Shown: positions 1 through 64,000 of the stretch, piece after piece
How the letters are laid out: each line of letters opens with the position of its first letter
Position numbering within the stretch: the first letter of the stretch is position 1
Assembly (NCBI GenBank): GCA_963843685.1
Contig: CAWJLO010000008.1
Span: forward strand, 202,027-266,026
Source of the DNA: an uncultured Chloroflexia bacterium
Lineage (GTDB): Bacteria > Chloroflexota > Dehalococcoidia > DSTF01 > JACRBR01
DNA: 64,000 bases
Direction of reading: 5' to 3'
Notes under the pieces: model-generated
Databases searched by the model: none
The model's input: the letters and a program-made list of their open reading frames with translations, nothing else
What the model was told of the DNA's origin: nothing
Made by a program: the position numbers and the translations under genes

Positions 1-2
1 GC

Positions 3-542
3 ATGAAACGCCGCCTGGAGCTCGCCCGCACACTGCTTCCCGGTCCCGAGCTGATCCTGCTCGACGAACCCACCCTCGCGCTCGACCCGGACTCTCGCCA
101 GCGCTTGTGGCAACACCTGCTGGAGGCCAATTCAGATGGCTGCACGCTGCTGATCGCGACAAACGACGTCCATGAGGCCGAACGTTTCTGCGGCACCGTC
201 GCGCTGCTCAGCGACGGGCAGCTCGTCGCTCAGGGCAGCCCGCCTGAGCTCAAGCGCGACCTCCGGCGCGACGCCGTCCGCATCGAATGGAATCACGATC
301 CGGTAGCAGAAATCGCCATCATGCAGACGTGGAGCGACGTCGGCCATGTCCGCGTCGCGGGCCGCACTACGCACGTGACGGTCGATGCAGCCAGCCCGTT
401 CCTGACACGTATCTTTCAGCAGTCGGGGGATCTCATCCGCGGCGTCCAGATCGAAGAGTCGACGCTCGAGGATGTCTATTTTCAACTCGTCGGGAAGGGC
501 ATCGCGCCCCAGCCCGAGGCAGAGGCGGAGGGAACGCCGTGA
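3..542 (+). CDS. ABC transporter ATP-binding protein, partial (5' end outside window).
   Basis: Translation carries the ABC signature/Walker B region (LELARTLL...ILLDEPTLALD) and a C-terminal extension. Stop TGA at 540-542 overlaps the next start (GTGA). Confidence 0.85.
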   Translation: MKRRLELARTLLPGPELILLDEPTLALDPDSRQRLWQHLLEANSDGCTLLIATNDVHEAERFCGTVALLSDGQLVAQGSPPELKRDLRRDAVRIEWNHDPVAEIAIMQTWSDVGHVRVAGRTTHVTVDAASPFLTRIFQQSGDLIRGVQIEESTLEDVYFQLVGKGIAPQPEAEAEGTP

Positions 543-1318
543 GTCAGATCGACGCCGTCCTCGCCTTGCTCGCCCGCGATCTGCGAGCGTTCCTCCGTTC
601 GCGGTCGCAGCTCTACTCATCGGTAGTGTTTCCGCTGATGCTCCTCGCGATCTTGGGCACGGGTGTTTCAGACGGCCTCGATCCGAAGAAGATCAAGGAT
701 TACGTGACGTTCCTGACACCTGGCATGATCGTCATGACCGCGCTCTTCTCATCGACCTTCTCCAGCGCGTCCTATTACCAGGACCGGGACTCCGGCATCT
801 TGAAGGTGTTACTGGCATCGCCGCACTCGACGCGCGTCGTGCTCCTTGGCAAGACGCTCAGCTCCGTCGTCATCGGCGCGGCGCAGGCGCTACTCGTGCT
901 AGGCGTGGCGTCACTCATCCCGGCAATCCACTTCAATTGGCAATACGGCGTCCTGCCCAGCCTCGCCCTCGCCGTCTTCTCAATTGCGGTCATCAATTTC
1001 TTCCTATCGGGCCTGGGCCAACTCCTCGCGTCGAAGATCGGCTCGATGCAGGGGTTCCACCTCGTCATGAACCTCGTGTTGTTCCCGGCGCTCTTCTTCT
1101 CGGGCGCATTCTTCCCTCTCACGAACCTCCCCGAGTGGCTCAAGATAATGGGTCGTGCGAATCCCCTGTCGTACGGGGTCGACATGATGCACCTTGCCCT
1201 CTACGCCGACGGTTCGGGCGGCTACTTCGGGCTGCCTATCGACTTCGCCGTACTTACGCTGCTCGGTGCCGCCGCGTTCTTCGCGGGCACTGGCCGGAGC
1301 GTGAGTCCCGACAGATGA
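539..1318 (+). CDS. ABC-2 family transporter permease.
   Basis: GTG start overlaps the upstream stop (GTGA). Six predicted TM helices with ABC-2 permease-like sequence (VVFPLMLLAILGTG..., PLSYGVDMM). Confidence 0.8.
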   Translation: MSQIDAVLALLARDLRAFLRSRSQLYSSVVFPLMLLAILGTGVSDGLDPKKIKDYVTFLTPGMIVMTALFSSTFSSASYYQDRDSGILKVLLASPHSTRVVLLGKTLSSVVIGAAQALLVLGVASLIPAIHFNWQYGVLPSLALAVFSIAVINFFLSGLGQLLASKIGSMQGFHLVMNLVLFPALFFSGAFFPLTNLPEWLKIMGRANPLSYGVDMMHLALYADGSGGYFGLPIDFAVLTLLGAAAFFAGTGRSVSPDR

Positions 1319-2289
1319 GATTAGGTCTCGCGCTGGTGGCGCTCTCGCTCATCGCGTCGACGCTCGCGTCGTGCGGAAGCGCCTCGTCGGGCCCGTCGGC
1401 TGTCTCGTTCCCAACGGTTGTGACCCTCGGCGACTGCGAAGTGTGTCCAGCCATAAACAACACGTCGCTCGCAGTCGGAGACAACCGCGTCTCCTTCACG
1501 CTCACGGACAAGGACGACAACCTCGTGCTCGACGCCCATGTGCATGTTCGCTTCTTCGACCTCAACGGCGCGACCCCCGTCCTTCAGTCCGAGTCTGACG
1601 CCAACTTCGTGCCCGTGACGCTGGCATACGTTGACTCACAGCTTGGTAACAAGGAGACCACGAGTGGGGAGTCGGGAGTCTACGTCACACACGCGACGTT
1701 CGACCGCCCGGGCGATTGGGGCGTGCAGGTGATGGTCACGCGAGGCGGTACGTCACTCAAACCAATCCCGTATCGATTCACTGTCCTCGTGCGCTCCGTC
1801 GAGCCCGAGGTCGGCGATCCGGCGCCGGCCAGCGTGCAACAAACGCTTGCTACCGCGGCAAGCATCGAAGATATCGACTCGTCCTACCCGCCCCGCACCG
1901 CGATGCACACGATCACGGTCGCCGATGCGCTGAAAACGGGCAAGCCGTTGGTCATCGCGTTTGCAACTCCCGCTTACTGTCAGACGCGCACCTGCGCGCC
2001 AGTCATGGACACTGTCATGGATCCGCTCTATTCGAAGTACAAAGATGAGGCAATCTTTATCCACATCGAGCCGTACGAACTCGGACCCCTCCGCCAATCA
2101 AATGTGCAGCAGCCAGTGAGGGCGACACAGGAGTGGCAGCTCAGGAGCGAGCCGTGGGTCTTCGTGGTCGGGCGCGACGGACGGATCGCCGGGAAGTTCG
2201 AGGGAATCATGGGCTTCGGTGAGGTAGAGGACGTGCTCCAACAGGCCATCGCTTCGCCAGTGCCGGCGCCGTCCGCCACGCCCCGGTGA
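1315..2289 (+). CDS. Lipoprotein with an N-terminal YtkA/CtaK(FixH)-like domain and a C-terminal thioredoxin-fold (Sco/TlpA-like) domain; putative CuA assembly factor.
   Basis: ATG overlaps the permease stop (ATGA). Lipobox LASCGS. Motifs DAHVHVRFFDLNG (YtkA-like) and AFATPAYCQTRTCAPV (thioredoxin-fold Cys pair). It lies next to the cta operon. Confidence 0.65.
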   Translation: MRLGLALVALSLIASTLASCGSASSGPSAVSFPTVVTLGDCEVCPAINNTSLAVGDNRVSFTLTDKDDNLVLDAHVHVRFFDLNGATPVLQSESDANFVPVTLAYVDSQLGNKETTSGESGVYVTHATFDRPGDWGVQVMVTRGGTSLKPIPYRFTVLVRSVEPEVGDPAPASVQQTLATAASIEDIDSSYPPRTAMHTITVADALKTGKPLVIAFATPAYCQTRTCAPVMDTVMDPLYSKYKDEAIFIHIEPYELGPLRQSNVQQPVRATQEWQLRSEPWVFVVGRDGRIAGKFEGIMGFGEVEDVLQQAIASPVPAPSATPR

Positions 2290-2413
2290 GAAGATTCCGA
2301 AGCTGCGAAGGGCGGCCGTGCCCTAGTGCTTAGAGAGCCGGCTGGATAACATAGGCTGGCTTTGGGCCCCACGACTTGGGCCCAACTCCGTCGAGCGAGG
2401 GCATTCAGGTCAG

Positions 2414-3415
2414 GTGAGCATGGAATACGTACAAACGGTCATGGCCCGAGTGGCCGCGACGAAATTCGATAAGTCGCTCGAGCCGGGTGGCTTGATGTCG
2501 GAGCTCGAAGGGCACCGCGATTTCGTTGCGGGAACGCGCGGGTCGCGGGGGATGAGCGTCACACGCTCGGCGAACCCCGAAGGCGATGTCTTGGTCGTGG
2601 TTGAGACACGCTGGGCAAACAACAACGCTTTGGCCGATTACTCCGCGAACGAGCCGAACGCGGAGTCCATCTTCCGGCGGCACGAAGACCTCCTGACCTC
2701 CGATGGCCTTCAAGTACACCGCATGCAGTCCGAGGAGACCACATCAGGCGTATCACCGACGAAGGTATACGACCGCCTTGTGCTACCGTTGGCGATTCCG
2801 TTGGGAGTGCTTACATTCGCGCTTCTCGTCATCTACGGCCTCTCCCGCATCTACCTGACGCTTCCCGGTTCGTGGGCCACCCCACTCGCCGCCGGGATCG
2901 CGCTTGGCGTGCTGGGCGTGTCTTGGTACTTCGCGTCTCACCCCGCAGTGCCGCGCTGGCAGATCATGGGGGTGTTTGTCGTCGTGCTGGGCGCGCTCGC
3001 GATCGCAGGTACGGCAGCGGCGGTGTATGACAATCAGCATGCCGAGGTGAAGTCAGTCGAATCTCCCACTCCTGCGTCAGGTACACCCACGGGGAACCAG
3101 GTCATCGACATGGCCGATTTCCAGTTCGAGGACTCCACCGGAGCGAAGAACCCCACCATCACCGTGAGCAGCGGCCAGACGACCATCGATCTCACGAACA
3201 CGGGCGCGGCGAGTCACAACATGCACATATCCAGCGCGAGCGGAGACTACGACTCAAGCATCTGCAAGGTGGGCGGTACTGACCCCTGCTCAGATCCAGC
3301 CCTCATCACCGGTGGGCAGACTGGGAGCATCACGTTGAACCTCGCGCCGGGCACGTACAAGTACCGGTGTGACTTCCACCCGACACAGATGTTCGGAACG
3401 CTCATCGTCAAGTAG
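2414..3415 (+). CDS. Membrane-anchored cupredoxin (type-1 blue copper, auracyanin/plastocyanin-like) fused to an N-terminal ABM-like domain.
   Basis: N-terminal ~110 aa is ABM-like (VLVVVETRWANNNALADY). Three TM helices follow. The C-terminal cupredoxin carries His...Cys-x2-His-x4-Met ligands (HNMHI ... YRCDFHPTQMFG). Confidence 0.75.
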   Translation: MSMEYVQTVMARVAATKFDKSLEPGGLMSELEGHRDFVAGTRGSRGMSVTRSANPEGDVLVVVETRWANNNALADYSANEPNAESIFRRHEDLLTSDGLQVHRMQSEETTSGVSPTKVYDRLVLPLAIPLGVLTFALLVIYGLSRIYLTLPGSWATPLAAGIALGVLGVSWYFASHPAVPRWQIMGVFVVVLGALAIAGTAAAVYDNQHAEVKSVESPTPASGTPTGNQVIDMADFQFEDSTGAKNPTITVSSGQTTIDLTNTGAASHNMHISSASGDYDSSICKVGGTDPCSDPALITGGQTGSITLNLAPGTYKYRCDFHPTQMFGTLIVK

Positions 3416-3440
3416 CCGAGTCGACTCTCAGGTCGAAGGA

Positions 3441-3478
3441 CCGCTCAAGATTGAGCGGTCCTTCTGCCTTTTGCGAAG
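3441..3478 (+). terminator. Intrinsic terminator hairpin after the cupredoxin gene.
   Basis: Stem GAAGGACCGCTCA / TGAGCGGTCCTTC with loop AGAT, followed by TGCCTTTT. Confidence 0.6.
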
Positions 3479-3637
3479 CTTGGTGATGGGAGCTGCGTTC
3501 CCTCCGGCCTTGAGTTGGGTGCATTCGATGGACTCGGCTTCGTCTACTTGGCGCCGCATTGCCGGCCAAATGCATCGGATGTCCGCCCAATAGGCAAGGC
3601 CGGATCGAACACGAGCCCGGAGGAGGGTGACGGAGGG

Positions 3638-4051
3638 TCAGACGATGTTACCGCCGAGCGTCGTGAGCACGACGGCGAAGATCGAGAATGCGAGTGCAAA
3701 ACCCGCGACGAACGCCGTGCTGAACAGTCGGCTATCGAACTTCAGGTGCATGAAGAACAACACGACGAGTGCGAACTTTGCGGCGGAGAGCAGGATCAGT
3801 GCGGTGATGAACGGTTTGCGAGGCATGTCTACGTAGTAGATGGCGACTTCGATACAGGTGATGACAGCCAGCACGAGGCCTACCTGGACGTACTCCATCG
3901 GCCCGGGATGACCACGGTGCACTGGCGCCGTGCCTGCGGGCTGCGATGCGGGCACCAGCAACGACATCGCGGCTATCCCGCCGCCGATCAGCCCCAGGAC
4001 CAGCAGGGGAAGCCCAACCAGCAGCGCCGGGTCGTTGAAGAAGTCGTGCAT
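3638..4051 (-). CDS. ctaF: Cytochrome c oxidase subunit IV (prokaryotic CtaF family) with a ~50-aa N-terminal single-TM extension.
   Basis: C-terminal 86 aa (MEYVQVGLVLAV...FFMHLKFD...) match the Bacillus-type CtaF family with 3 TM. The AGGAG SD sits 8 nt upstream of the ATG at 4051. Confidence 0.75.
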   Translation of the reverse strand: MHDFFNDPALLVGLPLLVLGLIGGGIAAMSLLVPASQPAGTAPVHRGHPGPMEYVQVGLVLAVITCIEVAIYYVDMPRKPFITALILLSAAKFALVVLFFMHLKFDSRLFSTAFVAGFALAFSIFAVVLTTLGGNIV

Positions 4052-4060
4052 CCTGATCTC

Positions 4061-4174
4061 CTAGTACGGTCTCAGCCAGTAGGCGAACATCGCACCGATT
4101 GCTACAACGACGCCCGCAGCGCCGACCACGAGTAGGGGTATCCCCACAAGCAAAGATGGGTCGTCAAAGAACAC
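4061..4174 (-). CDS. Small 37-aa single-TM protein between ctaE and ctaF, paralogous to the ctaF N-terminal extension.
   Basis: GTG start is preceded by GGAGAG immediately after the ctaE stop. Its stop TAG is embedded in the ctaF SD. Sequence VFFDDPSLLVGIPLLVVGAAGVVVAIGAMFAYWLRPY resembles MHDFFNDPALLVGLPLLVLGLIGGGIAAM of ctaF. It is below the ORF-track size cutoff. Confidence 0.5.
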   Translation of the reverse strand: MFFDDPSLLVGIPLLVVGAAGVVVAIGAMFAYWLRPY

Positions 4175-4186
4175 CCAGACGCTCTC

Positions 4187-4777
4187 CTACCCGACAAGGT
4201 ACACAAGCGTGAAGATTACAATCCAGACAACGTCGACGAAGTGCCAGTACAGGCCGGCCAGCTCAACATTGAGCGAGCTCTCCTCCGTGATATGGCCTCG
4301 TAGCGACCCGGCCCATAACGACATGAGGATGAGCACACCGACGGTGACATGGGCGCCGTGGAAGCCGGTGAGGACAAAGAACGTGGTCCCGAACATGTTC
4401 TGATGGAGCGTCAAACCCTCTCGGTAAAACTCCGTGAACTCAAAGGCCTGACCAGACAAGAAGACGATGCCAAGGAATGAGGTCGCCAAGAGCCACACTC
4501 GCATCTGTCGCAAGTCGCCGCGCTGGATGGCCGCGAGCGCCAGTACCATGCTGAGACTGCTCATCAGCAGGACGAAGGTGCTCACCGAGGTAAACGGGAT
4601 GTCGTAGAGGTCCTTCGGATAGGGCCCCACGACGCTCCGATCGCGGTAAAGCAGGTACGCGGAGATGAACGAGCCGAAGAACAGGCACTCCGAGCCGAGG
4701 AAGAGCCACATGAGCAGCTTCCGGTTGTCAAGGCCGGTGCTGGTTTCCAGATGCCCTGCCGTCGACGCGTGCGCCAA
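4187..4777 (-). CDS. ctaE: Cytochrome c oxidase subunit III.
   Basis: 196 aa with 5 TM and COX3-like sequence (FFVLTGFHGAHVTVG, LYWHFVDVVWIVIF). Confidence 0.9.
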   Translation of the reverse strand: MAHASTAGHLETSTGLDNRKLLMWLFLGSECLFFGSFISAYLLYRDRSVVGPYPKDLYDIPFTSVSTFVLLMSSLSMVLALAAIQRGDLRQMRVWLLATSFLGIVFLSGQAFEFTEFYREGLTLHQNMFGTTFFVLTGFHGAHVTVGVLILMSLWAGSLRGHITEESSLNVELAGLYWHFVDVVWIVIFTLVYLVG

Positions 4778-4798
4778 GACGATTCTCCTCCCCGAACG

Positions 4799-6721
4799 CT
4801 ACTCCGCGGTGGCCGGCTCGAGCGCCCAGCCGTACAGGCCGACGATCGTCACAACGGCGCCCACCGCGACGATGCCGACATCGTAAATGAGCCCGAATGC
4901 GATGAGCGGGATTCCTACCGCCGACAGCAACGGGAAGTACGACGGCGACGGCAGGTGGATGCCGTGCCCGCCTCCTTCCCCGTGGCCGTCATCACTGTGG
5001 TCCGACGCACCGGCTGGAACAGGGACCGGCACGCCCGTCGGATCCTCTGCGTACTTCCGGTGCCAGAAATCATCAAGCGCATGCACTTGCGGAATCTGCG
5101 CGAAGTTGTAAGGCGGCGGCGGAGATGGGATCGTCCACTCAAGCGTGCGCGCATCCCACGGGTCGTCCCCGGCGATCTCGCCGCTGCGGAGGCTTCGGAT
5201 CACGTTCACGATGAAGACCAGGATCGAGAAAGCGATCAAGAACGCGCCGACTGTCGCCATCATGTTCCAGAAACCCCAGCCGTACCCAGCGTCGTAGGTC
5301 TGGATCCGGCGCGGCATGCCCATGATGCCGAGCACCATCATCGGCTCAAACGTGAGGTTGAAGCCAATCAACATCGTCCAGAAGTGCAACTTCCCCAGGG
5401 GCTCGTTCAGCATGCGGCCGGTGAACTTGGGGAACCAATAGTAGGCGCCAGCGAACAGCCCAAAGATGGCGCCGCCAAACAGGACCTGATGGAAGTGCGC
5501 GACGATGTAGTACGTGTCTTGCTGCTGATAGTCGGACGGCACGATTGAGTGCGTTACGCCGGTGAGGCCGCCAATCGTGAACATGGCGATGAAGCCGACG
5601 GCGAAGTACAGCGGCGTCTTGAAGCTGATCGATCCGCCGTAGAGCGTCGCGAGCCAGTTGAAGATCTTCACGCCCGTCGGCACGGCAATGAGAATGGTGG
5701 AGACGCCGAATGCGGAGTTCGCCACCGACCCGAGGCCCGTCGTGTACATGTGATGCGCCCAGACTCCCCAACTCATGAAGCCGATCGCGACTCCTGAGAA
5801 CACGACGAATGGGTAGCCAAACAGCGGTTTTCGCGCGAACGTCGGTAGTACCTCGGACACGATCCCCATCGCAGGCAAGATGAGGATGTACACCTCCGGG
5901 TGACCAAACAACCAGAACATGTGCTGCCATAGCAGGGGCGTGCCACCCGCGGCGGCGTTGAAGAAGTTCGCGCCGAACAGCCGGTCAAATGACAGCTCGA
6001 ACAGGGCGACCGCGATAACGGGCATCGCGAAAATGATCAGGAACGACGTGACGAGCGTCATCCAGATGAAGACCGGCATCCGGAAGAGGGTCATGCCTGG
6101 CGCCCGCATGTTCAGGATTGTGACGATGAAATTGAAGCCGCCGGCGAGGGACGCGACGCCAAGGATCTGGAGTCCCAGCATCCAGTAATCGATGCCGTTG
6201 TCAGGGCTGAACCGCGTCAACGTCAACGGCGCGTAACCAAACCAGCCACCTTCCGGGGCACCAAGGTCGCCTTTGAGAATGTTCCCCCCGGTAAAGAAGC
6301 TCACGTTGAGGAAGATCCCGCCAAAGAGGAAGAGCCAGTAGCTGAAAGCATTCAGGCGCGGAAACGCCACATCCCGCGCACCGATCATGAGCGGCACAAG
6401 CAGGTTGAAGAACGCCGCGCTCAGCGGCATGACAACCAGGAAGACCATCGTGGTCCCGTGCATGGTAAAGATGCGGTTGTATCGATCGGGGTTGAGGAAT
6501 TGCTCGTTTGGCGTGGCGAGTTGAATGCGGATGAGCAGCGCCTCGAGCCCACCTACCAGGAAGAAGAAGAAGGCCGTCACACCGTACATGATGCCGATGC
6601 GCTTGTGGTCGACGGTCGCGATCCAGCTCCAGATGCCCTTATAGGTCGCAGCGTCGTCGCGGATCTCGCGCATCGCCTGGCCCATGGTCACGCGTCGCGG
6701 TGTGTAGGTTGCGCCTGCCAT
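4799..6721 (-). CDS. ctaD: Cytochrome c oxidase subunit I with a C-terminal two-TM extension.
   Basis: Heme-copper oxidase subunit I sequence (WFFGHPEVYILILP, HHMYTTG, His ligands). The start is uncertain. ATG at 6721 has GGAG upstream and lies 2 nt after the ctaC stop. Alternative starts are 6685 or 6796. Confidence 0.85.
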   Translation of the reverse strand: MAGATYTPRRVTMGQAMREIRDDAATYKGIWSWIATVDHKRIGIMYGVTAFFFFLVGGLEALLIRIQLATPNEQFLNPDRYNRIFTMHGTTMVFLVVMPLSAAFFNLLVPLMIGARDVAFPRLNAFSYWLFLFGGIFLNVSFFTGGNILKGDLGAPEGGWFGYAPLTLTRFSPDNGIDYWMLGLQILGVASLAGGFNFIVTILNMRAPGMTLFRMPVFIWMTLVTSFLIIFAMPVIAVALFELSFDRLFGANFFNAAAGGTPLLWQHMFWLFGHPEVYILILPAMGIVSEVLPTFARKPLFGYPFVVFSGVAIGFMSWGVWAHHMYTTGLGSVANSAFGVSTILIAVPTGVKIFNWLATLYGGSISFKTPLYFAVGFIAMFTIGGLTGVTHSIVPSDYQQQDTYYIVAHFHQVLFGGAIFGLFAGAYYWFPKFTGRMLNEPLGKLHFWTMLIGFNLTFEPMMVLGIMGMPRRIQTYDAGYGWGFWNMMATVGAFLIAFSILVFIVNVIRSLRSGEIAGDDPWDARTLEWTIPSPPPPYNFAQIPQVHALDDFWHRKYAEDPTGVPVPVPAGASDHSDDGHGEGGGHGIHLPSPSYFPLLSAVGIPLIAFGLIYDVGIVAVGAVVTIVGLYGWALEPATAE

Positions 6722-6723
6722 AG

Positions 6724-7521
6724 CTACTGCACTCCGTGTAGCGCCAGTGTTGCGGGTGTACCGCCGCGCTGCGCGCTCGCTTGCTGCTGGAGCCAAGCGT
6801 CATAGTCTTGCTGTGACTCGACCACGAATGTGAAGCGCATGGTCGCATGGTCAAGTCCGCAGAATTCAGCGCACTGGCCGTGGAACGTACCCGTCTGCGT
6901 TGCCTTCAGCCACATGTGGTTGTCGCGTCCCGGAATAACGTCCGTCTTTCCTCCCAACTTGGGCATCCAGAAGCTGTGGATGACGTCAGCCGACTGGAGC
7001 TTGAATTCGATGTCACGATTGACGGGAATGTGGGCGTAGACTCCATCCGGGTCGTTCGCCAGGATCTGAATCGGCGACCCGCCGTTCGGATTTGGGTAAT
7101 CAAACTCCCAGAACCACTGGTGCCCGACGACGTTGACCGTCATGGCGTCCTTCGGCGTCTTGCCCAGATGCACGATACCCGAGATGGTCGGCGGAACGAA
7201 GAACGCGAGGAGCAGAACCGGCGCGATGGTCCAGCCGATCTCCAGCGCGTTGTTTCCGTGCGTCTGCGGCGGCAGACCGGGGTCGCCCTTCTTGCGCCGG
7301 AAGCGGATGAGGATGAACAAGAGCATCCCCTCTACCAGCACGAGGATGAGGAGCGCCGGCCACATCACAAAGAGGAAGAGATTCTTCTGGTCCTTGGCCA
7401 CAGTGCCGGCAGGGGCGAACGTGTTTTGCGGGCTCGAGAACACGCCGCAGCTCGAAAGCATTACGGCCAAGCCGATGAGAGAGAGAACGGCCAGAAGGCG
7501 CGGCAGACGGCGATCGCGCAC
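6724..7521 (-). CDS. ctaC: Cytochrome c oxidase subunit II (CuA centre only, no cytochrome c domain), lipoprotein.
   Basis: GTG at 7521 has a perfect GGAGG 9 nt upstream. Lipobox LSSCG. CuA motif HSFWMPKLGGK...HGQCAEFCGLDHATM. No CxxCH. Confidence 0.85.
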   Translation of the reverse strand: MRDRRLPRLLAVLSLIGLAVMLSSCGVFSSPQNTFAPAGTVAKDQKNLFLFVMWPALLILVLVEGMLLFILIRFRRKKGDPGLPPQTHGNNALEIGWTIAPVLLLAFFVPPTISGIVHLGKTPKDAMTVNVVGHQWFWEFDYPNPNGGSPIQILANDPDGVYAHIPVNRDIEFKLQSADVIHSFWMPKLGGKTDVIPGRDNHMWLKATQTGTFHGQCAEFCGLDHATMRFTFVVESQQDYDAWLQQQASAQRGGTPATLALHGVQ

Positions 7522-7740
7522 GCTAGAGAACCTCCGGCGCGCACACCACGGGTCGACAACTGGCGTCGGCCACGAGAGCTCGGCTGGCGCGGTGCCCGGG
7601 ACGCAGCATGCGGACTCCCTCGGTTCAAGTCGCCGACGGCGAATTATTCCCGCCGCATCGCGTACGGTCAAGGGTTCGTGACTTTTCCCACAATTGACGC
7701 GACCAACGAACGGCGCGTGCGGCCGAATCTGAGGCAGGCG

Positions 7741-8649
7741 TTATCTGAGGATGAGTTGGTCGAGCGCAACGGCGATGAAGAGGAAGGCGAGGTAGTAGAT
7801 CGAGACCCGGAACACACCCATCGCCGCTCCCGGTTCTTCGCTCGACTGCAGCATCCAAGCCTCCCGCACGAATGCCGCGCCAAGCACGACCGCGCTCGCC
7901 CCGTAGATCCAGCCCACGGTACCCGTGACCAGCAGTGAAAGCGACATGGGCACGAGCAATGCGGCGTAAACCAAGATCTGCCGCTTCGTTGAAGCCATAC
8001 TCGCAACAACCGGGAGCATGGGGACGCCCGCGCGGGCGTAATCGTCGCGATACTTGATGGAAAGCGACCAGAAATGAGGCGGCGTCCAGACAAAGATCAC
8101 GCCAAAGAGGATCACGGCCGGCAGGCCGACGCTCCCCGTCACCGCGGCCCAGGCGACGAGCGGGGGCACAGCACCGGCTGCGCCACCGATGACGATGTTC
8201 TGGGCCGTCGTACGCTTCAGCCACATTGTGTAGACGAAGACGTAGAACAGCGTAGCGCTCAGTGCCAGCAAGGCCGCGAGCACGTTCGACGAAAGCGCCA
8301 GCAGCGCGAATGCGGCAACCTCGAGCCCGACGGCGAAGATCAGCGCGCTCGCCGGCTCCAGACGACCGAGCGGCAACGGCCTTCCTTGCGTACGATGCAT
8401 GATCTGGTCGATGTCGCGATCGATATAGCAGTTGATCGCGTTCGCCCCACCGGCGGCGAGAGAGCCGCCGATCACAGTAGCTGCCATCAGCCAGAGCGAC
8501 GGCACCCCCTGCGCGGCGAGGACCATCGTCGGGATCGTGGTGATGAGCAGGAGCGATATGATGCGCGGTTTTGTGAGCGCGAGGTAGGCCGACGCAAGCT
8601 CACGCCAGGAGAGCGCGGGGCGACGAACGGCCGAACTTATCGCACCCAT
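7741..8649 (-). CDS. ctaB: Protoheme IX farnesyltransferase (heme O synthase).
   Basis: UbiA-family sequence (NCYIDRDIDQIMHRTQGRPLP...). The ATG at 8649 gives a 302-aa protein; the upstream in-frame extension is a GC-frame artefact. Confidence 0.85.
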   Translation of the reverse strand: MGAISSAVRRPALSWRELASAYLALTKPRIISLLLITTIPTMVLAAQGVPSLWLMAATVIGGSLAAGGANAINCYIDRDIDQIMHRTQGRPLPLGRLEPASALIFAVGLEVAAFALLALSSNVLAALLALSATLFYVFVYTMWLKRTTAQNIVIGGAAGAVPPLVAWAAVTGSVGLPAVILFGVIFVWTPPHFWSLSIKYRDDYARAGVPMLPVVASMASTKRQILVYAALLVPMSLSLLVTGTVGWIYGASAVVLGAAFVREAWMLQSSEEPGAAMGVFRVSIYYLAFLFIAVALDQLILR

Positions 8650-9587
8650 TGGGCCATCCGTTCCTGACCGGCGCGTTCGTCGGCGCCGGATTCGACATCG
8701 CGGCCCGGGAGGTAGAACGCCAACGCACTCGTGAGCACCGTTGCGCACCACAGAAGCGCCGCGAGCGAAAGATGCGCAACGACGACCCCCGCCGCGAGAT
8801 CGGTCCAGATGTTCGCGGCACCCAGGAGGGCTTGCGCGATAAACGCCATCCCGGCGAAGACGGTGAGCGCGATCAGCGCCGGTTGCCGGCGGCGCTCCTC
8901 GAAGGCCACGTAGATCAGCGCCAGCAGCAGTATCCCGAGCAACCCGGCGAGCAAGCGGTGGAGCATGTGCAGCCCGACGGCGCTGCCTCCGCCTGGCAGC
9001 ACGCTCCCGTTGCAAAGGGGCCAGCCGTGGCACGCAAGCGATGCGTCCGTGCCGCTGATGTAGGACCCGAGCACGAGAGTCGCAAAGGCGGCACCCGCGC
9101 TCAACATCGCGAGGCGGCCGAACGCGGTCTCCGACGTCAGCGGCAGGGCCCGCACCCCCCGTTCGCGCATCAACGAGATCGTCAATGTCACGATCATCAC
9201 TCCCATGAACGCCATAGCAGTCGCCAAGTGCGTAGCGACGATGCCGGCGGGAAGCTCCTTCTTGACTGTCACGCCGCCGAGGATGATCTGCGCAAGCAGG
9301 AGGACGCCGGCGGCAAATGCAAGCCAGAAAACGAGCGGATGCTTACGCTCGGTTTTGAACGTAAAGAAGGTCACGCCGAGGAAGAGGAGTCCAACCACGA
9401 ACGCGGCGGTCCTGTGGGAGAATTCGATGAGCGTGTGCTCGTCCGCGGAGGGGACGAACTTGCCGTGGCAGGTTGGCCAGTCGGGGCATCCCAAACCAGA
9501 ACCAGTGGCGCGTACCGTGCCGCCGACCACCACCAGGACGAACGTGGCCACGATGGTGATCAGGAGCAGCCGCTGGAAGGAGGTCAT
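8637..9587 (-). CDS. ctaA: Heme A synthase (COX15/CtaA).
   Basis: Eight TM with two Cys pairs (GCPDWPTCHG, CHGWPLCNG) and conserved His. It overlaps the ctaB start by 13 nt. The start at M59 (9587) was chosen because the upstream sequence is not protein-like. Confidence 0.8.
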   Translation of the reverse strand: MTSFQRLLLITIVATFVLVVVGGTVRATGSGLGCPDWPTCHGKFVPSADEHTLIEFSHRTAAFVVGLLFLGVTFFTFKTERKHPLVFWLAFAAGVLLLAQIILGGVTVKKELPAGIVATHLATAMAFMGVMIVTLTISLMRERGVRALPLTSETAFGRLAMLSAGAAFATLVLGSYISGTDASLACHGWPLCNGSVLPGGGSAVGLHMLHRLLAGLLGILLLALIYVAFEERRRQPALIALTVFAGMAFIAQALLGAANIWTDLAAGVVVAHLSLAALLWCATVLTSALAFYLPGRDVESGADERAGQERMAQWVR

Positions 9588-9814
9588 AGCCGAGCGCGCG
9601 CAAGAGACCGGCGCGGTTTCACTCCTGACTGAAGGTGCGATACGGACATGAGGCCGTTCGTGACCGCCATCACGAGTAACACGAGGCACGTGCGGGGTCA
9701 AGCGAGATGGGAGTTCATGAAGGATCACCCGCCGCGTTGACACTGAACCGAACGCCGCCAAGAATAACTCGGCCTGACGGAGAGCGCTGAACGGGGAAGG
9801 AAGGTTGACACAAC

Positions 9815-10927
9815 ATGACGACTGGTAAGGCTGCGGTGCTGCTCGGCCCAGGCAAGGGCTACGAGATCCAGGAGTTCGACGTACCGGCGCCGGAGCCGGA
9901 CGGGATCATGGTCAAGGTGTCGATGGGTGGGATCTGCGGCTCCGACCTTCACATCTGGCGTGGCGACTCGCCGCTGTTCGCCGCGATGGCCGGTTCGGTG
10001 GCGGGCCACGAGATGACGGGGCGCGTGCACGCGCTGGGCTCCAACATCAAGACGGATTCGCTGGGAAGACCGTTGAAGGAGGGCGACCGCGTCGCCTACG
10101 CGTACTTCTACCCTTGCAACCGTTGTTACCAGTGCAACAAGGGGGAGTTCGCTACCTGCCCAGCGAAGCTGGCCACGATGGGACCGACAATCAGCCGGTT
10201 CAGCGGCGCCTACGGCGAGTACTACTACGTCAAGCCTGGCGGCTGGGTCTTCAAGGTGCCGGACGAGGTAACGGACGAGATGGCAACGCCGGTCAACTGC
10301 GCGCTGTCGCAGGTGACGTACGGATTGCAGAAGGCGGGGCTGCGCTACGGCGACACTGTCGTCGTGCAGGGGGCGGGCGGCCTTGGGCTGAACGCGATCG
10401 CGGTGGCGAAGGAGATGGGCGCTGACGCGGTGATCGCTATCGACGGGGTGCCGAGCCGCCTCGCACTGGCGAAGAAGTTTGGCGCGGACGAGGTCATCGA
10501 TATCACCGAGAACCCCGGACCGATGGATCGTATCGCGAAGGTGAAAGGGCTGACGAACGGCCGTGGCGGCGATGTCGTGGTGGAGGTCGTCGGCGTGCCG
10601 GCGGTGGTGCCTGAAGGGCTCCAGATGCTGCGCGAGGGCGGCACGTACCTCGAGATCGGGAACATCTCGTTCGGGCGGACGACGGAGATCGACCCGTCGC
10701 AGCTGGTTTGGGGTTCGAAGCGAATCCAGGGCGTGATCATGTACGACCCTTGGGTGATCCCGGAGGCGCTCGACTTCCTGGTCCGGACGAAGAACAAATA
10801 CCCGCACGGGGACGTGGTGTCGCACAAGTTCAAGCTGGACGACATCAACGAAGCGTTCAACAACAGCGAGTGGATGCGCGAGGGCGAAGCGACGAAGGTG
10901 AATCGCGCCGTCATCACGATGACCTAA
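9815..10927 (+). CDS. Zn-dependent alcohol dehydrogenase (MDR superfamily).
   Basis: GHEMTG and GGICGSDLH zinc-ADH motifs, a GAGGLG Rossmann motif, and an SD GAAGGAAGG. Confidence 0.9.
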   Translation: MTTGKAAVLLGPGKGYEIQEFDVPAPEPDGIMVKVSMGGICGSDLHIWRGDSPLFAAMAGSVAGHEMTGRVHALGSNIKTDSLGRPLKEGDRVAYAYFYPCNRCYQCNKGEFATCPAKLATMGPTISRFSGAYGEYYYVKPGGWVFKVPDEVTDEMATPVNCALSQVTYGLQKAGLRYGDTVVVQGAGGLGLNAIAVAKEMGADAVIAIDGVPSRLALAKKFGADEVIDITENPGPMDRIAKVKGLTNGRGGDVVVEVVGVPAVVPEGLQMLREGGTYLEIGNISFGRTTEIDPSQLVWGSKRIQGVIMYDPWVIPEALDFLVRTKNKYPHGDVVSHKFKLDDINEAFNNSEWMREGEATKVNRAVITMT

Positions 10928-10930
10928 GCG

Positions 10931-11332
10931 TCAGGATAGAACGACGTCCTTGACGTGCGTCGCGAGCCACCACTCGTTGCCCCAGCGGTCCTTCAACCCG
11001 GCGCTGCGGTCACCGTACGATTGATCGGCAGGCTCGCGGAGCGACTCGCATCCCGCGTCGAGCGCCCGACGGTAGGCGGCATCTACGTCCGGGACATAGA
11101 GGTGCAGCATCGCGGTTTTCGTGCGGGCGGCGTCGGTGGCCGAGGCAAGCATTACTACCGAGTCGCCGATTTGCACCTCCGCGTGCATAATCGCACCCCC
11201 TTCGCCAGGCATCCGCATCCGCTCGGTTGCACCGAGCGCGCGCCCGAGGAAGTCGATGAACTCGGGCGCGTCGGGGACGATGAGATATGGCGTCACGGTG
11301 TGGTAGCCATCGGGGATCGGATTTACGGCCAT
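10931..11332 (-). CDS. VOC/glyoxalase family protein.
   Basis: 133 aa with glyoxalase-like betaalphabetabetabeta sequence (YHTVTPYLIV..., HAEVQIGD). Confidence 0.75.
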   Translation of the reverse strand: MAVNPIPDGYHTVTPYLIVPDAPEFIDFLGRALGATERMRMPGEGGAIMHAEVQIGDSVVMLASATDAARTKTAMLHLYVPDVDAAYRRALDAGCESLREPADQSYGDRSAGLKDRWGNEWWLATHVKDVVLS

Positions 11333-11334
11333 GG

Positions 11335-12573
11335 TCAGCGCTCCAGGATGTGAACTGCCATCGCGGCAGCCTCGCCGCGCATCATGCCGCCGCCGTTCTG
11401 GGTGAGGCCGATCTTCGCGTTGCCGCCCTTCACCTGGCGGTCGCCGGCGTCGCCGCGGAGCTGCCAGAAGATCTCGGTGAGCTGCGCGCAGCCGGTAGCA
11501 CCGATGGGATGGCCCTTCGAGAGCAGACCACCGCTGGGGTTCACGGGAATCCTGCCGTGGATGGCGGTGGTGCCCTCTTCGATCAGCTTGCCGCCTTCGC
11601 CAACCTTGCAGAGCCCCAGCTCCTCGTACTCCATGAGCTCAGCGGGGGCCGATGCATCGTGCAGCTCGATGACGTCGACATCGTCGGGGCCGACGCCGGC
11701 CATCTCGTAGGCCTTCCTGGCCATCCGGGTGGTTACGCCTGGCTCGCCGGGCGCGCGGTCCTTGCCCGACCCGAGGATTGAGGCGGTGACCCAGACGGGC
11801 TTGGTCGTGAGCTGGCGGGCCTTCTCTTCGGAACAGAGGACGAGCGCGGCCGCGCCATCGCCGATTGGCGAACACATGAGGCGCGTGAGCGGCTCGGCCA
11901 CCATCGGCGAGTTGAGGATGTCCTCGACGCTGTACGTCTCCCGGTACTGCGCGTACGGGTTGAGCGATGCATTCTGGTGACTCTTGACGGCGATCTTGGC
12001 GAATTGCACCGCCGTGGTCCCGTGGCGTTTCATGTGCTCGCGGGCGCTGGCAGCGTAGAAGTCCATGAACATCGAGCGCTTCTCGCCGGCGCCCTCGCCC
12101 GCGTCCGCGGGCTTGTCGCCCTCCTTGCGGCCGCGCGCAGCCGTGGCCTTGAGCAGATCCTGGATGGCGGTCATATCCACGGCGGAACCGATGGCCTGGA
12201 ATGAGCGCCGCTTGTCTTCGTGGTAGAGCTTCTCGACCCCGAGGGCGAGGACGCAGTCGTACATGCCGGAGGCGACGTACATCCACGCGAGGTGGAACGC
12301 CGTCGACGAGCTTGCGCAGGCGTTCTCGGTGTTGATCATCGGGATGTCACCGAAGCCCATCTCGCGAAGGATGACCTGCGCCTTGATCATCTCCTGACCG
12401 GTAATCAGGCCGGCGGTGGCGTTGCCGACGATCGCGGCTTCGATCGCAGGCTTGTCGACGCCTGCCTCCTTCATTGCCGCCTCAACCGCCTCACGGCCGA
12501 GGTCTTTGAGGGTCTTGTCCATCCACTTGCCGAAGCGCGTCATGCCGGCGCCGACGACTGCCACTCTGCGCAT
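11335..12573 (-). CDS. Thiolase-family protein (SCP-x/lipid-transfer-type thiolase).
   Basis: MRRVAVVGAGMTRFGK start with GGAAAGGA SD. Thiolase active-site Cys context (NTENACASSS) and GHPIGATG near the C-terminus. The longer upstream ORF is not protein-like. Confidence 0.8.
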   Translation of the reverse strand: MRRVAVVGAGMTRFGKWMDKTLKDLGREAVEAAMKEAGVDKPAIEAAIVGNATAGLITGQEMIKAQVILREMGFGDIPMINTENACASSSTAFHLAWMYVASGMYDCVLALGVEKLYHEDKRRSFQAIGSAVDMTAIQDLLKATAARGRKEGDKPADAGEGAGEKRSMFMDFYAASAREHMKRHGTTAVQFAKIAVKSHQNASLNPYAQYRETYSVEDILNSPMVAEPLTRLMCSPIGDGAAALVLCSEEKARQLTTKPVWVTASILGSGKDRAPGEPGVTTRMARKAYEMAGVGPDDVDVIELHDASAPAELMEYEELGLCKVGEGGKLIEEGTTAIHGRIPVNPSGGLLSKGHPIGATGCAQLTEIFWQLRGDAGDRQVKGGNAKIGLTQNGGGMMRGEAAAMAVHILER

Positions 12574-12928
12574 ATCAAAGGTCCTTTCCGAACCCGCGCT
12601 GTGCGGGCCTCCCGTCATCTTAGGACGGCCGAGGGTCGATCTGCTACCGCTCTGTGTCACCACGCCGTCCGGGCGCCACGCTGGCCGAGGGCGTGACGCA
12701 GACGCCGGGCAGAGAGCCCGCCTCCAGAGATTAGTTGACCGTATTATTACCCGTCGCGAGTCTGTAGTTGACAGATTACATTCGTTTGGCACTTTTTCAT
12801 TCTCCGTGGTCCCGGGCGGTCAACGGACCATCGCTTCGCGCCAAAGATACGCGAGCCGAGCATGCCATCCTCGCACACCTGCCGCGCGACCTCCGAGCGT
12901 TTCGTGACACTCACTCACGGGATACGAA

Positions 12929-12960
12929 CACGGCCCCGGAGCCGTGCTCCGGGGCCGTCG
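12929..12960 (-). terminator. Hairpin immediately downstream of the acetyl-CoA acetyltransferase gene.
   Basis: Perfect 11-12 bp GC stem CGGCCCCGGAG / CTCCGGGGCCG with a 5-nt loop. Confidence 0.5.
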
Positions 12961-12984
12961 CGTCATCAGTTGAGCGCGAGCTGA

Positions 12985-14136
12985 CTAGAGGCGCTCGATG
13001 ATGGTGGCGGTGCCGATGCCGCCGCCGCAGCACATGACCTCGTGGCCGTAGCGGCCGCCGGTGCGCTCCAGCTCGTGCAAGAGCGTCGTCATCAGTCGGG
13101 CGCCGGTGCAGCCGAGCGGGTGGCCGAGGGCGATGGCACCGCCGTTGACGTTCGTCTTCGCCAGGTCGTAGCCAGTCTCCTTCTGCCAAGCGAGGACGAC
13201 GGCGGCGAACGCCTCGTTGATCTCGACGCGGTCGATGTCGGAGAGCTTGAGGCCGGCCTTCTTCAGCACGGCCGGGGTGGCCGTGATCGGGCCGGTCAGC
13301 ATGAGGTGCGGGTCCGAGCCGACAACCGCCTGGGCAACGATGCGCGCACGCGGCTTGAGGCCAAGCTCCTTCGCCTTCTCGGCGGACATCAACAGTACGG
13401 CAGAGGCGCCATCGGTGATTTGGCTGGAGTTCCCGGCGTGGTGGAGGCCGTCCTCACCGAACGACGGCGCGAGGCTGCCGAGCTTCTCGAGCGTGGACTC
13501 GCGGATACCTTCGTCGACCTTGAAGACGCCCTTCACGCCCTCGTGCTCGACCTCGACGGGCGTGATCTCCTTCTCAAACTTTCCGGCATCGCGGGCGGCC
13601 TTCGCGCGCTCCTGGCTCTGGAGGGCGAACTCATCGAGCTGCTGGCGAGAGAGGCCCCACTTGCGGGCGATGTTGTCGGCAGCGACGCCCTGAGACGTGA
13701 GGTCGTACTCGGTGCGCATGTGCTCAGTGAAAGGGAAGCCGGCGACCTTGAAGTTCGAGCCCATCGGCACGCGGGACATCACCTCAGTGCCACCACCGAT
13801 CGCGACATCGACGACGCCCGAGGCGATGAGGTTGGCGGCGAAGTGGATGGCCTGCTGGCCAGATCCACACTGGCGGTCAACGGTGGTGCCGGGGATCTCG
13901 ATGGGGAAGTCGGCCTCGAGGACGATGTTGCGCCCGATGTTGGCGGCCTGCTCTCCGACCTGGGAGACGTTGCCCCAGACGACGTCTTCGACGATGCGGG
14001 GTTCGACGCCCGCGCGCTTGACAACTTCCTTGAGCACGTGGGCGCCGAGGGCGACCGGGTGCGTCCCAGAGAGCATGCCGTTGCGGCGGCCCATCGCCGT
14101 GCGCACGGCCTCGATGATGACTACGTCCTGAGGCAA
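12985..14136 (-). CDS. Acetyl-CoA C-acetyltransferase (thiolase II).
   Basis: 383 aa with classical thiolase motifs ([30 protein letters not shown]). Confidence 0.9.
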
Positions 14137-14270
14137 GGCGTTCCTCCTGTGTTCTCGGATTGGGATGATGAAGATTGCATTCCAGTGTACTACCGGCTGC
14201 GTATTCCGCCTACCCCCGTTTCAGGTGCGATGCGGAAAACGAAGGGAACCGGGAGACGAGTGCGGAGGGG

Positions 14271-15077
14271 TTGACACGTGACTATACAGTCACCTATTAT
14301 CACGTCGTGGCGGACGACGATGCCGTATTCAAGGCCCTGGCGGATCCGACCCGACGAGGACTCCTCGACCGGCTCTTCGAGCGTGACGGCCGCACGCTGC
14401 GGGAGCTGACGGACGAGCAGGAGATGACGCGATTCGGCGTCATGAAGCACCTGCGCGTGCTGGAGGAGGCGGGACTCGTCGTGGCGCGGCGCTCCGGACG
14501 CGAGAAGCGGCACTATCTGAACCCGGTGCCGATCAAGCTCATCCACGACCGATGGATCGAGAAGTACCGGGAGCCATACGCATCAACCCTGGCGGACTTG
14601 AAAAGAGATCTGGAGGAAGACGTGACCACGGCGACGGCAGCGACGGTACAGGTGTACCAAGTGTTCATCAAGGCGACGGCGCAGGCGATCTGGGACGGGA
14701 TCACGAAGCCGGAGTTCACATCGAAGTACTTTCACGGGACCCTGGTGGAGACAACAGGCGAGGCGGGGACGCCGATCCGCTATTACGCGGCGGACCGGAC
14801 GAGCCTGCTCTGCGACGACGTGGTGATCGAGTCGGATCCACCACACAGGCTCGTCACCACATGGCACGCGCTGTGGAGCGAGGAGACGGCCGCCGAGGAC
14901 GCGAGCCGCGTTACCTGGGAGATCGAAGAGCAGGATGGGGGCGTCTGCCTGCTGCGCGTGACCCACGACAAGCTGGAGAACTCGCCGAAGACGGCGGAGT
15001 CCGTGTCTGGCGGCTGGATGCACATCATCAGCGGGCTGAAGACGCTGCTCGAGACGGGCGAGCCGATGAGCGCGTAG
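14271..15077 (+). CDS. ArsR-family transcriptional regulator fused to an SRPBCC (AHSA1/Aha1-like) domain.
   Basis: wHTH region LADPTRRGLLDRL...MTRFGVMKHLRVLEEAGLV followed by an SRPBCC-like domain. The start is uncertain: TTG at 14271 with GGAGG, or GTG at 14308. Confidence 0.7.
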   Translation: MTRDYTVTYYHVVADDDAVFKALADPTRRGLLDRLFERDGRTLRELTDEQEMTRFGVMKHLRVLEEAGLVVARRSGREKRHYLNPVPIKLIHDRWIEKYREPYASTLADLKRDLEEDVTTATAATVQVYQVFIKATAQAIWDGITKPEFTSKYFHGTLVETTGEAGTPIRYYAADRTSLLCDDVVIESDPPHRLVTTWHALWSEETAAEDASRVTWEIEEQDGGVCLLRVTHDKLENSPKTAESVSGGWMHIISGLKTLLETGEPMSA

Positions 15078-15189
15078 CGGGCGTGGGCGGTTGGCGTTTC
15101 TTCCCGTCGCCAACCGCCCTCCGCCTCGCAGGTGGCCGCACTGATTCACACACCTTGTCCGAAGGGGCGGCCGAACGTACCTTGGCGGC

Positions 15190-15933
15190 ATGAGCGACCG
15201 CCCCATCGCTGACGCTGACGCGAACCCCAAGACGGTTCCGGCGCCCATCGACCCGATGGCGTATTACTTCCAGGATGTGCTGCTCCTGAGCAAGAAGGAC
15301 GCGGTACGGCTGTACTTCATCCGGCACGGGCAATCCGAGAACAACCAGGCACGCGTCGAGGGGCGGCTGGGGACGTTCGACCCGCCACTGACGAAGGTCG
15401 GTGAGGCGCAGGCCGAACGCGTCGGCGAGCGGCTCGCGGCGTACGGTGTCGACGCGATCTACGCGAGCCCGCTGAAGCGGGCGTACGACACGGTGCTGCC
15501 GATCGCCAAGCGCACGGGGCACGAGATCCAGGTGATCGAAGACCTGCAGGAGATCAACGAACCGACGAAGGAAGGCAGCATCGACCCGAACGAGAACCGG
15601 ATGGACGCTGACCACCGGGCTATCAAGGCGCGATTCGAGCTGGAGCCGACGTGGGACAACCTTCCCGGCGGCGAGTCTACGTCGCACTTCCGGGATCGCA
15701 TCGGGCGGGCCGTAGCGCAGATCGTGGAGGAGTGCCCGGGGAAGCGAGTGGCGATCGGCTGCCACGGCGGCGTCATCCAGACGTACGTGGCGATGGTGCT
15801 GGGGCTCGAGAAGAATGACTTCCCGTTCTATGCGTTCAACGGCTCGATCACGTCGATCCGGGCCTGGCAGGACAAGCGAGCCCTCTGGCGGCTGAATGAT
15901 CTCGGCCACCTGGAGGGCGTGCAGATGACGTGA
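15190..15933 (+). CDS. Histidine phosphatase family protein (phosphoglycerate mutase-like).
   Basis: RHGQSENN catalytic motif and a CHGGVIQ motif. Confidence 0.85.
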   Translation: MSDRPIADADANPKTVPAPIDPMAYYFQDVLLLSKKDAVRLYFIRHGQSENNQARVEGRLGTFDPPLTKVGEAQAERVGERLAAYGVDAIYASPLKRAYDTVLPIAKRTGHEIQVIEDLQEINEPTKEGSIDPNENRMDADHRAIKARFELEPTWDNLPGGESTSHFRDRIGRAVAQIVEECPGKRVAIGCHGGVIQTYVAMVLGLEKNDFPFYAFNGSITSIRAWQDKRALWRLNDLGHLEGVQMT

Positions 15934-15999
15934 GGAGCCGGCCGGCTCTCAGCAGTTCAGCCTGTCAGCACTTCAGACTGTTGGCCACGTCGCAGGTCC

Positions 16000-16767
16000 A
16001 TGGCTGAGATCGCCTCCGCAAAGCTCAGCATCCGTCCCGACCTGCTGCCATCCGGGCCAGAGGCCCGCGTACTGGACGTCGGCTGCGGCGACGGTCGCCA
16101 CATCCTGGAGGCGGCGCGGCGCGGCTGCTTCGCCGTGGGTGTCGATTACGACGCGGGCGAGCTGGCGAAGGCACGGCTGCGGCTGCGAGGCGTACGCGTG
16201 GACCTGATGGCGGCCGATGCGTCGCGTCTGCCGCTTCGGGATGGAGTCTTCGACGCAACGATCTGCACCGAGACGCTGGAACACCTCCCGGACGACGAGG
16301 GGGCGATGCGCGAGATCGCCCGGACGCTGGCCGCGGGCGGGACGCTGCTCGGGGCTGTGCCGTCGCACTTCACGGAGATGGTGTACTGGAAGTTGTCACG
16401 CGGTTACTGGGACACGCCAGGCGGGCACGTGCGCGTCTACAGGCCGCGCGAGCTGGCTTCGAAGCTGCGCCGCGCGGGGCTCTCGATAACGGGCGTACGT
16501 TACGTCCACTTCATCGACTCGTTGATCTGGCTTCGGTTCTGCATCGCGGATTTCCTGCGGCGCGACAGGCCACGCTCAGGCTTCGAGGCGGCGGTCATGC
16601 TCGCAGAGGCGGCGGAGCAACCGGTCTCGACGTGGCGGACGCGACTTCGCGCCGCGGTGAGCACGTCGCGACTGATCGCGCTGATCGATGCGGGGGGAGC
16701 GTTCGTGTGGCCGAAGAGCCTGACGTTCGTCGCGCGGAAGGACGGGCGACCCACCGTCACACGTTGA
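16000..16767 (+). CDS. Class I SAM-dependent methyltransferase.
   Basis: VLDVGCGDGR glycine-rich SAM motif. Confidence 0.8.
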   Translation: MAEIASAKLSIRPDLLPSGPEARVLDVGCGDGRHILEAARRGCFAVGVDYDAGELAKARLRLRGVRVDLMAADASRLPLRDGVFDATICTETLEHLPDDEGAMREIARTLAAGGTLLGAVPSHFTEMVYWKLSRGYWDTPGGHVRVYRPRELASKLRRAGLSITGVRYVHFIDSLIWLRFCIADFLRRDRPRSGFEAAVMLAEAAEQPVSTWRTRLRAAVSTSRLIALIDAGGAFVWPKSLTFVARKDGRPTVTR

Positions 16768-16850
16768 GACATACGGCGGGGCTTGCCGGCTGTCGAGACT
16801 GCTATCATGGACGGACGCCACCATCCCGCCCGTCTCGTCACGGAGGTGAG

Positions 16851-18291
16851 AGTGACTGACGCCGGACACCTGTCCGAGGCCTTCTTTCGAGACCGCTACG
16901 CCATCGACCCGGCGGTCGCTTCCGACCTCCTCGGCGTGGCGCTGAGCCGGGGCGGCGAGCACACCGAGTTGTTCTTCGAGCATCGGCAGGGATCGAACAT
17001 CACGTTCGAGCAAGAAGCCGTGAAGTCGGCATCGCGCAGCACGACGCAGGGTGTCGGAGTACGGGTGATCCAGGGCGACGCGATCGGCTACGCGTACAGC
17101 GAGGACCTGAGCCGGGAGTCGATGCGGCGGGCGGCGGACACGGCTGCGCGGATCGCGTCGCGCGGCGACCGGCCGCAACCCGTCGACGTGATGCACTACG
17201 AGTCGGCGGACTATTACCAGCCGGCGGCCAGCACCGTGAGTGTCGCGCCGGCGGACAAGGTGGAGCTGATCCGACGGGCCGACCGGGCGGCGCGGGCGTT
17301 CGACGCGACGATCGCGCGGGTGGACATCAATTTCATCGACGAACTGAAGCACGTGCTCATCGTCTCCAGCGATGGGCGGATGACGGGCGACGTGCAGCCG
17401 CTGGTCCGGTTCAACGTGAGCTGCCTCTCGGAGAAGGAGGGGAGCCGGCAGACGGCGCGCTGGGGCGGCGGCGGCCGGATGGGGATGCGCTACTTCGAAA
17501 CGAGCACGCCGGAGTCGCTGGCGCAGGAGGCAGCACGCCAGGCCGTCGTGCTGCAGTCGGCAATCGAGGCGCCGGCGGGCACGTTTCCGGTGGTGCTGGC
17601 CGCGGGCGACAGCGGGATCCTCCTGCATGAGGCGATTGGCCACGGGCTGGAGGCGGACTTCAACCGAAAGAAGACGAGCAACTACAGCGACCAGATCGGC
17701 AACGTGGTCGCTTCTCCGCTGTGCACGGTCGTCGACGACGGCACGATCGAGGACAGCCGTGGCAGCATCAACATCGACGACGAGGGCAACCTGCCGGGGT
17801 ACAACGTGCTGATCGAGGACGGCGTGCTGCGCGGATACCTGCAGGACCGGATGAGCACGAAGCACTTCGGCGTGGGTCCGACGGGCAACGGGCGGCGGCA
17901 GTCGTTCAAGCATCACCCGATGCCCCGGATGACGAACACGTACATGCTGGCAGGAGAGTCGTCGCAGGAGGACATCGTCCGCTCCGTCGACCGGGGGATC
18001 TACTGCGTGTCGTTCAACGGCGGCAGCGTGAACATCAGTAACGGCGACTTCGTCTTCAGCGTGACCGAGGGGTATATGATCGAAGGCGGACGCGTGACAG
18101 CACCGATCCGTAACGTGAACCTGATCGGCAACGGACCTGACGTGCTGCGGAAAGTGACGGCGGTCGGCAGCGACTTCAAGCTGAGCGACGGGCGCTGGAC
18201 GTGCGGGAAGGACGGGCAGTCGGTACCGGTCGGCGTGGGTATCCCGACAACGCTGATCAGCGGGATGACGGTCGGCGGCACGGCGGCGTAA
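16851..18291 (+). CDS. tldD: TldD-family metalloprotease.
   Basis: HEAIGHGLE motif. GTG at 16851 is preceded by GGAGGTGA and gives ~480 aa. Alternative starts are TTG at 16783 or ATG at 16807. Confidence 0.85.
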
Positions 18292-18357
18292 CGAAGAGCA
18301 GATCGGCGGCGTTTCCGCCGAACAATGAATCGAACGTACCGGGAAGGGAGTCTAGAC

Positions 18358-18463
18358 ATGAAGAAGCTGGTTATTCTCGTAGCACTGATCGCGATCGCGG
18401 CGTTCGCGTTCTCGAAGTTCAGCGGCGGCGGCGAGCAGGAAGAGCACGAGTTCGGCGCGTAGC
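18358..18463 (+). CDS. Small 34-aa protein (MKKLVILVALIAIAAFAFSKFSGGGEQEEHEFGA) between tldD and pmbA.
   Basis: Strong SD GGGAAGGGAG 8 nt upstream of the ATG. It has a hydrophobic N-terminal segment and an acidic tail. It is below the ORF-track cutoff. Confidence 0.5.
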
Positions 18464-18548
18464 CCGCATCACTCTGCATTGTCCCGGATAACTTCCGCGC
18501 GACGAGCGCGCTGCGCGTCGGCGTGAGCCGTGTGCGCATCGGAATCGT

Positions 18549-19901
18549 ATGAGAGAAGACCTCCTGTCCATCGCCAGCGACATCGTCGAACGAGCGCGGT
18601 CGCTCGGCGCGGACGAGGCCGACGCATACCTGCTGAGCGGGATCGAGTCGACAGTCACGGTGCGCAAGGGCGAAGTCGAGAAGCTCTTCGAGGCTGGCTC
18701 CCGCACGGTCTCGATCCGCGTGATCAAGGACAAGCGAACGGCCGTCTGCAACACGTCGGACTTCACGCCGAAAGCGCTGAGCGAGATGGTGCGCACGGCG
18801 GTGGATCTTGCGCAGATCAGCGAGCCGGATGAGTTCGCGGGGCTGCCGGCGAAGGAAGACCTCGCGATCGAGATGGGTTCGCTGCTGCAGCTCTACGACG
18901 AGCGCGTGGAGTCGATCAGCGTGGACGAGATGAAGGAGATCGTGCTACGCGCTGAGCAGGCGGCGTTCGACTTCGACAAGCGCATCACGAACTCTGAGGG
19001 GGCGGAGTTCGGCGCGGAGCGCGGCGACCTCGTGCTCGCCAACACGCTGGGCTTCGCCGGAAGCTATCCCTACACGGCGGCGAGCTTCTCCGTCGCGGTA
19101 ATCGCGGACGAGGCTGACGGCAAGAAGCAGAGCGACTACTGGTTCAGCGCCGAGCGGATGTTCCACCGGCTCGCATCGCCAGAGGACGTGGGCCGCCGTG
19201 CAGCCGCGCGGGTCGTGCGCAAGCTCGGTGGGCGGAAGATCAACACGCGCGAGGTTCCCGTCGTGTGGGATCCGGCGATGACGGCAGGGCTGCTAGGCGT
19301 GGTGGCGGGAGCGGCGAGCGGCGAGTCGCTGTTCAAACGCTCGACATTCCTGGCGGACGCCGAGGGGCAGCAGGCGCTTTCGCCGCTCGTGACGATCGTC
19401 GACGACCCGACGCTTCCCGGGCAGCTTGGATCGCGGCCGTTCGACGGCGAGGGCGTGCGAGCGCGGCGTAACCAGATCGTCGAGAGAGGCGTCTTTCAAC
19501 AGTTCCTGTTCGACAGCTACTACGGTCGCCGCATGGGGAGGCGGACGACAGGCAACGCCGCACGGGCCGGCGACAGCATCACTGTCGGCGGGAGCAACCG
19601 GCAGTGGCTCGGCGGAGACTCCGATCCAGCCGCGCTCGTGGCGGACGTGAAGGACGGGCTGTATCTCACGGACTTGATGGGGTTCGGGATCAACCAAACA
19701 ACAGGCGATTTCTCGCGAGGTGCGGCCGGCGTGTGGATCGAGGGCGGCCAGCTGACCTATCCGGTCGTGGAGATCAACGTATCGGGCAACCTGAAGCAGA
19801 TGCTCCGGGACATCGACGGCGTCGGCAACGACGTGCAGTGGTTCGGGGGGAGCGCGGCGCCCACGATCCGCATGTCGAACTTGATGGTGAGCGGACTCTG
19901 A
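18549..19901 (+). CDS. pmbA: PmbA/TldE-family protein (TldD partner).
   Basis: 450 aa with PmbA/TldD-family sequence throughout. Confidence 0.85.
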   Translation: MREDLLSIASDIVERARSLGADEADAYLLSGIESTVTVRKGEVEKLFEAGSRTVSIRVIKDKRTAVCNTSDFTPKALSEMVRTAVDLAQISEPDEFAGLPAKEDLAIEMGSLLQLYDERVESISVDEMKEIVLRAEQAAFDFDKRITNSEGAEFGAERGDLVLANTLGFAGSYPYTAASFSVAVIADEADGKKQSDYWFSAERMFHRLASPEDVGRRAAARVVRKLGGRKINTREVPVVWDPAMTAGLLGVVAGAASGESLFKRSTFLADAEGQQALSPLVTIVDDPTLPGQLGSRPFDGEGVRARRNQIVERGVFQQFLFDSYYGRRMGRRTTGNAARAGDSITVGGSNRQWLGGDSDPAALVADVKDGLYLTDLMGFGINQTTGDFSRGAAGVWIEGGQLTYPVVEINVSGNLKQMLRDIDGVGNDVQWFGGSAAPTIRMSNLMVSGL

Positions 19902-19993
19902 GTTCCAGACAGGTGCCAGCCCTCTCTTAAGGGTTCTCCCAGACGACGAAACAGACTCGATGGCGCCTGCGCCGGATCACGTGCGCATCCGCG

Positions 19994-20581
19994 ATGTCTT
20001 TGGCGAGCCGCATTGACACGATGACGAAACGCTTCTTGTTCCACGACGCCTTCTGGTTCCGCGTGCCGCTGAAGACGGTGGTCGTCGGACTCTGCGTGTT
20101 CGGAATTCTGACGCTATGGCCAGCGTTCTGGCGGAACGACGCGCACGACCAGGCTCGGGCGGCGTTCGGACTGGTGATCATGGTGGCGTTCGCCCTGCTG
20201 GCGAGCATCTTCACAGTCGCAGTGAACGACGGATACGTGGAGATCGACGACGACGAGCTGTTGATCCGCTTCGAGGCGTTCTTCAACGCGCGCGTGGCAT
20301 TGACCGACATCGTCACGGTGGGGCTGGTCGATCCCCGGCCGCACTGGCGGTACCGATTCGGGCTGTCGACGAATTTCGTCGATCGCATCTCATGCAGCCA
20401 CGGTGGAGCGCTCGTCGAGATAGAGCTGGCGCAGGCCTGCGTCACGAAGCTGTGGCCGCGGCACATCCCCGTGCGGCGGTTCTGGCTCGGCGTGCGGGAG
20501 CCGGAGACGTTCATCGCGAACCTGCGGGAAGCCGTCGGGCAGGCACAGGAGACCGCGCGATACGAGCGCCGAGCAGCCTGA
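19994..20581 (+). CDS. Hypothetical membrane protein (2 TM plus a bacterial PH-like domain).
   Basis: Two N-terminal TM helices followed by a soluble domain. No catalytic motif was recognised. Confidence 0.55.
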   Translation: MSLASRIDTMTKRFLFHDAFWFRVPLKTVVVGLCVFGILTLWPAFWRNDAHDQARAAFGLVIMVAFALLASIFTVAVNDGYVEIDDDELLIRFEAFFNARVALTDIVTVGLVDPRPHWRYRFGLSTNFVDRISCSHGGALVEIELAQACVTKLWPRHIPVRRFWLGVREPETFIANLREAVGQAQETARYERRAA

Positions 20582-20623
20582 TCGGTCGAGTCGACCCTGT
20601 ATCATGAGATCCCGAGGCATCAC

Positions 20624-22807
20624 ATGATTCAACGCGGTGCGTCCCGCGGCATCACTCGTACGACTGCAGTCGCGTTCGGCGTGGCACTCGCGGCGCTATT
20701 GCTGATCGCGCTCTTTCCGATCTTCCCGCGGCAGTTCAGCGTGCGGGTGGGCGACACAGCCTCGCGGACGCTGCGGGCGCCGCGGGCGCTGTCGTTCGTG
20801 AGTGCGTCGCAGACCGCGGCAGACAAGAAACAGGCGGAGGACGCTGTGCCTCCGACGTATGTGTACGACCCCTCGATCCGCACGGCGCAGCTCGCGGAGT
20901 ACGACAAGACCGTCGCGCAGATCGACGAGATCCGCACCGAGAACGCCGACTATCAGCACAAGAACGACGCCCTGGCCCGACTGCAGTTGTCGCCGCGCAG
21001 CATCGACACGGCGATCGGACTATCGGATGAGCGCTGGCAGGCCGTGGCCGCGGAGGGGCGGCGCGTGCTCTCGCAGGTCCTGAACGCGTCGATCGACGAC
21101 GCCAGCGTAGCCGCCACGAAGGACAGCGTCGACTCGCAGATTGCGCCACAGTTCATCGCGGATGAAGCACTCCTAGCGGCGGAGCTGGTCCGACCGCTCA
21201 TCGTTTCAACACAGAAGGTGGATCCGGACAAGACGCAGCAGGCGAAGGCGGCGGCGAGCGCGGCCATCCCGCCGCACGTGGTCAGCGTGGAGAAAGACGA
21301 GACCATCTTGCAGCCCGGCAAGCCCGTCGACGCGCTGACCGTGGAGAAGTTGAAGGAGGAAGGGCTGCTCTCGAACCGCATCGTGATCCGCAACGTGATT
21401 GCGGTCGCGATTGTATCGGCGGTGATCGCGGCGTGCCTGGCGGCATATCTCGTCGTGCTGCGGCCCAAGGGGATCGATTCGGAGCGCCACCTCCTAGCGC
21501 TGGCGCTGGTGGTCGCCTTGCCGCTGCTCGTTGCGAAGTTCTATCTGCCGCTGGTGCTTCCGGACGAGTCGAGACACTTCCTGGCGTTCATGCTGCCGGT
21601 GGCGGTTGCGCCGATCCTGATCGCGGCACTGCTCGAGACGGACGTGGCGGTCGTGGTGTCGCTGGTGATCGGGGCGTTGATCGCGTTCGTGAGCGCGTTC
21701 CTACCGGACATTTCCCTGGTGGCGTCTGTCGGCCCGCTGGACTCGATGCGCCTGATGCTCGTGTACGGAGTCGCGCCGCTGGTGGGCGTGTTCCTGGTGC
21801 ACAGGGCCGACCGGCTCAATCGCTTCCTCACCGCGGGGCTCGCCACCGGCGCGGCGAGCGGCGCTCTACTGGTGGCGACGTGGCTCATCGACGGGGACAG
21901 GACCAACGTCGACCTGGCGTGGATTGCGTTCGCGTGCGGCATGAACGGCGCGGTCGCGGGAGTGCTGGCGGCGGGCGTGTTCGTCACGCTCGGGGTGCTC
22001 TTCGGCGTCACGACGCGGATCCAGCTCATGGAACTGTCGCAACTCAACGCGCCGCTGTTGCGGCGGCTGCAGGACGAGGCACCGGGCACCTTCCACCACA
22101 GCATCATCGTCGGGAACCTGGCTGAGCGCGCGGCGGACCTGATCGGGGCCGACGCGCTGCTGACAAGGGTCGGCTGCTATTACCACGACATCGGCAAGGT
22201 GATGCAGCCGGGAATGTATATCGAAAACATCGCGGGGGCGGAGTCGCCGCACGACGGGATGTCGCCGGAGGAGAGCGCGAGCGTGATCCAGCAGCACGTG
22301 CTCGGCGGCGTGGAGTTGGCGCGGCGGCAGCGGCTGCCGGCGCGGGTACAGGCGTTCATTCCGGAGCATCACGGCACGAGGTTGGTCGCCTTCTTTTATC
22401 GCAAGGCGGCGGAGAAGAACCCGGAGGTAGACCCGGCCCTGTATCAGTACCCCGGGCCGAAGCCACAGTCACGTGAGACCGCAATCGTGATGCTGGCGGA
22501 CTCGACGGAGGCAGTGATCCGCGCGAGTGAAGACCGGTCGACGGAGCGCATCAACCAACTCGTAGACGAAGTGATCGCAGAGCGCGTGGCAGAGGGGCAG
22601 TTGGACGAAAGCGACCTGACACTGCGAGACCTGCGGACGATCGCGGAGTCATTCAAGACGACGATGCGGGCGGTGTACCACCCGCGCGTGAAGTACCCGG
22701 AGCCGACGCCGATGGAGGCACGGCGGCGCGTCCTGCGGCTGCCGATGCGCACGCTGGGCGGGCAGCGGGTGGACGTGCCGGACCCGCGGCGCCGCAAGCT
22801 CGATTGA
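20624..22807 (+). CDS. 7TM receptor with intracellular HD/HDIG phosphohydrolase domain (PgpH/YqfF-like).
   Basis: Large extracellular N-terminal region, seven TM helices, and a C-terminal HD domain (HHSIIVGNLAERAAD...YYHDIGK). Confidence 0.85.
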   Translation: MIQRGASRGITRTTAVAFGVALAALLLIALFPIFPRQFSVRVGDTASRTLRAPRALSFVSASQTAADKKQAEDAVPPTYVYDPSIRTAQLAEYDKTVAQIDEIRTENADYQHKNDALARLQLSPRSIDTAIGLSDERWQAVAAEGRRVLSQVLNASIDDASVAATKDSVDSQIAPQFIADEALLAAELVRPLIVSTQKVDPDKTQQAKAAASAAIPPHVVSVEKDETILQPGKPVDALTVEKLKEEGLLSNRIVIRNVIAVAIVSAVIAACLAAYLVVLRPKGIDSERHLLALALVVALPLLVAKFYLPLVLPDESRHFLAFMLPVAVAPILIAALLETDVAVVVSLVIGALIAFVSAFLPDISLVASVGPLDSMRLMLVYGVAPLVGVFLVHRADRLNRFLTAGLATGAASGALLVATWLIDGDRTNVDLAWIAFACGMNGAVAGVLAAGVFVTLGVLFGVTTRIQLMELSQLNAPLLRRLQDEAPGTFHHSIIVGNLAERAADLIGADALLTRVGCYYHDIGKVMQPGMYIENIAGAESPHDGMSPEESASVIQQHVLGGVELARRQRLPARVQAFIPEHHGTRLVAFFYRKAAEKNPEVDPALYQYPGPKPQSRETAIVMLADSTEAVIRASEDRSTERINQLVDEVIAERVAEGQLDESDLTLRDLRTIAESFKTTMRAVYHPRVKYPEPTPMEARRRVLRLPMRTLGGQRVDVPDPRRRKLD

Positions 22808-22943
22808 CGGCAGACGCATGAGGCGAAGGGCGCGTGGATTACGGTTCGTTCACACGGCGCCTCGATTGAACCTGTTACACTTACTACGAACGTGGCGCTT
22901 TCAAGTGGGGCGCTGAATGAGGAGAGAGGTCCAAAGAAGATAC

Positions 22944-23810
22944 ATGGGTGCAACTGCCAAGACTCTGCTGCTGATGGGTGTGCTGACAGGCCTCCTCGGC
23001 GCGCTGGGGTACCTGTTTCTGGGCGGGTGGATTGGGCTGGTGTTCTTCCTGCTGATCGCCGGCGCTTTCAACATGTTCGCCTACTGGAAATCGGACTCGC
23101 TGGCACTCCGGATGGCCGGAGCGCACGAGGTGACGCCGGAGCAGGAGCCCCGCCTCCACCGCGTGGTGGAGGAGGTGGTGTCGCTGACGTCGCTGCCGAA
23201 GCCGAAGGTATACGTGGTGGACAATCCGTCGCCAAACGCGTTCGCGACGGGGCGCAACCCGAAGCACGCGGTGGTCGCCGCGACGACGGGCATCATGAAC
23301 CTGCTCGACGACCGAGAGCTGAAGGGCGTGATCGCCCACGAGCTGGGGCACGTGGGGAACCGCGACATCCTCATCGGGGCGATCGCGGCGGTGTTCGCCG
23401 GGGCGATCGCGATGGTGACGAACATGCTCGGCTGGAGCATGATGTTCGGGGGCTTCGGCGGCGGGCGTCGCAACAACGACAACATGCTGCTGGCGATTGC
23501 GGCGATCATCCTGATGCCGATCGCCGCGAGCATCGTGCAGCTTTCGATCTCGCGGACGCGGGAGTACGAGGCGGACAAGACGGGCGCGAAGACGACGCAC
23601 GACCCGGAGGCACTCGCCGACGCGCTCGCGAAGCTGGAGCAGGGCGCCGCGGTGCGGCCGATGCAGGTGAATCCGGCGGCGGCGCACATGTACATCGTGA
23701 ACCCGCTTGCCGGGCTGCGGGGCGCGAACATGTCGGGGCTGTTCAGCACCCACCCGCCGATCGAGGAGCGGATCAAGCGGCTGCGGCAGATGGCGCGGAC
23801 AGGCGTCTAG
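22944..23810 (+). CDS. htpX: Zinc metalloprotease HtpX (M48).
   Basis: HELGHVGNRD HExxH motif with TM helices. The start at 22944 fits the HtpX N-terminus; the alternative is 22917. Confidence 0.85.
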   Translation: MGATAKTLLLMGVLTGLLGALGYLFLGGWIGLVFFLLIAGAFNMFAYWKSDSLALRMAGAHEVTPEQEPRLHRVVEEVVSLTSLPKPKVYVVDNPSPNAFATGRNPKHAVVAATTGIMNLLDDRELKGVIAHELGHVGNRDILIGAIAAVFAGAIAMVTNMLGWSMMFGGFGGGRRNNDNMLLAIAAIILMPIAASIVQLSISRTREYEADKTGAKTTHDPEALADALAKLEQGAAVRPMQVNPAAAHMYIVNPLAGLRGANMSGLFSTHPPIEERIKRLRQMARTGV

Positions 23811-23834
23811 TCCGCAGCACAGCGAAGTAAGCGT

Positions 23835-23866
23835 GGAAGGCCGTCGCGTCGACGCGACGGCCTTCC
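23835..23866. terminator. Bidirectional terminator palindrome between convergent htpX and rarA.
   Basis: Perfect inverted repeat GGAAGGCCGTCGCG-TCGA-CGCGACGGCCTTCC followed by a T-rich tract. Confidence 0.65.
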
Positions 23867-23889
23867 TGTTTCACTCCGCGGATCGGCAG

Positions 23890-25242
23890 CTACGACTGTT
23901 GCTCGCGCTCGGCCCGCTCGCGCTTGCGGCGGCCCTCCCAGCCCTGGTCGGTGGGCCGGTAGTAGGTGTGGCCGGCAACACGGTCGGGCAGGTGCTGCTG
24001 CTCGACGACGTGGCCCTCGTAGTCGTGGGCGTACTTGTAGCCAGCGCCGTAGCCCATCTGGCGCATGAGGCCGGTGACGGCGTTGCGCAGGTGCAGCGGG
24101 ACGGGGTCGTTGCGGGTGTTCTCCACGTCCTTGAGGGCGGCCCCGTAGGCGCTGCCGGTGCTGTTGCTCTTCGGCGCCAGGGCGAGATAGAGGGCGGTCT
24201 CCGCCATGGGGTAGAAGCCCTCGGGCAGCCCGATGAAATGCACCGCCTGCTGGCACGCGCTCGCGACGACCATGGCCATCGGATCAGCGAGGCCGACGTC
24301 CTCTGACGCGAGAATGACCATGCGCCGGACGATGAACAGCGGATCCTCGCCGGCCTCGATCATGCGGGCAAGCCAGTAGAGCGCGGCATCCGGGTCGGAG
24401 CCGCGCAGCGACTTGATGAAGGCGGAGATGGTGTCGTAGTGGGCGTCGCCCTGGCGGTCGTAGAGGTAGGTGCGGTGCTGGAGCGCCTCCTCGACGTCTT
24501 CGACGGTGACGCGGGGATTCTTGCCGCCCCGGGCCTCTGCGCCAACGACGGCCGACTCGATGGCGTTGAGGGCGATGCGGGCATCGCCGCCGACGGAGGC
24601 AGCGAGCGCGTCGACGGCGTCGTCCTCAACGGTCACGCCGCTGGCGCCGAGGCCGCGCTCTTCATCGGCGAGGGCCTGGCGGACGATGCGGGCGATGCTG
24701 TCCGGCTCGAGCATCTTGAGGGCGAAGACGCGGGAGCGCGAGAGCAGCGGTCCGATCACTTCGAACGAGGGGTTCTCGGTCGTCGCGCCGATGAGAACGA
24801 CGGTGCCGTCCTCGACGAAGGGCAGGATGGCGTCCTGCTGGGCCTTATTGAAGCGATGGATCTCGTCGATGAAGAGGACTGTGCGGCCGAGACCGGCGCG
24901 GAGCCGCTCGCGCGCCTCTGCGACCGCCTTGCGGAGGTCGGCGACGCCGGCTGAGACGGCGGAGACGGGCACGAACGTCGCCTTGGTGCGCGTGGCGATG
25001 ATGCGGGCGAGGGTGGTCTTACCGGTGCCGGGCGGCCCCCAGAGGATGATCGAGGGGAGGTTGTCCGCCTCGACGAGGCGACGGAGAATGCGGCCTTCAC
25101 CGACGAGGTGCTCCTGTCCGACGTACTCGTCGAAGCTGCGCGGACGCACGCGCGCGGCGAGCGGCGCACCGGGCTGCGGTGCACCGTCAGGACCGCGCTC
25201 GTCGAACAGGGGCGTCGACTTCGGGGTCGCGCGTCGTGGCAT
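23890..25242 (-). CDS. rarA: Replication-associated recombination protein A (AAA+ ATPase).
   Basis: Walker A GPPGTGKTT, LFIDEIHRFNK, and a C-terminal MgsA domain. Confidence 0.9.
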   Translation of the reverse strand: MPRRATPKSTPLFDERGPDGAPQPGAPLAARVRPRSFDEYVGQEHLVGEGRILRRLVEADNLPSIILWGPPGTGKTTLARIIATRTKATFVPVSAVSAGVADLRKAVAEARERLRAGLGRTVLFIDEIHRFNKAQQDAILPFVEDGTVVLIGATTENPSFEVIGPLLSRSRVFALKMLEPDSIARIVRQALADEERGLGASGVTVEDDAVDALAASVGGDARIALNAIESAVVGAEARGGKNPRVTVEDVEEALQHRTYLYDRQGDAHYDTISAFIKSLRGSDPDAALYWLARMIEAGEDPLFIVRRMVILASEDVGLADPMAMVVASACQQAVHFIGLPEGFYPMAETALYLALAPKSNSTGSAYGAALKDVENTRNDPVPLHLRNAVTGLMRQMGYGAGYKYAHDYEGHVVEQQHLPDRVAGHTYYRPTDQGWEGRRKRERAEREQQS

Positions 25243-25273
25243 GGGGGCAGTGTACTTCCGGAACGCGAGTGGG

Positions 25274-26060
25274 CTAGATGTTGTTGAAGCGACTGAGGCC
25301 GGGGATGTCGCTGAAATAGCCGTTGAACAGCGTCATCTCATTCGAGAACAGCAGGATGCCGACAAAGATGACGAGAGCGCCGGTGGCGATCTCCACGAGG
25401 GGCATGGCGCCGCGCATGCGGCGGAGGAATGCCGTCACGGGGACAACCGCGAGTCCGGTGATGATGAACGGGACTCCGAGGCCGAGCGAATACACGAGGA
25501 GCAGGTAGCTGCCCTTCGCGACGGATGAGCTGGTCGCCGAGAGCGTGAGGATCGCGCCGAGGACAGGTCCGATGCAGGGCGTCCATCCGACGGCGAACGC
25601 AGCGCCGACGCCGAAGGACTTCGTGTAGCCGAGGCCGTGCGCCACGCCGGTGCTCATCGCACTTCCGCGGCGGGCTCCCCCTCCCCCGCCGATGGCGATG
25701 GTGCCGCCGCCCGCAGTCGCGGTTTCGAGCGTAAAGCTCCGGTAGAGGAGTGGGATCTTGATGACGCCGAGGAGATTGAGACCCATCACGATGAGGAACA
25801 CGCCGCCGACCTTCTCAAGCACGGACAGGTGGTCGCGAACGACGTAGCTGGAGTCCTGGCTGAGCGAGGGCGCCGAGGAGCCCGGCGGAAGCGCCGATGA
25901 AGGTGAAGACGGCGGTGAAGCCGAGCACGAAGGACACGGCGTGGGTGACCGTCTCGCGGCGGGCGGAGCGGCCTTGCTCGAGCGTGGCGGTGGTGCCGGT
26001 GAGATGGGCGAGGTACGCCGGGACGAGGGGCAGCACGCAGGGAGAGAGGAACGAGAGCAC
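25274..26060 (-). pseudogene. ccdA: Cytochrome c-type biogenesis protein CcdA (DsbD-like), interrupted by a single-base frameshift near 25850-25870.
   Basis: N-terminus MLSFLSPCVLPLVPAYL (frame of ORF 25815..26060). The C-terminal portion SVLEKVGGVFLIVMG...GWTPCIGPVLG continues in the frame of ORF 25274..26116. Together they give a full-length CcdA. Confidence 0.7.
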
Positions 26061-26136
26061 GCCCGGCCGCGAAGGCGAAGGCGAAGCCCCACGGCCCCGT
26101 CAGAAACTGGACCCAACCCTCGGTCAATGTGCGCTC

Positions 26137-26361
26137 CTAGCCGAACGGCGAGTCAGCGACGTCGGGGATGCCGAGCAGCGCCAGGCGCGCCTTGTCGTAG
26201 CGCTCCTTGGCTCGCTCCTCGCGGTTCAGCAGCCCCTTGAACTGGTCGCCGACGAGCGTCTTCGTGCCATCGAGGAAGACGGCGTGGAGGTCCTGGAGCT
26301 GCTTCTGCCAGTCCTCGTAGGCCTTCAAGTACGCCTCGCGGCGCTCGTCGCTGACCTTCAT
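26137..26361 (-). CDS. Small hypothetical protein (74 aa, charged, helical).
   Basis: GGAGG SD 5 nt upstream of the ATG. GC3-biased codons. It lies between a secreted-protein gene and ccdA on the same strand. Confidence 0.55.
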   Translation of the reverse strand: MKVSDERREAYLKAYEDWQKQLQDLHAVFLDGTKTLVGDQFKGLLNREERAKERYDKARLALLGIPDVADSPFG

Positions 26362-26373
26362 CGTGCCTCCGGC

Positions 26374-26700
26374 TCACGTCAGGCTAGCGCGAGAAGCCGG
26401 CGCTCGGCCAGTTCGAGTCCGACTGCGGCGACGTCTCCGGAGCACCGACCGCCGCAGCGAGAGACCCATGGCGGCGCTCAAGGCGGCCACGCAGGCAACG
26501 TCTTTCATCGGGAGGTCCGGGCCGCCGGGCAGCGTCACGTCCTGCCCGACAGCCTGGGTTGGTATCGCCGGGTCACGGACGGCCGGCGAGTGTTGCGGCG
26601 CGGCATCGACGCTCTCGCCGCGCGCGGCCGGGAGTACGAACGAGAGGCCGGCGGCTGCGGCGAGGGCGAGCATCAGGACGACGAGGATCAGGGTACGCAC
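26374..26700 (-). CDS. Hypothetical secreted protein (~109 aa) with an N-terminal signal peptide.
   Basis: GTG start is preceded by GGAGGTGA. Signal-peptide-like N-terminus VRTLILVVLMLALAAAAGLSFVLPAARG. The C-terminal part is Arg-rich and low-complexity, so confidence is moderate. Confidence 0.4.
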   Translation of the reverse strand: MRTLILVVLMLALAAAAGLSFVLPAARGESVDAAPQHSPAVRDPAIPTQAVGQDVTLPGGPDLPMKDVACVAALSAAMGLSLRRSVLRRRRRSRTRTGRAPASRASLT

Positions 26701-26848
26701 GGATATCACCTCCGCATGCAGCCTCTTGCGAAGGACTGCGCCGTCGCCTGACGCGACGAAGGCGGCTGACCTACGGGACGCCGACGATGGGCGCTGTTGG
26801 CTGTAACGCGCGCTCGCTACGCTGTGCCGGGAACGAGAGGAGCGACCC

Positions 26849-28180
26849 GTGCCACAACCGCCGCGCATCGACTGGGACGCCGTCTCTGAGGAGGCGACTC
26901 GCCTGCTATCCGACTTCATCCGCATCGACACGTCGAACCCGCCGGGGCGAGAGAAGGCGGCGTGCGATTGGCTGGCGGGGCTGCTGCGGGCCGAGGGGAT
27001 CGACGAGATTGCCTTCTATGATGCGTCTGACAGCAGCGAGCACGGCGCCGAGCGGATGAACATGACGGCGACGCTCCGCGGGGACGGGCGGAAGGCGCCG
27101 CTGATCCTCCTCAGTCACACCGACGTGGTGCCCGTGGAGCGCCAGTACTGGGAGTTCGAGCCGTTCTCCGGGGCGGTCGTCGACGGCGTGATCTACGGGC
27201 GGGGCGCGCTGGACATGAAGTCGATGGGGATCATGGAGCTGATGGCGATGTTCCTCATTAGGCGGCACGGGATCCCCCACAGCCGCGATATCGTCTACAT
27301 GGCGCTGGCGGACGAGGAGGCTGGCGGCCGGTGGGGGATCGAGTGGATGGAGGCGCACCACCCCGAGCTGCTCGATGCGGAGTATGTGATCAACGAGGGC
27401 GGCTGGGGCAGCGCCGAGGTGTTCGGGGTGCGGCGTCCGGCGTTCAACTGCTCGGTCAGCGAAAAGGGGCCGCTCTGGCTGAAGCTGACAGCGGAGGGGC
27501 GCCCGGGGCACGGCTCCGTGCCACACCCGGACAACGCACTGGAGCGGCTGGTGCGGGCGCTGTACCGCATCCAGGAGTGGACGCGGCCGGTGGCGGTGGT
27601 GCCGGAGCTGCGGGAGTACTTCAACCGTCTGCACCGGGCGCAGATCATGGCGGGCGACGGGTCGCAGGCGGCGATGGAGAAGCTGGCGGCCGACAACCTG
27701 CTCGCTCGCGCGGTGCTTACGAACACCGTCAGCACGACCTCGGCGCACTCCGGCATGAAGCACAACGTCATTCCGGGCATCGCCGAAGCTACGCTCGACT
27801 GCCGGCTCCTTCCGGGGCAGGATCCAGCGGAGTTCACGCAGCAGGTGCGCGACATCGTCGCCGACCCGAAAGTGCGGGTAGAGTCGATCTTCGAATCGAG
27901 CACGCCGGCGTCGCCGATCCAGACGGAGCTGTTCGGCGTGATCGAGGACACGGTGCACGACCACATGGAGGAGGCGCTGGTGTTGCCCAGCGTATCGGCG
28001 GGGTTCACGGACTCGCGCGTCTTCCGCAAGCACGGGATCACGTCGTACGGCTTCATTCCGTACCTGTTGGAGCAGAATGAGGCAATGACGGTTCACGGGC
28101 ACAACGAGCGCATCACAATCGAGAACCTGAGACTGGGGACGCAGATCCTCTTCGAGACGGTGCGCCGGATCTGCTCCTGA
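26849..28180 (+). CDS. M20-family metallopeptidase (ArgE/DapE/dipeptidase-like).
   Basis: HTDVVPV, GRGALDMKS and the Asp/Glu/His metal-ligand pattern. SD GAGAGGAG before the GTG. Confidence 0.85.
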   Translation: MPQPPRIDWDAVSEEATRLLSDFIRIDTSNPPGREKAACDWLAGLLRAEGIDEIAFYDASDSSEHGAERMNMTATLRGDGRKAPLILLSHTDVVPVERQYWEFEPFSGAVVDGVIYGRGALDMKSMGIMELMAMFLIRRHGIPHSRDIVYMALADEEAGGRWGIEWMEAHHPELLDAEYVINEGGWGSAEVFGVRRPAFNCSVSEKGPLWLKLTAEGRPGHGSVPHPDNALERLVRALYRIQEWTRPVAVVPELREYFNRLHRAQIMAGDGSQAAMEKLAADNLLARAVLTNTVSTTSAHSGMKHNVIPGIAEATLDCRLLPGQDPAEFTQQVRDIVADPKVRVESIFESSTPASPIQTELFGVIEDTVHDHMEEALVLPSVSAGFTDSRVFRKHGITSYGFIPYLLEQNEAMTVHGHNERITIENLRLGTQILFETVRRICS

Positions 28181-28228
28181 ACACGGCGGCGCACACGAAA
28201 CGAGACGCAGGCATGTGGAGGCAAGGAC

Positions 28229-28978
28229 ATGACGGTCGAGGACATCAAGCTGGTCGGAGTGATGGGTGGCGGCGTGATGGGCGGCGGCATCGCGCAGACG
28301 TTCGCGGCGCATGGGTTCACGACGATCATCCGTGACCTGAACGACGAGCTGATCGAGAAGACGCGCTACTCGATGGTCGACGGGCGCTTCGGGCTGAAAG
28401 GGTCCGTCGAGCGAGGAAAGATGACGCAGGGCGAGTGCGACGCGGCTATCGCGCGATTCTCGTTCACAACGGACGTCAATGACCTCCGCGACTGCGATCT
28501 GATCGTCGAGGCGGTGCCGGAGAACCTGGATCTGAAGAAGGCGGTGTTCTCGGAGTTCGACGGGTTCGTGAAGAAGGACGCGACCTTCGCGACGAACACT
28601 TCGGGATTCGCTATCTCCGACCTGAACAAGGCGGTATCCCGGCGCCAGCGGTTCGTCGGGTTTCACTGGTTCAGCCCGGCGTTCATCATGAAGCCGATCG
28701 AGATCGTGTACGCACCGGAGACCTCGCAGGAGACGGTCGACACGATGCTCGCACTGGCGGAACGGCTCGGGAAGGTGCCGATCCGTGTCAAGGACGCACC
28801 GGGCAAGTATGGATTCGTGGCGAACAGGATCTACTTCGCGATGGTGGCCGAGGCGCGTAAGGTGCTGGACGAGGGCGTGGCGAGCGCGGATGACATCAAT
28901 GCGGCGATGCGGTTGGGGTTCAACTGGCCGGCGGGCCCGCTCGAAATGGTGACGGGAGCGCGCAAGGGATGGCAGTGA
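28229..28978 (+). CDS. 3-hydroxyacyl-CoA dehydrogenase family protein, apparently C-terminally truncated.
   Basis: NAD-binding domain GGGVMGGGIAQ and the start of the C-terminal domain. The protein ends at GPLEMVTGARKGWQ, about 35 aa short of typical homologs. Confidence 0.7.
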   Translation: MTVEDIKLVGVMGGGVMGGGIAQTFAAHGFTTIIRDLNDELIEKTRYSMVDGRFGLKGSVERGKMTQGECDAAIARFSFTTDVNDLRDCDLIVEAVPENLDLKKAVFSEFDGFVKKDATFATNTSGFAISDLNKAVSRRQRFVGFHWFSPAFIMKPIEIVYAPETSQETVDTMLALAERLGKVPIRVKDAPGKYGFVANRIYFAMVAEARKVLDEGVASADDINAAMRLGFNWPAGPLEMVTGARKGWQ

Positions 28979-29009
28979 CGCGCGACGACTCTCCCGTTGC
29001 CGTTCCTCC

Positions 29010-29603
29010 GTGCTGATTGACCTGCACACGCACACCAAGGTGAATTCGGCGTGCAGCGCTCTCACTCCGGAAGCGCTGGTACGTGCCGCGCGAGCGCGAG
29101 GGCTCGACGGCGTCTGCATCACCGAGCACGATGCGTTGTGGCCGCGCGCTGAGGCGGAGCGCGTGTCGCGCGAGACGGAGTTCCTCGTACTGCGCGGGAT
29201 GGAGGTTACGACGGAGGTTGGCCACGTGCTCGTATTCGGACTGGACTCGCATCTGCCCTCGATGGCCGCGCTTGGTGAGCTGCATCGGATCGTGCGGGCG
29301 GAGGGGGCGCTGATGTACCTCGCGCACCCCAGCCGACGCTACGGATCCCTGCCGCCTGATGACCTGGCGTCGATGTTCGACTCTGTCGAGGTGCAGAATG
29401 GAACAGAGGGTCTGTTGCAGAACGAGAACGCTGCACATCTCGCTCGCGGGCTGCCGCTGCCGGGAATCGGGGGCAGCGATTGCCACGGCGTTCGGGAAGT
29501 GGGAAGCTGCGCGACCGAGTTCAACGCCAGGATCATCGATCAAACCACGTTTATCGACGCGCTGCGCTCGGGAGCGTACCACGCTCGCCGGTTGCGGCAG
29601 TGA
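29010..29603 (+). CDS. PHP-domain metal-dependent phosphoesterase.
   Basis: LIDLHTHT N-terminal PHP motif, then ITEHD and GGSDCHG. Confidence 0.8.
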   Translation: MLIDLHTHTKVNSACSALTPEALVRAARARGLDGVCITEHDALWPRAEAERVSRETEFLVLRGMEVTTEVGHVLVFGLDSHLPSMAALGELHRIVRAEGALMYLAHPSRRYGSLPPDDLASMFDSVEVQNGTEGLLQNENAAHLARGLPLPGIGGSDCHGVREVGSCATEFNARIIDQTTFIDALRSGAYHARRLRQ

Positions 29604-29717
29604 TGCGGTGCGCGGAACGAGAATTGAGCTTGCGATCAGATTGGGTGTAGGAAAACGCCGACGAGCATGGTAGCCTAGCGAGCAAGTGGTGCGAGGGCGG
29701 GGACAAGGAGGTCACGG

Positions 29718-30872
29718 ATGGCGCACTACGACATCTCGCGACGTACCATCAATCGACGGCGGTTCCTGATCAGCGCGAGCGTGACGGCCGGCGCCGCTGC
29801 TGTGACGCTCGCGAATACGCAGTGCGACCCCGCGCTGATCCGAAGAATCCAACAGGCGAAGACGGCGACTCCACCGAAGCATCTCGTCTGGGTGTGGCAG
29901 TTCTCCGCAGACGGGTCGGCAGGCCAGATCGCGTCGTCGCTTCGGGCAAAGCGGCTTGGCGTCATCGTCAAGACGCACGACGGCGTCGAGTGGATGTCGA
30001 AGTACGATCACTCGTCGGATGCGATCAGCGGACCGAACCAGGTGCGCAAGATCGCCACGCAGTTCGAGCAGGCCGGTGTGCCATTCCATGCGTGGGCCGT
30101 GCTCAAGGGGGTGGACCCAGCGCAGGAGGCACAGATGGCCGCCGACGTGCTGGCGGCAGGCGCGCGCAGCCTCGTGCTGGACCTGGAGGGTTCGTCGGGT
30201 TTCTGGGTGGGGAGCGCCACGGACGCAACGCGCTTCGGCACGGAGCTGCGGACACGCACACCGTTCGGGCGGGTTGATCTCTCCATCGACCCGCGCCCGT
30301 GGCGCATCAACCTAGTGCCGATGCCAGAGCTGGTGGCGGCGACGGATGGAATCTGGCCGCAGCTCTATTGGGACACGTTCGACACGCCGGACAACGTCAG
30401 CCGCTACACGTCGAGCGGCTACCCCCCTCCCGGCGGGAGCATCACCCCGAGCTTTCTGATGGACGCCACGTCGAACGTGCTGGCCGCGTACGACCGCCCC
30501 ATGATTCCTGTTGGACAGGGTGCCGCTTCCGATCCATCGACGTGGCCGCCGTTCGCGCACGACGCGTGGGCGGCGAAGACGCCGTTCTTGTCCGTCTGGC
30601 GGTACGGCGTGACACGGGAGGAAACGCTTACGTACCTCGGCAACAATCCGCCCGGTCAGGAACCGACCGCGCCGCCGCCGACCGCAACGCCGACGGGGAC
30701 GCGCTCACCGACGCCGTCGCCGACACGCACGGTACGTCCGACGCGCACGCCATCGGCGACGCACACGGCGACGCCCACGCCGACCGGCACCGCGACGCGC
30801 ACGCCGACTCCGCAGCCGAGTGCGACGCGGACGTCGACGGCCACGCCGACAGCGGCAACGGCGACCCCGTAG
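29718..30872 (+). CDS. Tat-secreted hypothetical protein with a C-terminal Pro/Thr-rich low-complexity tail.
   Basis: Twin-arginine signal SRRTINRRRFLISASVTAGAAA. The ~300-aa globular domain has an unclear family. The last ~70 aa are TPTxT repeats. Confidence 0.7.
   Translation: MAHYDISRRTINRRRFLISASVTAGAAAVTLANTQCDPALIRRIQQAKTATPPKHLVWVWQFSADGSAGQIASSLRAKRLGVIVKTHDGVEWMSKYDHSSDAISGPNQVRKIATQFEQAGVPFHAWAVLKGVDPAQEAQMAADVLAAGARSLVLDLEGSSGFWVGSATDATRFGTELRTRTPFGRVDLSIDPRPWRINLVPMPELVAATDGIWPQLYWDTFDTPDNVSRYTSSGYPPPGGSITPSFLMDATSNVLAAYDRPMIPVGQGAASDPSTWPPFAHDAWAAKTPFLSVWRYGVTREETLTYLGNNPPGQEPTAPPPTATPTGTRSPTPSPTRTVRPTRTPSATHTATPTPTGTATRTPTPQPSATRTSTATPTAATATP
30660..30870 (+). repeat. Low-complexity ACGCCGAC-type coding repeat (the Pro/Thr linker) inside the Tat-secreted protein gene.
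   Basis: Reiterated gacgccgac/acgcgcacgcc units encoding TPTPT... Confidence 0.6.
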
Positions 30873-30908
30873 GGTGAGGGAGAGCGCTCTGACGGTAGAT
30901 GCGCGAGC

Positions 30909-31154
30909 CTAGCGATCCCGCCAGGTCGCGAGCTCATCCGGCATCGGCCGAAAGCGGCCCGTAGACGCCGCGGCGGCGGCCGGACTGAGCTGGTAGCGGC
31001 GAAAGCAACGCGTGCAGCGGTGGATGGATACGATGCCGCCGAGAGAGTGGCGCACGACGGCACCTCCGCAGCCTGGAACCAGGCAGACGGCGGGCTGCAC
31101 ATCGACTTCGAGCACAGTGCGCCCGTCGGGGATCGGAGCGGGGGCGTGCATCAC
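30909..31154 (-). CDS. Putative small zinc-ribbon protein (81 aa).
   Basis: Cys pairs CLVPGC and CTRC. High GC3. Weak AGGA SD. It is intergenic between two + strand genes. Confidence 0.35.
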   Translation of the reverse strand: MMHAPAPIPDGRTVLEVDVQPAVCLVPGCGGAVVRHSLGGIVSIHRCTRCFRRYQLSPAAAAASTGRFRPMPDELATWRDR

Positions 31155-31296
31155 GCGGCGATCCTAACGGATCAAGGTCGCTGTGCAAGCGATGATCGAG
31201 TTGACCAGGCGGAGTTTAACGATCCGTTAATGCGATCTGGTCTGTAGCACGACCGGCGCACACAATTCCGCTGTCAGACGTGATTGGGGAGGCACC

Positions 31297-32535
31297 ATGC
31301 CAGCAGGTCGTCTGGGGATCGGCTTCGTCGGGGCCGGCTTCATGAACCGGTTCCACGTCGCGAGCCTCATCGGCGTGCGCGACTGCGACGTGACGGGCGT
31401 CTTCAGCCCCACGCGGGCACACGCGGATGAGCTGGCCGCAACGTCTCGTGGCCTGGGGCTTGGCGACGCGGCCATCCACACATCGATCACGGACCTCGTG
31501 GCAGACCCGCACGTCGACGCGCTGTGGATCGCCTCGACGAACGATACCCGCGTAACGGTCGTCGAGGAGATCGTCGATGCGCTGCAAAGCGGCCGGGGCG
31601 AACTCGTCGGGTTGGCGTGTGAGAAGCCGCTCGCGCGCAACCTCGCCGAGGCGCGGAGGATGCTGGAGCTGGTCGAATCGACGCCGCTTCTGCACGGCTA
31701 CCTTGAGAACCAAGTGTTTGAGCCCGCAGTCGTGCGTGGCAAGGAGATCATCTGGCGGCGGGCGGTGCCGCTGGCGGGGCGGCCGTACCTCGCGCGGGCA
31801 GCCGAGGAGCACAGCGGGCCGCACATGCCCTGGTTCTGGAGCGGCGAGCGTCAGGGTGGGGGCGTCCTCAACGACATGCTTTGCCACAGCTACGAGGTGG
31901 CGCGCCACCTGCTCACGTCGCCGAATGAGCCGCGGGATTCGTTGCGCGTCGAAGAAGTGAACGCGCAGATCGCGTCACTCAAGTGGACGCGGCCGGAGTA
32001 CGTCGAGCTGCTCAAGGAGATGTCGGGCGGCCGGATTGACTACGGCAGAGCGCCGGCCGAGGACTTCGCGCGCGCAGCCGTATCGCTCCGGGCTCCGGGC
32101 GGTGAGCGGCTGCTGGTCGAGGCGACGACGTCGTGGAGCTTCGTCGGCCCAGCGTTGCGGCTGCGCGCGGAGCTGCTGGGGCCGGAGTACGCGATGCAGG
32201 TGGACAGCCTGAGCACGGACCTGACCGTGTTTCTGGGCCGGAAGGTGCGCGGTGAGGCGGGCGAAGATCTCGTCGAAAAGCAGAACGCCGAGCAGGGGCT
32301 GATGCCCGTGATCGCGGACGAGCCCGGCGTATATGGCTACACGAACGAGAACCGGCACATGGTGCAGGCGTTTCTCGCGGGACGGATGCCTGATGAGAAT
32401 TGGCGCGACGGCGTCGCCGTGACCGAAGTTCTGATGGCGTGCTACAAGTCCGCCGAAGAGGGACGCACCGTGCCGTTTCCCGTCGAGCTCGGCGACTTCG
32501 TTCCGGCGGTAGCCCGCGGCGCGTGGCAGGGCTGA
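31297..32535 (+). CDS. Gfo/Idh/MocA family oxidoreductase.
   Basis: N-terminal Rossmann motif GIGFVGAGFM, EKPLA motif, GGGAGG SD. Confidence 0.85.
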   Translation: MPAGRLGIGFVGAGFMNRFHVASLIGVRDCDVTGVFSPTRAHADELAATSRGLGLGDAAIHTSITDLVADPHVDALWIASTNDTRVTVVEEIVDALQSGRGELVGLACEKPLARNLAEARRMLELVESTPLLHGYLENQVFEPAVVRGKEIIWRRAVPLAGRPYLARAAEEHSGPHMPWFWSGERQGGGVLNDMLCHSYEVARHLLTSPNEPRDSLRVEEVNAQIASLKWTRPEYVELLKEMSGGRIDYGRAPAEDFARAAVSLRAPGGERLLVEATTSWSFVGPALRLRAELLGPEYAMQVDSLSTDLTVFLGRKVRGEAGEDLVEKQNAEQGLMPVIADEPGVYGYTNENRHMVQAFLAGRMPDENWRDGVAVTEVLMACYKSAEEGRTVPFPVELGDFVPAVARGAWQG

Positions 32536-32545
32536 CCCGGCGCGG

Positions 32546-33589
32546 TCAGGCCGGCTCGACAGCCACTTCGCGCCCCTCATCCGACGAGCGGTAGGCGGCT
32601 TCGATGATCCGCTGCACGTTGATGGTCTCCCTCCGCGCGACGATCGGCTGCTCCTGCCCGGCAACGACGCGGAGCCAGTGCCGCATCTCGCCCTCGTACG
32701 AATTCATCTGCTGGATCTGGAGCTTCTCATCGGCCGGGATGCCAGCATGATTTCGGTAGACCATCGCCGGGACGGTTGTCGCGCCCGCTTCCGTGCCGAC
32801 GACGCGCACGGAAAAGCTCTCTGCGTCGATGTGGGTGGCCCATGACGTGCGGAGCAGCAGCGTCGCCCCGTTTGCGAAGTGCACCAGCGCCACGGCGAAG
32901 TCCTCGACATCGAACTTCTCCGGATCCCAGGCGTTCCGCAGCTGCTTGGCGATCTCCGGGCGCGTGCCGAACTTACGCTCGGTCTTCGCGGAGACGCGGA
33001 CGGGATCAGGGTTGCCCATGAGCCAAACGGCCAGGTCGAGCATGTGAACGCCGACGTCGAGCAGCGCCCCGCCGTGCGACATCTCCTTACGGTGGAACGC
33101 GCCCCAAGTGGGGATACCCATACGGCGCATCGCCGTGGCCTCGCCGTAATAGATCTCGCCCAGATCGCCGGTATCGACGACGCGGCGGATGGCGCGCGAG
33201 CCGGCGTCCCAGCGCCAGTTCTGCGCGGCCATGAGCGCGCGGCCCGCCTTCTCGGCGGCGTCGAACATCTCGCGCGCCTCGCCGACGCTCGTCGCCAGCG
33301 GTTTCTCGCAGATGACGTTCGCGCCGGCCTGCAGCGCGAAGAGCGTCGGCTCGCGATGGAGGACATTTGGCAGGCAGACGCTGACGCTGTCCGGCTTCTC
33401 CGTTTCGATCATCTCACGATAGTCGGCGTAGACCTTTGGAATGCCGTACTGCGCGGCCAGGCGGTTCGCGGGCTCCGGGTTGAGATCACAGATCGCGGCT
33501 ACGGGGGCGTTCGCGGCCTTGAAGCCCGGCAAGTGACCGACGCGCGCCGCAAACCCCGCGCCGATGACGACGATCTTCGGGGCGGTCAC
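32546..33589 (-). CDS. Gfo/Idh/MocA family oxidoreductase.
   Basis: The GTG start overlaps the stop of the upstream isomerase gene (GTGA). Motifs VIGAGFAARVGHLPG and EKPLA. Confidence 0.85.
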   Translation of the reverse strand: MTAPKIVVIGAGFAARVGHLPGFKAANAPVAAICDLNPEPANRLAAQYGIPKVYADYREMIETEKPDSVSVCLPNVLHREPTLFALQAGANVICEKPLATSVGEAREMFDAAEKAGRALMAAQNWRWDAGSRAIRRVVDTGDLGEIYYGEATAMRRMGIPTWGAFHRKEMSHGGALLDVGVHMLDLAVWLMGNPDPVRVSAKTERKFGTRPEIAKQLRNAWDPEKFDVEDFAVALVHFANGATLLLRTSWATHIDAESFSVRVVGTEAGATTVPAMVYRNHAGIPADEKLQIQQMNSYEGEMRHWLRVVAGQEQPIVARRETINVQRIIEAAYRSSDEGREVAVEPA

Positions 33590-34377
33590 TGGAGGCGCTC
33601 CAGCAGCGCCTTGCACGCGAGTATGCCGTCACGCTCCGGCAAACGTTCGCCTTCGTACTCAATTCCGACGGAGCCGCGGTAGCCTGCCTCGTCAACGATG
33701 CCCATCATCCGGCCGAAATCGATCTTCGTCTCGTTGCCGCGCTCGTCGAAGTCGTAGCACTTGGCGCTCACGGCCTTGGCACGGGGCATCATGCGGCGGA
33801 CGGCGTCGTAGCGGTCGACGGTGTCGGGGAAGTTTCCGAAGTCCGGGAGCGTGCCGAAGCGCGGATGGTCGACGCGGGCCATGAGCTCCATCAGCCACGC
33901 CGGATCGGACGAGAGGCCCCAGTGGTTCTCGATGAGGACGTTGATGCCCGACGCGTCGGCGTATTCGACGAGAGCGGCGAAACTCTCGGCGCAGCGGTCG
34001 AGCGCGTCTGCATCCCCCTCCTGCGCGCCCGTGTTGCACCGGATCGAGTGGCATCCGAGGACGGCAGCGATATCGACCCATTTGTGGTGATTCTTCGCGG
34101 CCTGCATACGGCTGGCACGCTCAGGCCCGGCCATGCTGCCCTCCCCGTCGCACATGATGAGGAGGATCTCGACGCCGGCGTCCTCGGCACGCTTGCGGAG
34201 TTGCTTCAGGTAGGCGTACTGCGGGGAGGGGAAGAAGGTGTTGACCAGTTCGAGCGCACCGATGCCGACGTCGTGGCAGAGATCGACCATGCCGAGCTGG
34301 TCGATCTCCTTCGCAAAGAACATGCGGTGCATCGACCAAGCGGCCAGTGAGACGTCGAACTTCTTCGGGTCAGCCAT
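33586..34377 (-). CDS. Sugar phosphate isomerase/epimerase (xylose isomerase-like TIM barrel).
   Basis: 263 aa with AP-endonuclease-2/TIM-barrel-like sequence (INVLIENHWG, GIEYEG). Confidence 0.8.
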   Translation of the reverse strand: MADPKKFDVSLAAWSMHRMFFAKEIDQLGMVDLCHDVGIGALELVNTFFPSPQYAYLKQLRKRAEDAGVEILLIMCDGEGSMAGPERASRMQAAKNHHKWVDIAAVLGCHSIRCNTGAQEGDADALDRCAESFAALVEYADASGINVLIENHWGLSSDPAWLMELMARVDHPRFGTLPDFGNFPDTVDRYDAVRRMMPRAKAVSAKCYDFDERGNETKIDFGRMMGIVDEAGYRGSVGIEYEGERLPERDGILACKALLERLQ

Positions 34378-34452
34378 CGGATGCCCCTCCCGCGAAACGA
34401 ACGTGCGGAAGCGTACGCGATCGGGGCGTAAGGGTGAAGCCAGGGAGTGACG

Positions 34453-35154
34453 CTAGCTGAGCCGGGCCTGCACCGCGTCACTTCGGAGCTCGCGAAGGGC
34501 GTCGCGGGCGATCCAGCGACCGGCACGCGTGTCCGTCGCGAGGATCTGCTCGGCCGTCTTGATGGCGGCGGCGTTGAGGCGACGGTTGCGTTTGCCGATC
34601 TGGCGGAGCGCCCAGTTGACCGCCTTCTTGACGAAGTTCCGGTCGTCGCCCGACTCGCGCAGAATTACGGGCAGGAACTGGAGCAGGCTGGCGTCCGGCG
34701 CCTTCTTGTCGTGGACGGCGAGGGCCGCCATCAACACGAAGCCGGCGCGTTTCACGTACTCGCGCCTCGCCGCGCTCCACTGAAACGCCTTGTCGTAGGC
34801 GAACGGGGTCTTGTCGAAGAGCACGCTGCAGCAACCGTCGACGACGTCCCAGGAGTCGAAGTCAGCGGCCCAGCGGTCCATCTGGCGCCGCGTCACCTTC
34901 GCTGAATCGTCAACCATGGCCGCGAGGATGCGTGCCTCGTGGATGCCGCTGTCCCAGAGTTCGAGGGCAAGCGCATGGTTGCGGCCCAGGCGTTTCGCCA
35001 GGGCGCGCAGCGTCGGGATGGAGATGCCGAGCGTGTTGTTCGAACTGATGCCGTAGCGGGTCATGCCCTCGACGTTGCGCGGGTTCGCCTGCGAGCGCAG
35101 CTCCGCAATGACGGCGGCCACATCCATTGGCTCAGGGTACACGCGACGACGCAT
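34453..35154 (-). CDS. DNA alkylation repair enzyme (AlkD/AlkC-like HEAT-repeat glycosylase).
   Basis: HEAT-like repeats and sequence typical of the DNA alkylation repair family (ELWDSGIHEARILA, WALRQIGKRN). Confidence 0.7.
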   Translation of the reverse strand: MRRRVYPEPMDVAAVIAELRSQANPRNVEGMTRYGISSNNTLGISIPTLRALAKRLGRNHALALELWDSGIHEARILAAMVDDSAKVTRRQMDRWAADFDSWDVVDGCCSVLFDKTPFAYDKAFQWSAARREYVKRAGFVLMAALAVHDKKAPDASLLQFLPVILRESGDDRNFVKKAVNWALRQIGKRNRRLNAAAIKTAEQILATDTRAGRWIARDALRELRSDAVQARLS

Positions 35155-35169
35155 TGGAGCGCCCGGCAG

Positions 35170-37026
35170 CTACTGCCTGCGGGCGAGGCGGGCCCGGTCG
35201 ACCTGGGCGAGGGCACGCTTCCTGAGACGCAGGCTCGCCGGCGTCACCTCCAACATCTCGTCATCGCCGATCCACTCCAGCGCCTGCTCCAGCGACAGCC
35301 TGCGCACAGGCATGAGCTGGATGGCGATGTCCGACGTCGACGAGCGGATGTTGGTGAGCTTCTTCTCTTTGGTGATGTTGACGTTGATGTCGGACTCGCG
35401 GGCGTTCTCGCCGACGACCATGCCCTCATAGACCTGATCGCCGGGTTCCACGAACATCTCGCCTCGCTCCTGCGCGTTCTCGATCGCGTATCCCGTGACC
35501 TTGCCGTTGCGGTCAGCGACGAGCGCGCCGGTGATCCTGTGTTCGATCTCGCCCTGCCACGGCTCGTATCCGTCGAAGAGGTGGTTGAGGAGGCCGGTGC
35601 CGCGGGTATCGGTGAGGAACTGGCTACGGAAGCCGATCAGGCCCCGTGAGGGGATGCGGAACTCCAGGCGGACGCGGCCAGTGCCGTGGTTCACCATGTT
35701 GAGCATGCGGCCCTTTCGGATCGAGAGCTTCTGAGTGACGATGCCGACGTAGTCCTCGGGACAATCGACGACCAGGTGCTCCATCGGCTCGTGGCGCGCG
35801 CCATCAATCTCGCGTGTGATCACCTCTGGCTTGCTCACTGACAGTTCGTAGCCCTCGCGCCGCATCATCTCGATCAGGATGGCCATCTGGAGCTCGCCGC
35901 GGCCGGAGACCTTGAAGCTGTCCGTCGACTGGACTTCCTCGACGTGCAGCGCGACGTTGGTGAGGATCTCCCGCTGGAGGCGGTCACGCAGGTTGCGCGA
36001 CGTGACGAACTGGCCCTCTCGGCCGGCGAAGGGCGACGTATTGATGGAAAACATCATGCTCACCGTGGGTTCATCAACGGTGACGCGAGGCAGCGCGCGA
36101 GGATCGTCGGGGTCGGTGATAGTGTCGCCGATGTTGACCTCGTCAAAGCCGGCGAGCGCGACGATGTCGCCGGGGCCCGCCTCCGGCACCTCCACCCGCT
36201 CGAGGCCTTCGAATGCGTAGAGGTACGTGACACGTGCCCGGCCGACGCTGCCGTCTTCGCGCACGACACCGACGTCTCCCTTCGCGCGGACGTTGCCGTT
36301 CACGATGCGGCCAACGGCGAGGCGTCCAACAAACTCGGAGTAGTCAAGGTTCAACACCAGCATCTGCAGCGGGATGCCGGGGTGATAGGCAGGCGCGGGA
36401 ATGTTGCGAATGATCTCGTCGAAGAGCGGCTTGAGCTGGTGGTCCTCACCTTCCGGCGTGAGGCGACAGATGCCTTCGCGGGCGATGGTGTACAGCACGG
36501 GGAAATCGAGTTGGTCTTCGCGCGCGTCGAGGTCGATGAACAGGTCATAAATCTCGTTCAGCACCTCCTGGGTTCGCGCGTCCTTGCGATCGATCTTGTT
36601 GATCACGACGATCGGCGGCAGGCCGAGCTCGAGCGCCTTCTTCAGCACGAAGCGCGTCTGCGGCAGCGGGCCCTCGCTGGCGTCGACGAGCAGCAACACG
36701 CCGTCAACCATCTTGAGGGTCCGTTCAACCTCGCCGCCAAAATCAGCGTGCCCCGGCGTGTCGACGATGTTGATCTTGTACCGGCCGAACCGGACGGACG
36801 TGTTCTTGGCGAGGATCGTGATGCCCTTCTCGCGCTCGAGGTCGTTCGAGTCCATGACGCGCTCGACGACTTCCTGGTTCTCGCGGAAGACACCGCTTTG
36901 CCACAGCATGGCGTCGACCAGCGTCGTCTTGCCATGGTCGACGTGCGCGATGATGGCGATGTTGCGGATATCGTCGCGGACGGCGGAAGTCTGCTCCGCG
37001 GCGCTCGTCGTCTGGGGGTGGCTCAT
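35170..37026 (-). CDS. typA: Translational GTPase TypA/BipA.
   Basis: G1 [10 protein letters not shown]3 DTPGHADF, and an EF-G-like domain order. Confidence 0.9.
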
Positions 37027-37194
37027 CCTTCTCCTTCATGCGGTCGCGCGGACAGACGCCATCGATTGCGCGTGCGCACGCCGGTGGATTCGTAGCAGCT
37101 TCGCGGGGATCCGGCTATAGGGGGAACGGAGGAACCGCGGTCGCCATACAGTGCATCGATCATACCAGATGCGATTGGCACCTGCCGCAGTCAA

Positions 37195-37653
37195 TCACCG
37201 CAGCGTGGTCGCGCCACTGTAAGGGCCGCCGGGCGCCCACATGTTCCAGTGCGCTGCCGCGGCCCACGCCTGCGCGGCGTTGGCCCAATCGAGGTATTTG
37301 GCGTTATCACCGTAGTAGGCGGCCTTCGCTAGGCCGACGTACACCATGACAATGGAGATGTTGTACTCGGCGCCATCACTGCCGACGACGATCGGCGCAG
37401 CGAGATCACGTCCGTAACGGTCAACGCGTACGGCGTCGTAGTCGAGGCGGGCCTCGGTGCCCGGGGGAAGAAAGATGTTGTTGAGCGCGGCCTTCGCCCA
37501 TTGGCCTCCGCAATCGCTCAGCTCCTGGGCGTTGATCTGGAGCATGCGGACGTGCTTGCCGCCGATGCAGACGAAGGTATCACCGTCGATCACGCGTTCG
37601 ACGGTGCAGGTCGTCGGCGCGGCTTGCGCCTGACGCGGGGCACGCGCGAACAC
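37195..37653 (-). CDS. Thermonuclease (SNase-like) family protein.
   Basis: VIDGDTF motif and a TNase-like core. The in-frame upstream sequence looks like a signal peptide but lacks a canonical start codon. Confidence 0.7.
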   Translation of the reverse strand: MFARAPRQAQAAPTTCTVERVIDGDTFVCIGGKHVRMLQINAQELSDCGGQWAKAALNNIFLPPGTEARLDYDAVRVDRYGRDLAAPIVVGSDGAEYNISIVMVYVGLAKAAYYGDNAKYLDWANAAQAWAAAAHWNMWAPGGPYSGATTLR

Positions 37654-37778
37654 GGGCCAGACAAGGACGGCGGCGAGCGCAACGGCCGGCAGCGTCCATG
37701 GTCGGAAGGGGCCCTGCTTCCAGATCGGCGCGCGGCACCGCTGGTCGTCGGCATCTGGCCGCTCAGTCGGGCGTCTCG

Positions 37779-38306
37779 CTAGTCTTTCCAGATCGGGTAC
37801 TGCTGGGCACGGCGGAGCCGGAAGTCCGTCTCGGGGAGGCGGAATCCCAGCGCCCGAACTTTCTTCAGCGTCGCCTCGGCCTGCTTGCGCTCGGTCGCAT
37901 TCAGGGCCGCCTGGAAGAGCTCCCCGTACAACTCTTTCGTGATCTGCACGACCTCTTCGGCGATCTTGCGGCCCGACGGGGTCAGCTCAAGTCCGACGGC
38001 ACGGCGGTCGTCAGGATCGGGCTGCCGCTGCACCCATCCGCGCCCTTCGATGCGATGCAGGATGCCGGTGATGCTCTGCGTCTCCTGGAACAGCAACGTC
38101 GCGACTGCGCTTGGCTTGATCGGCTCGGACGAGAACATGAGGACCACGAGCACGCGTGCCTGCGAGGCGGAGACGCCGAGGTGATAGATGCGGCGCTCCA
38201 GGAGCTTCCACGACATCCAGTACACCTCACTGACGAGCGCCCATGGCATCATCGCCGGATCCATGAATGTCGGTGCAGACGCGGACGGCTGCGAACGCTT
38301 AGGCAT
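37779..38306 (-). CDS. MarR-family transcriptional regulator.
   Basis: wHTH (SASQARVLVVL...ITGILHRIEGRGWVQR). Confidence 0.8.
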   Translation of the reverse strand: MPKRSQPSASAPTFMDPAMMPWALVSEVYWMSWKLLERRIYHLGVSASQARVLVVLMFSSEPIKPSAVATLLFQETQSITGILHRIEGRGWVQRQPDPDDRRAVGLELTPSGRKIAEEVVQITKELYGELFQAALNATERKQAEATLKKVRALGFRLPETDFRLRRAQQYPIWKD

Positions 38307-38420
38307 GTTCAGGGCCTCCTTCAGCGATCAACCCTCATCGCATGGTCGATATGGCCGGCGTCTCAACCTTACCGCTGAGTGGTTCGCCGATCAGCGGTCG
38401 CCCAGGTCCGCGGCCGGCGC

Positions 38421-38498
<78 letters not shown>

Positions 38499-38604
38499 GC
38501 GATCCGCGCCAGTGTATCACTACGATCCTGCGCCTTCGATTGGGGGTGCGCCAGCCGATCTCGCGAGCGATGTCAACCGCACGACGCGCATCGGCGCGAC
38601 GTGC

Positions 38605-38820
38605 TCATCGCGCGGGCGCGGCGACGTTCTGCCTCTTGCTCGCTCGTGGCGTTGCGGTCAGGAGCGGCAACCTTCGCTCCGGGAAGGTGGCGGGTACGAC
38701 GGGCATTCCCATGAACGAGGTCGCCGCAAGTGCGGAGAACGGCTCCGGGACGGCTTCGTGCAGCTGCTCGGCGAGGGAGACCATGCGCTCCAGGGCGATC
38801 TGCTTGTTCAGGATCAGCAT
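38605..38820 (-). CDS. Possible small hypothetical protein (~71 aa).
   Basis: GC3-biased frame MLILNKQIALERMVSLAEQLHEAVPEPF... It has no clear SD and the C-terminal third is low-complexity. Confidence 0.25.
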   Translation of the reverse strand: MLILNKQIALERMVSLAEQLHEAVPEPFSALAATSFMGMPVVPATFPERRLPLLTATPRASKRQNVAAPAR

Positions 38821-38949
38821 CGCCGGGGACTTTCGCCGCCGGGGCGACGCGCCGCCATGCGGGAGAGCCCTTAGCCGAGGGGGAGATCGCATGGGGACGG
38901 CGGGGGGTTATCGCGCGCTAAGGATTGGGTGAATCTGACGGCTGCGACG

Positions 38950-39888
38950 TTATGTCGTGTGGGATTGGGCGGGGCGGGCGGCGGCCACGAGCTCGCGGAG
39001 GTGCTGGATCCTGTGGTCGCGGAGGTGGCGCTCGATGCCTTCGAGGACGTGGATGGGGGCGAGGGGGTCGCGGAAGGTGGCGGTGCCGACCTGGACGGCA
39101 GAGGCGCCGGCGAGCAGGAATTCGACGGCGTCTTCGCCGGTGGAGATGCCGCCGCAGCCGATGACGGGGACGTCGACGGCGGAGGAGACCTGCCAGACCA
39201 TGCGGAGGGCGACGGGCTTGAGCGCGGGGCCGGAGAGGCCGGCGAAGGTGCGGGCGATGCGGGGCTTGCCCGTCGCGGCGTCGATGGACATGGCCTGGAG
39301 GGTGTTGATGACGCAGAGGGCATCGGCGCCGGCTTCGACGACGCGGCGGGCGATGGCGACGATGTCGGTGACGTTCGGGGTGAGCTTGACGATGACGGGG
39401 AGCGAGCTGGCGCGGACGCAGGCGGCGGTGACGGCGGCGGCGACCTCGGCGTCCTGGCCGAACTCCATGCCGCCCTGCTGGGCGTTCGGGCTGCTGATGT
39501 TGAGCTCAAGGCCGGCGATGCCGGGGACGCCATCGAGGGCGGCAGCGCAGTCGCCGTACTCTTCGACGGTGCTGCCGAGGATGCTGACGATGACGGGCAC
39601 CTTCCAGCGCTCCCATGTGGGCGCCATGTCGCGGATGAGCTTGTCGACGCCGATGTTCTGGAGGCCGATGGAGTTGAGCATGCCGGCGGGGGTCTCGTCG
39701 ATGCGGGGGGCGGGGCTGCCGGCGCGGGGCCGGAGGGTCGTGGTCTTCGAGACGATGGCGCCGAGACGCTGGATGTCGAAGACGCGGGGCCAGTCGACGC
39801 CGTAGCTGAAGGTGCCGGAGGCGACCATCACGGGGTTGGCGAGCGTGAGGGAGCGCTTGCCCGAGGCGAGATCGACGGAGAGGTCCAT
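38950..39888 (-). CDS. pyrD: Dihydroorotate dehydrogenase (class 1 catalytic subunit).
   Basis: 312 aa TIM-barrel DHODH (NSIGLQN, active-site Cys in SSPN, GGISTGEDA). Confidence 0.9.
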   Translation of the reverse strand: MDLSVDLASGKRSLTLANPVMVASGTFSYGVDWPRVFDIQRLGAIVSKTTTLRPRAGSPAPRIDETPAGMLNSIGLQNIGVDKLIRDMAPTWERWKVPVIVSILGSTVEEYGDCAAALDGVPGIAGLELNISSPNAQQGGMEFGQDAEVAAAVTAACVRASSLPVIVKLTPNVTDIVAIARRVVEAGADALCVINTLQAMSIDAATGKPRIARTFAGLSGPALKPVALRMVWQVSSAVDVPVIGCGGISTGEDAVEFLLAGASAVQVGTATFRDPLAPIHVLEGIERHLRDHRIQHLRELVAAARPAQSHTT

Positions 39889-39954
39889 GTGCGCGGGGCC
39901 CTTCGGTGATTTGCCGGAGTATAGCGGGCGTGCGGCGTCGATCGATGGGAGGGG

Positions 39955-40020
39955 CGCTGCGCCCTCTGCACTTCCGCCTTGGCGCTCCGCGCCCTCCTCT
40001 CCCGTCGCCTCCGGCGCTCT
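39955..40020. repeat. Copy 1 of a ~70-bp direct repeat flanking the ABM gene.
   Basis: GGGAGGGGCGCTGCGCCCTCTGCACTTCCGCCTTGGCGCTCCGCGCCCTCCTCTCCCGTCGCCTCCGGCG is ~80% identical to 40476..40545. Confidence 0.6.
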
Positions 40021-40315
40021 ACGGCGCTGTAGCGGCGACGATGACTTCGCCGACGGTGCGAACCTGTTCGCTGGCGAGATGCGGGGCGACGTTCTGGGCG
40101 AACCAGCCGGGGCCGATGATGGCGCCGCCGTTCTGGGCGTCCGCCGCGGTGTCCCAGAGGATGACGACGGCGGCTCGATCGTCGGCTTCCTTCACGTAGT
40201 AGAAGGCGCGGAAGCCGGATAGGCCACGAATGAGGGGAAGGAGGCCGGACTCGAGCTTCGGGCGGAGCTGCTCTACGGGCATGTCGAGGTGGAGGTGGTT
40301 GATGACGGCGTGCAT
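40019..40315 (-). CDS. ABM/Dabb-like small protein (98 aa).
   Basis: ATG at 40315 with AGGAG 9 nt upstream. Sequence MHAVINHLHLDMP...AVVILWDTAAD is typical of ABM-fold proteins. Confidence 0.6.
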   Translation of the reverse strand: MHAVINHLHLDMPVEQLRPKLESGLLPLIRGLSGFRAFYYVKEADDRAAVVILWDTAADAQNGGAIIGPGWFAQNVAPHLASEQVRTVGEVIVAATAP

Positions 40316-40475
40316 GTGTGCGGCTCCTGCTGATGAGTGTTTTCGTACAGTATCCACGAAGGACGGGCGTGACCGCGACTATATGTTCTCAACATTTTCG
40401 CTTGCCTCACCCTGTTGTGCCGGGTGGTGGCGAGCTGAGGCGCGGATCGGTGGTGGGGGCGGAGCTGCCTTGCCG

Positions 40476-40545
40476 GGAGGGCGGCGCCTTCGGCATTTTC
40501 CGCCTTGGCGCTTCGCGCCGCCCTCTCCGGTCGCCTGCGGCGACA
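40476..40545. repeat. Copy 2 of the ~70-bp direct repeat, followed by a CTCTCCC-ACAAGG-GGAGAGGG hairpin.
   Basis: GGGAGGGCGGCGCCTTCGGCATTTTCCGCCTTGGCGCTTCGCGCCGCCCTCTCCGGTCGCCTGCGGCG. Confidence 0.6.
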
Positions 40546-40927
40546 CCCTCTCCCACAAGGGGAGAGGGAGGTGACGGCGGTGGGGCACGGCGGAGGAGCG
40601 GGGAGTGTGACCTCGCCGCCGGTCGGGTGGATCAGTGGCCGTGCGGAGTGGTCGCCGGTGCGTGGTTGACCTCACCCCCCGGCCCCCTCTCCAGCGGTCT
40701 GGCGAGGGGGAGCTTGTGTCGGGGCGATGAGGTGCGGTGTGGGGCTGGTGCGGCGGAGCGAGCGAAGGGGGCTCTCCTTCGGCGAGTGTGCCACGGGCAC
40801 GCGGGGCAGCAGCCGCTACCACGGACGGGAGTCTGCTCGTCGGGACGCGAGTGGCGATTTGCACGCGGGAGCGTGGCGGGGCGTCGTGCCATACTGGTTG
40901 CGGGGAGAGCACACAGGAGGAGCGACC

Positions 40928-41155
40928 GTGGGGCGGAAAGAGATCGAGGCGCTGATCAAGGTGTTGCAGCAGCAGCTGGCGGCGGGGCGCGACAGCGTGG
41001 TCACAGGATCGTGGCAGATCATCTACAGCCGGGACCACGACGCCTTCCTGTTCGAGAAGTGCGAGGTGGGGGGCGGGTACTGCGAGGAGCGGCCGAGCGT
41101 GGTGTCGGTGACGGGGAAGGTGCTGGACAAGGGCGGGCCGCTGCTGGGGAACTAA
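40928..41155 (+). CDS. Small hypothetical protein (75 aa).
   Basis: GTG with an excellent SD (ACAGGAGGAGCGACC GTG). Coding-like composition. Confidence 0.55.
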   Translation: MGRKEIEALIKVLQQQLAAGRDSVVTGSWQIIYSRDHDAFLFEKCEVGGGYCEERPSVVSVTGKVLDKGGPLLGN

Positions 41156-41386
41156 TCGTTCATCGTTTGCGGTGGACGGTGACGGGTGATGCAGTGTCCG
41201 CTGTCGCGTACCCTGCATCACCTTTGAAGCGGGCCGGGGGACACCCCCGGAGCCCCCCGGCAGGGGGCGCTGCGCTCCCTGCACCCCCGGCTATGGCGCC
41301 GGGGAGTCGAGGGTGAAGGACTGAAGAGGGGCGTTACCAGCGGGGATAACGGGCGGTTCAGCAGCGGATGAGAATCGGAGGAACGC

Positions 41387-41821
41387 ATGACGGTACAGGG
41401 TGAGTATGCGGCGAGTCCGCTGAAGTTTGCGGCGGACCAGGTGGAGTTGTACGAGCGGACGGGCGGGGCCGAGGGCAACCTGTTGATGGGGAAGCCTGTG
41501 GTGATCCTGACGACGCTGGGGCGGAAGAGCGGGAAGGTGCGGAAGACGCCGCTGATGCGGGTGGAGAAGGACGGGACGTACGCAGTGGTGGCGTCGATGG
41601 GCGGGGCGCCGAAGCACCCTGTCTGGTACCTCAACCTGATGGAGTCGCCGGAGATCACGCTGCAGGACGGCCCGGAGGCGCGCCCGGTGAAGGCGCGCGA
41701 GGTGCACGGCGAGGAGAAGGCGCGCTGGTGGGCGATCGCGTGCGAGGCGTGGCCGGCGTACGCGGACTACCAGGCGAAGACTGAGCGGGAGATCCCGGTG
41801 GTGGTGCTGGAGGCGCGGTAG
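41387..41821 (+). CDS. Deazaflavin(F420)-dependent nitroreductase family protein (Ddn/PNPOx-like split barrel).
   Basis: Motifs VVILTTLGRKSGKVRKTPL, YAVVASMGGAPKHPVWYLNL and ARWW are typical of the F420H2-dependent nitroreductase (DUF385) family. Confidence 0.8.
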   Translation: MTVQGEYAASPLKFAADQVELYERTGGAEGNLLMGKPVVILTTLGRKSGKVRKTPLMRVEKDGTYAVVASMGGAPKHPVWYLNLMESPEITLQDGPEARPVKAREVHGEEKARWWAIACEAWPAYADYQAKTEREIPVVVLEAR

Positions 41822-42130
41822 GGAACCGTGGGCGTTCTTCGAAGCATTCGCCCGCCGCGGCACGTGGCGGTCGCATTCTGCGAGTCGCACGACGCGGGCC
41901 AACAGGGACGATGAGCCTTCCGCCGAGCTCGCAGTGATTGCGTCAGCCGCGCTGTGGTGTGAGGGTGTAGATGTGGGTTTTAGAGGCATTCGCTGTCGTG
42001 GTTGGCGGTGACCCGTACACCACGACCCAACGCCCCGCATTCTCCTCGCTGACGCGGGAGACGAGCGCTCTCCGCTGATGCTCTTGGGTAACATGGGCTG
42101 GTAGATCCGTAGACCCAGTGCGGGTGCAAC

Positions 42131-42910
42131 ATGAACGACAACAAGGCGACGTGGACCCGACTCCGCTTGTTCAACGCGCTCATGGCGCTCGTTCACAGTG
42201 GCCAAGGCATCGCCATCCTCCTACTGAGTAACGAGGCCACGGTCCCAGTTCGGACGTCGTTTCTCCGCTTCAACGAGGGGCAGCAGGCACTCGAGACGTA
42301 CACGCGCGACGTGTTCGATCTGCAGCTGGCACCCCTGGTCGCGGCGTTTCTCTTCATTTCGGCGATCGCCCACGCCCTGGTCGCCCTTCCCCGGGTGTTT
42401 GGATGGTACGTCGCCAACGTGCAGCGCTCGATCAACTACGTCCGCTGGTGGGAATACGCCGCGAGCGCGTCTCTCATGATCGCCGTGATCGCGATGCTTA
42501 CGGGGATGTACGACCTTGGCAGCCTCATCCTCATCTTCTCGCTGAATGCGACGATGCTGCTGTTCGGGTTGTTGATGGAGACGCAAAACCGGCCCGGCAA
42601 CCGGGTCACGTGGCTCCCGTTCGTGTTCGGCTGTATGGCGGGTACCGTGCCGTGGGGCGTCATCGCCCTCTATTTGTGGTCGCCGGGCACGGGCCCCGGA
42701 GAGCCGCCCGCGTTCGTATACGCGATCTTCTTCTCTCTGTTTGTCTGGTACTCGCTCTTCGCCCTCAATATGTGGCTCCAGTATCGCCGCGTAGGCCCAT
42801 GGCGGGACTACGTGTTCGGCGAGTACGGATACATCGTACTTAGCCTGACGGCGAAGTCGCTCCTCGCATGGCAGGTCTTCGCGGGCGCCCTTACGCTACC
42901 CGTAAATTGA
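42131..42910 (+). CDS. Heliorhodopsin (7TM retinal protein, inverted topology).
   Basis: Block-by-block similarity to the prototype heliorhodopsin 48C12 (SINYVRWWEYAASASLMIAVIA; NATMLLFGLLME; LPFVFGCMAGTVPWG; FVYAIFFSLF; YIVLSLTAKSLLAWQVFAG carries the Schiff-base Lys in TM7). Length 259 aa. Confidence 0.9.
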   Translation: MNDNKATWTRLRLFNALMALVHSGQGIAILLLSNEATVPVRTSFLRFNEGQQALETYTRDVFDLQLAPLVAAFLFISAIAHALVALPRVFGWYVANVQRSINYVRWWEYAASASLMIAVIAMLTGMYDLGSLILIFSLNATMLLFGLLMETQNRPGNRVTWLPFVFGCMAGTVPWGVIALYLWSPGTGPGEPPAFVYAIFFSLFVWYSLFALNMWLQYRRVGPWRDYVFGEYGYIVLSLTAKSLLAWQVFAGALTLPVN

Positions 42911-43047
42911 CCCTGTTGCCGGCGCGCTCCCCAATACGAACGACCTGACCGCGAGCGGGCTCGACACAGCTTGTTCGCGAATCCGCGACGCCGAGCAGAA
43001 CGCGAAACTCAGGATCCACCCAGCTCCTCCGGCCAGCGCGCAATACT

Positions 43048-43944
43048 GTGCCGGTGAGGCGATTCGGAGTCCTGGTGTTGGCGCTGTCCCTGGCGGCGTG
43101 CACTCCGCAGGGGAGGCCGGCCTCTACGCCGGCCAATCCCACTACCGCGGGGACAACCGCGCGGCCGACGGAGGCGAGCGCGGGCACTGTGCCGCCACCG
43201 CGCTCCACCAGCACAACCGGCAGGGTCGTCGGTCCGATCAGCCAAGCAGAGGCACTTGACGGGCACCTGCCGATCCACGGACTCGCGCTCGTCTTTTCGA
43301 CCGGCGAGTTGTACCTGTTCACCAGTCTCAGCCCGACATCCTGGGCGGACGACGAGACAGTCGTGGCACCGTCGCCGCCTGAAGGGGGACAGGTCTTTCC
43401 CGGCGCCGCGCATCAAGGAGCGCATCTGCTGGGACTGGACGGCACCGACACGTCCATCGACGCGCGCCCTCCCGCGACGGCGGAGCCATACCCTCCATCG
43501 ACGACAAGCACGGATGGGCAGTGGCGACTTACGAGCGACGGGAGCGACGCTTACGTGGAAGAGATCACCAGTGGCCGGCGGGTGACGGTACCAGCAGCGG
43601 CAACCTACCTGTGGTCGCCGCTTGGTCATCTGCTCGCTATCGGTGGCGGGCGATGCGGCGACGTGCCACTGTACATCGTCGATCCCGACGGCACGACGCC
43701 GGTGCGGAAGGTCGAGCTGGGAGGAGGATCGATTGCCCGCTCGTACACGTGGCGACCAGATGCGAGCGGGTTCGCCCTCGCCACGCTGTCCACAATCGTG
43801 TTCGTCCGCGCAGACGATCTGGCGATTCGGCGGCTCGCGCCGGTTGCTCCCGCAACCCTCCTCGGCGAGCCGGTCTTCGGCCCGTGGAGCCCGTCGGGCG
43901 CATACCTGCTGTTCGGTCTGTACTTCGGCCGCGCGTGTCCGTAG
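43048..43944 (+). CDS. Hypothetical lipoprotein, possibly a beta-propeller fold.
   Basis: GTG start, lipobox LSLAAC, and a Pro/Thr-rich linker before the globular domain. Confidence 0.6.
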   Translation: MPVRRFGVLVLALSLAACTPQGRPASTPANPTTAGTTARPTEASAGTVPPPRSTSTTGRVVGPISQAEALDGHLPIHGLALVFSTGELYLFTSLSPTSWADDETVVAPSPPEGGQVFPGAAHQGAHLLGLDGTDTSIDARPPATAEPYPPSTTSTDGQWRLTSDGSDAYVEEITSGRRVTVPAAATYLWSPLGHLLAIGGGRCGDVPLYIVDPDGTTPVRKVELGGGSIARSYTWRPDASGFALATLSTIVFVRADDLAIRRLAPVAPATLLGEPVFGPWSPSGAYLLFGLYFGRACP

Positions 43945-44043
43945 CGGGCCCGCGGGGAGGCGCGCCATAGGGGCCGGCCGGCGAACCCACCTGTTTCGAG
44001 CGTGGTCTGCCCCTGGTCTAGCCGCTCCCTCGCCCCTGCAGAG

Positions 44044-44140
44044 CGTGCGGCGATGGCGCGATGGACGTTTTGGGTCGTTGCGTTCGTGCCAGGGGCGGTG
44101 TTCGCGGCGACGGTGGCGCAGAGGTGGCGGGGTCTCGACA
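44044..44140 (+). repeat. ~100-bp degenerate duplicate of the tauE 5' end (start codon plus first ~30 codons).
   Basis: ATGGCGCGATGGACGTTTTGGGTCGTTGCGTTCGTGCCAGGGGCGGTGTTCGCGGCGACGGTGGCGCAGAGGTGGCGGGG is ~85% identical to 45088..45185. Confidence 0.65.
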
Positions 44141-44278
44141 GGCGACATGGCGGTCTCGGAGGGAGTACCTTACCTTTGAACCGCCTAATCCGGGATCGGC
44201 AGGCTGTTCCGAGGCGCCGGGAATCGAGCGGCGCCCAGTGTTCGAGCAAGGTCGTCGTGAACTAGCGGAGGGACGGAC

Positions 44279-45013
44279 ATGAAGTGGGGCCGCAGACTGA
44301 CGATCGCCTTCTTGCTGGTGGCGCCGATCTTCCTGCTGGGCGCACGATGCATCGACCACGAGAGTCTACGAAAAGGCCCTGACGGCGATTGGCACCTGTA
44401 CGGTGAGATCCACAACGACACGAACGTCCAGGGCACGCAGATCCTCCTCCAGGGGACGCTGTACGATCCCTCCGGCAGGGTGATGGCTGTCGGTCAGACG
44501 TATATCTGTCCAGGGGATCTGTCGCCGGGCACGTTTTCGGTCTACGACATCCGGTTCAAGGACTCTTCGGCGATCGTTGGGCCCTTTGCACGCAAGATCA
44601 ACGTGCTGAGCGGCAAGGCGGTCCCAGAACATCTTCCGCCGCTGCCGGTGACCGACGTCAACTTCACGACCACGGCAACCCGAGCCTTCGACGGATCGGT
44701 GAACTGGGAGATCGTCTTCAAGTACTCACCGCCGCTGACGGGCCCGGTTTCGTCGGGGTCCATGGCTGGCTGCGTGGCGTTCTACGATGCTTCGGGCAAC
44801 GTCGTTTCGGTGGAGGGTCCGGACACACCGGGTATCGGAGGGTTCCACATCTCGGGTTACAGCCAAATCGTACGTGACATGGACCCGACCGTCCCGGCCG
44901 ACGCGGTTTCCTTCCGCGGGTTGTTCTGGTTTCCCCATTCGGACAGCGCTTTCTTCGAGTCCGACTATGCGCCCGTGATCTCCGACGCGGTCACGATCCC
45001 GGCAGAACCGTAG
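44279..45013 (+). CDS. Hypothetical secreted protein (244 aa).
   Basis: Signal peptide MKWGRRLTIAFLLVAPIFLLGARC. SD GAGGGACGGAC ATG. Beta-rich composition. Confidence 0.65.
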   Translation: MKWGRRLTIAFLLVAPIFLLGARCIDHESLRKGPDGDWHLYGEIHNDTNVQGTQILLQGTLYDPSGRVMAVGQTYICPGDLSPGTFSVYDIRFKDSSAIVGPFARKINVLSGKAVPEHLPPLPVTDVNFTTTATRAFDGSVNWEIVFKYSPPLTGPVSSGSMAGCVAFYDASGNVVSVEGPDTPGIGGFHISGYSQIVRDMDPTVPADAVSFRGLFWFPHSDSAFFESDYAPVISDAVTIPAEP

Positions 45014-45096
45014 CGCCGACTCTGTCCTCGGCCTGACGCCCAGCCGCCCGGCGGACGGCGCTACCTTCGCGTGAGCGCATCCGGCAGTATGGCGCG

Positions 45097-45837
45097 ATGG
45101 ACGTTTGGATCGTCGTGGTTGTGCTGGCGGCAGTGTTCGTGGCGACGGTGGCGCAGACGGTGGCGGGGTTCGGGTTCGCGCTGATCGTGGTGCCGGCGTT
45201 CGTGGCGGTGCTGGACGTGCGGGACGCGATCGTGCTGACGACGCTCGTCGGGATCATCAACAACGGCGTGCTGGCGTTCACGACGCGGCGTCACGTGCCG
45301 TGGGGGACGGTGACGCCGATGCTGCTCGGGGCGGCCGCGGGGATGCCGGTGGGGCTGGCGGTGCTGCTGCTGGCGCCGGCGGACGCGATCCGGATCAGCG
45401 TCGGGGTGGCGACGATCGTGATCGCGGGGGCGCTGGCGCGCGGGCTGCGGTTCCGGGACGCGAGCGTGGTGGCGGCGGCGACGGCGGGCGGGATCTCGGG
45501 GCTGCTGAACACGAGCGTGGGGATCAACGGGCCGCCGGTGGCGCTGTACCTGCAGGGGCGGGAGCTGCCGCACGGCGAGTTTCGGGGGGCGCTGGCGGTG
45601 TTCTTCGTCGTGAGCAACGTGATCGCGATCGCGATCTTCGTCGTCTCGATGATCATCACGTCGACGGCGCTGGCGCTGTGGGCGGCGGCGGTCCCGGCGG
45701 TGGGTGTGGGGAGCTTCGTGGGGCACCGGCTGGTGCATCGGGTGAACCCGGTGGTGTTCCGGCGGCTGGTGTACGTGTTGCTGCTGGCGTCGGCGCTGTC
45801 GGCTATCGGGTCGTCGGTGGCGCGAATGGCGGGGTGA
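45097..45837 (+). CDS. Sulfite exporter TauE/SafE family membrane protein.
   Basis: Eight TM helices with the TauE-type internal repeat (VAGFGFALIVVP..., GGISGLLNTSVGINGPPVALYL). Confidence 0.8.
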   Translation: MDVWIVVVVLAAVFVATVAQTVAGFGFALIVVPAFVAVLDVRDAIVLTTLVGIINNGVLAFTTRRHVPWGTVTPMLLGAAAGMPVGLAVLLLAPADAIRISVGVATIVIAGALARGLRFRDASVVAAATAGGISGLLNTSVGINGPPVALYLQGRELPHGEFRGALAVFFVVSNVIAIAIFVVSMIITSTALALWAAAVPAVGVGSFVGHRLVHRVNPVVFRRLVYVLLLASALSAIGSSVARMAG

Positions 45838-45937
45838 GGGCGGCCCTTCCGGAAGATGAGAATCTCATCGGAAGGCGGCGTGTGCGGGCGGGCGCCGTGA
45901 GGTAGGATGTGGTGCTTCACGTTTCGCGGGAGTCTCC

Positions 45938-46823
45938 ATGGCGCCACTTCTCCTCCATCTCGGCGGAACGTCGACGACCACCTGGTGGCACTGGCCGGTG
46001 CGAGCCGACGTGATCATGACGTGCCTCGTCATGCTGGCGGCGTACTTCTACGTGATCACGCAGCTGCGGGAGGTCTGGTCGGACGCGGGGCGCGTGCGGC
46101 GGTCGCAGATCGCGTGTTTCGTGACGGGCGTGCTGGTGATGTACCTGGCCACCGGCTCGCCGATCGACACGGTAGGCGACAACTTCCTGTTGGCGGCGCA
46201 CATGCTGCAGCACATGCTGCTGCTCTTCGTGGTGGCGCCGCTGCTGCTCGCGGGGACGCCAACGTGGGTGTGGCAGCGGATGCTGCGGCGGCCGAGCCGT
46301 GCTGCGCGTGGCGAAGGTGATCGTGCATCCGGTGATGGCGCTGGCGATCGTCTCAGGGACGTTCATCGCGGTGCACCTGCCGGCGGTGCTGGACTTCCAG
46401 CTACAGCACGACTCGGCGCACCTGTTCGGGCACATCGCGCTGACGGCGGCCGGGTTCGTGCTGTGGTGGCCGGTGCTGAGCACGGTGCCGGAGTTGCCGC
46501 GGAGCTCGTACCCGGTGCAGATCGCGTACCTGTTCGTGCAGTCGCTGGCGCCGTCGATCCTGGCGTCGTTCGTCACGTTCGCGGACGGGGCGGTGTACTC
46601 GTTCTACGCGCAACAGCCGCGGCTGTGGGGGCTCTCGGCGGTGACGGACCAGCAGATCGCGGGGGGCATCATGAAGCTCTTCGGGCTGGTGGCGACGTGG
46701 TGGTTCATCGCGCTGGCGTTCCATCGCTGGTATCGCCTGGAGACGCAGGAGGCGGAGAAAGAGCCGCTCTGGAGCGAGGTCGAGGAAGAGCTGCAGAGCA
46801 TGGGGCTGACGTCGGGGCACTGA
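45938..46823 (+). pseudogene. ctaG: Caa3-type cytochrome c oxidase assembly factor CtaG (Bacillus type), split by a single-base frameshift near 46290-46300.
   Basis: N-terminal 120 aa in the frame of ORF 45938 (...HMLQHMLLLFVVAPLLLAGTPTWVWQRML). The C-terminal 175 aa in the frame of ORF 46299 (VLRVAKVIVHPVMALAIV...) continue the same family. Combined length is ~295 aa. Confidence 0.65.
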
Positions 46824-46939
46824 GCCGCTGGCGGGCTCGTCACTCCACTGACACACGACACTTCTTCTCCGCAGGGCCGGGGCCCTACTTCCGAATACAC
46901 TATGTCGATGATCCTGCTCACGACACACGCGAGTCGCGC

Positions 46940-48061
46940 GTGATCGCGCTGGCGCCGCTGGGCGTGGCGATGATCGGGCTGGTGCTGTGGGACGCGTTCG
47001 AGACGGTGGTGCTGCCGCGGCGCGTGGACCGGCGATTCCGTCCGGCGCGGTGGTTCTATCGCACGTTCTGGCGGACGTGGCGGCTGGGCGCCGAGAAGAC
47101 ATCGGGCGATCAGCGAGAGTGGCTGCTGGCGGTGTTCGGGCCGCTCTCGGTGCTGATGCTGTTCGTGTTCTGGGCGTCGCTGTTGATCCTGGGGTTCGCG
47201 TTGGTGCAGGTGTCGGCGGGCTCGGGGCTGATCGTGGGCGGGCGCGAGGCGAACTTCGGGACGGCGATCTACCTCAGCGGGACGACGTTCTTCACGCTGG
47301 GGCTGGGGGACGTGGCGCCGACGACGGGGTTCGCGCGGGCGATCACGGTGATCGAGGCGGGCACGGGGTTCAGCTTCCTGGCGCTGGTGATCGGCTACCT
47401 GCCGATCCTGTACCAGACGTTCTCGCGGCGCGAGCTGAACGTGACGCTGCTGGACGCGCGGGCGGGATCGCCGCCGACGGCCGGGGAGATGCTGCGGCGG
47501 TACGGCGCATCCGGGGACGGAGCGTCCAAGGACGCGACGGAGCTGGAGCGGCTGCTGCTCGACTGGGAGCGTTGGGCGGCGGAGCTGCTGGAGAGCCACG
47601 TTTCGTACCCGATCGTGGGGTACTTCCGGTCGCAGCACGACCACCAATCGTGGCTGGGGGCCGTGACGGCGATGCTCGACTTCTCGGCGCTGGTGCTGGC
47701 GTGCGAGCGGGACAACCGGCTACGGCGTCCGGCGGAGCTTGCGTTCGCGATGTCGCGGCACGCGGTGGTCGACCTGATGCAGACGTTCAAGCTGGAGCTG
47801 CACGACCCGGAGCCGGAGCGGCTGGGGGTGGCCGACCGCGCGCGGCTGGAGCCGATGCTGGCGGCGGCGGGCATGTCATCGCTGGCGGACGGCGCAGCGT
47901 GGGCGCGGCTGACGGAGCTGCGGGCGATCTACGAGCCGTATACGGCGGCGCTGGGGCTGTTCTTCCTGATCGACCTGCCGCCGTGGCTGATCGACAAGCG
48001 GCAGGCGGACAACTGGCAGACGAGCGACCGCGGCTCGGTGCTGCCGGCGTCGTGGGGTTAG
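46940..48061 (+). CDS. 2TM ion-channel (K+ channel-like pore, Ion_trans_2) protein with a C-terminal cytoplasmic domain.
   Basis: TM1, a pore helix with filter TTFFTLGLGDVAP, and TM2. The start is uncertain: GTG 46940 or ATG 46970. Confidence 0.7.
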   Translation: MIALAPLGVAMIGLVLWDAFETVVLPRRVDRRFRPARWFYRTFWRTWRLGAEKTSGDQREWLLAVFGPLSVLMLFVFWASLLILGFALVQVSAGSGLIVGGREANFGTAIYLSGTTFFTLGLGDVAPTTGFARAITVIEAGTGFSFLALVIGYLPILYQTFSRRELNVTLLDARAGSPPTAGEMLRRYGASGDGASKDATELERLLLDWERWAAELLESHVSYPIVGYFRSQHDHQSWLGAVTAMLDFSALVLACERDNRLRRPAELAFAMSRHAVVDLMQTFKLELHDPEPERLGVADRARLEPMLAAAGMSSLADGAAWARLTELRAIYEPYTAALGLFFLIDLPPWLIDKRQADNWQTSDRGSVLPASWG

Positions 48062-48087
48062 CCGCCGCCCAAGGCACGAGCCCTCGT

Positions 48088-50583
48088 TTACGCGGCGCGC
48101 GGCTCGACCGTCCGGGCCGGCCGGCGTAAGCGCGCGCGGTCGATGACGGCGTACGTCGCGATCTTCACCCGGTCGTTGAAGGCGAACCAGGCGAGCGCGT
48201 AGGCCCACACGAAGGCGGCCCAGCCCCAACCGATCGGCGTCATGAAGAGGCCGGACACGGCGATCAGCGTCGCGACGACCTGCGTGCCGAAGACGGCGAT
48301 GAGGAGGATGTTGGATGGGCGGCTGGACCAGAACGGGCCGCGCGTGCGGGTGACGAAGATGGTCAGGTGGCCGGCCACGGAGAGTTTCAGATACATGAGC
48401 GTCCGAATGTGGTCATGATCGAGGCCGAACACGCGGTCGGCGAGGACGAACAGCGAAAACGACGCCATCACACCGGCGACGCCCAGCGCCGTCGCGACGC
48501 TGAGGACGAGGGACATGTCCCAGGCCTCGGGTCGGTGCGCATATTCGGCGCGGTCGTAGGCGATCGAAAGGATGGCGCCGTCGTTGAGGAGTGCGAGCAG
48601 CACGATCATGATCGCCGTGACGGGGAAGAAGTTGAAGATGAGGATGGCGAGCGTCATGAAGAGCAGGACGCGGATCGTCTCGGCGATGCGATAGATAGCG
48701 TAGCTGTTCATCCGCTGGAAGATGCGGCGGCTCTCCTGGATGGCGTCGATGACGATGCCGAGGCCGGGCTCGAGCAGCGTGATGTCGGCGGCGGACCTCG
48801 CGGCATCCGTGGCGCCGGAGACGGCGATACCGGCGTCAGCGCGCTTGAGTGCGGGCGCGTCGTTCACGCCGTCGCCCGTCATGCCGACGATGTGCCCGCG
48901 GCTCTGCAGCAGTCCGACGAGCGTGTGCTTGTGTTCGGGGAACACCTGGGCGAAGCCGTCCGCGGCCTCAATCTCGTCGATGATCTTCTCGTCGGGATTC
49001 TCCTCGTCGACCTGCGCGAGGAGGTCGGCCGGGAGGATGTCAGCGCCGAGGCCCAGCTCGCGGCTCACCTCCTGGGCGATGGCGACCTGGTCGCCAGTCA
49101 CCATCTTCACGTCGACACCCATGTCCCGGGCCGCCTCGATCGTCGAACGCGCGTCGTCGCGAGGCGGATCGAAGAGCGGGAGCACGCCGAGTGCCTGCCA
49201 CTGACCCGTCGCGTCGGTGCGCGCCACGCCAAGTGAGCGGAACCCTCTTTTCGCGAAGGCGTCCACGGCGGCGTCGACGTCGTGCTGGACGGCGGAGGCG
49301 TTCGCGGACATCGCCATGACGACCTGCGGCGCGCCCTTCGCGACCCGAAAGGCGACACCGTCCGGGCCGGTCACGGTAGCCTCGGTGCGCTTCACGACGG
49401 GATCAAATGGCACGAATCGCGTGACTCGATAGCCGCGATCCTCGAGGGGCTGGTGGACGGCGCCGAGCACGGCGAGATCGATCGGGTCCTTATCTTCGGC
49501 ACGGGAGGCGAGGGCGGCGGATGCGATCAGCTCGTCCGGGCTCAGGCCGGCGACGACGAACGGCTCGCCGAGCGTGAGCTTGTTCTGCGTGAGCGTGCCG
49601 GTCTTGTCGGAGCAGAGGATGTCCACACCGGCCAGCTCCTCGACGGCGGCGAGCTTGGTGACGATCGCCTGGCGACGGGCGAGCAGTCGCGCGCCGACGG
49701 CCATGGTGACGGAGAGCACTGTGGGCATCGCCACGGGGATGCCGGCGACAGTCAGCACAAGGCAGAACTGCAGCGTGGAGATTACGCCCTCGTGGCGGGC
49801 GATCGACACGACGATGATCAACGTCACGAGGGCGAGGGCGAGCGCGATCAGGTAGTTACCGATCTGCAGGACGGCGCGCTGGAAGTGGCTGGTGGTGTGC
49901 GTTGTCTCGACAAGGAGGGCTGTCTCGCCGAAGTAGGTGTCGCGCCCGGTCGCGTAGACGACGCCGTCGATCTCGCCGCGCTTGATGATCGAGCCGGAGT
50001 ACACGGGGTCGCTTTCGCCGCGCGAGACGGGCAGCGACTCGCCCGTGAGCTGGGACTGATCCACTTCGACGGGATCGCCATCGAGGAGGCGCGTATCGGC
50101 CGGCACGATATCGCCGATGCGGAGGCGGACCACGTCGCCAGGCACGAGCTCGCGCGCGGCGATCGAGGTCCAGGCGCCGTCCCGGCGCACGCGCGCTCCG
50201 AGTGAGAGGCGCGCCTTGAGCGCAGCGATGGCGTTCCCCGCCTGGTACTCCTCCCAGAAGCCGACGCCGGCGTTGGCGACGAGCAGAGTGAGGATGATGC
50301 CGAGGTCCGGCCAGCGCCCGACGAGCCCGGAGAGGAGTGCGGCGATCTCGATCATCCAGGGGATCGGGCCCCAGAAGTAGGACAGCAGGCGCAAGACGGG
50401 ATTGGGGCGATCTTCGGGCAGCTCGTTTGGGCCGTGCTCGGCGAGGCGGCGGGCGGCCTCGGCGCCGCTGAGCCCCTCCGGCGACGTGTTTAGCCGCGTC
50501 TCGAGCGCCGCGAGATCGATGCTCGTGAGGTCGCCCTGCGCGGACCCCTTCCGGGACTTGTTGACGCCGCGGGCGAGCCTCAT
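48088..50583 (-). CDS. P-type ATPase, type IIIA (plasma-membrane H+-ATPase-like).
   Basis: CSDKTGTLTQNKL and MTGDGVNDAPALKRADAGIAV, with an H+-ATPase-like N-terminus. The ATG at 50583 overlaps the upstream methyltransferase stop (ATGA). Confidence 0.85.
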   Translation of the reverse strand: MRLARGVNKSRKGSAQGDLTSIDLAALETRLNTSPEGLSGAEAARRLAEHGPNELPEDRPNPVLRLLSYFWGPIPWMIEIAALLSGLVGRWPDLGIILTLLVANAGVGFWEEYQAGNAIAALKARLSLGARVRRDGAWTSIAARELVPGDVVRLRIGDIVPADTRLLDGDPVEVDQSQLTGESLPVSRGESDPVYSGSIIKRGEIDGVVYATGRDTYFGETALLVETTHTTSHFQRAVLQIGNYLIALALALVTLIIVVSIARHEGVISTLQFCLVLTVAGIPVAMPTVLSVTMAVGARLLARRQAIVTKLAAVEELAGVDILCSDKTGTLTQNKLTLGEPFVVAGLSPDELIASAALASRAEDKDPIDLAVLGAVHQPLEDRGYRVTRFVPFDPVVKRTEATVTGPDGVAFRVAKGAPQVVMAMSANASAVQHDVDAAVDAFAKRGFRSLGVARTDATGQWQALGVLPLFDPPRDDARSTIEAARDMGVDVKMVTGDQVAIAQEVSRELGLGADILPADLLAQVDEENPDEKIIDEIEAADGFAQVFPEHKHTLVGLLQSRGHIVGMTGDGVNDAPALKRADAGIAVSGATDAARSAADITLLEPGLGIVIDAIQESRRIFQRMNSYAIYRIAETIRVLLFMTLAILIFNFFPVTAIMIVLLALLNDGAILSIAYDRAEYAHRPEAWDMSLVLSVATALGVAGVMASFSLFVLADRVFGLDHDHIRTLMYLKLSVAGHLTIFVTRTRGPFWSSRPSNILLIAVFGTQVVATLIAVSGLFMTPIGWGWAAFVWAYALAWFAFNDRVKIATYAVIDRARLRRPARTVEPRAA

Positions 50584-51239
50584 ATGCCGTCTTCGGCCTT
50601 CCGCGCCAACACGATATCGGCGGGCAATCCCCACACACCGATCCGACGCACCGTGCCGATCTCGAAGCCGGCGGCGGCGGCGCTGCTTGCCGCGTAGATC
50701 GGGCGACAGTCAAGGAGGCGAGGGAAGAGCGCATGCCCGCGCTCGTACAGTCGAGTCATGAGGTTGGGCGAGTCGCGCGTCAGGCTGAGGTTGACGAAGC
50801 GTCCGCCGGGCTTCAGCACGCGTCGAATTTCAGTCAGGGCGATCGCGATGGCGTCCGTGGGGAGGAGCTCCAGCACGAAGCTCATGAACACGAGGTCGAA
50901 CCGGTCACCTGCGACAGGCAGCCGCGTTGCGTCGCCGAGCGCGAGCATGGCGTGGCCGTCACAGCGGCGCCGGGCCTCGCGCAGCATGCCGGGGGCGAGG
51001 TCAACGCCGACGGCGGCGCCGTTGGCGCCGACCGCCGCGGCGAGACGGGCGAGCGCGCGGCCGGGGCCCGGCCCGATTTCGAGCGCGGCCTCGCCCGGGC
51101 GCGCAGCGGCGAGATCGACGGCGCGGCGGATGGCGGATCTCTCGAACACGCCTTCCGTGCGATCGTAGATGCGGCTGAGACGGTCGTAGGTGCGCTGCGC
51201 GTCGCGCGAGGTGGTGCGGACGGGCAGGATCTCGGGCAT
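50580..51239 (-). CDS. Class I SAM-dependent methyltransferase.
   Basis: ALEIGPGPGR SAM motif. Translationally coupled to the P-type ATPase. Confidence 0.8.
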   Translation of the reverse strand: MPEILPVRTTSRDAQRTYDRLSRIYDRTEGVFERSAIRRAVDLAAARPGEAALEIGPGPGRALARLAAAVGANGAAVGVDLAPGMLREARRRCDGHAMLALGDATRLPVAGDRFDLVFMSFVLELLPTDAIAIALTEIRRVLKPGGRFVNLSLTRDSPNLMTRLYERGHALFPRLLDCRPIYAASSAAAAGFEIGTVRRIGVWGLPADIVLARKAEDGI

Positions 51240-51280
51240 GTCTTACGCCCCTGTGGCACGACGCGGTCGTCGCGGCATCG

Positions 51281-51694
51281 CTACGATGCCTCCTCGGACC
51301 AGCGTACGAGGGTGACGGGCGCGACGCCGCTACGGACGATGTCTTCGGCGACGCTTCCCTTCGCCAGCTCCGACAACGGGGAGCGGGCGTGCGTTGCCAT
51401 GACGATGAGGTCCACGCGCTCCTCGCGGGCGACGTCGACGATGCCGCGCACGGGGTCGCCGGCCTTGCTGATGCGTCGCTCGACTGGGACGTCAGGGAGC
51501 GCGTCGGCCGCGGTGGAGAGCAGCTGGGCGAGCGTGCGTTCTTCGTCGCGCGCCAACTCGGGCGTCTCCGGAAGTTCGCCCACACAGAGCAGGACGACGG
51601 TTTCGGCGCCCATGCTCTGCGCGAGCCAGTTCGCAACAGGCAGCGCGGCCCGCGAACCGGCGGAACGATCGATCGGGATGAGGATCTTAGTCAT
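51281..51694 (-). CDS. Universal stress protein (UspA family).
   Basis: 137 aa with a USP fold (ILIPIDRS..., VDLIVMATHARS...). Confidence 0.8.
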   Translation of the reverse strand: MTKILIPIDRSAGSRAALPVANWLAQSMGAETVVLLCVGELPETPELARDEERTLAQLLSTAADALPDVPVERRISKAGDPVRGIVDVAREERVDLIVMATHARSPLSELAKGSVAEDIVRSGVAPVTLVRWSEEAS

Positions 51695-51902
51695 TGAGAG
51701 TCCAACTGTCCGTCATCAAGACGCGGCGCCAGCCGCGCGATCCAACCTTCGTGAAGAGCATAGCGCGCGTCGATTGCGGAAGACCCATGCCATTCGGACG
51801 GACTTGGCGAAGCGAACGTCCTTGTGATGAATTCTTCTCGAACAGCGATGTGCGGCGCACATTGGCGCCCTCTCACGTAGCGCGGGCGGTGCTACGGGCG
51901 TG

Positions 51903-52592
51903 CTAGCCGTCGAGGATGATGCGGAGGGCCGCATCGACGTCGGCGAGGTCCTCGATCGCGGTATCGGCGCCGGCGCCGCGGAGCTCCTCGATTGAGTTGC
52001 GGCCGGTGGCGACGGCGAGGGCGAAGGCGTCGTTGGCCTTCGCGGCGGTGACATCGTGCGGGGTGTCGCCGATGACGACGACGCGGCCGGGCCGAGTGCC
52101 GTTGGACATGCGATCGATGGCGATGCGGATCACCTCGTGGCGATCGTGGGAGTCCTCGCCGAAGCCGCCGGGGGTGCCGGGGAAGAACTCGGCGATGCCG
52201 AAGTGGCGGAGTTTCAGCTCGCCCCCGCGGCGGAGGTTGCCGGTGCCGAGCGCCTGCGTCACGCCGTCGCGGGCGTGCAGCGCCTCGAGAATCGCGCGGA
52301 TTCCGGGCATGAGGCGGCCGCCTTCGACTTCGCGCAAGGAGGCGGCGAGGTGCGGAATGTAGGCTTCGCGGAGGCGGGCCAGCTCCTCTTCAACGCGGCT
52401 GTCGTCGATGCCGTGCTCGCGGGCGGCGTCGCGGAAGATGGCTGTGTCGGTGCGGCCGGAGAACTCGACGCGGCGGAAGGCGTCGGGGACGCCGTAGAGG
52501 TCCTCGAAGGCGCGTGCCATGGCGAGGCTGCCGGCGCCGCCGGTGTAGAGGAGGGTGTTGTCGATGTCCCAGAGGATGAGGGTGTGGATCAC
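51903..52592 (-). CDS. HAD-family hydrolase (phosphatase).
   Basis: DxD motif LWDIDNTL and a C-terminal GDTPHD. Confidence 0.8.
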   Translation of the reverse strand: MIHTLILWDIDNTLLYTGGAGSLAMARAFEDLYGVPDAFRRVEFSGRTDTAIFRDAAREHGIDDSRVEEELARLREAYIPHLAASLREVEGGRLMPGIRAILEALHARDGVTQALGTGNLRRGGELKLRHFGIAEFFPGTPGGFGEDSHDRHEVIRIAIDRMSNGTRPGRVVVIGDTPHDVTAAKANDAFALAVATGRNSIEELRGAGADTAIEDLADVDAALRIILDG

Positions 52593-52720
52593 GGTGGGAG
52601 TCTACGGGTTGAGGTTATGGGGTGACAGTTTTCGTGATGCTTGAATCGTTTGCGTTCTCTCGCGACGGTGAGGGCGCTGCACTCCCTGCTTCTCCAGGTG
52701 GGGAACGACGGTGGGCGGCG

Positions 52721-52912
52721 CTAGTAGATCTCGACGCGCTCTTCCACTTCATCTTCGGTGCAGAGGCGTTCGGTGCCGAGGCGCGCAGCATCTTCACTTT
52801 CGACGTAGCGGAGGAGGATCTCGCGACCGTCGACCGTCTCGGCTACGACCTCGGCGATTGATTTGTCCGAGAGTCGAACGCGATCGCCCGGCTCCAGGTC
52901 GTACAAGTCCAT
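52721..52912 (-). CDS. Small hypothetical protein (63 aa).
   Basis: ATG at 52912 with GGAAG SD. Acidic, coding-like. The upstream extension of the ORF-track entry is not used. Confidence 0.45.
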   Translation of the reverse strand: MDLYDLEPGDRVRLSDKSIAEVVAETVDGREILLRYVESEDAARLGTERLCTEDEVEERVEIY

Positions 52913-52972
52913 GATCCGCTTCCTATCCAGGCACAGGCGGGGGCGCCTGTGCTCCATCGCGGCGGGCAAGGA

Positions 52973-53311
52973 TTACTCGACGGGGTGGCCGGCTTTGCGC
53001 CAGGCTTCGGTGCCGCCGTCGAGGGTGTAGAGGCGATCGGCGGGGAGGCCGGCGGCGGCGGCCATCTCGGCGGCGAGGGCGCTGCGCTGGCCGACGGCGC
53101 AGACGAAGAGGAGCTTGCCGTCCTTGGGGAGCTCCTCGCGGCGGTTCCAGACGCTGTTGACGGGGATGAGCGTGGCGCCGGGGAGGTGGCCACCGCTGAA
53201 CTCGTTCGGTTCACGCACGTCGATCACAGCGACGCCATCAGCGCCGACCATCTCGACCGCCTCCGGCACGTCGACGCGGTAGAAGGGCTCACGCTCGTCT
53301 TTCTTGGGCAT
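52973..53311 (-). CDS. Rhodanese-domain sulfurtransferase.
   Basis: Single rhodanese domain with the active-site loop CAVGQRS. Confidence 0.8.
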   Translation of the reverse strand: MPKKDEREPFYRVDVPEAVEMVGADGVAVIDVREPNEFSGGHLPGATLIPVNSVWNRREELPKDGKLLFVCAVGQRSALAAEMAAAAGLPADRLYTLDGGTEAWRKAGHPVE

Positions 53312-53472
53312 GTCGGCGGCGCTCCTCGCTCGTGTAAGTGGACGAATTCAGTCTGACAATTCGCGGGGTGGGCGGCAACGGACGGCGCGGGCCGGCGTTG
53401 TTGACCGCCTGCCGGGGTCGGGCTAGATTGGCCATGCCGCGATTCAAGCCAGATTCGAGTGAGGTATCGCCG

Positions 53473-55236
53473 ATGGACTACCCGATCATCCCGAAGCCGC
53501 CGATCGACCAGTTCAAGGTGCGCCCGAACCTGGACGACTACGCCAAGATCCGGGCGAGCTTCGTCTATCCGGACGTGGTGAAAGAGCTGGACGGGCTCGG
53601 CGGCGGCGCGCAAGGGGGCGCGGGCGGCGCGCTCAACATCGCGTACGAATCGATCGACCGGCACCTGAAGCACGGCGGGGCGGAGCGTCTGTGCTGGATC
53701 TGGGAGGGGAAGGACGGAGCGATCGAGCGGTACACGTACGCGGACGCGGCGCGGATGTCGAACCGGTTCGCAAACATGCTCGGGGCGCTGGGGATCAAGA
53801 AGGGCGAGCGCGTGTTCTGCTTCATGGACCGGGTGCCGGAGCTGTACGCGGCGGTGTTCGGGACGCTGAAGGCGGGGTGCGTGACGGGGCCGCTGTTCTC
53901 GGCGTTCGGGCCGGACGCGGCGGGGGACCGGCTGGCGGACGCAGGGGCGTCGGTGCTGGTGACGTCGCCGGAGCAGCGGGCGAAGGTGGCGCAGATGAAG
54001 CCGAACCTGCCGGAGCTGCGGCACATCATCATCGTCGACCACGGCAAGGAGCCGAAGCTGGAGCCGGGCGAGCTTTCGTGGAACGAGCTGTACGCCGCGG
54101 CGTCGGACGAGTACGAGATCGTGCGGACGGACCCGGAAGACCCGGCGGTGATGCACTACACGTCGGGGACGACGGGGAAGTCGAAGGGGGCGGTGCACGT
54201 ACACCAGGCGGTGCTGGGGCACTACGCGACGGGGAAGTACGTGCTCGATCTGCACCGGGACGACATCTACTGGTGCACGGCGGACCCGGGGTGGGTGACG
54301 GGGACGTCGTACGGGATGTTCGCGCCGCACACGAACGGCGTGACGTCGCTGATCTACGAGGGCGGGTTTTCGGCGAGCAAGTGGTACGAGCTGATCGACC
54401 GGCACAAGGTGACGGTGTGGTACACGGCGCCGACGGCGATCCGGCTGCTGATGAAGGCGGGCGACGAGATCCCGAAGAAGCACGACCTCTCGAGCCTGCG
54501 GTACACGATGTCGGTGGGCGAGCCGCTCAACCCGGAGGCTGTGGTGTGGTCGGACAGGGTGCTGGGGCTGCCGTTCCACGACAACTGGTGGCAGACGGAG
54601 ACGGGCTCGATCATGATCGCGAACTACCCGTGGATGCCGATCAAGCCGGGGAGCATGGGGCGGCCGATGCCGGGGATCGAGCCGGGGATCATCGACGACG
54701 ACGGGAACGTGAAGGCGCCGGGAGAGGAGGGCGACCTCGCGCTGCGGCCGGGGTGGCCATCGATGTTCCGGACGTACTGGAACAACGAGGCGATGTACAA
54801 GAGCAAGTTCCGCAACGGCTGGTACATCACGGGCGACCGGGGACGGATGGACGAGGACGGCTACTTCTGGTTCGTGGGGCGTTCGGACGACGTGATCAAC
54901 ACGGCGGGGCACCTGGTGGGGCCGTTCGAGGTGGAGAGCGCGCTGATCGAGCATCCGGCGGTGGCGGAGGCGGGCGTGATCGGCAAGCCGGACCCGGTGG
55001 CGATGGAGATCGTGAAGGCGTTCGTGACGCTGAAGGACGGGTACGAGCAGAGCGAGAAGCTGCGGCATGAGCTGATGCAGTTCGCGCGAAAGAAGCTGGG
55101 GCCGGGCGTGGCGCCGCGGGAGATCGACTTCATCGACGTGCTGCCGAAGACGCGCAGCGGGAAGATCATGCGGCGGCTGCTGAAGGCGCGGGAGCTGGGG
55201 CTGCCGGAGGGCGACACGAGCACGCTGGAGGATTAG
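53473..55236 (+). CDS. Acetyl-CoA synthetase-like AMP-forming acyl-CoA ligase.
   Basis: NIAYESIDRHL, YTSGTTGKSKG, WCTADPGWVTGTSYG, PKTRSGKIMRRLL and a C-terminal GDTSTLED all match acetate--CoA ligase. The ATG at 53473 has a GAGGT SD. Confidence 0.85.
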   Translation: MDYPIIPKPPIDQFKVRPNLDDYAKIRASFVYPDVVKELDGLGGGAQGGAGGALNIAYESIDRHLKHGGAERLCWIWEGKDGAIERYTYADAARMSNRFANMLGALGIKKGERVFCFMDRVPELYAAVFGTLKAGCVTGPLFSAFGPDAAGDRLADAGASVLVTSPEQRAKVAQMKPNLPELRHIIIVDHGKEPKLEPGELSWNELYAAASDEYEIVRTDPEDPAVMHYTSGTTGKSKGAVHVHQAVLGHYATGKYVLDLHRDDIYWCTADPGWVTGTSYGMFAPHTNGVTSLIYEGGFSASKWYELIDRHKVTVWYTAPTAIRLLMKAGDEIPKKHDLSSLRYTMSVGEPLNPEAVVWSDRVLGLPFHDNWWQTETGSIMIANYPWMPIKPGSMGRPMPGIEPGIIDDDGNVKAPGEEGDLALRPGWPSMFRTYWNNEAMYKSKFRNGWYITGDRGRMDEDGYFWFVGRSDDVINTAGHLVGPFEVESALIEHPAVAEAGVIGKPDPVAMEIVKAFVTLKDGYEQSEKLRHELMQFARKKLGPGVAPREIDFIDVLPKTRSGKIMRRLLKARELGLPEGDTSTLED

Positions 55237-55240
55237 ACGA

Positions 55241-56443
55241 GTGCCCGATTACGACATCATCACGGTGGGCGGGGGACTGGCCGGATCGTCGCTGGCGATG
55301 GCGATGGCGGGGCGGGGTTACCGGGTGCTGGTGATCGAGCGGGACACGGCGTTCAGGGACCGAGTGCGGGGCGAGCAGATGGCGGCGTGGGGCGCGGCGG
55401 ACGCCAAGGCGCTCGGGGTGTTCGACATCCTCAAAGACAGCTGCGGGCACCTCGTCGACCTGTGGGCGACACACATCGGGCCGATGGCGATCGGTGCGGC
55501 GCGGAAGCTGAGTGAGTCGACGGCGGCGGGAATGCCAAACGTCACGTTCTACCACCCGGAGATGCAGGAAGTGTTGATCGGCGCGGCGGAGGCGGCGGGG
55601 GCGACGGTGCTGCGCGGGGCGCGCGTGACTGGCATTGAGCCCGGGGCGACGCCCAGTGTCGCGTACGAGCGGAACGGATCATCGGAGCGGGCGAGCGCGC
55701 GGCTGGTGGCGGCGACGGACGGACGGAACTCGCCGGCGCGGAATTGGGGCGGCTTCGCGGCGAAGCAAGATCCGCCGCGATTGCAGATCGGCGGCGTGCT
55801 GATGGAGGGCGTCGACCTGCCGGACGACACGCTGCGGCTGCACCTCCAGCCGAACGAAGGGCGTGCCGGAATCCTGTTCCCGCAGGGGGGCGACAGGGTC
55901 CGCGCATATTTCGCGAGCGGCGTGGAACGTCCGCGGCTCTCGGGAGAAGCGGGCTTCAAGGCGATGATCGAACAGTTCGCGGCGATCGGCATCGACCGGG
56001 GGATCTTCGAGCGGGCGAAGATGATCGGGCCGCTGGCGACGTTCGACGGGGCGGACAGCTACGTTCCGTGGCCGTATCGGGAGGGCGTGGCGCTGGTGGG
56101 GGACGCGGCGGCGACGAGCGACCCGTCGTGGGGGCAGGGGCTCTCGCTGACCATGCGCGACGTGCGGACGCTGCGCGACAAGCTCATCGAGAGCGACGAC
56201 TGGGACGCGGCGGGGAAGGCGTACGCGGCGGCGCACGACGACTATTACGGGCGGCTGCACGAGTTCGAGGACTGGTTCACCACGTTCTGGTACAAGACCG
56301 GGCCCGAGGCGGATGCGATGCGCGCGCGTGCGATGCCCCGGCTGGCGGTGGAGGGACTCCCAGACCCGTTCCAGAGCGGGCCGGAATCCGAGGACTGCAG
56401 CCCGGAGGCGCGCCGGCGCTTCTTCGCGGAGGACGCGGCCTGA
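55241..56443 (+). CDS. FAD-dependent oxidoreductase/monooxygenase (geranylgeranyl reductase-like).
   Basis: GGGLAGSSLA dinucleotide motif and a GD motif. GTG preceded by GGAGGA. Confidence 0.75.
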   Translation: MPDYDIITVGGGLAGSSLAMAMAGRGYRVLVIERDTAFRDRVRGEQMAAWGAADAKALGVFDILKDSCGHLVDLWATHIGPMAIGAARKLSESTAAGMPNVTFYHPEMQEVLIGAAEAAGATVLRGARVTGIEPGATPSVAYERNGSSERASARLVAATDGRNSPARNWGGFAAKQDPPRLQIGGVLMEGVDLPDDTLRLHLQPNEGRAGILFPQGGDRVRAYFASGVERPRLSGEAGFKAMIEQFAAIGIDRGIFERAKMIGPLATFDGADSYVPWPYREGVALVGDAAATSDPSWGQGLSLTMRDVRTLRDKLIESDDWDAAGKAYAAAHDDYYGRLHEFEDWFTTFWYKTGPEADAMRARAMPRLAVEGLPDPFQSGPESEDCSPEARRRFFAEDAA

Positions 56444-56465
56444 GCGCCTGCCGCGTGGCCCAGCC

Positions 56466-57086
56466 ATGACGTCGATACGGCACGATCCGGAGGAGCACGC
56501 CAACACGCTCCGGCTGGAGGCGTTCAGCGACGGCGTGTTCGCGATCGCGATCACGCTGCTGGTGCTGGAGATCGGCGTGCCGCACGTCGATGCGAATCAG
56601 AGCCTGGGCGAGGCGCTGCGGCACCTGTGGCCGTCGTACTTTGGGTACGCGGTGAGCTTCCTGACGATCGGCGTGATGTGGATCAACCACCACGCACTGT
56701 TCAAGGACATCGACCGGCAGGACCACACGCTGCTGGTGCTGAACCTGCTGCTTCTGCTTGGCGTGGCGTTCCTGCCGTTCCCGACGGCGGTGGTGGCGGA
56801 ATACATGCGGGAGAGCGAGCACCGTCTGACGGCGGCGCTGACGTGGGGCTGCACGCTGGTAGCGATCGCGACGGCGTTCGACGCGCTGTGGCTGTACGCA
56901 TCGGTGGGGCGACGGCTGATCGACGATCATGTGAGCGACGCGCGGCTGAGGAGCCGGACGCGGCGCTATCTGCCGGGGCCGCTGATGTACCTGGTGGCGA
57001 TCGCGCTGGCGTTCGTGAGCCCGTGGATCACGCTGGGGTTGTTCGGGGCGTACGCGGTGTTCTGGCTGCTGCCGATCCCGGAGTGA
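56466..57086 (+). CDS. DUF1211/TMEM175-family membrane protein (putative K+ channel homolog).
   Basis: Signature RLEAFSDGVFAIAITLLVLEI and six TM helices. Confidence 0.75.
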   Translation: MTSIRHDPEEHANTLRLEAFSDGVFAIAITLLVLEIGVPHVDANQSLGEALRHLWPSYFGYAVSFLTIGVMWINHHALFKDIDRQDHTLLVLNLLLLLGVAFLPFPTAVVAEYMRESEHRLTAALTWGCTLVAIATAFDALWLYASVGRRLIDDHVSDARLRSRTRRYLPGPLMYLVAIALAFVSPWITLGLFGAYAVFWLLPIPE

Positions 57087-57218
57087 GCGGCGTGGCGTTT
57101 GGAAGGCGCCGCGCTGTGTTGCTAGGCTGCGGTGAACAGCTCCGGTGACAATACCCATCGGCTTGCGGGGATTGGGGTCGTGCATCGAGAGAACCAACGA
57201 GTTCACGACGGGCAACGG

Positions 57219-59348
57219 GTGCCGCTCCGTGCGGCCCAGGGAGTTGCGCTTGCGCTGCTTCTCACCCTCGCAGCCTGCGGCGGCGGGGACGACTCGGACG
57301 CCACTCCGAGCCAAGGACCCTCGACGAGCGAGCCAACCGCCGCCGCGACCTCCGACGCGGAACGGCCCGACGTCGCTCCGCTGAGGTGCCAGACGCTCCT
57401 GACGCAGAATGCGATCGACGACGCGCTCGACATCTGGAACCGGCCCTCCGGGGACATGGACACGATCGGCGGGGCGGGCGGCGAGGTGTGCCAGGAGACG
57501 GTCGCCTCGGACCAGGACGTGTTCGTGCGCATCGAGCCCGGGGAGCCGCAGGATTTCAAGCCGGGCGCACAGCTGCTCGGTGTCGAGGGAGAGCGCGTAG
57601 CGGGGATCGGCGACGGAGCCTTGTGGTTCGGGGGCGTGGATGCCGAGGGCGGCGGCAAGCGGGGCGTGCTTACGGTGGCGCAGGAGAGCTCCGTTGGGGG
57701 CGTGGTGTTCAGGATCGTGCTGGGGCGGCCGGATCTCGACAGCGCCGAGCAGCTCGCCGTCGCGAAGGCTGTGGCGGCGACGGCGCTGCCGCGGTTCCCG
57801 GGAGTGACGCTCGGTCAATCAACCGCCATCGAACATGAGCCGGCGGATCGGTCTGGCGAGAGCTTTACGGAGAACCTGCTGGCGCGGGAGGCGGACGGCG
57901 ACTGGACGCGCGGCGAAGGCCTCGTCGCGACGCTGCGGTACTTCGCGGGGGAGATTGATGCGAGCGAGGTGTTGCGCCATCCGCAGGTGCTTGATGGTTC
58001 GGGGACAGGCATCGTGAAGCTCGCGCAGGAATATGTGCAGACGAGCAGCAACGACGTACAGGTGGCAGAGATCAACCGGTTGCTGAAACTGCTCGCGATG
58101 CCGGAGCCGCGTCGCTCATCCGCTAACGCGCGACCGGAGTCCGCGGGATCGAGCGGGCGCTTTATGGCGGCACCCTCAACCCAGGCGGAAACGCCGGTAC
58201 CCGACAGTGGAGTGTGCTACACGGTCTGGCCGGACTACGGCGACCCGTGCTTCATGTCGACGGCCGCCGCCCCCGAGTTCGCCGGCAAGTACGTCTTCTG
58301 GTTCCCGGTGCTCGATCCGGGAGAGACGGAGTGGGAAGGGTGGACGTTCGGGCCTTCGACCATCCGAGACGCGATCCACAAGACCGCGGTGCAACTCGAA
58401 GGTATGGGCGGGGGGATGCCGCGCGTCTCGGTCGTCCTGGCGCCATTCGAGGGACACAGTTGGGTGACGCTCCGGCCCGACGGTTTGTGCGAGATCCTCC
58501 TCAACAAAGGCGCACAGGCGCTCCGGGACAAGGACCCGGCGCTGCTCCAGCAGGCGGTGGCCTCGACGATCGCCCGCTGCTACATCGACTGGAACTTCCA
58601 GTTGCCCGAGCAGTGGGAGGCACCGATCGCCTGGTACCTGAGCGACGTGGTGTATCCACGGGCGTCGATGGAGACGGTGATCCTGAAGATCCCGGAGACG
58701 CTGGCGAGCGAAGAGTTGAGCACGCCGGTGGACGAGCGCTCGCTGAGCAACATGGCGTTCTTCGAGTACGTGGACGCGGCGCTGGGGCTGCAGGGAACGA
58801 TGGACGCGGTCGGTACGTTCGCAGCGTCCGGCCTGGGGTCGGTACCGTCGATCGAGGGACTGCTGCACGAATACGCGAAGTCGCTCGCGGACGGCTTCAT
58901 CCAGGATCAAGCCGGGACTCACGTGTACGCACCTCCGGCGGAGCGTATGCCGCTCTCCCAGGGCCAGACGATCTCCGCGGACATCGCCGCGTTCGGCGTG
59001 GAGCGGATCCATGTCGTGGTCCCGGCGGGGAACTACGCCTGCCTGGAGTATCCGGACGCGTCCAACCTCGATATCTCCGCATCGTGGCGAGCGGGCGCAC
59101 CGGGCGAGAGCGGAGACTGGACAAGCGCCTTGCCGTCAACGATCCAAGGCGAAGGTGTGTTCGTCGTGACGGCAGCCGATCCGGGCGGATCGTTTTCGAT
59201 CAAGGTCACGGACCTCGATAACGACCCCAAGTGCGACGAAGACGAGGAGAGCACCCATCCGGCGATCCCGACGCCGTGTCCCTTCTGTGATCCGTCCCAG
59301 TACTTCTTCAAGTGGGGCAGCATCAGCAAGTATCTCATCGACGAGTAG
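57219..59348 (+). CDS. Large hypothetical lipoprotein (~709 aa).
   Basis: GTG start gives the signal VPLRAAQGVALALLLTLAAC (lipobox). There is an acidic linker and a Cys-containing C-terminus. No recognised catalytic motif. Confidence 0.6.
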   Translation: MPLRAAQGVALALLLTLAACGGGDDSDATPSQGPSTSEPTAAATSDAERPDVAPLRCQTLLTQNAIDDALDIWNRPSGDMDTIGGAGGEVCQETVASDQDVFVRIEPGEPQDFKPGAQLLGVEGERVAGIGDGALWFGGVDAEGGGKRGVLTVAQESSVGGVVFRIVLGRPDLDSAEQLAVAKAVAATALPRFPGVTLGQSTAIEHEPADRSGESFTENLLAREADGDWTRGEGLVATLRYFAGEIDASEVLRHPQVLDGSGTGIVKLAQEYVQTSSNDVQVAEINRLLKLLAMPEPRRSSANARPESAGSSGRFMAAPSTQAETPVPDSGVCYTVWPDYGDPCFMSTAAAPEFAGKYVFWFPVLDPGETEWEGWTFGPSTIRDAIHKTAVQLEGMGGGMPRVSVVLAPFEGHSWVTLRPDGLCEILLNKGAQALRDKDPALLQQAVASTIARCYIDWNFQLPEQWEAPIAWYLSDVVYPRASMETVILKIPETLASEELSTPVDERSLSNMAFFEYVDAALGLQGTMDAVGTFAASGLGSVPSIEGLLHEYAKSLADGFIQDQAGTHVYAPPAERMPLSQGQTISADIAAFGVERIHVVVPAGNYACLEYPDASNLDISASWRAGAPGESGDWTSALPSTIQGEGVFVVTAADPGGSFSIKVTDLDNDPKCDEDEESTHPAIPTPCPFCDPSQYFFKWGSISKYLIDE

Positions 59349-59419
59349 CGCGCTGATGACGGGCACTCACGGCGCCAGCCTCCCAGCTTGTGGGCGCTCT
59401 GCCACTACTGCTATAACGC

Positions 59420-59671
59420 GGCGAACGGCGATGACCGGGACGAGTAGCGGTTGACGTTCGGACGCAGAGAGGGCGCGGGGGTGCGAGCGCCTGTCGGACG
59501 AGCCGCGAAGACCACCCGCGATGCCGCATCCCGAAACGTTCGGTGACAGCGAGCGCGTAGGCGATGCCGATTGGCCCCGTTAGCGGCCACATGGAGCTCG
59601 CCTGACGGCGAGGAACCAGGGTGGAACCACGGAGCGCGCCTCCCGTCCCTGCACGGACGGAGGCGCGTTTT
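59420..59671 (+). promoter_or_regulatory. T-box riboswitch leader with an intrinsic terminator upstream of thrS.
   Basis: T-box sequence AACCAGGGTGGAACCACGG at 59614-59632. Terminator stem GCGCGCCTCCCGTCC / GGACGGAGGCGCG plus TTTT at 59634-59671. A candidate Thr specifier ACC sits near 59512. Confidence 0.6.
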
Positions 59672-59687
59672 GATTTGGAGGAAGACG

Positions 59688-61481
59688 ATGGCCCTCGAAC
59701 AACTGTCGAGAGAGGACCGGCTGTACCGGATGCGGCACTCCGCCGCGCACATCATGGCGGAAGCAGTGCTGGAGATGTTCCCGGAGGCGAAGTTCGCCAT
59801 CGGGCCGCCGATCGAGCACGGGTTCTACTACGACTTCGAACTGCCGCGGGCGCTGACGCCGGACGACCTGCCGCAAATCGAAGACTTGATGCATGCGCGG
59901 ATGAAGTCGGACGTGCCGTTCGATCACAGCGAGATGTCGAAGGCGGAGGCGCTGCGGGAGTTCGCGGGTCAGCCGTTCAAGATCGAGCTGATCGAGGGGA
60001 TCGCGGACGAGAAGGTCTCGCTGTACAGGCAGGGCGCGTTCCTGGACCTGTGCGAGGGGCCGCACGTCGAGCGGACGGGGCAGGTGCCGCCGTTCAAGCT
60101 GACGTCGGTGGCGGGCGCGTACTGGCGGGGGGACGAGAAGCGGCCGATGTTGCAGCGCATCTACGGCGCGCTGTTCGAGACGCAGGCGGAGCTGGACGAC
60201 TACCTGCAGCGGCTCGAGGAGTCGGCGAAGCGCGACCATCGCAAGCTGGGGCGCGAGCTGGGGCTGTTCACATCGAACGAGCTGGTGGGATCGGGGCTGC
60301 CGACGCTGCTGCCGAAGGGGGCGACGATCCGGCGGCTGCTGGAGGAGTACATCACGAAGCAGGAGCGGGACGCGGGGTACGAGCACGTGTACTCGCCCGA
60401 TCTCGGCAAAGTGGACCTCTATAAGCGGTCCGGGCACTGGGAGCACTACCGCGACAGCATGTTCCCGCCGATGGCGCTGGAGCACGAAGAGATGGTGCTG
60501 AGGCCGATGAACTGCCCGCACCACATCCTTGTGTACGAGGCCACGTTGCACAGTTACCGCGACCTGCCCGTGCGCATCGCGGAGCTGGGGAAGATGTACC
60601 GCTACGAGAAGTCGGGCGTCGTTGGCGGGCTTAGCCGCGTACGGGCGATGACGCTGAACGACGCGCACATCTTCTGCCGGCCGGACCAGATCAAGGCCGA
60701 GGTTTCAGGCGTGATGCGACTCGTGGAGCGGGCGTTCGCGACGCTGGGGATCACGGATTACACGTACCGGCTCTCGCTGGGCGACGCGGCGAACACCGAG
60801 AAGTACGTGCAGGACCCGGAGCTGTGGCGCGTGGCGGAGGCGGAGCTGCGCGACGTGCTGGAGTCGATGAAGCTGCCGTACTACGACGGGATCGGCGAGG
60901 CGGCGTTCTACGGGCCGAAGATCGATATCCAGATCCGCGACATGCTGGGGCGGGAGGAGACGCTGGCGACGATCCAGGTGGACCGGCACCTGCCGCGGCA
61001 GTTCGAGCTGACGTACATCGGCGAGGACGGCGCGCATCACCAGCCGGTGATCGTCCACCGGGGCATCATCGGGACGATGGAGCGCGTGATGGCGTACCTG
61101 ATCGAGCTGTACGGCGGTGCGTTCCCGACGTGGCTGGCGCCGGTGCAGGCGATGGTGATCCCGATCGCCGACCGGCACATCGACTACGCGCACGAGGTGC
61201 GGGCGGATCTGCGCGAGGCGGGGTTCCGGGCGGACGTGGACGCCCGGAGCGAGCGGATGAACGCGAAGATCCGCGACGCGCAGCTCCAGAAGGTGCCGTA
61301 CATGCTCGTCGTGGGCGACCGCGAGCAGGAGGGGCAGGCGGTGTCGGTGCGGACGCGGGCGGGCGAGGACCTGAAGTCGATGCCGGTGTTCCAGTTCATC
61401 GACCGGTTGCAGGACGAGGTAACGACGGCGATGGAGCCGGAAGATGCGGGGCCGGACGTGGGCGGGGAGCACGATGCCTGA
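59688..61481 (+). CDS. thrS: Threonyl-tRNA synthetase (short form lacking the N-terminal TGS domain).
   Basis: HSAAHIM editing/SAD region, class II motifs (FRDLPVRIAELG, ...), and an anticodon-binding domain. SD GGAGG before the ATG at 59688. Confidence 0.9.
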   Translation: MALEQLSREDRLYRMRHSAAHIMAEAVLEMFPEAKFAIGPPIEHGFYYDFELPRALTPDDLPQIEDLMHARMKSDVPFDHSEMSKAEALREFAGQPFKIELIEGIADEKVSLYRQGAFLDLCEGPHVERTGQVPPFKLTSVAGAYWRGDEKRPMLQRIYGALFETQAELDDYLQRLEESAKRDHRKLGRELGLFTSNELVGSGLPTLLPKGATIRRLLEEYITKQERDAGYEHVYSPDLGKVDLYKRSGHWEHYRDSMFPPMALEHEEMVLRPMNCPHHILVYEATLHSYRDLPVRIAELGKMYRYEKSGVVGGLSRVRAMTLNDAHIFCRPDQIKAEVSGVMRLVERAFATLGITDYTYRLSLGDAANTEKYVQDPELWRVAEAELRDVLESMKLPYYDGIGEAAFYGPKIDIQIRDMLGREETLATIQVDRHLPRQFELTYIGEDGAHHQPVIVHRGIIGTMERVMAYLIELYGGAFPTWLAPVQAMVIPIADRHIDYAHEVRADLREAGFRADVDARSERMNAKIRDAQLQKVPYMLVVGDREQEGQAVSVRTRAGEDLKSMPVFQFIDRLQDEVTTAMEPEDAGPDVGGEHDA

Positions 61482-62838
61482 GGAGCGCGGCGGCCGCGCG
61501 GTCGGCAGCGGGCGCGTGGGGCGCATGCTGCGTCCGGCGGCGCTGGCGGGGCGGACGGCGGCGCGATGGGCGGGGACGTACGCGTCGTGGGGAGACGCGC
61601 GGCGGCGGAAGCGCGAACGGTTCGCGCTGCACACGGCGGAAGACGTGCGCCGGACGATGGGCGACATGAAGGGCGTCGTCATGAAGTTCGGGCAGATCCT
61701 CTCGATGATGACGGGAGTACTGCCGGACGAGATGATGATCGAGCTGAGCAACCTGCAGTCGCAGGCGCCACCGATGGATTATCACCTGGTGCAGGAGGTG
61801 TTCGAGCGGGAGTTCGGGCGGTCGCCGCAGCAGGTGTTCCGGCACTTCGACAAGGAGCCGTTCGCGGCGGCATCGATCGGGCAGGTGCACAGGGCGACGC
61901 TGCATGACGGCACGCGCGTCGCGGTGAAGGTGCAGTATCCGGGGGTGAGCGACGCGATCGAGCACGACCTGGCGAACGTTGGGCTGCTGGTCGGCTTCGC
62001 GGGGGTGCTGTCGCGCGGGCTGGACGCGACGACGATCATCCGCGAGCTGAAGGAGGGCGTGGTCGCCGAGCTGGACTACAAGCGCGAGGCGGCGTCGCAG
62101 CAGCGGTTCTTCGACGAGTTCGCCGGGCACGCCTTCATCCGCATCCCGCGGGTGTACGACGAGCTGACGACGTCGCGGGTGCTGGTGCAGGAGTTCATCG
62201 AGGGGCGGCCGTTCTCGGCGGCGTACGCGATGAGCGACGCCGAGCGCCAGCGGATCGCAGAGATCGTCTTCCGGTACAGCTTTGGCTCGATCTACCGTCA
62301 CCGGCTGTTCAACGGCGACCCGCATCCGGGCAACTACCTGCTGCTCGGCGACGGCTCGGTGGCGTTCCTGGACTACGGGTGCGTGGCGGAATTCTCGGAG
62401 GAGAGCATCGTCGCGTTCAAGCGGATCATCAGCGCGCTGCTGGCGGACGACCGGGAGGCGTGGCGGCGCGGCGTCGAGGCGGCGGGGATCTTGATGGAGG
62501 ACGCGCCGTTCACGACGGAGCAGCTGTACGACCACATGCACTGGTACTGGGCGCCGATCCTGGAGGACGAGGTGCTGTTCACGCCGGAGCTGGCGGCCGA
62601 GATGGTGCGGCGGAACACGCAGACGCTGGGCGAGGGCGGGCGCATCAACCAGCACTGCAACGTGCCGGAGGGGATGGTGTTCCTGACGCGGATCAACTTC
62701 GGGCTGGCGGGGTTGTTCGCGACGCTGCGGGCGCGGGGGCCGTGGCGGGGGATCGTGCGGGAGTACATCGAAGATGCGGCGCCGTGCACGGAGCTGGGGC
62801 GGGTCTCGGCGGCGACGTCACGCGGGCCCTCCGTCTAG
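61474..62838 (+). CDS. ABC1/UbiB-family atypical protein kinase.
   Basis: FGQILS, AAASIGQVHRA and HGDPHPGNYLL motifs. The start overlaps the thrS stop by 8 nt. Confidence 0.8.
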   Translation: MPEERGGRAVGSGRVGRMLRPAALAGRTAARWAGTYASWGDARRRKRERFALHTAEDVRRTMGDMKGVVMKFGQILSMMTGVLPDEMMIELSNLQSQAPPMDYHLVQEVFEREFGRSPQQVFRHFDKEPFAAASIGQVHRATLHDGTRVAVKVQYPGVSDAIEHDLANVGLLVGFAGVLSRGLDATTIIRELKEGVVAELDYKREAASQQRFFDEFAGHAFIRIPRVYDELTTSRVLVQEFIEGRPFSAAYAMSDAERQRIAEIVFRYSFGSIYRHRLFNGDPHPGNYLLLGDGSVAFLDYGCVAEFSEESIVAFKRIISALLADDREAWRRGVEAAGILMEDAPFTTEQLYDHMHWYWAPILEDEVLFTPELAAEMVRRNTQTLGEGGRINQHCNVPEGMVFLTRINFGLAGLFATLRARGPWRGIVREYIEDAAPCTELGRVSAATSRGPSV

Positions 62839-62920
62839 ATAGTGTGTCAGGTGTCGTTGTGTCAGTGTGTCAGTCGCGATGCGCGCCGCAGGACGGCGGA
62901 AGTTTCGGCCCAGCTACCGA

Positions 62921-64000
62921 ATGACGACAACGAACACTGACCGTTTCGCTGCCCGATACCCGGGGCTGTCGTCGTCCGAGGCGGAGGAGAGCGCCCGCGC
63001 GGCCGGCGCCAACCGGTTCGCGAATGACGCGACGCGCTCGTACGTCCGCATCTTCATCGATAACGCGTTCCCGGCGGCGAACGTCGCGCTGATGGTGGTC
63101 GCCGTCGTACTCATCGCGCTCGGGCTGTTCGTCGACGCCTTCTTCACCGGCGGGCTGGTGCTGGGCAACATCATCGTCGGGATGTTCCAGGAGAGCCGCG
63201 CGAAACAGCAGCTCGACCGCATCGCCGTGCTGGCCCGCGCGCCGGCGCGCGTCATCCGCGACGGGCGCGAGCAGGCGCTCGATCCGGAGCAGATCGTGCA
63301 GGGCGACATCGTCGTCGTCGGCCCGGGCGACCAGGTGCAGGCGGACGGCACGATCCTGGCGGAGGAGCACTGCAGCATCGACGAGTCGCTGCTGACGGGC
63401 GAGTCGGACCTGGTGCGGAAGCGGGAGAGCGACGAGATCTACTCCGGCAGCTTCTGCATGACCGGGCAGGCGGTCTACCGCTGCGAGCGCGTGGGGCGCG
63501 AGAGCTTCGCAAACAGCATCGCCGCGACGGCGCGAGCGTTCAAGGTGGTGCGCACGCCGCTGCAGCGAGAGGTGGGATACGTCATCTGGGCGATGGCGGT
63601 CGTGGTCGCGCTGATCAGCGCCGAGGTGGTGGCGTCCGCGCCGAGCATCTACGGGCACGTGCCGCTCCGCGAGACGACCCGAGACGTGGCCGTGATCGTC
63701 GCGCTGGTGCCGCAGGGGCTGTGGGTGATGGTCACCGTCACGTACGCCATCGCGATCGTGCGTTTGTCGCCGCTCGGCACGCTGGTGCAGCGGCACAACG
63801 CGGTCGAGTCGATGAGCCACGTCGACGTGCTGTGCCTAGACAAGACGGGGACGATCACGACGAACGCGCTGACGCTCGAAGCGGTGCATCCGATCGGGAT
63901 CGACGAGGGGGAACTGAGGCGCCTGTTGGGTCGGTACTGCGCCAGCGTGTCGATCAGCAACCGGACGAACGACGCGATCAAGAGCGCGGTGCCGGCGGAG
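62921..64000 (+). CDS. Cation-transporting P-type ATPase, partial (3' end outside window).
   Basis: TGES motif region and LCLDKTGTITTN phosphorylation motif. No stop codon before the window end. Confidence 0.8.
   Translation, partial: MTTTNTDRFAARYPGLSSSEAEESARAAGANRFANDATRSYVRIFIDNAFPAANVALMVVAVVLIALGLFVDAFFTGGLVLGNIIVGMFQESRAKQQLDRIAVLARAPARVIRDGREQALDPEQIVQGDIVVVGPGDQVQADGTILAEEHCSIDESLLTGESDLVRKRESDEIYSGSFCMTGQAVYRCERVGRESFANSIAATARAFKVVRTPLQREVGYVIWAMAVVVALISAEVVASAPSIYGHVPLRETTRDVAVIVALVPQGLWVMVTVTYAIAIVRLSPLGTLVQRHNAVESMSHVDVLCLDKTGTITTNALTLEAVHPIGIDEGELRRLLGRYCASVSISNRTNDAIKSAVPAE

Follow-up and report, generated by a model that had tools for sequence, protein, structure and literature searches.

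Two direct repeats flank a small gene in the genome of an uncultured Chloroflexia bacterium, and the question that this locus raises is whether they mark the ends of a mobile gene cassette or came to lie on either side of the gene in another way. The locus was analysed within a window of 64,000 nucleotides, i.e. the whole stretch of DNA under study. A sequence-only reading had taken the arrangement for a cassette bounded by REP-like or recombination-site repeats rather than for ordinary intergenic DNA, and had named a comparison of related strains and structure prediction as ways of checking it.

Self-blastn of the whole 64-kb window returned only two repeat pairs, one of which was formed by the flanking repeats (c1 and c2, Table 1), aligned in direct orientation over 71 nt at 81.7% identity (E = 1.7e-10). 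The core without gaps comprised 45 nt at 89% identity (39972–40016 vs. 40498–40542), and the 22-mer TTCCGCCTTGGCGCTYCGCGCC, common to both copies, occurred exactly twice in the window, with 0 occurrences expected from 100 shuffles. Both the repeats with their identity and the perfect hairpin after the second copy (9-bp stem), as first described from the sequence alone, were thereby reproduced, the original coordinates being right to within ~8 nt. Tandem duplication was ruled out as the origin of the pair, as the similarity is confined to ~70 nt and no remnant of a gene paralogue lies between or beside the copies. Copy c1 has the pyrD promoter region on one side and, abutting its right edge, the stop codon of the small gene on the other. 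Counted on the coding (minus) strand, c2 lies 160–230 nt upstream of the start codon of the small gene, and c1 59–128 nt upstream of that of pyrD. At 22–28 nt, the exact c1/c2 matches come close to the lower limit usual for homologous recombination, and a rare deletion of the intervening gene is therefore conceivable on general grounds.

Table 1 Features of the repeat locus, numbered by position in the 64-kb window
Feature	Position	Strand	Remarks
pyrD (dihydroorotate dehydrogenase)	38950..39888	-	Conserved left anchor of the locus
Repeat copy 1 (c1)	39947..40016	+	Hairpin B, linker ACTTCCGCCTT, hairpin C, linker CCTCCTCTCC, 5′ part of hairpin E
c1 hairpin B	39947–39969		
c1 hairpin C	39981–39993		GGCGC-TCC-GCGCC
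c1 hairpin E, 5′ part	40004–40016		
ABM-fold gene (98 aa)	40019..40315	-	Between c1 and c2; conserved; structure model
Repeat copy 2 (c2)	40475..40542	+	Degenerate B, hairpin C, linker GCCCTCTCC, hairpin E
c2 hairpin C	40507–40519		GGCGC-TTC-GCGCC
c2 hairpin E	40530–40544		GTCGCC-TGC-GGCGAC
Hairpin F	40546..40568	+	CCCTCTCCC-ACAAG-GGGAGAGGG; perfect 9-bp stem, 5-nt loop; single copy in window
Hairpin G	40670..40716	+	CCCCCTCTCCAG-CGGT-CTGGCGAGGGGG, leader TCACCCCCCGG
75-aa gene	40928..41155	+	Conserved right anchor of the locus
Module A-B	41228..41289	+	Downstream of 75-aa gene; CCGGGGG-ACA-CCCCCGG, then GCAGGGGGCGC-T-GCGCTCCCTGC

Both copies are strings of short GC-rich hairpins joined through pyrimidine-rich linkers. 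The general order of the unit is hairpin B (GGGAGGGGCGC-T-GCGCCCTCTGC, degenerate in c2), linker ACTTCCGCCTT, hairpin C (GGCGC-TYC-GCGCC), linker (G)CCCTCTCC and hairpin E (GTCGCC-TSC-GGCG..); for c2, an alternative pairing exists in the form of a 15-bp long-range stem (40473–40487 with 40515–40530). The A-B module that follows the 75-aa gene shares homology with the 5′ part of c1 through its B hairpin. Hairpins F and G are both situated in the long spacer to the right of the small gene (40316–40927), and within the window all modules A–G are confined to 39.9–41.3 kb. Hairpins B, C, E and F, with stems of 5–10 bp, all lie in intergenic DNA. Upon structure prediction, c1 and c2 folded into related multi-hairpin structures, with good folds on either strand and z-scores of -2.9 to -4.5. 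Consensus folds kept B, C, E and F with 1–2 compensatory changes each, as judged from only 3–5 sequences with some pairs broken; copies of hairpin F in three related loci (L003, L004 and L018) flank the small gene on both sides and include one compensatory change from T-A to C-G. A hairpin with the loop of hairpin F and a near-identical stem (CCCCCTCCCC-ACAAG-GGGGAGGGG) was also seen in an unrelated metagenomic contig (L006 3838–3860), and hairpins of this type may have a wide taxonomic distribution.

For the bracketed gene, 24 homologues were found, down to ~50% identity, and the protein matched no Pfam family, even at E ≤ 5. The AlphaFold (AF2) model (pLDDT 96.9) had the order β-α-β-β-α-β (E-H-E-E-H-E), and the top Foldseek matches included LsrG, MhuD, ActVA-Orf6 and SnoaB (TM 0.7–0.8, probability 1.0). 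By its predicted fold, the protein is a member of the ABM superfamily (antibiotic biosynthesis monooxygenase, dimeric α+β barrel); as the Pfam ABM profile gave no match, membership is by fold only, the level at which the former label "ABM-like" was correct. Foreign origin of the gene received no support from composition, the GC content at third codon positions (0.86) being inside the normal range of the window genes. About 70 nt upstream of its start, in an otherwise GC-rich spacer, an AT-rich palindrome was noticed (ATGTT-CTC-AACAT, 40383–40395), a candidate operator or promoter element that is not conserved in the related loci L003 or L005.

The locus is followed on the left by pyrD, tRNA-Pro, a MarR-family regulator and an SNase-like nuclease, and on the right by the 75-aa gene, an F420H2-dependent quinone reductase and heliorhodopsin, the neighbouring genes being in mixed orientation. 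The closest relatives by pyrD are MAGs labelled Chloroflexota or Dehalococcoidia. A Pfam scan of ~47 window genes revealed no integrase, transposase or RAYT (Y1/IS200-like). An Rfam search of the window (gathering threshold and E ≤ 1) yielded tRNA-Pro and a sub-threshold scr5239 match only, the latter being taken as chance (23 bits vs. a gathering score of 64), and no PyrR site. Promoter and terminator consensus scanning of 39800–41000 gave no hits and no U-tract terminators.

Relatives of the locus were then compared. In L003, L004, L018 and L019 as well as in L005, whose small proteins are 82–86% identical, the order is quinone reductase or 75-aa gene, small gene and pyrD, as in the window; the small gene adjoins pyrD in three lineages, and the flanking modules differ in each. 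In L003 and L018, the small gene has an E-F module on either side, and the two modules share 80% identity over 70 nt. The upstream E-F copy of L003 (707–760) is 94% identical to the 3′ (D-E-F) part of window c2 and orthologous to it; the B-C part is absent in L003. L005 contains a c1 orthologue (6348–6425), an A-B-C-D-E element with 85% identity over 60 nt and a 28-nt exact match, and no module of any kind at the position of c2. The A-B module of the window has its orthologue in L005 beyond the 75-aa gene (5493–5554), and a second A-B copy is found there at 6393–6450. Hairpin G recurs in L005 (1724–1769), in a non-orthologous spacer upstream of heliorhodopsin. Module A alone was detected in the unrelated contig L017, one isolated module-A hairpin being all that scans of viral contigs for modules A and E-F returned. 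The spacers vary widely in length, that between the small gene and the 75-aa gene measuring 612 nt in the window, 220 nt in L003 and ~91–135 nt in L005, and that between the small gene and pyrD 130 nt, 1142 nt and 486 nt, respectively.

Other relatives lack the intact gene. In L014 and L021–L023 (pyrD 83–86% identical), the 75-aa gene and pyrD are directly divergent at a distance of 142–166 nt, with neither the small gene nor any repeat module between them. In L015 (9862–9918) and L016 (4572–4628), a 19-codon 3′ remnant of the ABM-fold gene, NVGPHLASDEVRSTGEAIV (tblastn, E ~1e-4), was located between the 75-aa gene and pyrD, on the pyrD strand and ~70 nt upstream of pyrD, with no c1 sequence between remnant and pyrD. 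The surviving remnant indicates that L015 and L016 lost the gene through partial deletion.

The sister strain L013 (GCA_964418935.1; 98% nucleotide identity, pyrD 99% identical), in which the interval between the 75-aa gene and pyrD measures 424 bp, was rejected as a further empty site, the interval consisting of a 100-N scaffold gap (L013 1201–1300) placed exactly over window positions 39951–40663, which makes it uninformative as to an absence of the gene. Evidently, this hairpin-rich stretch of ~74% GC defeats short-read assembly and mimics an empty site. Module A is missing in L013, where an indel or replacement of ~80 nt sets the sequence apart from that of the window. Viewed more widely, ~113 nt downstream of the 75-aa gene (window 41150–41263 vs. 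L013 683–716) are swapped for 35 unrelated nt, a hairpin and module A being part of the exchanged segment, and the context of the stop codon of the 75-aa gene differs, too. As the window segment resembles the more distant L005 rather than L013, its origin may lie in allelic replacement by recombination, as the sequences suggest.

With respect to copy number, the B-C-D-E unit turned up at no more than three places when the window and all fetched loci were searched with profiles, namely as c1, as c2 and at one orthologous site in L005. Outside the c1/c2 neighbourhood, there was no copy in the other ~62 kb of the window and none in ~160 kb of relatives' loci. The 22-mer core had 2 matches in 596 Gb of GTDB species-representative genomes and 3 in JGI metagenomes (collections that do not include the source genome), all regarded as chance, with no flank similarity and mostly inside coding sequence. 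Within the window, these loci and the two collections, the unit is very low in copy number and not a ubiquitous REP at hundreds of unrelated loci, the outcome that the first reading had set against itself.

Taken as a whole, a mobile gene cassette bounded by recombination sites is not supported, because the gene adjoins pyrD in three lineages with differing modules around it, because L015 and L016 retain part of the gene next to a site free of c1, because the empty sites carry no repeat copy, because L005 has c1 and nothing in place of c2, because attC core sites, a target-site duplication and a shared GTAG/CGTC tag are all missing, and because none of the ~47 window genes encodes an integrase, transposase or RAYT. 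A recombination-site cassette would leave one repeat behind at empty sites and excise cleanly; neither was observed. Of the earlier interpretation, the cassette part accordingly fell, and the REP-like part stood, in that the repeats are strings of palindromic hairpin modules and not ordinary intergenic DNA. Judging from synteny in three lineages together with the 3′ remnant in L015 and L016, where c1 is absent, the ABM-fold gene is older than the repeats and was at this site before the lineages of the window, L003, L005 and L015 split.

The explanation that we favour, and consider probable to a modest degree, is that c1 and c2 are low-copy, locally duplicating REP/BIME-like or miniature palindromic elements that landed on either side of a pre-existing gene. 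They are copies of one composite palindromic element, non-coding and built from three short GC-rich hairpins with pyrimidine-rich linkers, and belong to a small set of modules (A–G) that presumably duplicates, shuffles and gets lost in the spacers of one rearrangement-prone neighbourhood in an uncultured Chloroflexota lineage. The ABM-fold gene was in place first, between pyrD and the 75-aa gene, the elements presumably arriving later in both spacers, so that the bracketing would be a by-product and not a cassette boundary. The elements may have spread locally, through duplicative copying or through template switching at hairpins, or with the help of a transposase acting in trans, and c1, lying between the small gene and pyrD, might act on transcripts as an insulator hairpin or as one at the mRNA 3′ end.

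This explanation is supported by modules at non-orthologous sites (c1 vs. c2, the two A-B copies of L005 at 5493 and 6393, E-F in L003 and L018, G at 40670 vs. L005 1724, and A in L017), by the large differences in spacer length among relatives and by the ~80-nt change at module A in a strain of 98% identity. Relative to L015, c1 is extra DNA, and so is c2 relative to L005; the presence, absence and reshuffling of modules, directly visible among the relatives, differ between lineages and even between strains. Counting against it are the very low copy number, with two unit copies in 64 kb, and the lack of both a GTAG/CGTC tag common to the two copies and a RAYT in the window. For annotation, the locus teaches that a gene between two direct repeats may arise from hairpin spacer elements flanking an older gene, and that cassette boundaries should not be inferred from repeats alone. 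Mosaic hairpins of REP/BIME-like character are also documented by it for an uncultured high-GC Chloroflexota lineage, and such elements are seen to break short-read assemblies, as in the sister-strain scaffold with its gap exactly at the cluster.

Known element types were used for comparison, with REP criteria sensu Nunvar 2010 and Di Nocera 2013. Like REPs and BIMEs (PMC2817692, PMC3333891, PMC3733652), the modules are short, GC-rich, imperfect palindromes in intergenic DNA, form mosaics with variable linkers, vary in presence between strains and species and often lie just downstream of genes. Classic REPs, however, usually number >100 per genome (PMC2817692), whereas the present unit is of very low copy number in all DNA searched. 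Furthermore, a conserved GTAG/CGTC tag is lacking: GTAG does not occur inside c1 or c2, and hairpin E is preceded by CGTC in c1 (40003) and by GGTC in c2, CGTC having a background of 8 per kb in the window. The absence of a RAYT gene among the window genes is another difference from REPs. While BIME units typically alternate in orientation, different hairpins follow each other here in series on one strand, and both copies are direct. As in REPIN or MITE-like elements (PMC3116915, PMC3184786), c2 can be folded as a long hairpin with inverted arms of 13–15 nt and a ~27-nt spacer, resembling a REP doublet, and the unit is 70–110 nt long, non-coding and an insertion relative to relatives. In contrast to these elements, a large family of near-identical copies was not demonstrated, the window yielded no cognate transposase, the ends of the unit (GGGAGGG...CCTCTCCC) are only loosely inverted rather than terminal inverted repeats of MITE type, and the flanks (tcgatcgat and ctctacgg; gccttgcc and acaccctc) contain no target-site duplication. 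The elements are therefore best filed as new low-copy intergenic palindromic repeats, and not as REPs in the strict sense.

An alternative origin, which we regard as unlikely, is a recombination scar: c1 and c2 would date from the arrival of the small gene, or of an allele replacing it, with donor and recipient contributing one copy each, either by Campbell-type integration via a short shared segment or by homology-facilitated illegitimate recombination anchored in pyrD. The abutment of the right boundary of c1 on the stop codon would suit such an event, as would the position of the locus at the edge of a flexible region and brackets of like geometry nearby, namely those around a 244-aa gene of the window and around the DUF4272, cupin and heliorhodopsin genes of L005 (see below). 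The c1 orthologue in L005 and the c2 orthologue in L003, on the other hand, imply that both copies are older than the window lineage; the differing repeated segments would require three independent events in three lineages; L015 had the gene at the site without c1; and no arrangement of donor or recipient type occurs among the relatives' loci.

Doubtful, too, is a role of c1 and c2 as a shared cis-regulatory element, in which the core TTCCGCCTT followed by GGCGC-N3-GCGCC would constitute an operator or RNA structure upstream of the small gene (c2) and of pyrD (c1), co-regulating or insulating the two genes or acting as terminator or mRNA stabiliser. The distances of the copies from the two start codons given above are compatible with this, compensatory changes accompany the conservation of palindrome and hairpins, and one strand is favoured for folding by the several G-U pairs that hairpin B contains. 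At c1, however, the strand so favoured is antisense to both the small gene and pyrD. The element is moreover missing at the same positions in close relatives (no B-C in L003, no c2 in L005, none in L014, L015 and L021), and neither an Rfam family, PyrR site included, nor terminator-like or promoter-like sites in 39800–41000 were matched.

Duplicated gene ends bracketing single genes were observed independently of c1 and c2. The only other repeat pair of the window (44053–44133 vs. 45089–45169; 82 nt, 85%) belongs to this type. Its right copy represents the genuine beginning of a TauE-family gene (45097–45837), comprising ~8 nt upstream and ~24 codons, and its left copy is a frame-broken duplicate of that 5′ end upstream of the 244-aa gene (44279–45013), which is thus bracketed by duplicates of its neighbour's 5′ end. 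In L005, ends of the F420H2-quinone-reductase gene (53–77 nt, 90–97% identical), present as three copies of the 3′ end (215–276, 1769–1845 and 2789–2865) and two of the 5′ end (3178–3229 and 4076–4128), bracket the DUF4272, cupin and heliorhodopsin genes. These brackets look like scars of recombination-mediated gene gain or insertion that left the target gene intact.

That c1 and c2 are one case of such lineage-specific gain of single genes, in which new genes are flanked by 50–80-nt repeats copied from the insertion site, we hold to be quite improbable; five brackets in two related genomes (ABM-fold and 244-aa genes in the window, the three genes in L005) were counted for it. If true, it would point to recombinase-independent or trans-acting integration at short homology with the target gene left intact. 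The gene-end duplications, including the heliorhodopsin bracket, are the more valuable lead, as they would, if systematic, reveal gene acquisition without visible mobile-element machinery. The ssrA-targeted islands of Dehalococcoides (PMC3146451) resemble the gene-end brackets only, being Chloroflexota inserts between direct repeats of a gene end with the target intact. Those islands use the tmRNA gene as target, have a ~20-nt repeat, are multi-gene and carry a recombinase, whereas the inserts described here are single genes between 53–82-nt repeats of protein-gene ends, with no recombinase seen.

A site-specific gene cassette, of integron type or otherwise, in which c1 and c2 would serve as attC-like sites and which would share with integron cassettes a small gene between similar imperfect palindromic sites of 60–70 nt in the same orientation, is already largely refuted and exceedingly improbable, since neither attC core site (R″, RYYYAAC; R′, GTTRRRY) occurs anywhere in 39889–40930, no integrase is among the ~47 window genes scanned, no cassette array in one orientation exists (pyrD, tRNA-Pro, heliorhodopsin and the F420H2 quinone reductase lie nearby in mixed orientation), the neighbours are of housekeeping type and each seems to have a promoter region of its own, no repeat copy is left at empty sites, the gene is older than the repeats, and its loss in L015 was by partial deletion, not excision.

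In comparison with L015, the window from ~39.9 to 51.9 kb forms a flexible segment between conserved blocks, with the c1/c2 locus at its edge. Several further observations were made in this neighbourhood. The heliorhodopsin gene (PF18761, E = 1.8e-96; 42131–42910, + strand) adjoins the F420H2-dependent quinone reductase and lies in a variable region of a high-GC Chloroflexota genome. In L014 and L021, the genes immediately before the 75-aa gene and pyrD are those for PmbA/TldD and 7TMR-HDED; in the window (16783–22807 and 35170–41155), the BipA-SNase-pyrD-75-aa block is inverted relative to these loci and ~12 kb away from the 7TMR-HDED gene, which indicates a putative inversion with one breakpoint beside the 75-aa gene. 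Finally, a single ORF of 707 aa (45938–48061, + strand) carries both an N-terminal Caa3_CtaG match and an Ion_trans_2 channel domain and is overlapped in another frame by an ORF of 174 aa (46299–46823); it may represent a frameshift or two fused genes.

Follow-up and report, generated by a model that had tools for sequence, protein, structure and literature searches.

Heliorhodopsins are retinal-binding light sensors whose hosts are monoderm prokaryotes, and the Chloroflexota are a monoderm phylum. Solved structures include those of the prototype 48C12, from a freshwater actinobacterial fosmid (PDB 6SU3, 6UH3), and of TaHeR, from Thermoplasmatales archaeon SG8-52-1 (PDB 6IS6, 7U55), and for TaHeR spectroscopy and retinal capture have been demonstrated. 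Quite what heliorhodopsins do is only partly solved, but the statement of an earlier note on the DNA considered here, that the family has no settled function, is in part out of date, since regulatory roles towards glutamine synthetase (AbHeR, PMC9529153), photolyase (TfHeR, PMC9769723) and the ABC transporter OmrDE (OcHeR, PMC11109279) have been published, and proton transport has been demonstrated for a viral member (V2HeR3, PMC9448325). Groups of heliorhodopsins with "MerR" neighbours have been described (PMC11109279), as have "cobalamin-binding proteins" among heliorhodopsin neighbours (bioRxiv 10.1101/2021.02.16.431466), and to be without a retinal-synthesis partner nearby is the published norm for the family (Chazan et al., bioRxiv 10.1101/2021.02.16.431466).

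The heliorhodopsin gene described here lies in a window of 64 kb, the term being used throughout for the whole stretch of DNA that was analysed. With a probability of roughly 0.72 it is read as a canonical and functional heliorhodopsin, a resident chromosomal gene of the Dehalococcoidia (Chloroflexota) that forms a stand-alone unit and whose mechanism can be proposed by analogy with its homologues. It then adds one canonical heliorhodopsin to those already known from its phylum, and the features that had seemed special about it are either the norm of the family (no blh or crt genes, no obvious partner) or not real (its composition).

An intact heliorhodopsin gene

The coding sequence occupies 42131..42910 of the plus strand (259 amino acids, the interval including the stop codon), and its identification as a genuine, intact heliorhodopsin is fully supported. 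The Pfam profile PF18761 (Heliorhodopsin) matches it with an E value of 1.8e-96 and a score of 322.6 bits (cutoff 26.7), residues 11-254 of the protein spanning profile positions 1-242 of 242, and 5014 homologues were retrieved at E<=1e-3, with PF18761 in all among the matches listed. The ATG is the sole possible start 5' of M18, a stop codon lying at 42110-42112; a 242-residue variant starting at M18, which is not on record, is unlikely because R12 and N15, both 5' of it, are invariant residues of the family. The block-by-block match to 48C12 seen in the earlier note is confirmed by alignment with 6su3 (E 3.1e-49, 42% identity, 100/239 aligned residues), but TaHeR is the closer of the two (6is6, E 1.2e-63, 44% identity over 244 aligned residues). 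Structural superposition agrees with the profile search in upholding that note's assignment to the family, since an AlphaFold2 model (pLDDT 90.7, pTM 0.86) superposes in Foldseek on 6IS6 with TM 0.90/0.93 and an rmsd of 1.8 Å and on 48C12 with TM 0.88, as against only ~0.6 for type-1 rhodopsins. Seven transmembrane helices are predicted (3-32, 66-98, 103-123, 129-152, 162-183, 194-219 and 227-254), and strands 37-48 and 53-65 of the model form a long beta-hairpin in the first extracellular (TM1-TM2) loop. On the model 11 of the loop Lys and Arg residues fall on the predicted cytoplasmic side (N-terminus, ICL1, ICL2 and ICL3) and 3 outside, and by this positive-inside count an inverted topology is predicted, with a cytoplasmic N-terminus and the C-terminus outside.

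The TM7 Schiff-base lysine that the earlier note had placed in SLTAKSLLAWQ is K242 (codon aag, 42854..42856, plus strand), equivalent to K241 of 48C12 and K238 of TaHeR, and the conserved glutamate that it had placed in WWEYA is E108 in TM3 (codon gaa, 42452..42454, plus strand), the single Schiff-base counterion and the equivalent of 48C12 E107. The lysine is invariant in 121/121 close homologues, and so is the glutamate (121/121). The polar cluster of H22, S77, H81, N102, E108 and S238 corresponds to H23, S76, H80, N101, E107 and S237 of 48C12 and is invariant or nearly so among the homologues (n=121), while the wider set of residues mapped onto 48C12 (N15, H22, S77, H81, Y93, N102, R105, W106, E108, Y109, S112, N139, M142, W175, S238 and K242) is mostly invariant across the same 121. 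Scored by the criteria of bioRxiv 10.1101/2025.11.27.691015 the fenestration motif is present as F164, C168, G171, Y207 and A211, and ICL3 carries R219, R220, R225 and D226, conserved charges that match those in PMC11109279. Judged by a dN/dS of 0.086 against the closest relative, L001, the gene is under strong purifying selection.

Gene neighbourhood and the regulator linkage of sister lineages

Upstream of the heliorhodopsin gene stands qr (41387..41821, plus strand), whose product is an F420H2-dependent quinone reductase of the Ddn family (PF04075, E 6.8e-50) and so of the F420 type that the earlier note had recognised. Downstream, as that note also had it, are a lipoprotein and secreted proteins: a predicted lipoprotein (MPVRRFGVLVLALSLAAC...; 43048..43944, plus strand) with the lipobox LAAC, and an ORF at 44279 for a secreted protein with a signal-peptide-like N-terminus, neither of them with a Pfam family. 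The qr gene is a syntenic anchor, as it precedes the heliorhodopsin in L001 likewise, and it is near the heliorhodopsin in no locus beyond L001/L002. Only the 3' third of the lipoprotein gene is kept in L001 (43639-43947 against 10880-11185, 84.5% by blastn), and the gene is absent from all other heliorhodopsin loci except that of L002. Among the loci compared there is no evidence for a functional link of the heliorhodopsin with qr or with the lipoprotein, and a conserved association with these or with the secreted protein, seen only in L001/L002, was set aside with no functional link proposed.

No adjacent co-oriented partner of the glutamine synthetase, photolyase, ABC transporter, MerR, DegV or DUF2177 groups is found in the window, and of the families known to be associated with heliorhodopsins (glutamine synthetase, photolyase, NAD synthetase, TerC, DegV, DUF2177, DUF2238 and MerR-B12) there is none in the 64 kb. 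A scan of ~60 window ORFs for the crt, blh, polyprenyl-synthase and RPE65 families likewise gave none, as the earlier note had said for blh and crt, and this is normal for heliorhodopsins; the sole prenyltransferase in the window is UbiA/CtaB, adjoining ctaA and the cox genes.

With gaps of 309 bp upstream and 137 bp downstream the gene appears monocistronic, and hence a stand-alone transcription unit. A blastn alignment of window 42058-42967 with L001 9929-10837 takes in the 73 bp 5' of the start (42058..42130, plus strand), which are ~76% identical and the sole part of the spacer kept there. This part is the likely promoter-proximal and ribosome-binding region, with GGGTG 6 nt 5' of the ATG as the likely ribosome-binding sequence, and it may hold the promoter; a scan 5' of the gene found no sigma-70 consensus promoter, and a scan for intrinsic terminators gave terminator-like matches at chance rate. 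The remainder of the spacer (41822..42057) is without a detected feature and matches nothing in L001 or at the other loci. A riboswitch or other structured RNA was rejected for the spacer, where Rfam returned nothing at gathering threshold or at E<=1 and the RNA fold z-score was +0.47. Nor does the spacer look like a decayed gene, as tblastn with the MerR-B12, cupin, TfoX, glyoxalase and other neighbours of the relatives gave chance-level matches only, and an HMM of five MerR-B12 proteins run against its six-frame translations scored 1.1 bits at best, where 200 shuffles have their 95th percentile at 1.4. The spacer and the operator region of L067 share 11 identical nt, TTAGAGGCATT; this match, with an expected chance occurrence of ~0.02, is taken as chance and is not kept in L070 or L007.

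In sister Chloroflexota a gene for a MerR protein with a B12-binding domain adjoins the heliorhodopsin in L007, L008, L067/68, L070/71 and the P0015 contig, and lies at <=10 kb from it in L009, L010, L013, L031, L035, L036, L062 and L064. The regulator of these relatives has the Wx9EH motif, and the genes for the heliorhodopsin orthologue and for this AdoB12 photoreceptor regulator of the CarH/LitR type are either translationally coupled or divergent. Operator-like TGTACA-N5-TGTACA and TTGTCTAGAC motifs occur in the intergenic regions of these loci, and regulator and operator features are found together in L007, L009, L067/68 and L070/71. The relatives' heliorhodopsins also stand beside genes for DUF4397, ECF sigma factor, cyclopropane-fatty-acid synthase, amine oxidase and DUF1365 proteins, and in L009 the order is ECF sigma factor, then heliorhodopsin. 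In a neighbour-joining tree without support values the proteins of the window and L001 nest inside this B12-regulator-linked Chloroflexota clade. Searched by tblastn, the window gave no match to MerR-B12, and the regulator gene is missing near the heliorhodopsin in L001 too. Searches of the 64 kb for TGTACA-N5-TGTACA (<=2 mismatches) and GTCAAGNNTTTGTCTAGAC (<=3 mismatches) gave 0 matches, and with no CarH-like operator motif anywhere in the window, light-regulated expression of its heliorhodopsin is unsupported.

The lineage of the window probably lost the linkage of heliorhodopsin and regulator through local rearrangement. A tentative extension, more doubtful than not and put forward as a suggestion, is that the heliorhodopsin of this clade was ancestrally an output or co-sensor of a CarH/LitR AdoB12 circuit, the window copy having become uncoupled beside qr at a recombination-prone site. 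Such a circuit might have joined the regulator and its TGTACA-N5-TGTACA operator to enzymes that modify membrane lipids and, in some cases, to an ECF sigma factor. If this were true, two green-light receptors would have been wired into one photo-oxidative-stress module, and the uncoupled heliorhodopsin of the window would act constitutively on some membrane partner. In the sister genome the site is marked by triplicated qr 3' ends.

Residence in the chromosome and proposed mode of action

The earlier note had taken the gene for a compositionally distinct mini-island of horizontal origin, with a GC3 visibly lower than that of its neighbours and a less GC-rich spacer upstream, and here the measurements go the other way. 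The gene has a GC3 of 0.835, where 51 window ORFs average 0.847 (z -0.16, rank 19/51), its GC3s is near the window average, and the Karlin codon-bias distance, 0.293, is below the mean of 0.365 for window ORFs; the codon usage is host-typical. The GC of the spacer, 0.641, is at the 27th percentile of 309-bp windows. The total GC of the gene, 0.615, does fall in the lowest 6% of 780-bp windows, because GC1 (0.577) and GC2 (0.435) are low, which is a matter of membrane-protein amino-acid composition; COX1 (0.568) and COX3 (0.554) have similar GC1, and the amino acids of the protein, coded with the codon usage of the window as a whole, predict a GC of 0.629, leaving a difference between observed and expected of -0.013 (rank 14/49). 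Across nine relatives the GC3 of the heliorhodopsin follows that of each host locus (0.78-0.96), and GC1 and GC2 are low everywhere.

That the heliorhodopsin, possibly together with the two secreted-protein genes downstream, was recently acquired as a horizontal mini-island is therefore improbable, a mini-island being unsupported by the typical codon statistics, the GC3 tracking in the nine relatives, the synteny with L001 and the restriction of the nearest heliorhodopsins to Chloroflexota. GC3 does dip across the heliorhodopsin (0.835), the lipoprotein (0.77) and the secreted protein (0.80) between flanks at 0.94 (qr), 0.95 (pyrD) and 0.96 (TauE), but the three values are well inside the window range, the cox genes being at 0.72-0.82. 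The region is also prone to rearrangement, with indels against L001 that involve an acyl-CoA dehydrogenase with DUF4272, a cupin and the truncated lipoprotein; in L001/L002 the last 57-73 bp of qr occur as three direct copies that bracket the cupin, and the heliorhodopsin with its lipoprotein fragment, and more distant heliorhodopsin relatives (~80% identical) sit in other gene contexts. Yet L001, the one relative close enough for this comparison, carries its heliorhodopsin gene at the same site, following qr, a hypothetical gene and pyrD as in the window, and the protein has diverged as its neighbours have (92.3% amino-acid identity for the heliorhodopsin, 91.7% for qr and 91.1% for pyrD). 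The higher dS of the heliorhodopsin against L001 (0.43, compared with 0.21 for pyrD and 0.11 for qr), which might be expected of an import, could come from weaker GC3 constraint or from allelic recombination.

Marks of insertion are missing as well: no integrase or transposase families occur in the window, neither the 3' end of qr nor the spacer has a second copy there, there is no flanking repeat or att-like duplication, and the tRNA-Pro gene (38422-38498), 3.6 kb away, is separated from the heliorhodopsin by pyrD. The nearest heliorhodopsins are all from Chloroflexota (Chloroflexota/Dehalococcoidia MAGs), the host's own phylum, and the named relatives of the window BipA are Dehalococcoidia; BipA is near the heliorhodopsin in L062, and COX1, rhodanese and HAD genes are near it in L013. 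For an empty-site test the next relatives of TauE, 63-71% identical, are in unrelated contexts. Contigs of the same-species MAG GCA_964418935.1 span window 32791-38735 and 44656-48870, and the heliorhodopsin interval lies outside them. Since its codon usage is host-typical and a related genome has it at the same site, the gene is an ordinary family member and not a recent import.

For the resident, canonical heliorhodopsin a mechanism may be proposed from what is established for 48C12, TaHeR and the partner-binding heliorhodopsins, the homologues 48C12 and TaHeR being only 42-44% identical to it. The protein would insert with its N-terminus in the cytoplasm and bind all-trans retinal at K242, the retinal being probably scavenged via the lateral fenestration residues given above, or else made by a non-local route. 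It would absorb green light with a maximum at ~540-550 nm, an expectation that follows from the match of the tuning positions M214 and A241 (positions as in PMC7807009) to TaHeR. After isomerisation the Schiff-base proton would pass to the internal cluster of E108, H22, H81, S77 and S238, no ion being pumped, and the protein would then enter a signalling state that lasts seconds. The positive cytoplasmic loops (R88, R99, R105; R154, R158; R219, R220, R225, D226) may be altered in this state, and the altered loops may in turn modulate a partner protein. Judged from the homologues, partner regulation via these loops is the most likely working mode, and the role of the protein is likely to be a part of the response to light and photo-oxidative stress.

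Other functions fit less well. A 2025 preprint has proposed, for heliorhodopsins generally, a two-antenna light harvester with an exogenous xanthophyll at the lateral fenestration, and the window protein does have the proposed carotenoid-site positions (aromatic F164 and Y207, small C168 and A211, and G171), no carotenoid or retinal genes are nearby, and in a monoderm host the site would face the medium. That light harvesting is its main function is nevertheless unlikely, as the proposal consists of docking and sequence motifs, and an antenna alone defines no output function and complements the sensory model rather than replacing it. A light-driven or light-gated ion transporter in the manner of V2HeR3, instead of a sensor, is still harder to credit: the rhodopsin fold with its internal polar network, proton transport by one heliorhodopsin subfamily (PMC9448325) and the want of an adjoining partner gene, as in viral heliorhodopsins (PMC11109279), would suit it, but the protein is closest to TaHeR and 48C12, which on established knowledge are without reported pumping (PMC11109279), it has the fenestration motif that the transporting viral subfamily is without (bioRxiv 10.1101/2025.11.27.691015), and in its internal proton-acceptor cluster both histidines are retained. 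The least credible reading is a relic gene, silent or in decay, cut off from its regulator and with no source of chromophore, for the loss of the MerR-B12 linkage of the sister lineages, the absence of a recognised promoter or operator and that of a retinal pathway from the window are set against an intact ORF with low dN/dS, every functional residue kept, and a start region and ribosome-binding site conserved with L001.

Comparison with known heliorhodopsins

In contrast to its likeness to the non-transporting prokaryotic heliorhodopsins, with which it has the fenestration motif and the histidine pair in common, the window protein shares with V2HeR3 the superfamily and the inverted seven-helix architecture, and the viral protein is not of the closest subgroup. 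Among solved structures TaHeR is the best match, with the same Lys, Glu, His-His and Ser cluster, lateral fenestration residues common to both, and the same colour-tuning residues, the N213-M214 pair and A241 in window numbering. The differences are the archaeal host of TaHeR, a TM5-TM6 loop (SPGTGPGEPPA) that is 4 residues longer in the window protein, and Ser208 in place of TaHeR Asn204; the demonstrated properties of TaHeR are to be set against a protein known here from sequence and model. In 48C12 the residues H23, S76, H80, N101, E107, S237 and K241 are all matched, and the differences are Q213, which becomes M214, a blue-shifting variant according to PMC7807009, N207, which becomes S208, and S112, which becomes A113. 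Asn is the usual residue at the position of S208, and both reference proteins have it.

With the partner-regulating heliorhodopsins AbHeR, TfHeR and OcHeR the window protein shares positive cytoplasmic loops, its ICL3 charges resembling the class of R229, R233, R235 and D236 in OcHeR, and it differs in that none of their partner genes is adjoining or within the 64-kb window. To the heliorhodopsins with MerR or cobalamin-binding neighbours it is tied by its nesting among the CarH/LitR-coupled Chloroflexota proteins in the neighbour-joining tree, and from these it differs, as does L001, in being without the regulator gene and the operator motifs. The comparative value of the locus lies here, an orthologue with neither partner nor regulator being set beside heliorhodopsins in CarH/LitR operons, so that function intrinsic to the heliorhodopsin may be told from function that depends on the regulon; the contrast is not a surprising one, and with heliorhodopsin function partly solved such natural contrasts are useful.

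Gene call, fold and functional residues

The heliorhodopsin (HeR) gene is an uninterrupted ORF of 259 aa at 42131..42910 (+). The ATG at 42131 is the sole start codon between the in-frame stop at 42110-42112 and Met18, and a Met18 start would delete R12 and N15, both invariant in the family. The product matches the Pfam Heliorhodopsin profile PF18761 (E 1.8e-96, 322.6 bits, all 242 profile positions covered) and, in sequence, every solved heliorhodopsin. TaHeR (6is6) is matched at E 1.2e-63 and 44% identity and 48C12 (6su3) at E 3.1e-49 and 42%, which makes TaHeR, and not 48C12 as in the earlier note, the closest characterised relative. An AlphaFold2 model made from 46 homologues (mean pLDDT 90.7) has seven helices and, in the first extracellular loop, the long beta-hairpin that is usual in this family. 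Foldseek superposes it on 6is6 with a TM of 0.90 and an rmsd of 1.8 A, in contrast to only about TM 0.6 for type-1 rhodopsins. Profile, solved-structure matches and fold all uphold the original identification.

Mapped onto 48C12 numbering (48C12 equivalents in brackets), H22 (H23), S77 (S76), H81 (H80), N102 (N101), the counterion E108 (E107), S238 (S237) and the Schiff base K242 (K241) are invariant or almost so across 121 close homologues, which bears out the Schiff-base lysine and conserved glutamate named in the earlier note. Fenestration positions known from other heliorhodopsins are found (F164, C168, G171, Y207 and A211), and the third cytoplasmic loop keeps the conserved charged residues R219, R220, R225 and D226. 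Of the Lys and Arg residues on the model's loops, 11 face the predicted cytoplasm and 3 the exterior, which fits an inverted protein with its N-terminus inside. The colour-tuning residues M214 and A241 are shared with TaHeR (positions from PMC7807009), and by this likeness absorption would peak slightly to the blue of 48C12, at roughly 540-550 nm. With a dN/dS of 0.086 against the closest relative, HeR is under strong purifying selection. The gene is complete and selected, with every residue for retinal binding and an internal proton-acceptor cluster.

Composition and residency of the locus

The main novelty argument of the earlier note was that HeR is compositionally distinct, and so a horizontally acquired mini-island. 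The mean GC3 of 51 window ORFs, most of them Pfam-supported, is 0.847 (sd 0.076); HeR has 0.835 and ranks 19th. The "visibly lower" GC3 thus holds locally, against immediate flanks at the top of the window range (the F420H2 quinone reductase gene qr 0.94, pyrD 0.95, TauE 0.96), and not against the window, where HeR and the downstream lipoprotein and secreted-protein genes (0.77-0.835) sit mid-range. The Karlin codon-bias distance of HeR to the rest is 0.293, below the mean of 0.365. Total GC (0.615) does fall within the bottom 6% of 780-bp windows, because GC1 is 0.577 and GC2 0.435, and other polytopic membrane proteins are alike (COX1 GC1 0.568, COX3 GC1 0.554). The GC expected from amino-acid sequence and pooled window codon usage is 0.629, leaving an observed-minus-expected residual of -0.013 (rank 14 of 49). 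Nor is the 309-bp spacer between qr and HeR (41822..42130) GC-poor, at 0.641 (27th percentile). In nine related loci HeR GC3 tracks the host locus (0.78-0.96), with GC1 and GC2 low in all.

Window GC3 is itself strongly heterogeneous (1-10000 versus 38950-46823): the cox/ctaA/ABC-2 region has 0.72-0.82, and values rise to 0.94-0.96 in pyrD, qr, TauE and ctaG, whose codon-bias z-scores are very high (pyrD 18.5, TauE 13.7). The codon-usage outliers are these flanking genes and not HeR.

The closest homologue, P0001 (92% aa identity), comes from L001, a metagenomic contig of 13 kb with the gene order pyrD, two small hypothetical genes, qr, HeR, lipoprotein. Compared with the window proteins, its HeR is 92.3% identical, its qr 91.7% and its pyrD 91.1%, and so HeR diverged in step with the other two. 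The two versions differ by indels: L001 carries acyl-CoA dehydrogenase and DUF4272 before qr and a cupin gene between qr and HeR, and its lipoprotein (43048..43944 in the window) is truncated at the N-terminus; the region is rearrangement-prone, yet HeR is part of both. The window has no integrase, the HeR flanks are unrepeated and there is no tRNA junction, the sole tRNA (tRNA-Pro, 38422-38498) being separated from HeR by pyrD. In species-representative genomes the nearest HeRs are all from Chloroflexota MAGs (78-83% identity), and named relatives of the window BipA belong to Dehalococcoidia. A BipA copy with 100% identity is found on a 391.6-kb NCBI/ENA contig, together with this exact HeR. 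In distant Chloroflexota, L062 (2997-7187) has BipA some 2 kb from HeR, with MerR-B12 and DUF4397 in between, and L013 (9-1514, 10001-10723, 17844-18988) has COX1, rhodanese and HAD hydrolase genes no more than 10 kb from its HeR; in the window these four are 5-37 kb away. Such loose long-range synteny argues for long residence. Composition and residency together leave the horizontal-island reading unsupported, and recent arrival is unlikely; the gene call was correct, the evolutionary inference incorrect.

Synonymous divergence from L001 is uneven despite equal protein identities (91-92%), with dS 0.43 for HeR (window 42131-42907, L001 10001-10777), 0.21 for pyrD (38950-39888, 3752-4681) and 0.11 for qr (41387-41812, 8246-8671). 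Either a tighter constraint on GC3 in the genes where it is about 0.94 or earlier allelic recombination at HeR may account for this.

L001 carries three direct copies of the 3'-terminal 57-73 bp of qr (8618-8674, 9619-9691, 11188-11249), which bracket the cupin gene and the segment with HeR and the truncated lipoprotein, and every copy stops exactly at the last sense codon of the reductase. An independent Logan contig, L002, starts and finishes within such repeats (1-70, 1003-1075, 2572-2601); the window has only qr's own copy (41740-41812). The repeats could be a sign that recombination, site-specific or homologous, takes place at the qr 3' end. Right after the second L001 copy, at 9692-9740, a perfect 12-bp inverted repeat, CCCCCTCTCCAC-ACC-GTGGAGAGGGGG, looks like a terminator or REP-like hairpin and has no counterpart in the window.

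A fragmented same-species MAG, GCA_964418935.1 (97.8-98.8% nt identity), covers window 32791-38735 and 44656-48870 on contigs L074 and L075, and the pyrD-HeR-lipoprotein interval falls in its assembly gap (38735 to 44656), which fits strain-level variability and could equally be a coverage effect. In the window ctaG (caa3-type cytochrome oxidase assembly, 45938-46823) is split over two frames, one matching PF09678 positions 1-84 and the second positions 94-236, with a shift near 46297. L075 (98.8% identical) has one C fewer at 46297 and an intact 294-aa CtaG, and the window carries several further single-base indels relative to both contigs; a real pseudogene and an assembly indel error are therefore equally likely.

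Regulator linkage, its probable loss and a proposed role

Among about 60 window ORFs, Pfam scans detected neither a phytoene synthase or desaturase nor a lycopene cyclase, blh, RPE65-type oxygenase or polyprenyl synthase, and the single UbiA-family gene, placed beside ctaA and the cox operon, is therefore a heme O synthase. The absence of blh/crt genes reported earlier is correct but not distinctive: blh is rare beside HeRs, and the two co-occur mostly in genomes also encoding other rhodopsins (Chazan et al., bioRxiv 10.1101/2021.02.16.431466). Frequent HeR neighbours (GS, NAD synthetase, photolyase, MerR, TerC, ABC transporter, SDR, alpha/beta hydrolase, DUF2177 and DUF2238, PMC11109279; DegV, bioRxiv 10.1101/2021.02.16.431466) are none of them within the window, and L001/L002 are the only other loci where HeR has qr, the lipoprotein and the secreted protein near it.

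In sister Chloroflexota a MerR+B12-binding regulator immediately precedes HeR in L007 (9120-10777), L008 (3-1383), L067/68 (L067 5057-6729), L070/71 (L070 5121-6780) and the P0015 contig, in some with overlapping stop and start codons, and these HeRs are of the same clade as that of the window (75-84% identity). It lies within 10 kb of HeR in L009, L010, L013, L031, L035, L036, L062 and L064. L009 (8302-10753) runs regulator (-), operator-like motif, ECF sigma (+) and, directly after, HeR (+). The regulators bear Wx9EH, the motif of CarH-type AdoB12 photoreceptors, and their upstream regions have in common operator-like TGTACA-N5-TGTACA (11-bp period) and TTGTCTAGAC motifs. Accompanying genes include DUF4397, NAD-dependent epimerases, amine oxidase, DUF1365 and cyclopropane-fatty-acid synthase, and L067 goes on with FA-desaturase-like, amine oxidase, DUF1365 and CFA synthase genes. 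The set has the marks of a regulon for light and photo-oxidative stress, and neighbour surveys listing MerR-family and cobalamin-binding proteins agree (PMC11109279; bioRxiv 10.1101/2021.02.16.431466).

An NJ tree places the window/L001 HeR inside the regulator-linked clade, and this lineage has therefore probably lost the linkage. Neither the regulator gene nor its operator motifs were found in the window; the spacer holds no regulator remnant, Rfam family or unusual RNA structure, and a consensus promoter search for HeR found none. Only the last 73 bp upstream of the start are conserved with L001.

By analogy with its orthologues HeR may act in light-stress physiology. As in 48C12, TaHeR and partner-binding HeRs, green light would isomerise the chromophore, the E108/H22/H81 cluster would accept a proton, with no net transport, and a long-lived signalling state would let the basic loops modulate a cytoplasmic or membrane partner. 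The fenestration would take up retinal, possibly a xanthophyll too; that HeR is primarily an antenna-bearing harvester, a role compatible with the sensory one, is improbable. Ion transport is more doubtful still, and that a complete gene under purifying selection is a silent relic is scarcely credible. For heliorhodopsins both the phylum and the context type have been described before, and the only, modestly interesting angle is comparative, with HeR as a naturally uncoupled orthologue of the CarH/LitR-linked Chloroflexota heliorhodopsins.

Follow-up and report, generated by a model that had tools for sequence, protein, structure and literature searches.

IS1634 and IS1549 are insertion sequences that make unusually long target duplications, and e14/phage 21 at icd is an example of integrase-mediated integration in which attP carries a replacement fragment of the target gene. 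IS1630 is another insertion sequence with an unusually long target duplication (PMC2853133), and icd is mentioned for its long repeat blocks (PMC7192596). Integration with an attP replacement fragment leaves a diverged duplicate of the gene terminus at each end of the element, of which one is functional and the other a displaced pseudo-fragment (Mageeney et al., 2020; PMC7192596). Insertion with long target duplication (Nobusato et al., 2000; Furuta, Abe & Kobayashi, 2010) involves repeats of 46 to ~420 bp and no mobility genes, and its mechanism is unknown; the published cases were found via searches for restriction-modification genes, and DNA cleavage by these was proposed as the driver (PMC2853133). 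Campbell-type (insertion-duplication) integration, known mainly from laboratory suicide vectors, duplicates the homology on both sides of the insert, and the two copies may be different alleles.

In the window, which is the whole 64-kb (64,000-nucleotide) stretch of DNA from an uncultured Chloroflexia bacterium that was analysed, the 5' end of tauE is present as a functional copy on the intact gene and as an orphan copy further upstream, and between the two copies lies a single gene with its leader, which encodes a protein of 244 aa. This scar at the tauE start belongs to an already described kind of scar, for which insertion with long target duplication is the best fit. The features referred to below are as follows:

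39947 to 40016, forward strand: first copy of a second direct repeat, between pyrD and a gene of 98 aa; 81.7% identical over 71 nt to 40475-40542 (E 1.7e-10)
40475 to 40542, forward strand: second copy of that repeat, the pair bracketing the single 98-aa gene (40019-40315, reverse strand)
41387 to 41821, forward strand: gene for a DDN-type F420H2-dependent quinone reductase (DDN), left conserved flank (Pfam PF04075, E 6.8e-50; G3-C3 skew +0.55)
42131 to 42910, forward strand: heliorhodopsin gene, in the strain-specific block (Pfam PF18761, E 1.8e-96; G3-C3 skew -0.08)
43048 to 43944, forward strand: gene for a lipoprotein-like protein of 298 aa, in the strain-specific block (no Pfam match)
43945 to 44052, forward strand: intergenic DNA preceding the orphan copy, with no relation to what precedes functional tauE (similarity to 45014-45088 matched by 26% of window tiles)
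44053 to 44137, forward strand: orphan, decayed copy of the tauE 5' end (85.4% identity to 45089-45172, E 1.5e-17)
44138 to 44147, no strand: junction at which the orphan copy ends and DNA common to the relative L005 starts (L005 2486-3500 aligns to 44147-45164 at 86.8%)
44148 to 44278, forward strand: conserved leader preceding the 244-aa gene; within it, the 27 nt of 44163-44189 are the same in L005
44279 to 45013, forward strand: 244-aa cargo gene, for an exported or lipid-anchored protein with two beta-sandwich domains (predicted)
45014 to 45088, forward strand: intergenic DNA now upstream of functional tauE, 72% identical in L005, with the last ~19 nt kept even in L092
45089 to 45172, forward strand: functional copy of the repeated segment, pairing with 44053-44137
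45097 to 45837, forward strand: intact tauE, encoding a TauE/SafE-family membrane transporter, right conserved flank (Pfam PF01925, E 2.2e-28; G3-C3 skew +0.45)

Like the described insertions with long target duplication, the tauE locus has an insert of one or few genes and long direct repeats, which often lie over a gene end, and it has no integrase, transposase or inverted repeat. The direct repeats of that class exceed 30 bp and surround an insert of less than 20 kb, as those at tauE do; no mobility genes lie in or beside the insert, and the published repeats are unique in the genome while that of tauE is unique, and hence not dispersed, within the 64-kb window. Unlike the published cases, the cargo is an exported beta-sandwich protein (predicted) and in relatives a 252-aa protein or a PNPOx gene, the host is an uncultured high-GC lineage, and no empty-site genome was found for tauE: none exists at a useful distance among the available relatives, and L005 combines the insert gene with a single tauE start. 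With integrase-mediated integration the locus shares a repeat at both ends over a restored target gene, tauE being intact with its displaced 5' fragment opposite; it differs in lacking an integrase in the insert or the 64 kb, in an insert of less than 1 kb, and in the use of the 5' end rather than the usual 3' end. Campbell-type integration predicts the tauE topology. As insertion sequences with long duplications demonstrate, an insertion can give rise to direct repeats of tens to hundreds of bp; those elements carry a transposase and terminal inverted repeats, and the tauE locus has neither.

Regarding mobility machinery, Pfam searches detected no integrase, transposase, recombinase or resolvase domain in the insert or in any tested ORF of the 64-kb window, no terminal inverted repeats pair the insert ends, and the repeats show no attC-like folding (single-strand DNA folding z-scores of -0.45, +0.11, -0.49 and -1.54). 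Several classes fit poorly on these and related grounds: an integrase-mediated integrative element (no tyrosine or serine integrase, and ~0.95 kb with one gene against the typical multigene element of at least 2 kb), an insertion sequence or DNA transposon (no transposase, no terminal inverted repeats and a duplication of 84 nt), an integron gene cassette (no attC-like folding and no integrase), a diversity-generating retroelement (mixed mismatch types, with only one at an orphan A, and no RT domain in the window), and a simple tandem duplication, since only 84 nt are doubled and the DNA upstream of the orphan is unlike the 244-aa gene or its downstream spacer.

The repeat pairs 44053-44137 with 45089-45172, and 70 of 82 blastn columns are identical (85.4%; E 1.5e-17), with 10 mismatches and two single-base gaps. 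It opens with an 18-nt perfect block (ATGGCGCGATGGACGTTT), its copies measure 84-85 nt with a start-to-start spacing of 1,035 nt and ~0.95 kb between them, and relative to the tauE ATG it covers -8 to +76, that is, from 8 nt before the ATG through codon 25. The first-pass annotation had described two segments of ~85% identity that include the tauE ATG and first codons and are far longer than the target-site duplications of insertion sequences, all of which agrees with this alignment; the segments it gave, 44044-44140 and 45088-45185, were rightly located but set a little off register, as 44044 pairs with ~45080 and not 45088, and the right end at 45185 overshoots by ~12 nt. The similarity is not due to chance: the tauE start aligns to the upstream copy with a local score of 54, against a maximum of 22 elsewhere in the 64-kb window outside the tauE locus and a tile mean of 10.8 (SD 4.3; window tiles, both strands), placing the upstream copy ~10 SD above any other tauE-start match in the window, and the same figures rule out a generic signal-peptide motif as the source of the match. 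The repeat is the strongest self-match of the 64-kb window and has two copies only there, and an exact 25-mer from it found no match in JGI metagenomes. Upstream of the ATG no significant extension was detected (upstream-region score of 10, equalled by 26% of window tiles); the similarity could plausibly continue, weakly, to about -19 (44042), a block that is also kept in L005 and in L092 (~70% identical).

The orphan copy contains two frameshifts, an extra T at 44069-44072 and a missing C near 44122, and the gene body is absent after it. Its private substitutions fall at codon position 2 in four of five cases (V>A, L>P, A>G and V>A), whereas in the functional tauE lineages (window and L005) none of the six private substitutions does (Fisher p = 0.015). 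The frameshifting indels and the position-2 substitutions show that the copy has decayed, and to judge by its sequence it is a dead, non-functional fragment that evolves free of coding constraint; together with the alignment, these changes uphold the earlier view that the 244-aa gene lies between two copies of the tauE 5' end, of which one is decayed and the other functional. The ORF of the orphan copy had no match in the search with Pfam PF01925. A 70-aa ORF (44053-44265) begins in the orphan copy and ends 14 nt before the start codon of the 244-aa gene; this ORF is not conserved in L005. Within 41700-45300, a sigma-70 promoter scan gave no site and an Rfam scan no match. Private changes number five in the orphan, three in the window tauE and three in the L005 tauE, and the three sequences are thus roughly equidistant, which indicates either that the event is about as old as the ~87% split or that the copies were different alleles from the outset. 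With L092 as the root, the three tauE starts give conflicting signals and a tree that stays without resolved branching.

The tauE gene itself is intact, yet separated from its original upstream DNA. TauE scores 100 bits against PF01925 (Pfam gathering score 32.6 bits) over profile positions 2-236 of 237, an identical protein is recorded in a second assembly, and the ATG at 45089 does not share the tauE reading frame; the gene boundaries proposed at first, 44279-45013 (244 aa) and 45097-45837 (tauE), were confirmed. None of the TauE homologues lies between 71% and 100% identity, and the relatives at 61-71% (P0004, L003, L004 and L092) are not syntenic and have no duplicated tauE start. The 244-aa gene is missing only from tauE relatives of ~70% identity that lack synteny, among them the distant L092 (~70-71% at the nucleotide level), which has a single tauE start and no insert. 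The closest named TauE relatives are Dehalococcoidia MAGs, and the sole match in a scan of species-representative genomes with TauE was 29% identical, from Deltaproteobacteria. In L001, a 98.7% identical strain, the spacer corresponding to 45014-45088, between the 244-aa gene and tauE, is of another length and holds a scaffold gap.

The 244-aa protein has no Pfam match and an Ig-like fold in a structure model; it is predicted to be secreted because of an N-terminal hydrophobic segment with a conserved Cys and the beta-sandwich model, and its gene is passive cargo and not a recombinase. No relative of the 244-aa family was found in viral contigs, distant homologues have no leader motif in common, and exact-protein look-ups for the 244-aa protein, DDN and the heliorhodopsin gave no record. 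L022, which is more distant than L005, has a 244-aa homologue 5.5 kb from DDN and without flanking repeats, and this linkage suggests long residence of the 244-aa gene in the neighbourhood and not a recent arrival.

Comparison with L005 (~87% identical) shows that the DDN-tauE interval differs between relatives, as a strain-variable hotspot. L005 keeps DDN, whose 3' end is 95-96% identical, and the 244-aa gene, which adjoins tauE, but has no match from the DDN stop codon to ~44147, where HEPN and DUF4389 genes are present instead. Homology restarts at most ~10 nt from the end of the orphan copy (by eye perhaps at CGACA, ~44140-44142), and the junction point in L005 is ~3-12 nt past the stop codon of the DUF4389 gene. 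The heliorhodopsin gene of the window, with no match in L005, has a G3-C3 skew unlike that of the flanking DDN and tauE, the DDN value agreeing with the local 'native' composition. Only four homologues of the 298-aa lipoprotein were found, in unrelated contexts and none adjoining tauE; that of L010 adjoins a tRNA 3' end and csrA. L005 has a single tauE start and no orphan tauE copy. The first-pass annotation had suggested that synteny might show 44140-45090 to be an insertion; the interval is indeed variable, but a simple insertion of this piece was not demonstrated, because L005 has the 244-aa gene beside tauE with no orphan copy and unrelated genes to the left, and it is equally possible that the block of heliorhodopsin, lipoprotein and tauE fragment is what arrived.

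Similar duplications of gene ends are present in three related loci (L005, L007 and L022), which come from three independent assemblies made with different pipelines. In L005, ~82 nt of the DDN 3' end are duplicated around a single different gene (252 aa; function not assigned), and the window is the empty site for this duplication; the orphan DDN copy has the window-like ACTGAG with a collinear tail, and the gene-attached copy diverges in its tail (ACGTCG...AGCAAGGGATAG), which would follow if a substitute gene end had come in with the insert. In L007, positions -17 to +72 of a glyoxalase-like gene are present twice (89 nt, 95.5% identity), on either side of 1.8 kb with a PNPOx gene and a gene of the 244-aa family. 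In L022, 91 nt of the DDN 3' end are repeated head to tail without an insert, and for this unit the locus is a tandem duplication. The second direct repeat of the window, of ~70 nt and near pyrD, has no further copy in the window. Five scars were found in ~80 kb of 244-aa-family loci (tauE 5' end, pyrD upstream region, DDN 3' end twice and glyoxalase-like 5' end), against none in ~445 kb of other loci compared, and the two 5'-end scars are nearly identical in geometry (-8/-17 to +76/+72). Candidates rejected as scars were the DDN 3' 'duplications' of L042, L060 and L083, which are full tandem paralogues, a second repeat in L007, formed by paralogous hydrolase N-termini, and a repeat in L018, internal to Clp-N.

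The most probable account, favoured tentatively, is that the orphan tauE start is the scar of additive recombination in the DDN-tauE hotspot, an insertion with long target duplication, and the most likely route is a single reciprocal (Campbell-type) crossover. Incoming DNA from a related strain would have been circularised, carrying the 244-aa gene with its leader plus ~85-95 nt from the beginning of the tauE region, and the chromosomal tauE start would have recombined with this circle in a single reciprocal crossover, duplicating exactly the homology that the circle carried. One copy of the tauE start would have stayed on the native upstream DNA without a gene body and then decayed, and the other would have been joined to the intact tauE, which would now be read from DNA brought in along with the 244-aa gene. 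This route requires a small circular intermediate, and natural circles of ~1 kb with a gene and ~85 nt of its neighbour are hypothetical here; it does not predict the similar repeat lengths of ~70-95 nt in the five cases, L005 must have lost the orphan by a replacement ending at most ~10 nt from its edge, a coincidence left without explanation, and the L022 linkage, as noted, suggests a long residence of the 244-aa gene. The polarity of insertion at tauE is undemonstrated in the available relatives because of the missing empty site. A somewhat unlikely account explains the restart of L005 homology right at the end of the orphan copy, and the whole structure, by a single event, the import of a broken end (homology-facilitated illegitimate recombination), with the orphan a truncated donor tauE allele and nothing inserted into tauE. 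The ancestor would have been L005-like, with DDN, other genes, the 244-aa gene and tauE, and the donor a linear fragment with DDN, heliorhodopsin, lipoprotein and tauE, with a homologous crossover in DDN at its left side; on the right, a break 76 nt inside the donor tauE would have left an end that became joined by microhomology just upstream of the 244-aa leader, where a T-C-G microhomology of 2-4 nt is possible by eye. The atypical third-position skew of the heliorhodopsin and lipoprotein genes is as expected for imports, the orphan is equally distant from the window and L005 tauE, and the DDN/244-aa linkage in L022 suits an old resident gene; however, no genome was found with the lipoprotein gene directly upstream of tauE, its homologues lying in unrelated contexts, the joint must fall ~3-12 nt from a stop codon in the L005-like ancestor, and such an event cannot yield the L005 DDN or L007 duplication, where the illegitimate joint would be on the wrong side of the homologous crossover.

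The similar range of the five repeats (68-96 nt) and the pure duplication in L022 would also follow if a staggered break with overhangs of ~70-95 nt had been filled and resealed, either directly (L022) or once foreign DNA had been captured (the window, L005 and L007), with selection keeping only those insertions whose duplication restores an intact gene end. This, or else a tandem duplication of 1,035 nt that took in the 244-aa gene and the tauE start, with later loss of the first gene copy, is quite unlikely: no enzyme is known to cut in this way here, a pure target duplication should give two resident copies identical at the outset while the gene-attached DDN tail of L005 is divergent and the orphan window-like, and nothing upstream of the tauE orphan resembles the 244-aa gene or spacer, so that the tandem version requires a second precise deletion. 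An improbable account treats the copies as attL and attR of a degraded element at the tauE 5' end, attP having supplied the replacement gene start, which either lost its integrase and most cargo or is small and mobilised in trans. Elements in protein genes do typically restore the gene from an attP fragment, which gives direct repeats that have diverged and measure up to ~250 bp, and they form tandem arrays (PMC7192596); the best-conserved part of the repeat lies nearest the gene body at tauE and the L005 DDN, and the tail of the gene-attached L005 copy looks foreign; against this, the insert and the 64-kb window have no integrase or recombinase domain, the inserts are just 0.8-1.8 kb, three targets (tauE, DDN and glyoxalase-like) need three specificities, other tauE loci have no 5' duplication, and viral contigs gave no match. 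Finally, it is highly improbable that the contig is a chimera between co-existing strains or that the orphan has a function, as promoter or leader for the 244-aa gene or through the 70-aa ORF. The window does appear to carry uncorrected indels (CtaG is split at ~46300-46330 and intact in L001), L001 has its scaffold gap between the 244-aa gene and tauE, one assembly only covers the orphan copy, and the orphan retains the native upstream DNA of tauE; but the copies differ by 10 substitutions with no exact overlap of k-mer length to join them, analogous structures occur in the three independent assemblies, L005 does not conserve the ORF, the promoter scan gave no site, and the substitutions follow a pattern of neutral decay.

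Read as additive recombination at tauE, the locus is a clean natural example of single cargo genes added beside core genes without self-encoded mobility machinery. The cargo here includes an exported protein (predicted), with a heliorhodopsin gene in the adjoining strain-specific block, and what the event leaves behind is a pseudo-fragment that can be dated. In uncultured lineages, scars of this kind point to flexible hotspots, and if the recurrence holds they could help to reveal how insertions with long target duplication arise; taken by itself, this window has modest consequences. A mechanism not recognised before, working without a recombinase or in trans and leaving a ruler-like footprint, is quite unlikely; with it, this uncultured high-GC lineage and one or more other organisms (L007 at least) would add one or two cargo genes at the very ends of core genes and duplicate ~70-95 nt of the terminus. 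Orphan starts can also mislead gene callers, producing spurious ORFs of 70-87 aa. In the leader of the 244-aa gene, a predicted hairpin keeps its pairing through a G-C to A-U double change between the two sequences compared.

The 244-aa gene lies between two copies of the start of tauE, an orphan copy at 44053-44137 and the functional copy at 45089-45172, both placed by a repeat finder, MAFFT and a local aligner. In a self-blastn of the window this pair aligned over 82 columns at 85.4% identity (E 1.5e-17; 10 mismatches and two gaps of one base each) and was the strongest internal repeat within the 64 kb. The first-pass annotation, which had described a ~100-bp duplication of the tauE start flanking a secreted-protein gene, was essentially right and its observation is confirmed, with both of its ranges a few bases out of register. 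The surrounding locus is organised as follows.

Layout of the tauE locus (coordinates in the window)
41387-41821, plus strand: F420H2-dependent quinone reductase (DDN) gene
42131-42910, plus strand: heliorhodopsin gene (PF18761, E 1.8e-96, full-length)
43048-43944, plus strand: 298-aa lipoprotein-like gene without family
43945-44052, plus strand: spacer, 108 nt
44053-44137, plus strand: orphan tauE start
~44140-44278, plus strand: leader, 140 nt
44279-45013, plus strand: 244-aa gene
45014-45088, plus strand: spacer, 75 nt
45097-45837, plus strand: intact TauE/SafE gene
from 45938, plus strand: CtaG-family gene

When the 88-nt tauE start was aligned to 300-nt tiles covering both strands of the window, the upstream copy scored 54 against a tile mean of 10.8 (SD 4.3) and a maximum of 22 away from the tauE locus; the reported identity therefore holds above chance, and a generic GC-rich or signal-peptide motif is ruled out. 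Similarity 5' of the shared ATGGCGCG was, taken alone, not significant in this alignment. The ~19 nt preceding the tauE ATG (45078-45096; CCGGCAGTATGGCGCG) are conserved in L005, a relative of about 87% nucleotide identity (Logan SRR29366200), and in L092 (1563-1581), a 70%-identical relative, which has a different upstream neighbour yet retains the block. Because this block is conserved and a degraded version of it is present in the orphan copy, the duplicated unit may measure about 95 nt, near the length originally proposed. Within the block, CAGTAT lies 6 nt 5' of the ATG and could, speculatively, be the -10 box of a leaderless transcript; a scan of the locus returned no Rfam or sigma-70 promoter matches.

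In the orphan copy a T-run is longer by one T and a C is missing, so that the tauE frame is broken twice, and its similarity to tauE stops after 25 codons. Substitutions were compared three ways, among the orphan copy, the functional copy of the window and that of L005: four of the five private to the orphan copy hit the second codon position (V>A, L>P, A>G, V>A), compared with none of six in the two functional lineages (Fisher one-sided p = 0.015), and the earlier description of the upstream segment as a decayed copy is accordingly accurate. Regarding sequence quality, the Caa3_CtaG cytochrome oxidase assembly gene downstream is present in two overlapping frames (45938-46330 and 46299-46823) and is intact, at 294 aa, in the 98.7%-identical strain L001; the split is a genuine frameshift or stems from an indel left uncorrected, and in the latter case sequencing error could likewise account for the two 1-nt indels of the orphan copy, of which one falls in a T-run.

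Comparison with relatives indicates that the tauE site is in a hotspot that varies between strains. The host is an uncultured bacterium of high GC content, and the named relatives closest to its TauE are in Dehalococcoidia MAGs (48-60% identity). The first 120 nt of L005 are the 3' end of DDN (96% identical to the window) and its last 1,015 nt match window positions 44147-45164, from the leader through the 244-aa gene and the spacer into the start of tauE. Nothing between these flanks is shared: L005 encodes a 252-aa protein of unknown function, a HEPN protein and a DUF4389 protein, and in their place the window carries the heliorhodopsin and lipoprotein genes followed by the orphan tauE start. 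Homology restarts at a point ~10 nt or less from where the orphan copy ends; in L005 this point is about 3-12 nt past the DUF4389 stop codon, and the L005 locus has no orphan tauE copy. Synteny thus does not show the segment between the copies to be simply the insertion, the 244-aa gene and tauE being adjacent in L005 too, with the orphan copy absent and the left neighbours different. In L001 the 244-aa gene is likewise followed by tauE, and the sequence ends short of the orphan copy. The spacer between these two genes differs by ~80 nt (extra in L001, 404-490, against window 45026-45038) and L001 has a scaffold gap (run of N), which may reflect polymorphism in the population or difficult assembly at this junction.

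Self-blastn was run on each of the 91 fetched loci (467 kb), and among hits at least 60 nt long only three, in L005, L007 and L022, were judged to be partial gene-terminus duplications; the other inspected self-hits were paralogues or internal protein repeats, and hits inside ORFs in L035 and L045 were left unassigned. At the left edge of L005, a stretch of ~82 nt from the 3' end of DDN occurs twice (45-131 and 934-1015) around the single 252-aa gene, a mirror image of the tauE scar. The displaced DDN copy has lost its stop codon and keeps the window-like ACTGAG with a collinear tail, whereas the one joined to the gene body diverges in its C-terminal tail (ACGTCG...AGCAAGGGATAG), which suggests that the insert brought its own replacement DDN end. 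L007 has almost the same geometry as the tauE case: 89 nt spanning -17 to +72 of a glyoxalase-like gene (310-398 and 2203-2291, 95.5% identity) enclose 1.8 kb with a PNPOx gene and a gene of the 244-aa family. L022, the closest JGI relative by DDN (75% amino acid identity), has a 91-nt head-to-tail duplication of the DDN 3' end, stop codon included and without an insert (487-577 and 578-668), and 5.5 kb downstream a homologue sharing 36% identity with the 244-aa protein (6063-6749), so the linkage of DDN to this gene may be old. The window itself has a second pair 4 kb from the tauE case, of about 70 nt and 82% identity (39947-40016 and 40475-40542), with the same layout of one gene between long direct repeats; the one enclosed gene, on the minus strand at 40019-40315, encodes 98 aa, gave no Pfam hit and lies immediately upstream of pyrD. 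A partial third copy is present at 41264-41292. Although these loci were fetched by protein homology rather than repeat structure, their number is small and some are related to one another, so that the clustering of the repeats and their size range of 68-96 nt are a lead, not a result.

The structure of the locus matches the class termed 'insertion with long target duplication', with direct repeats of 46 to ~420 bp, no mobility genes and an unknown mechanism, so far catalogued for restriction-modification genes (PMC2853133). The scar at tauE is a new example of this known, poorly understood kind. The outcome at tauE also resembles that of integrases, whose attP brings a fragment that makes the targeted gene whole again (PMC7192596), but here without an integrase or a multigene element. 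No integrase, transposase or resolvase domains were detected in the tested ORFs of the window or the inserts, and a repeat search found no inverted repeats pairing the insert ends. The repeats did not show attC-like single-strand folding and the mismatch pattern was not DGR-like, and both candidates were rejected. Simple tandem duplication was also rejected, since the DNA upstream of the orphan copy is unlike the 244-aa gene or its downstream spacer.

The preferred route is a single reciprocal crossover, in which a circularised fragment carrying a cargo gene and a neighbouring gene end would recombine with the chromosome to give a repeat-flanked insert; it is preferred because its topology is an exact match, it allows the two copies to be different alleles and it accounts for the DDN tail of L005. 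The main rival is that the block of heliorhodopsin, lipoprotein and tauE fragment arrived via homology-facilitated illegitimate recombination, the orphan copy being the broken end of the donor's tauE, which would explain why that copy ends at the L005 homology boundary and fits an old linkage of DDN to the 244-aa gene in L022, but could not yield the scars of L005 and L007. The three tauE starts (orphan, window and L005) are separated by similar distances and give conflicting signals when rooted with L092, so they fix neither the age nor the polarity of the event. Should a dedicated mechanism prove to be behind the recurrent ~70-95-nt gene-end duplications, the otherwise modest interest of the tauE scar would rise.

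Regarding the enclosed gene, a Pfam search assigned the 244-aa protein to no family, and only nine homologues were found among 5.8 billion proteins, with no relative in the viral contigs searched. The family has a conserved hydrophobic N-terminus ending in A-[RK]-C and two further conserved cysteines, and AlphaFold, given the family alignment, predicts an all-beta protein of two sandwich domains (pLDDT 78, pTM 0.79). The protein is plausibly exported or lipid-anchored, and certainly not a DNA enzyme. In its leader, a 27-nt block (44163-44189) is identical in L005, compared with ~81% identity for the whole leader, and a predicted hairpin at 44214-44236 (GGCGCC...GGCGCC), without an Rfam match, keeps its pairing in L005 via a G-C to A-U double change, in a comparison of two sequences only.

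Third codon positions are strongly G-rich in DDN and tauE (G3-C3 skew +0.55 and +0.45) and not in the heliorhodopsin and 244-aa genes (-0.08 and -0.06); GC skew is about zero across 42.1-45.0 kb and +0.2 to +0.3 in the flanks. The heliorhodopsin gene, in a strain-specific block absent from L005 and with a third-position skew unlike that of its neighbours, appears to be flexible, horizontally moved cargo. Elsewhere in the window, a perfect 32-nt palindrome (23835-23866) between converging genes at 22917-23810 (plus strand) and 23890-25242 (minus strand) is probably a bidirectional terminator.
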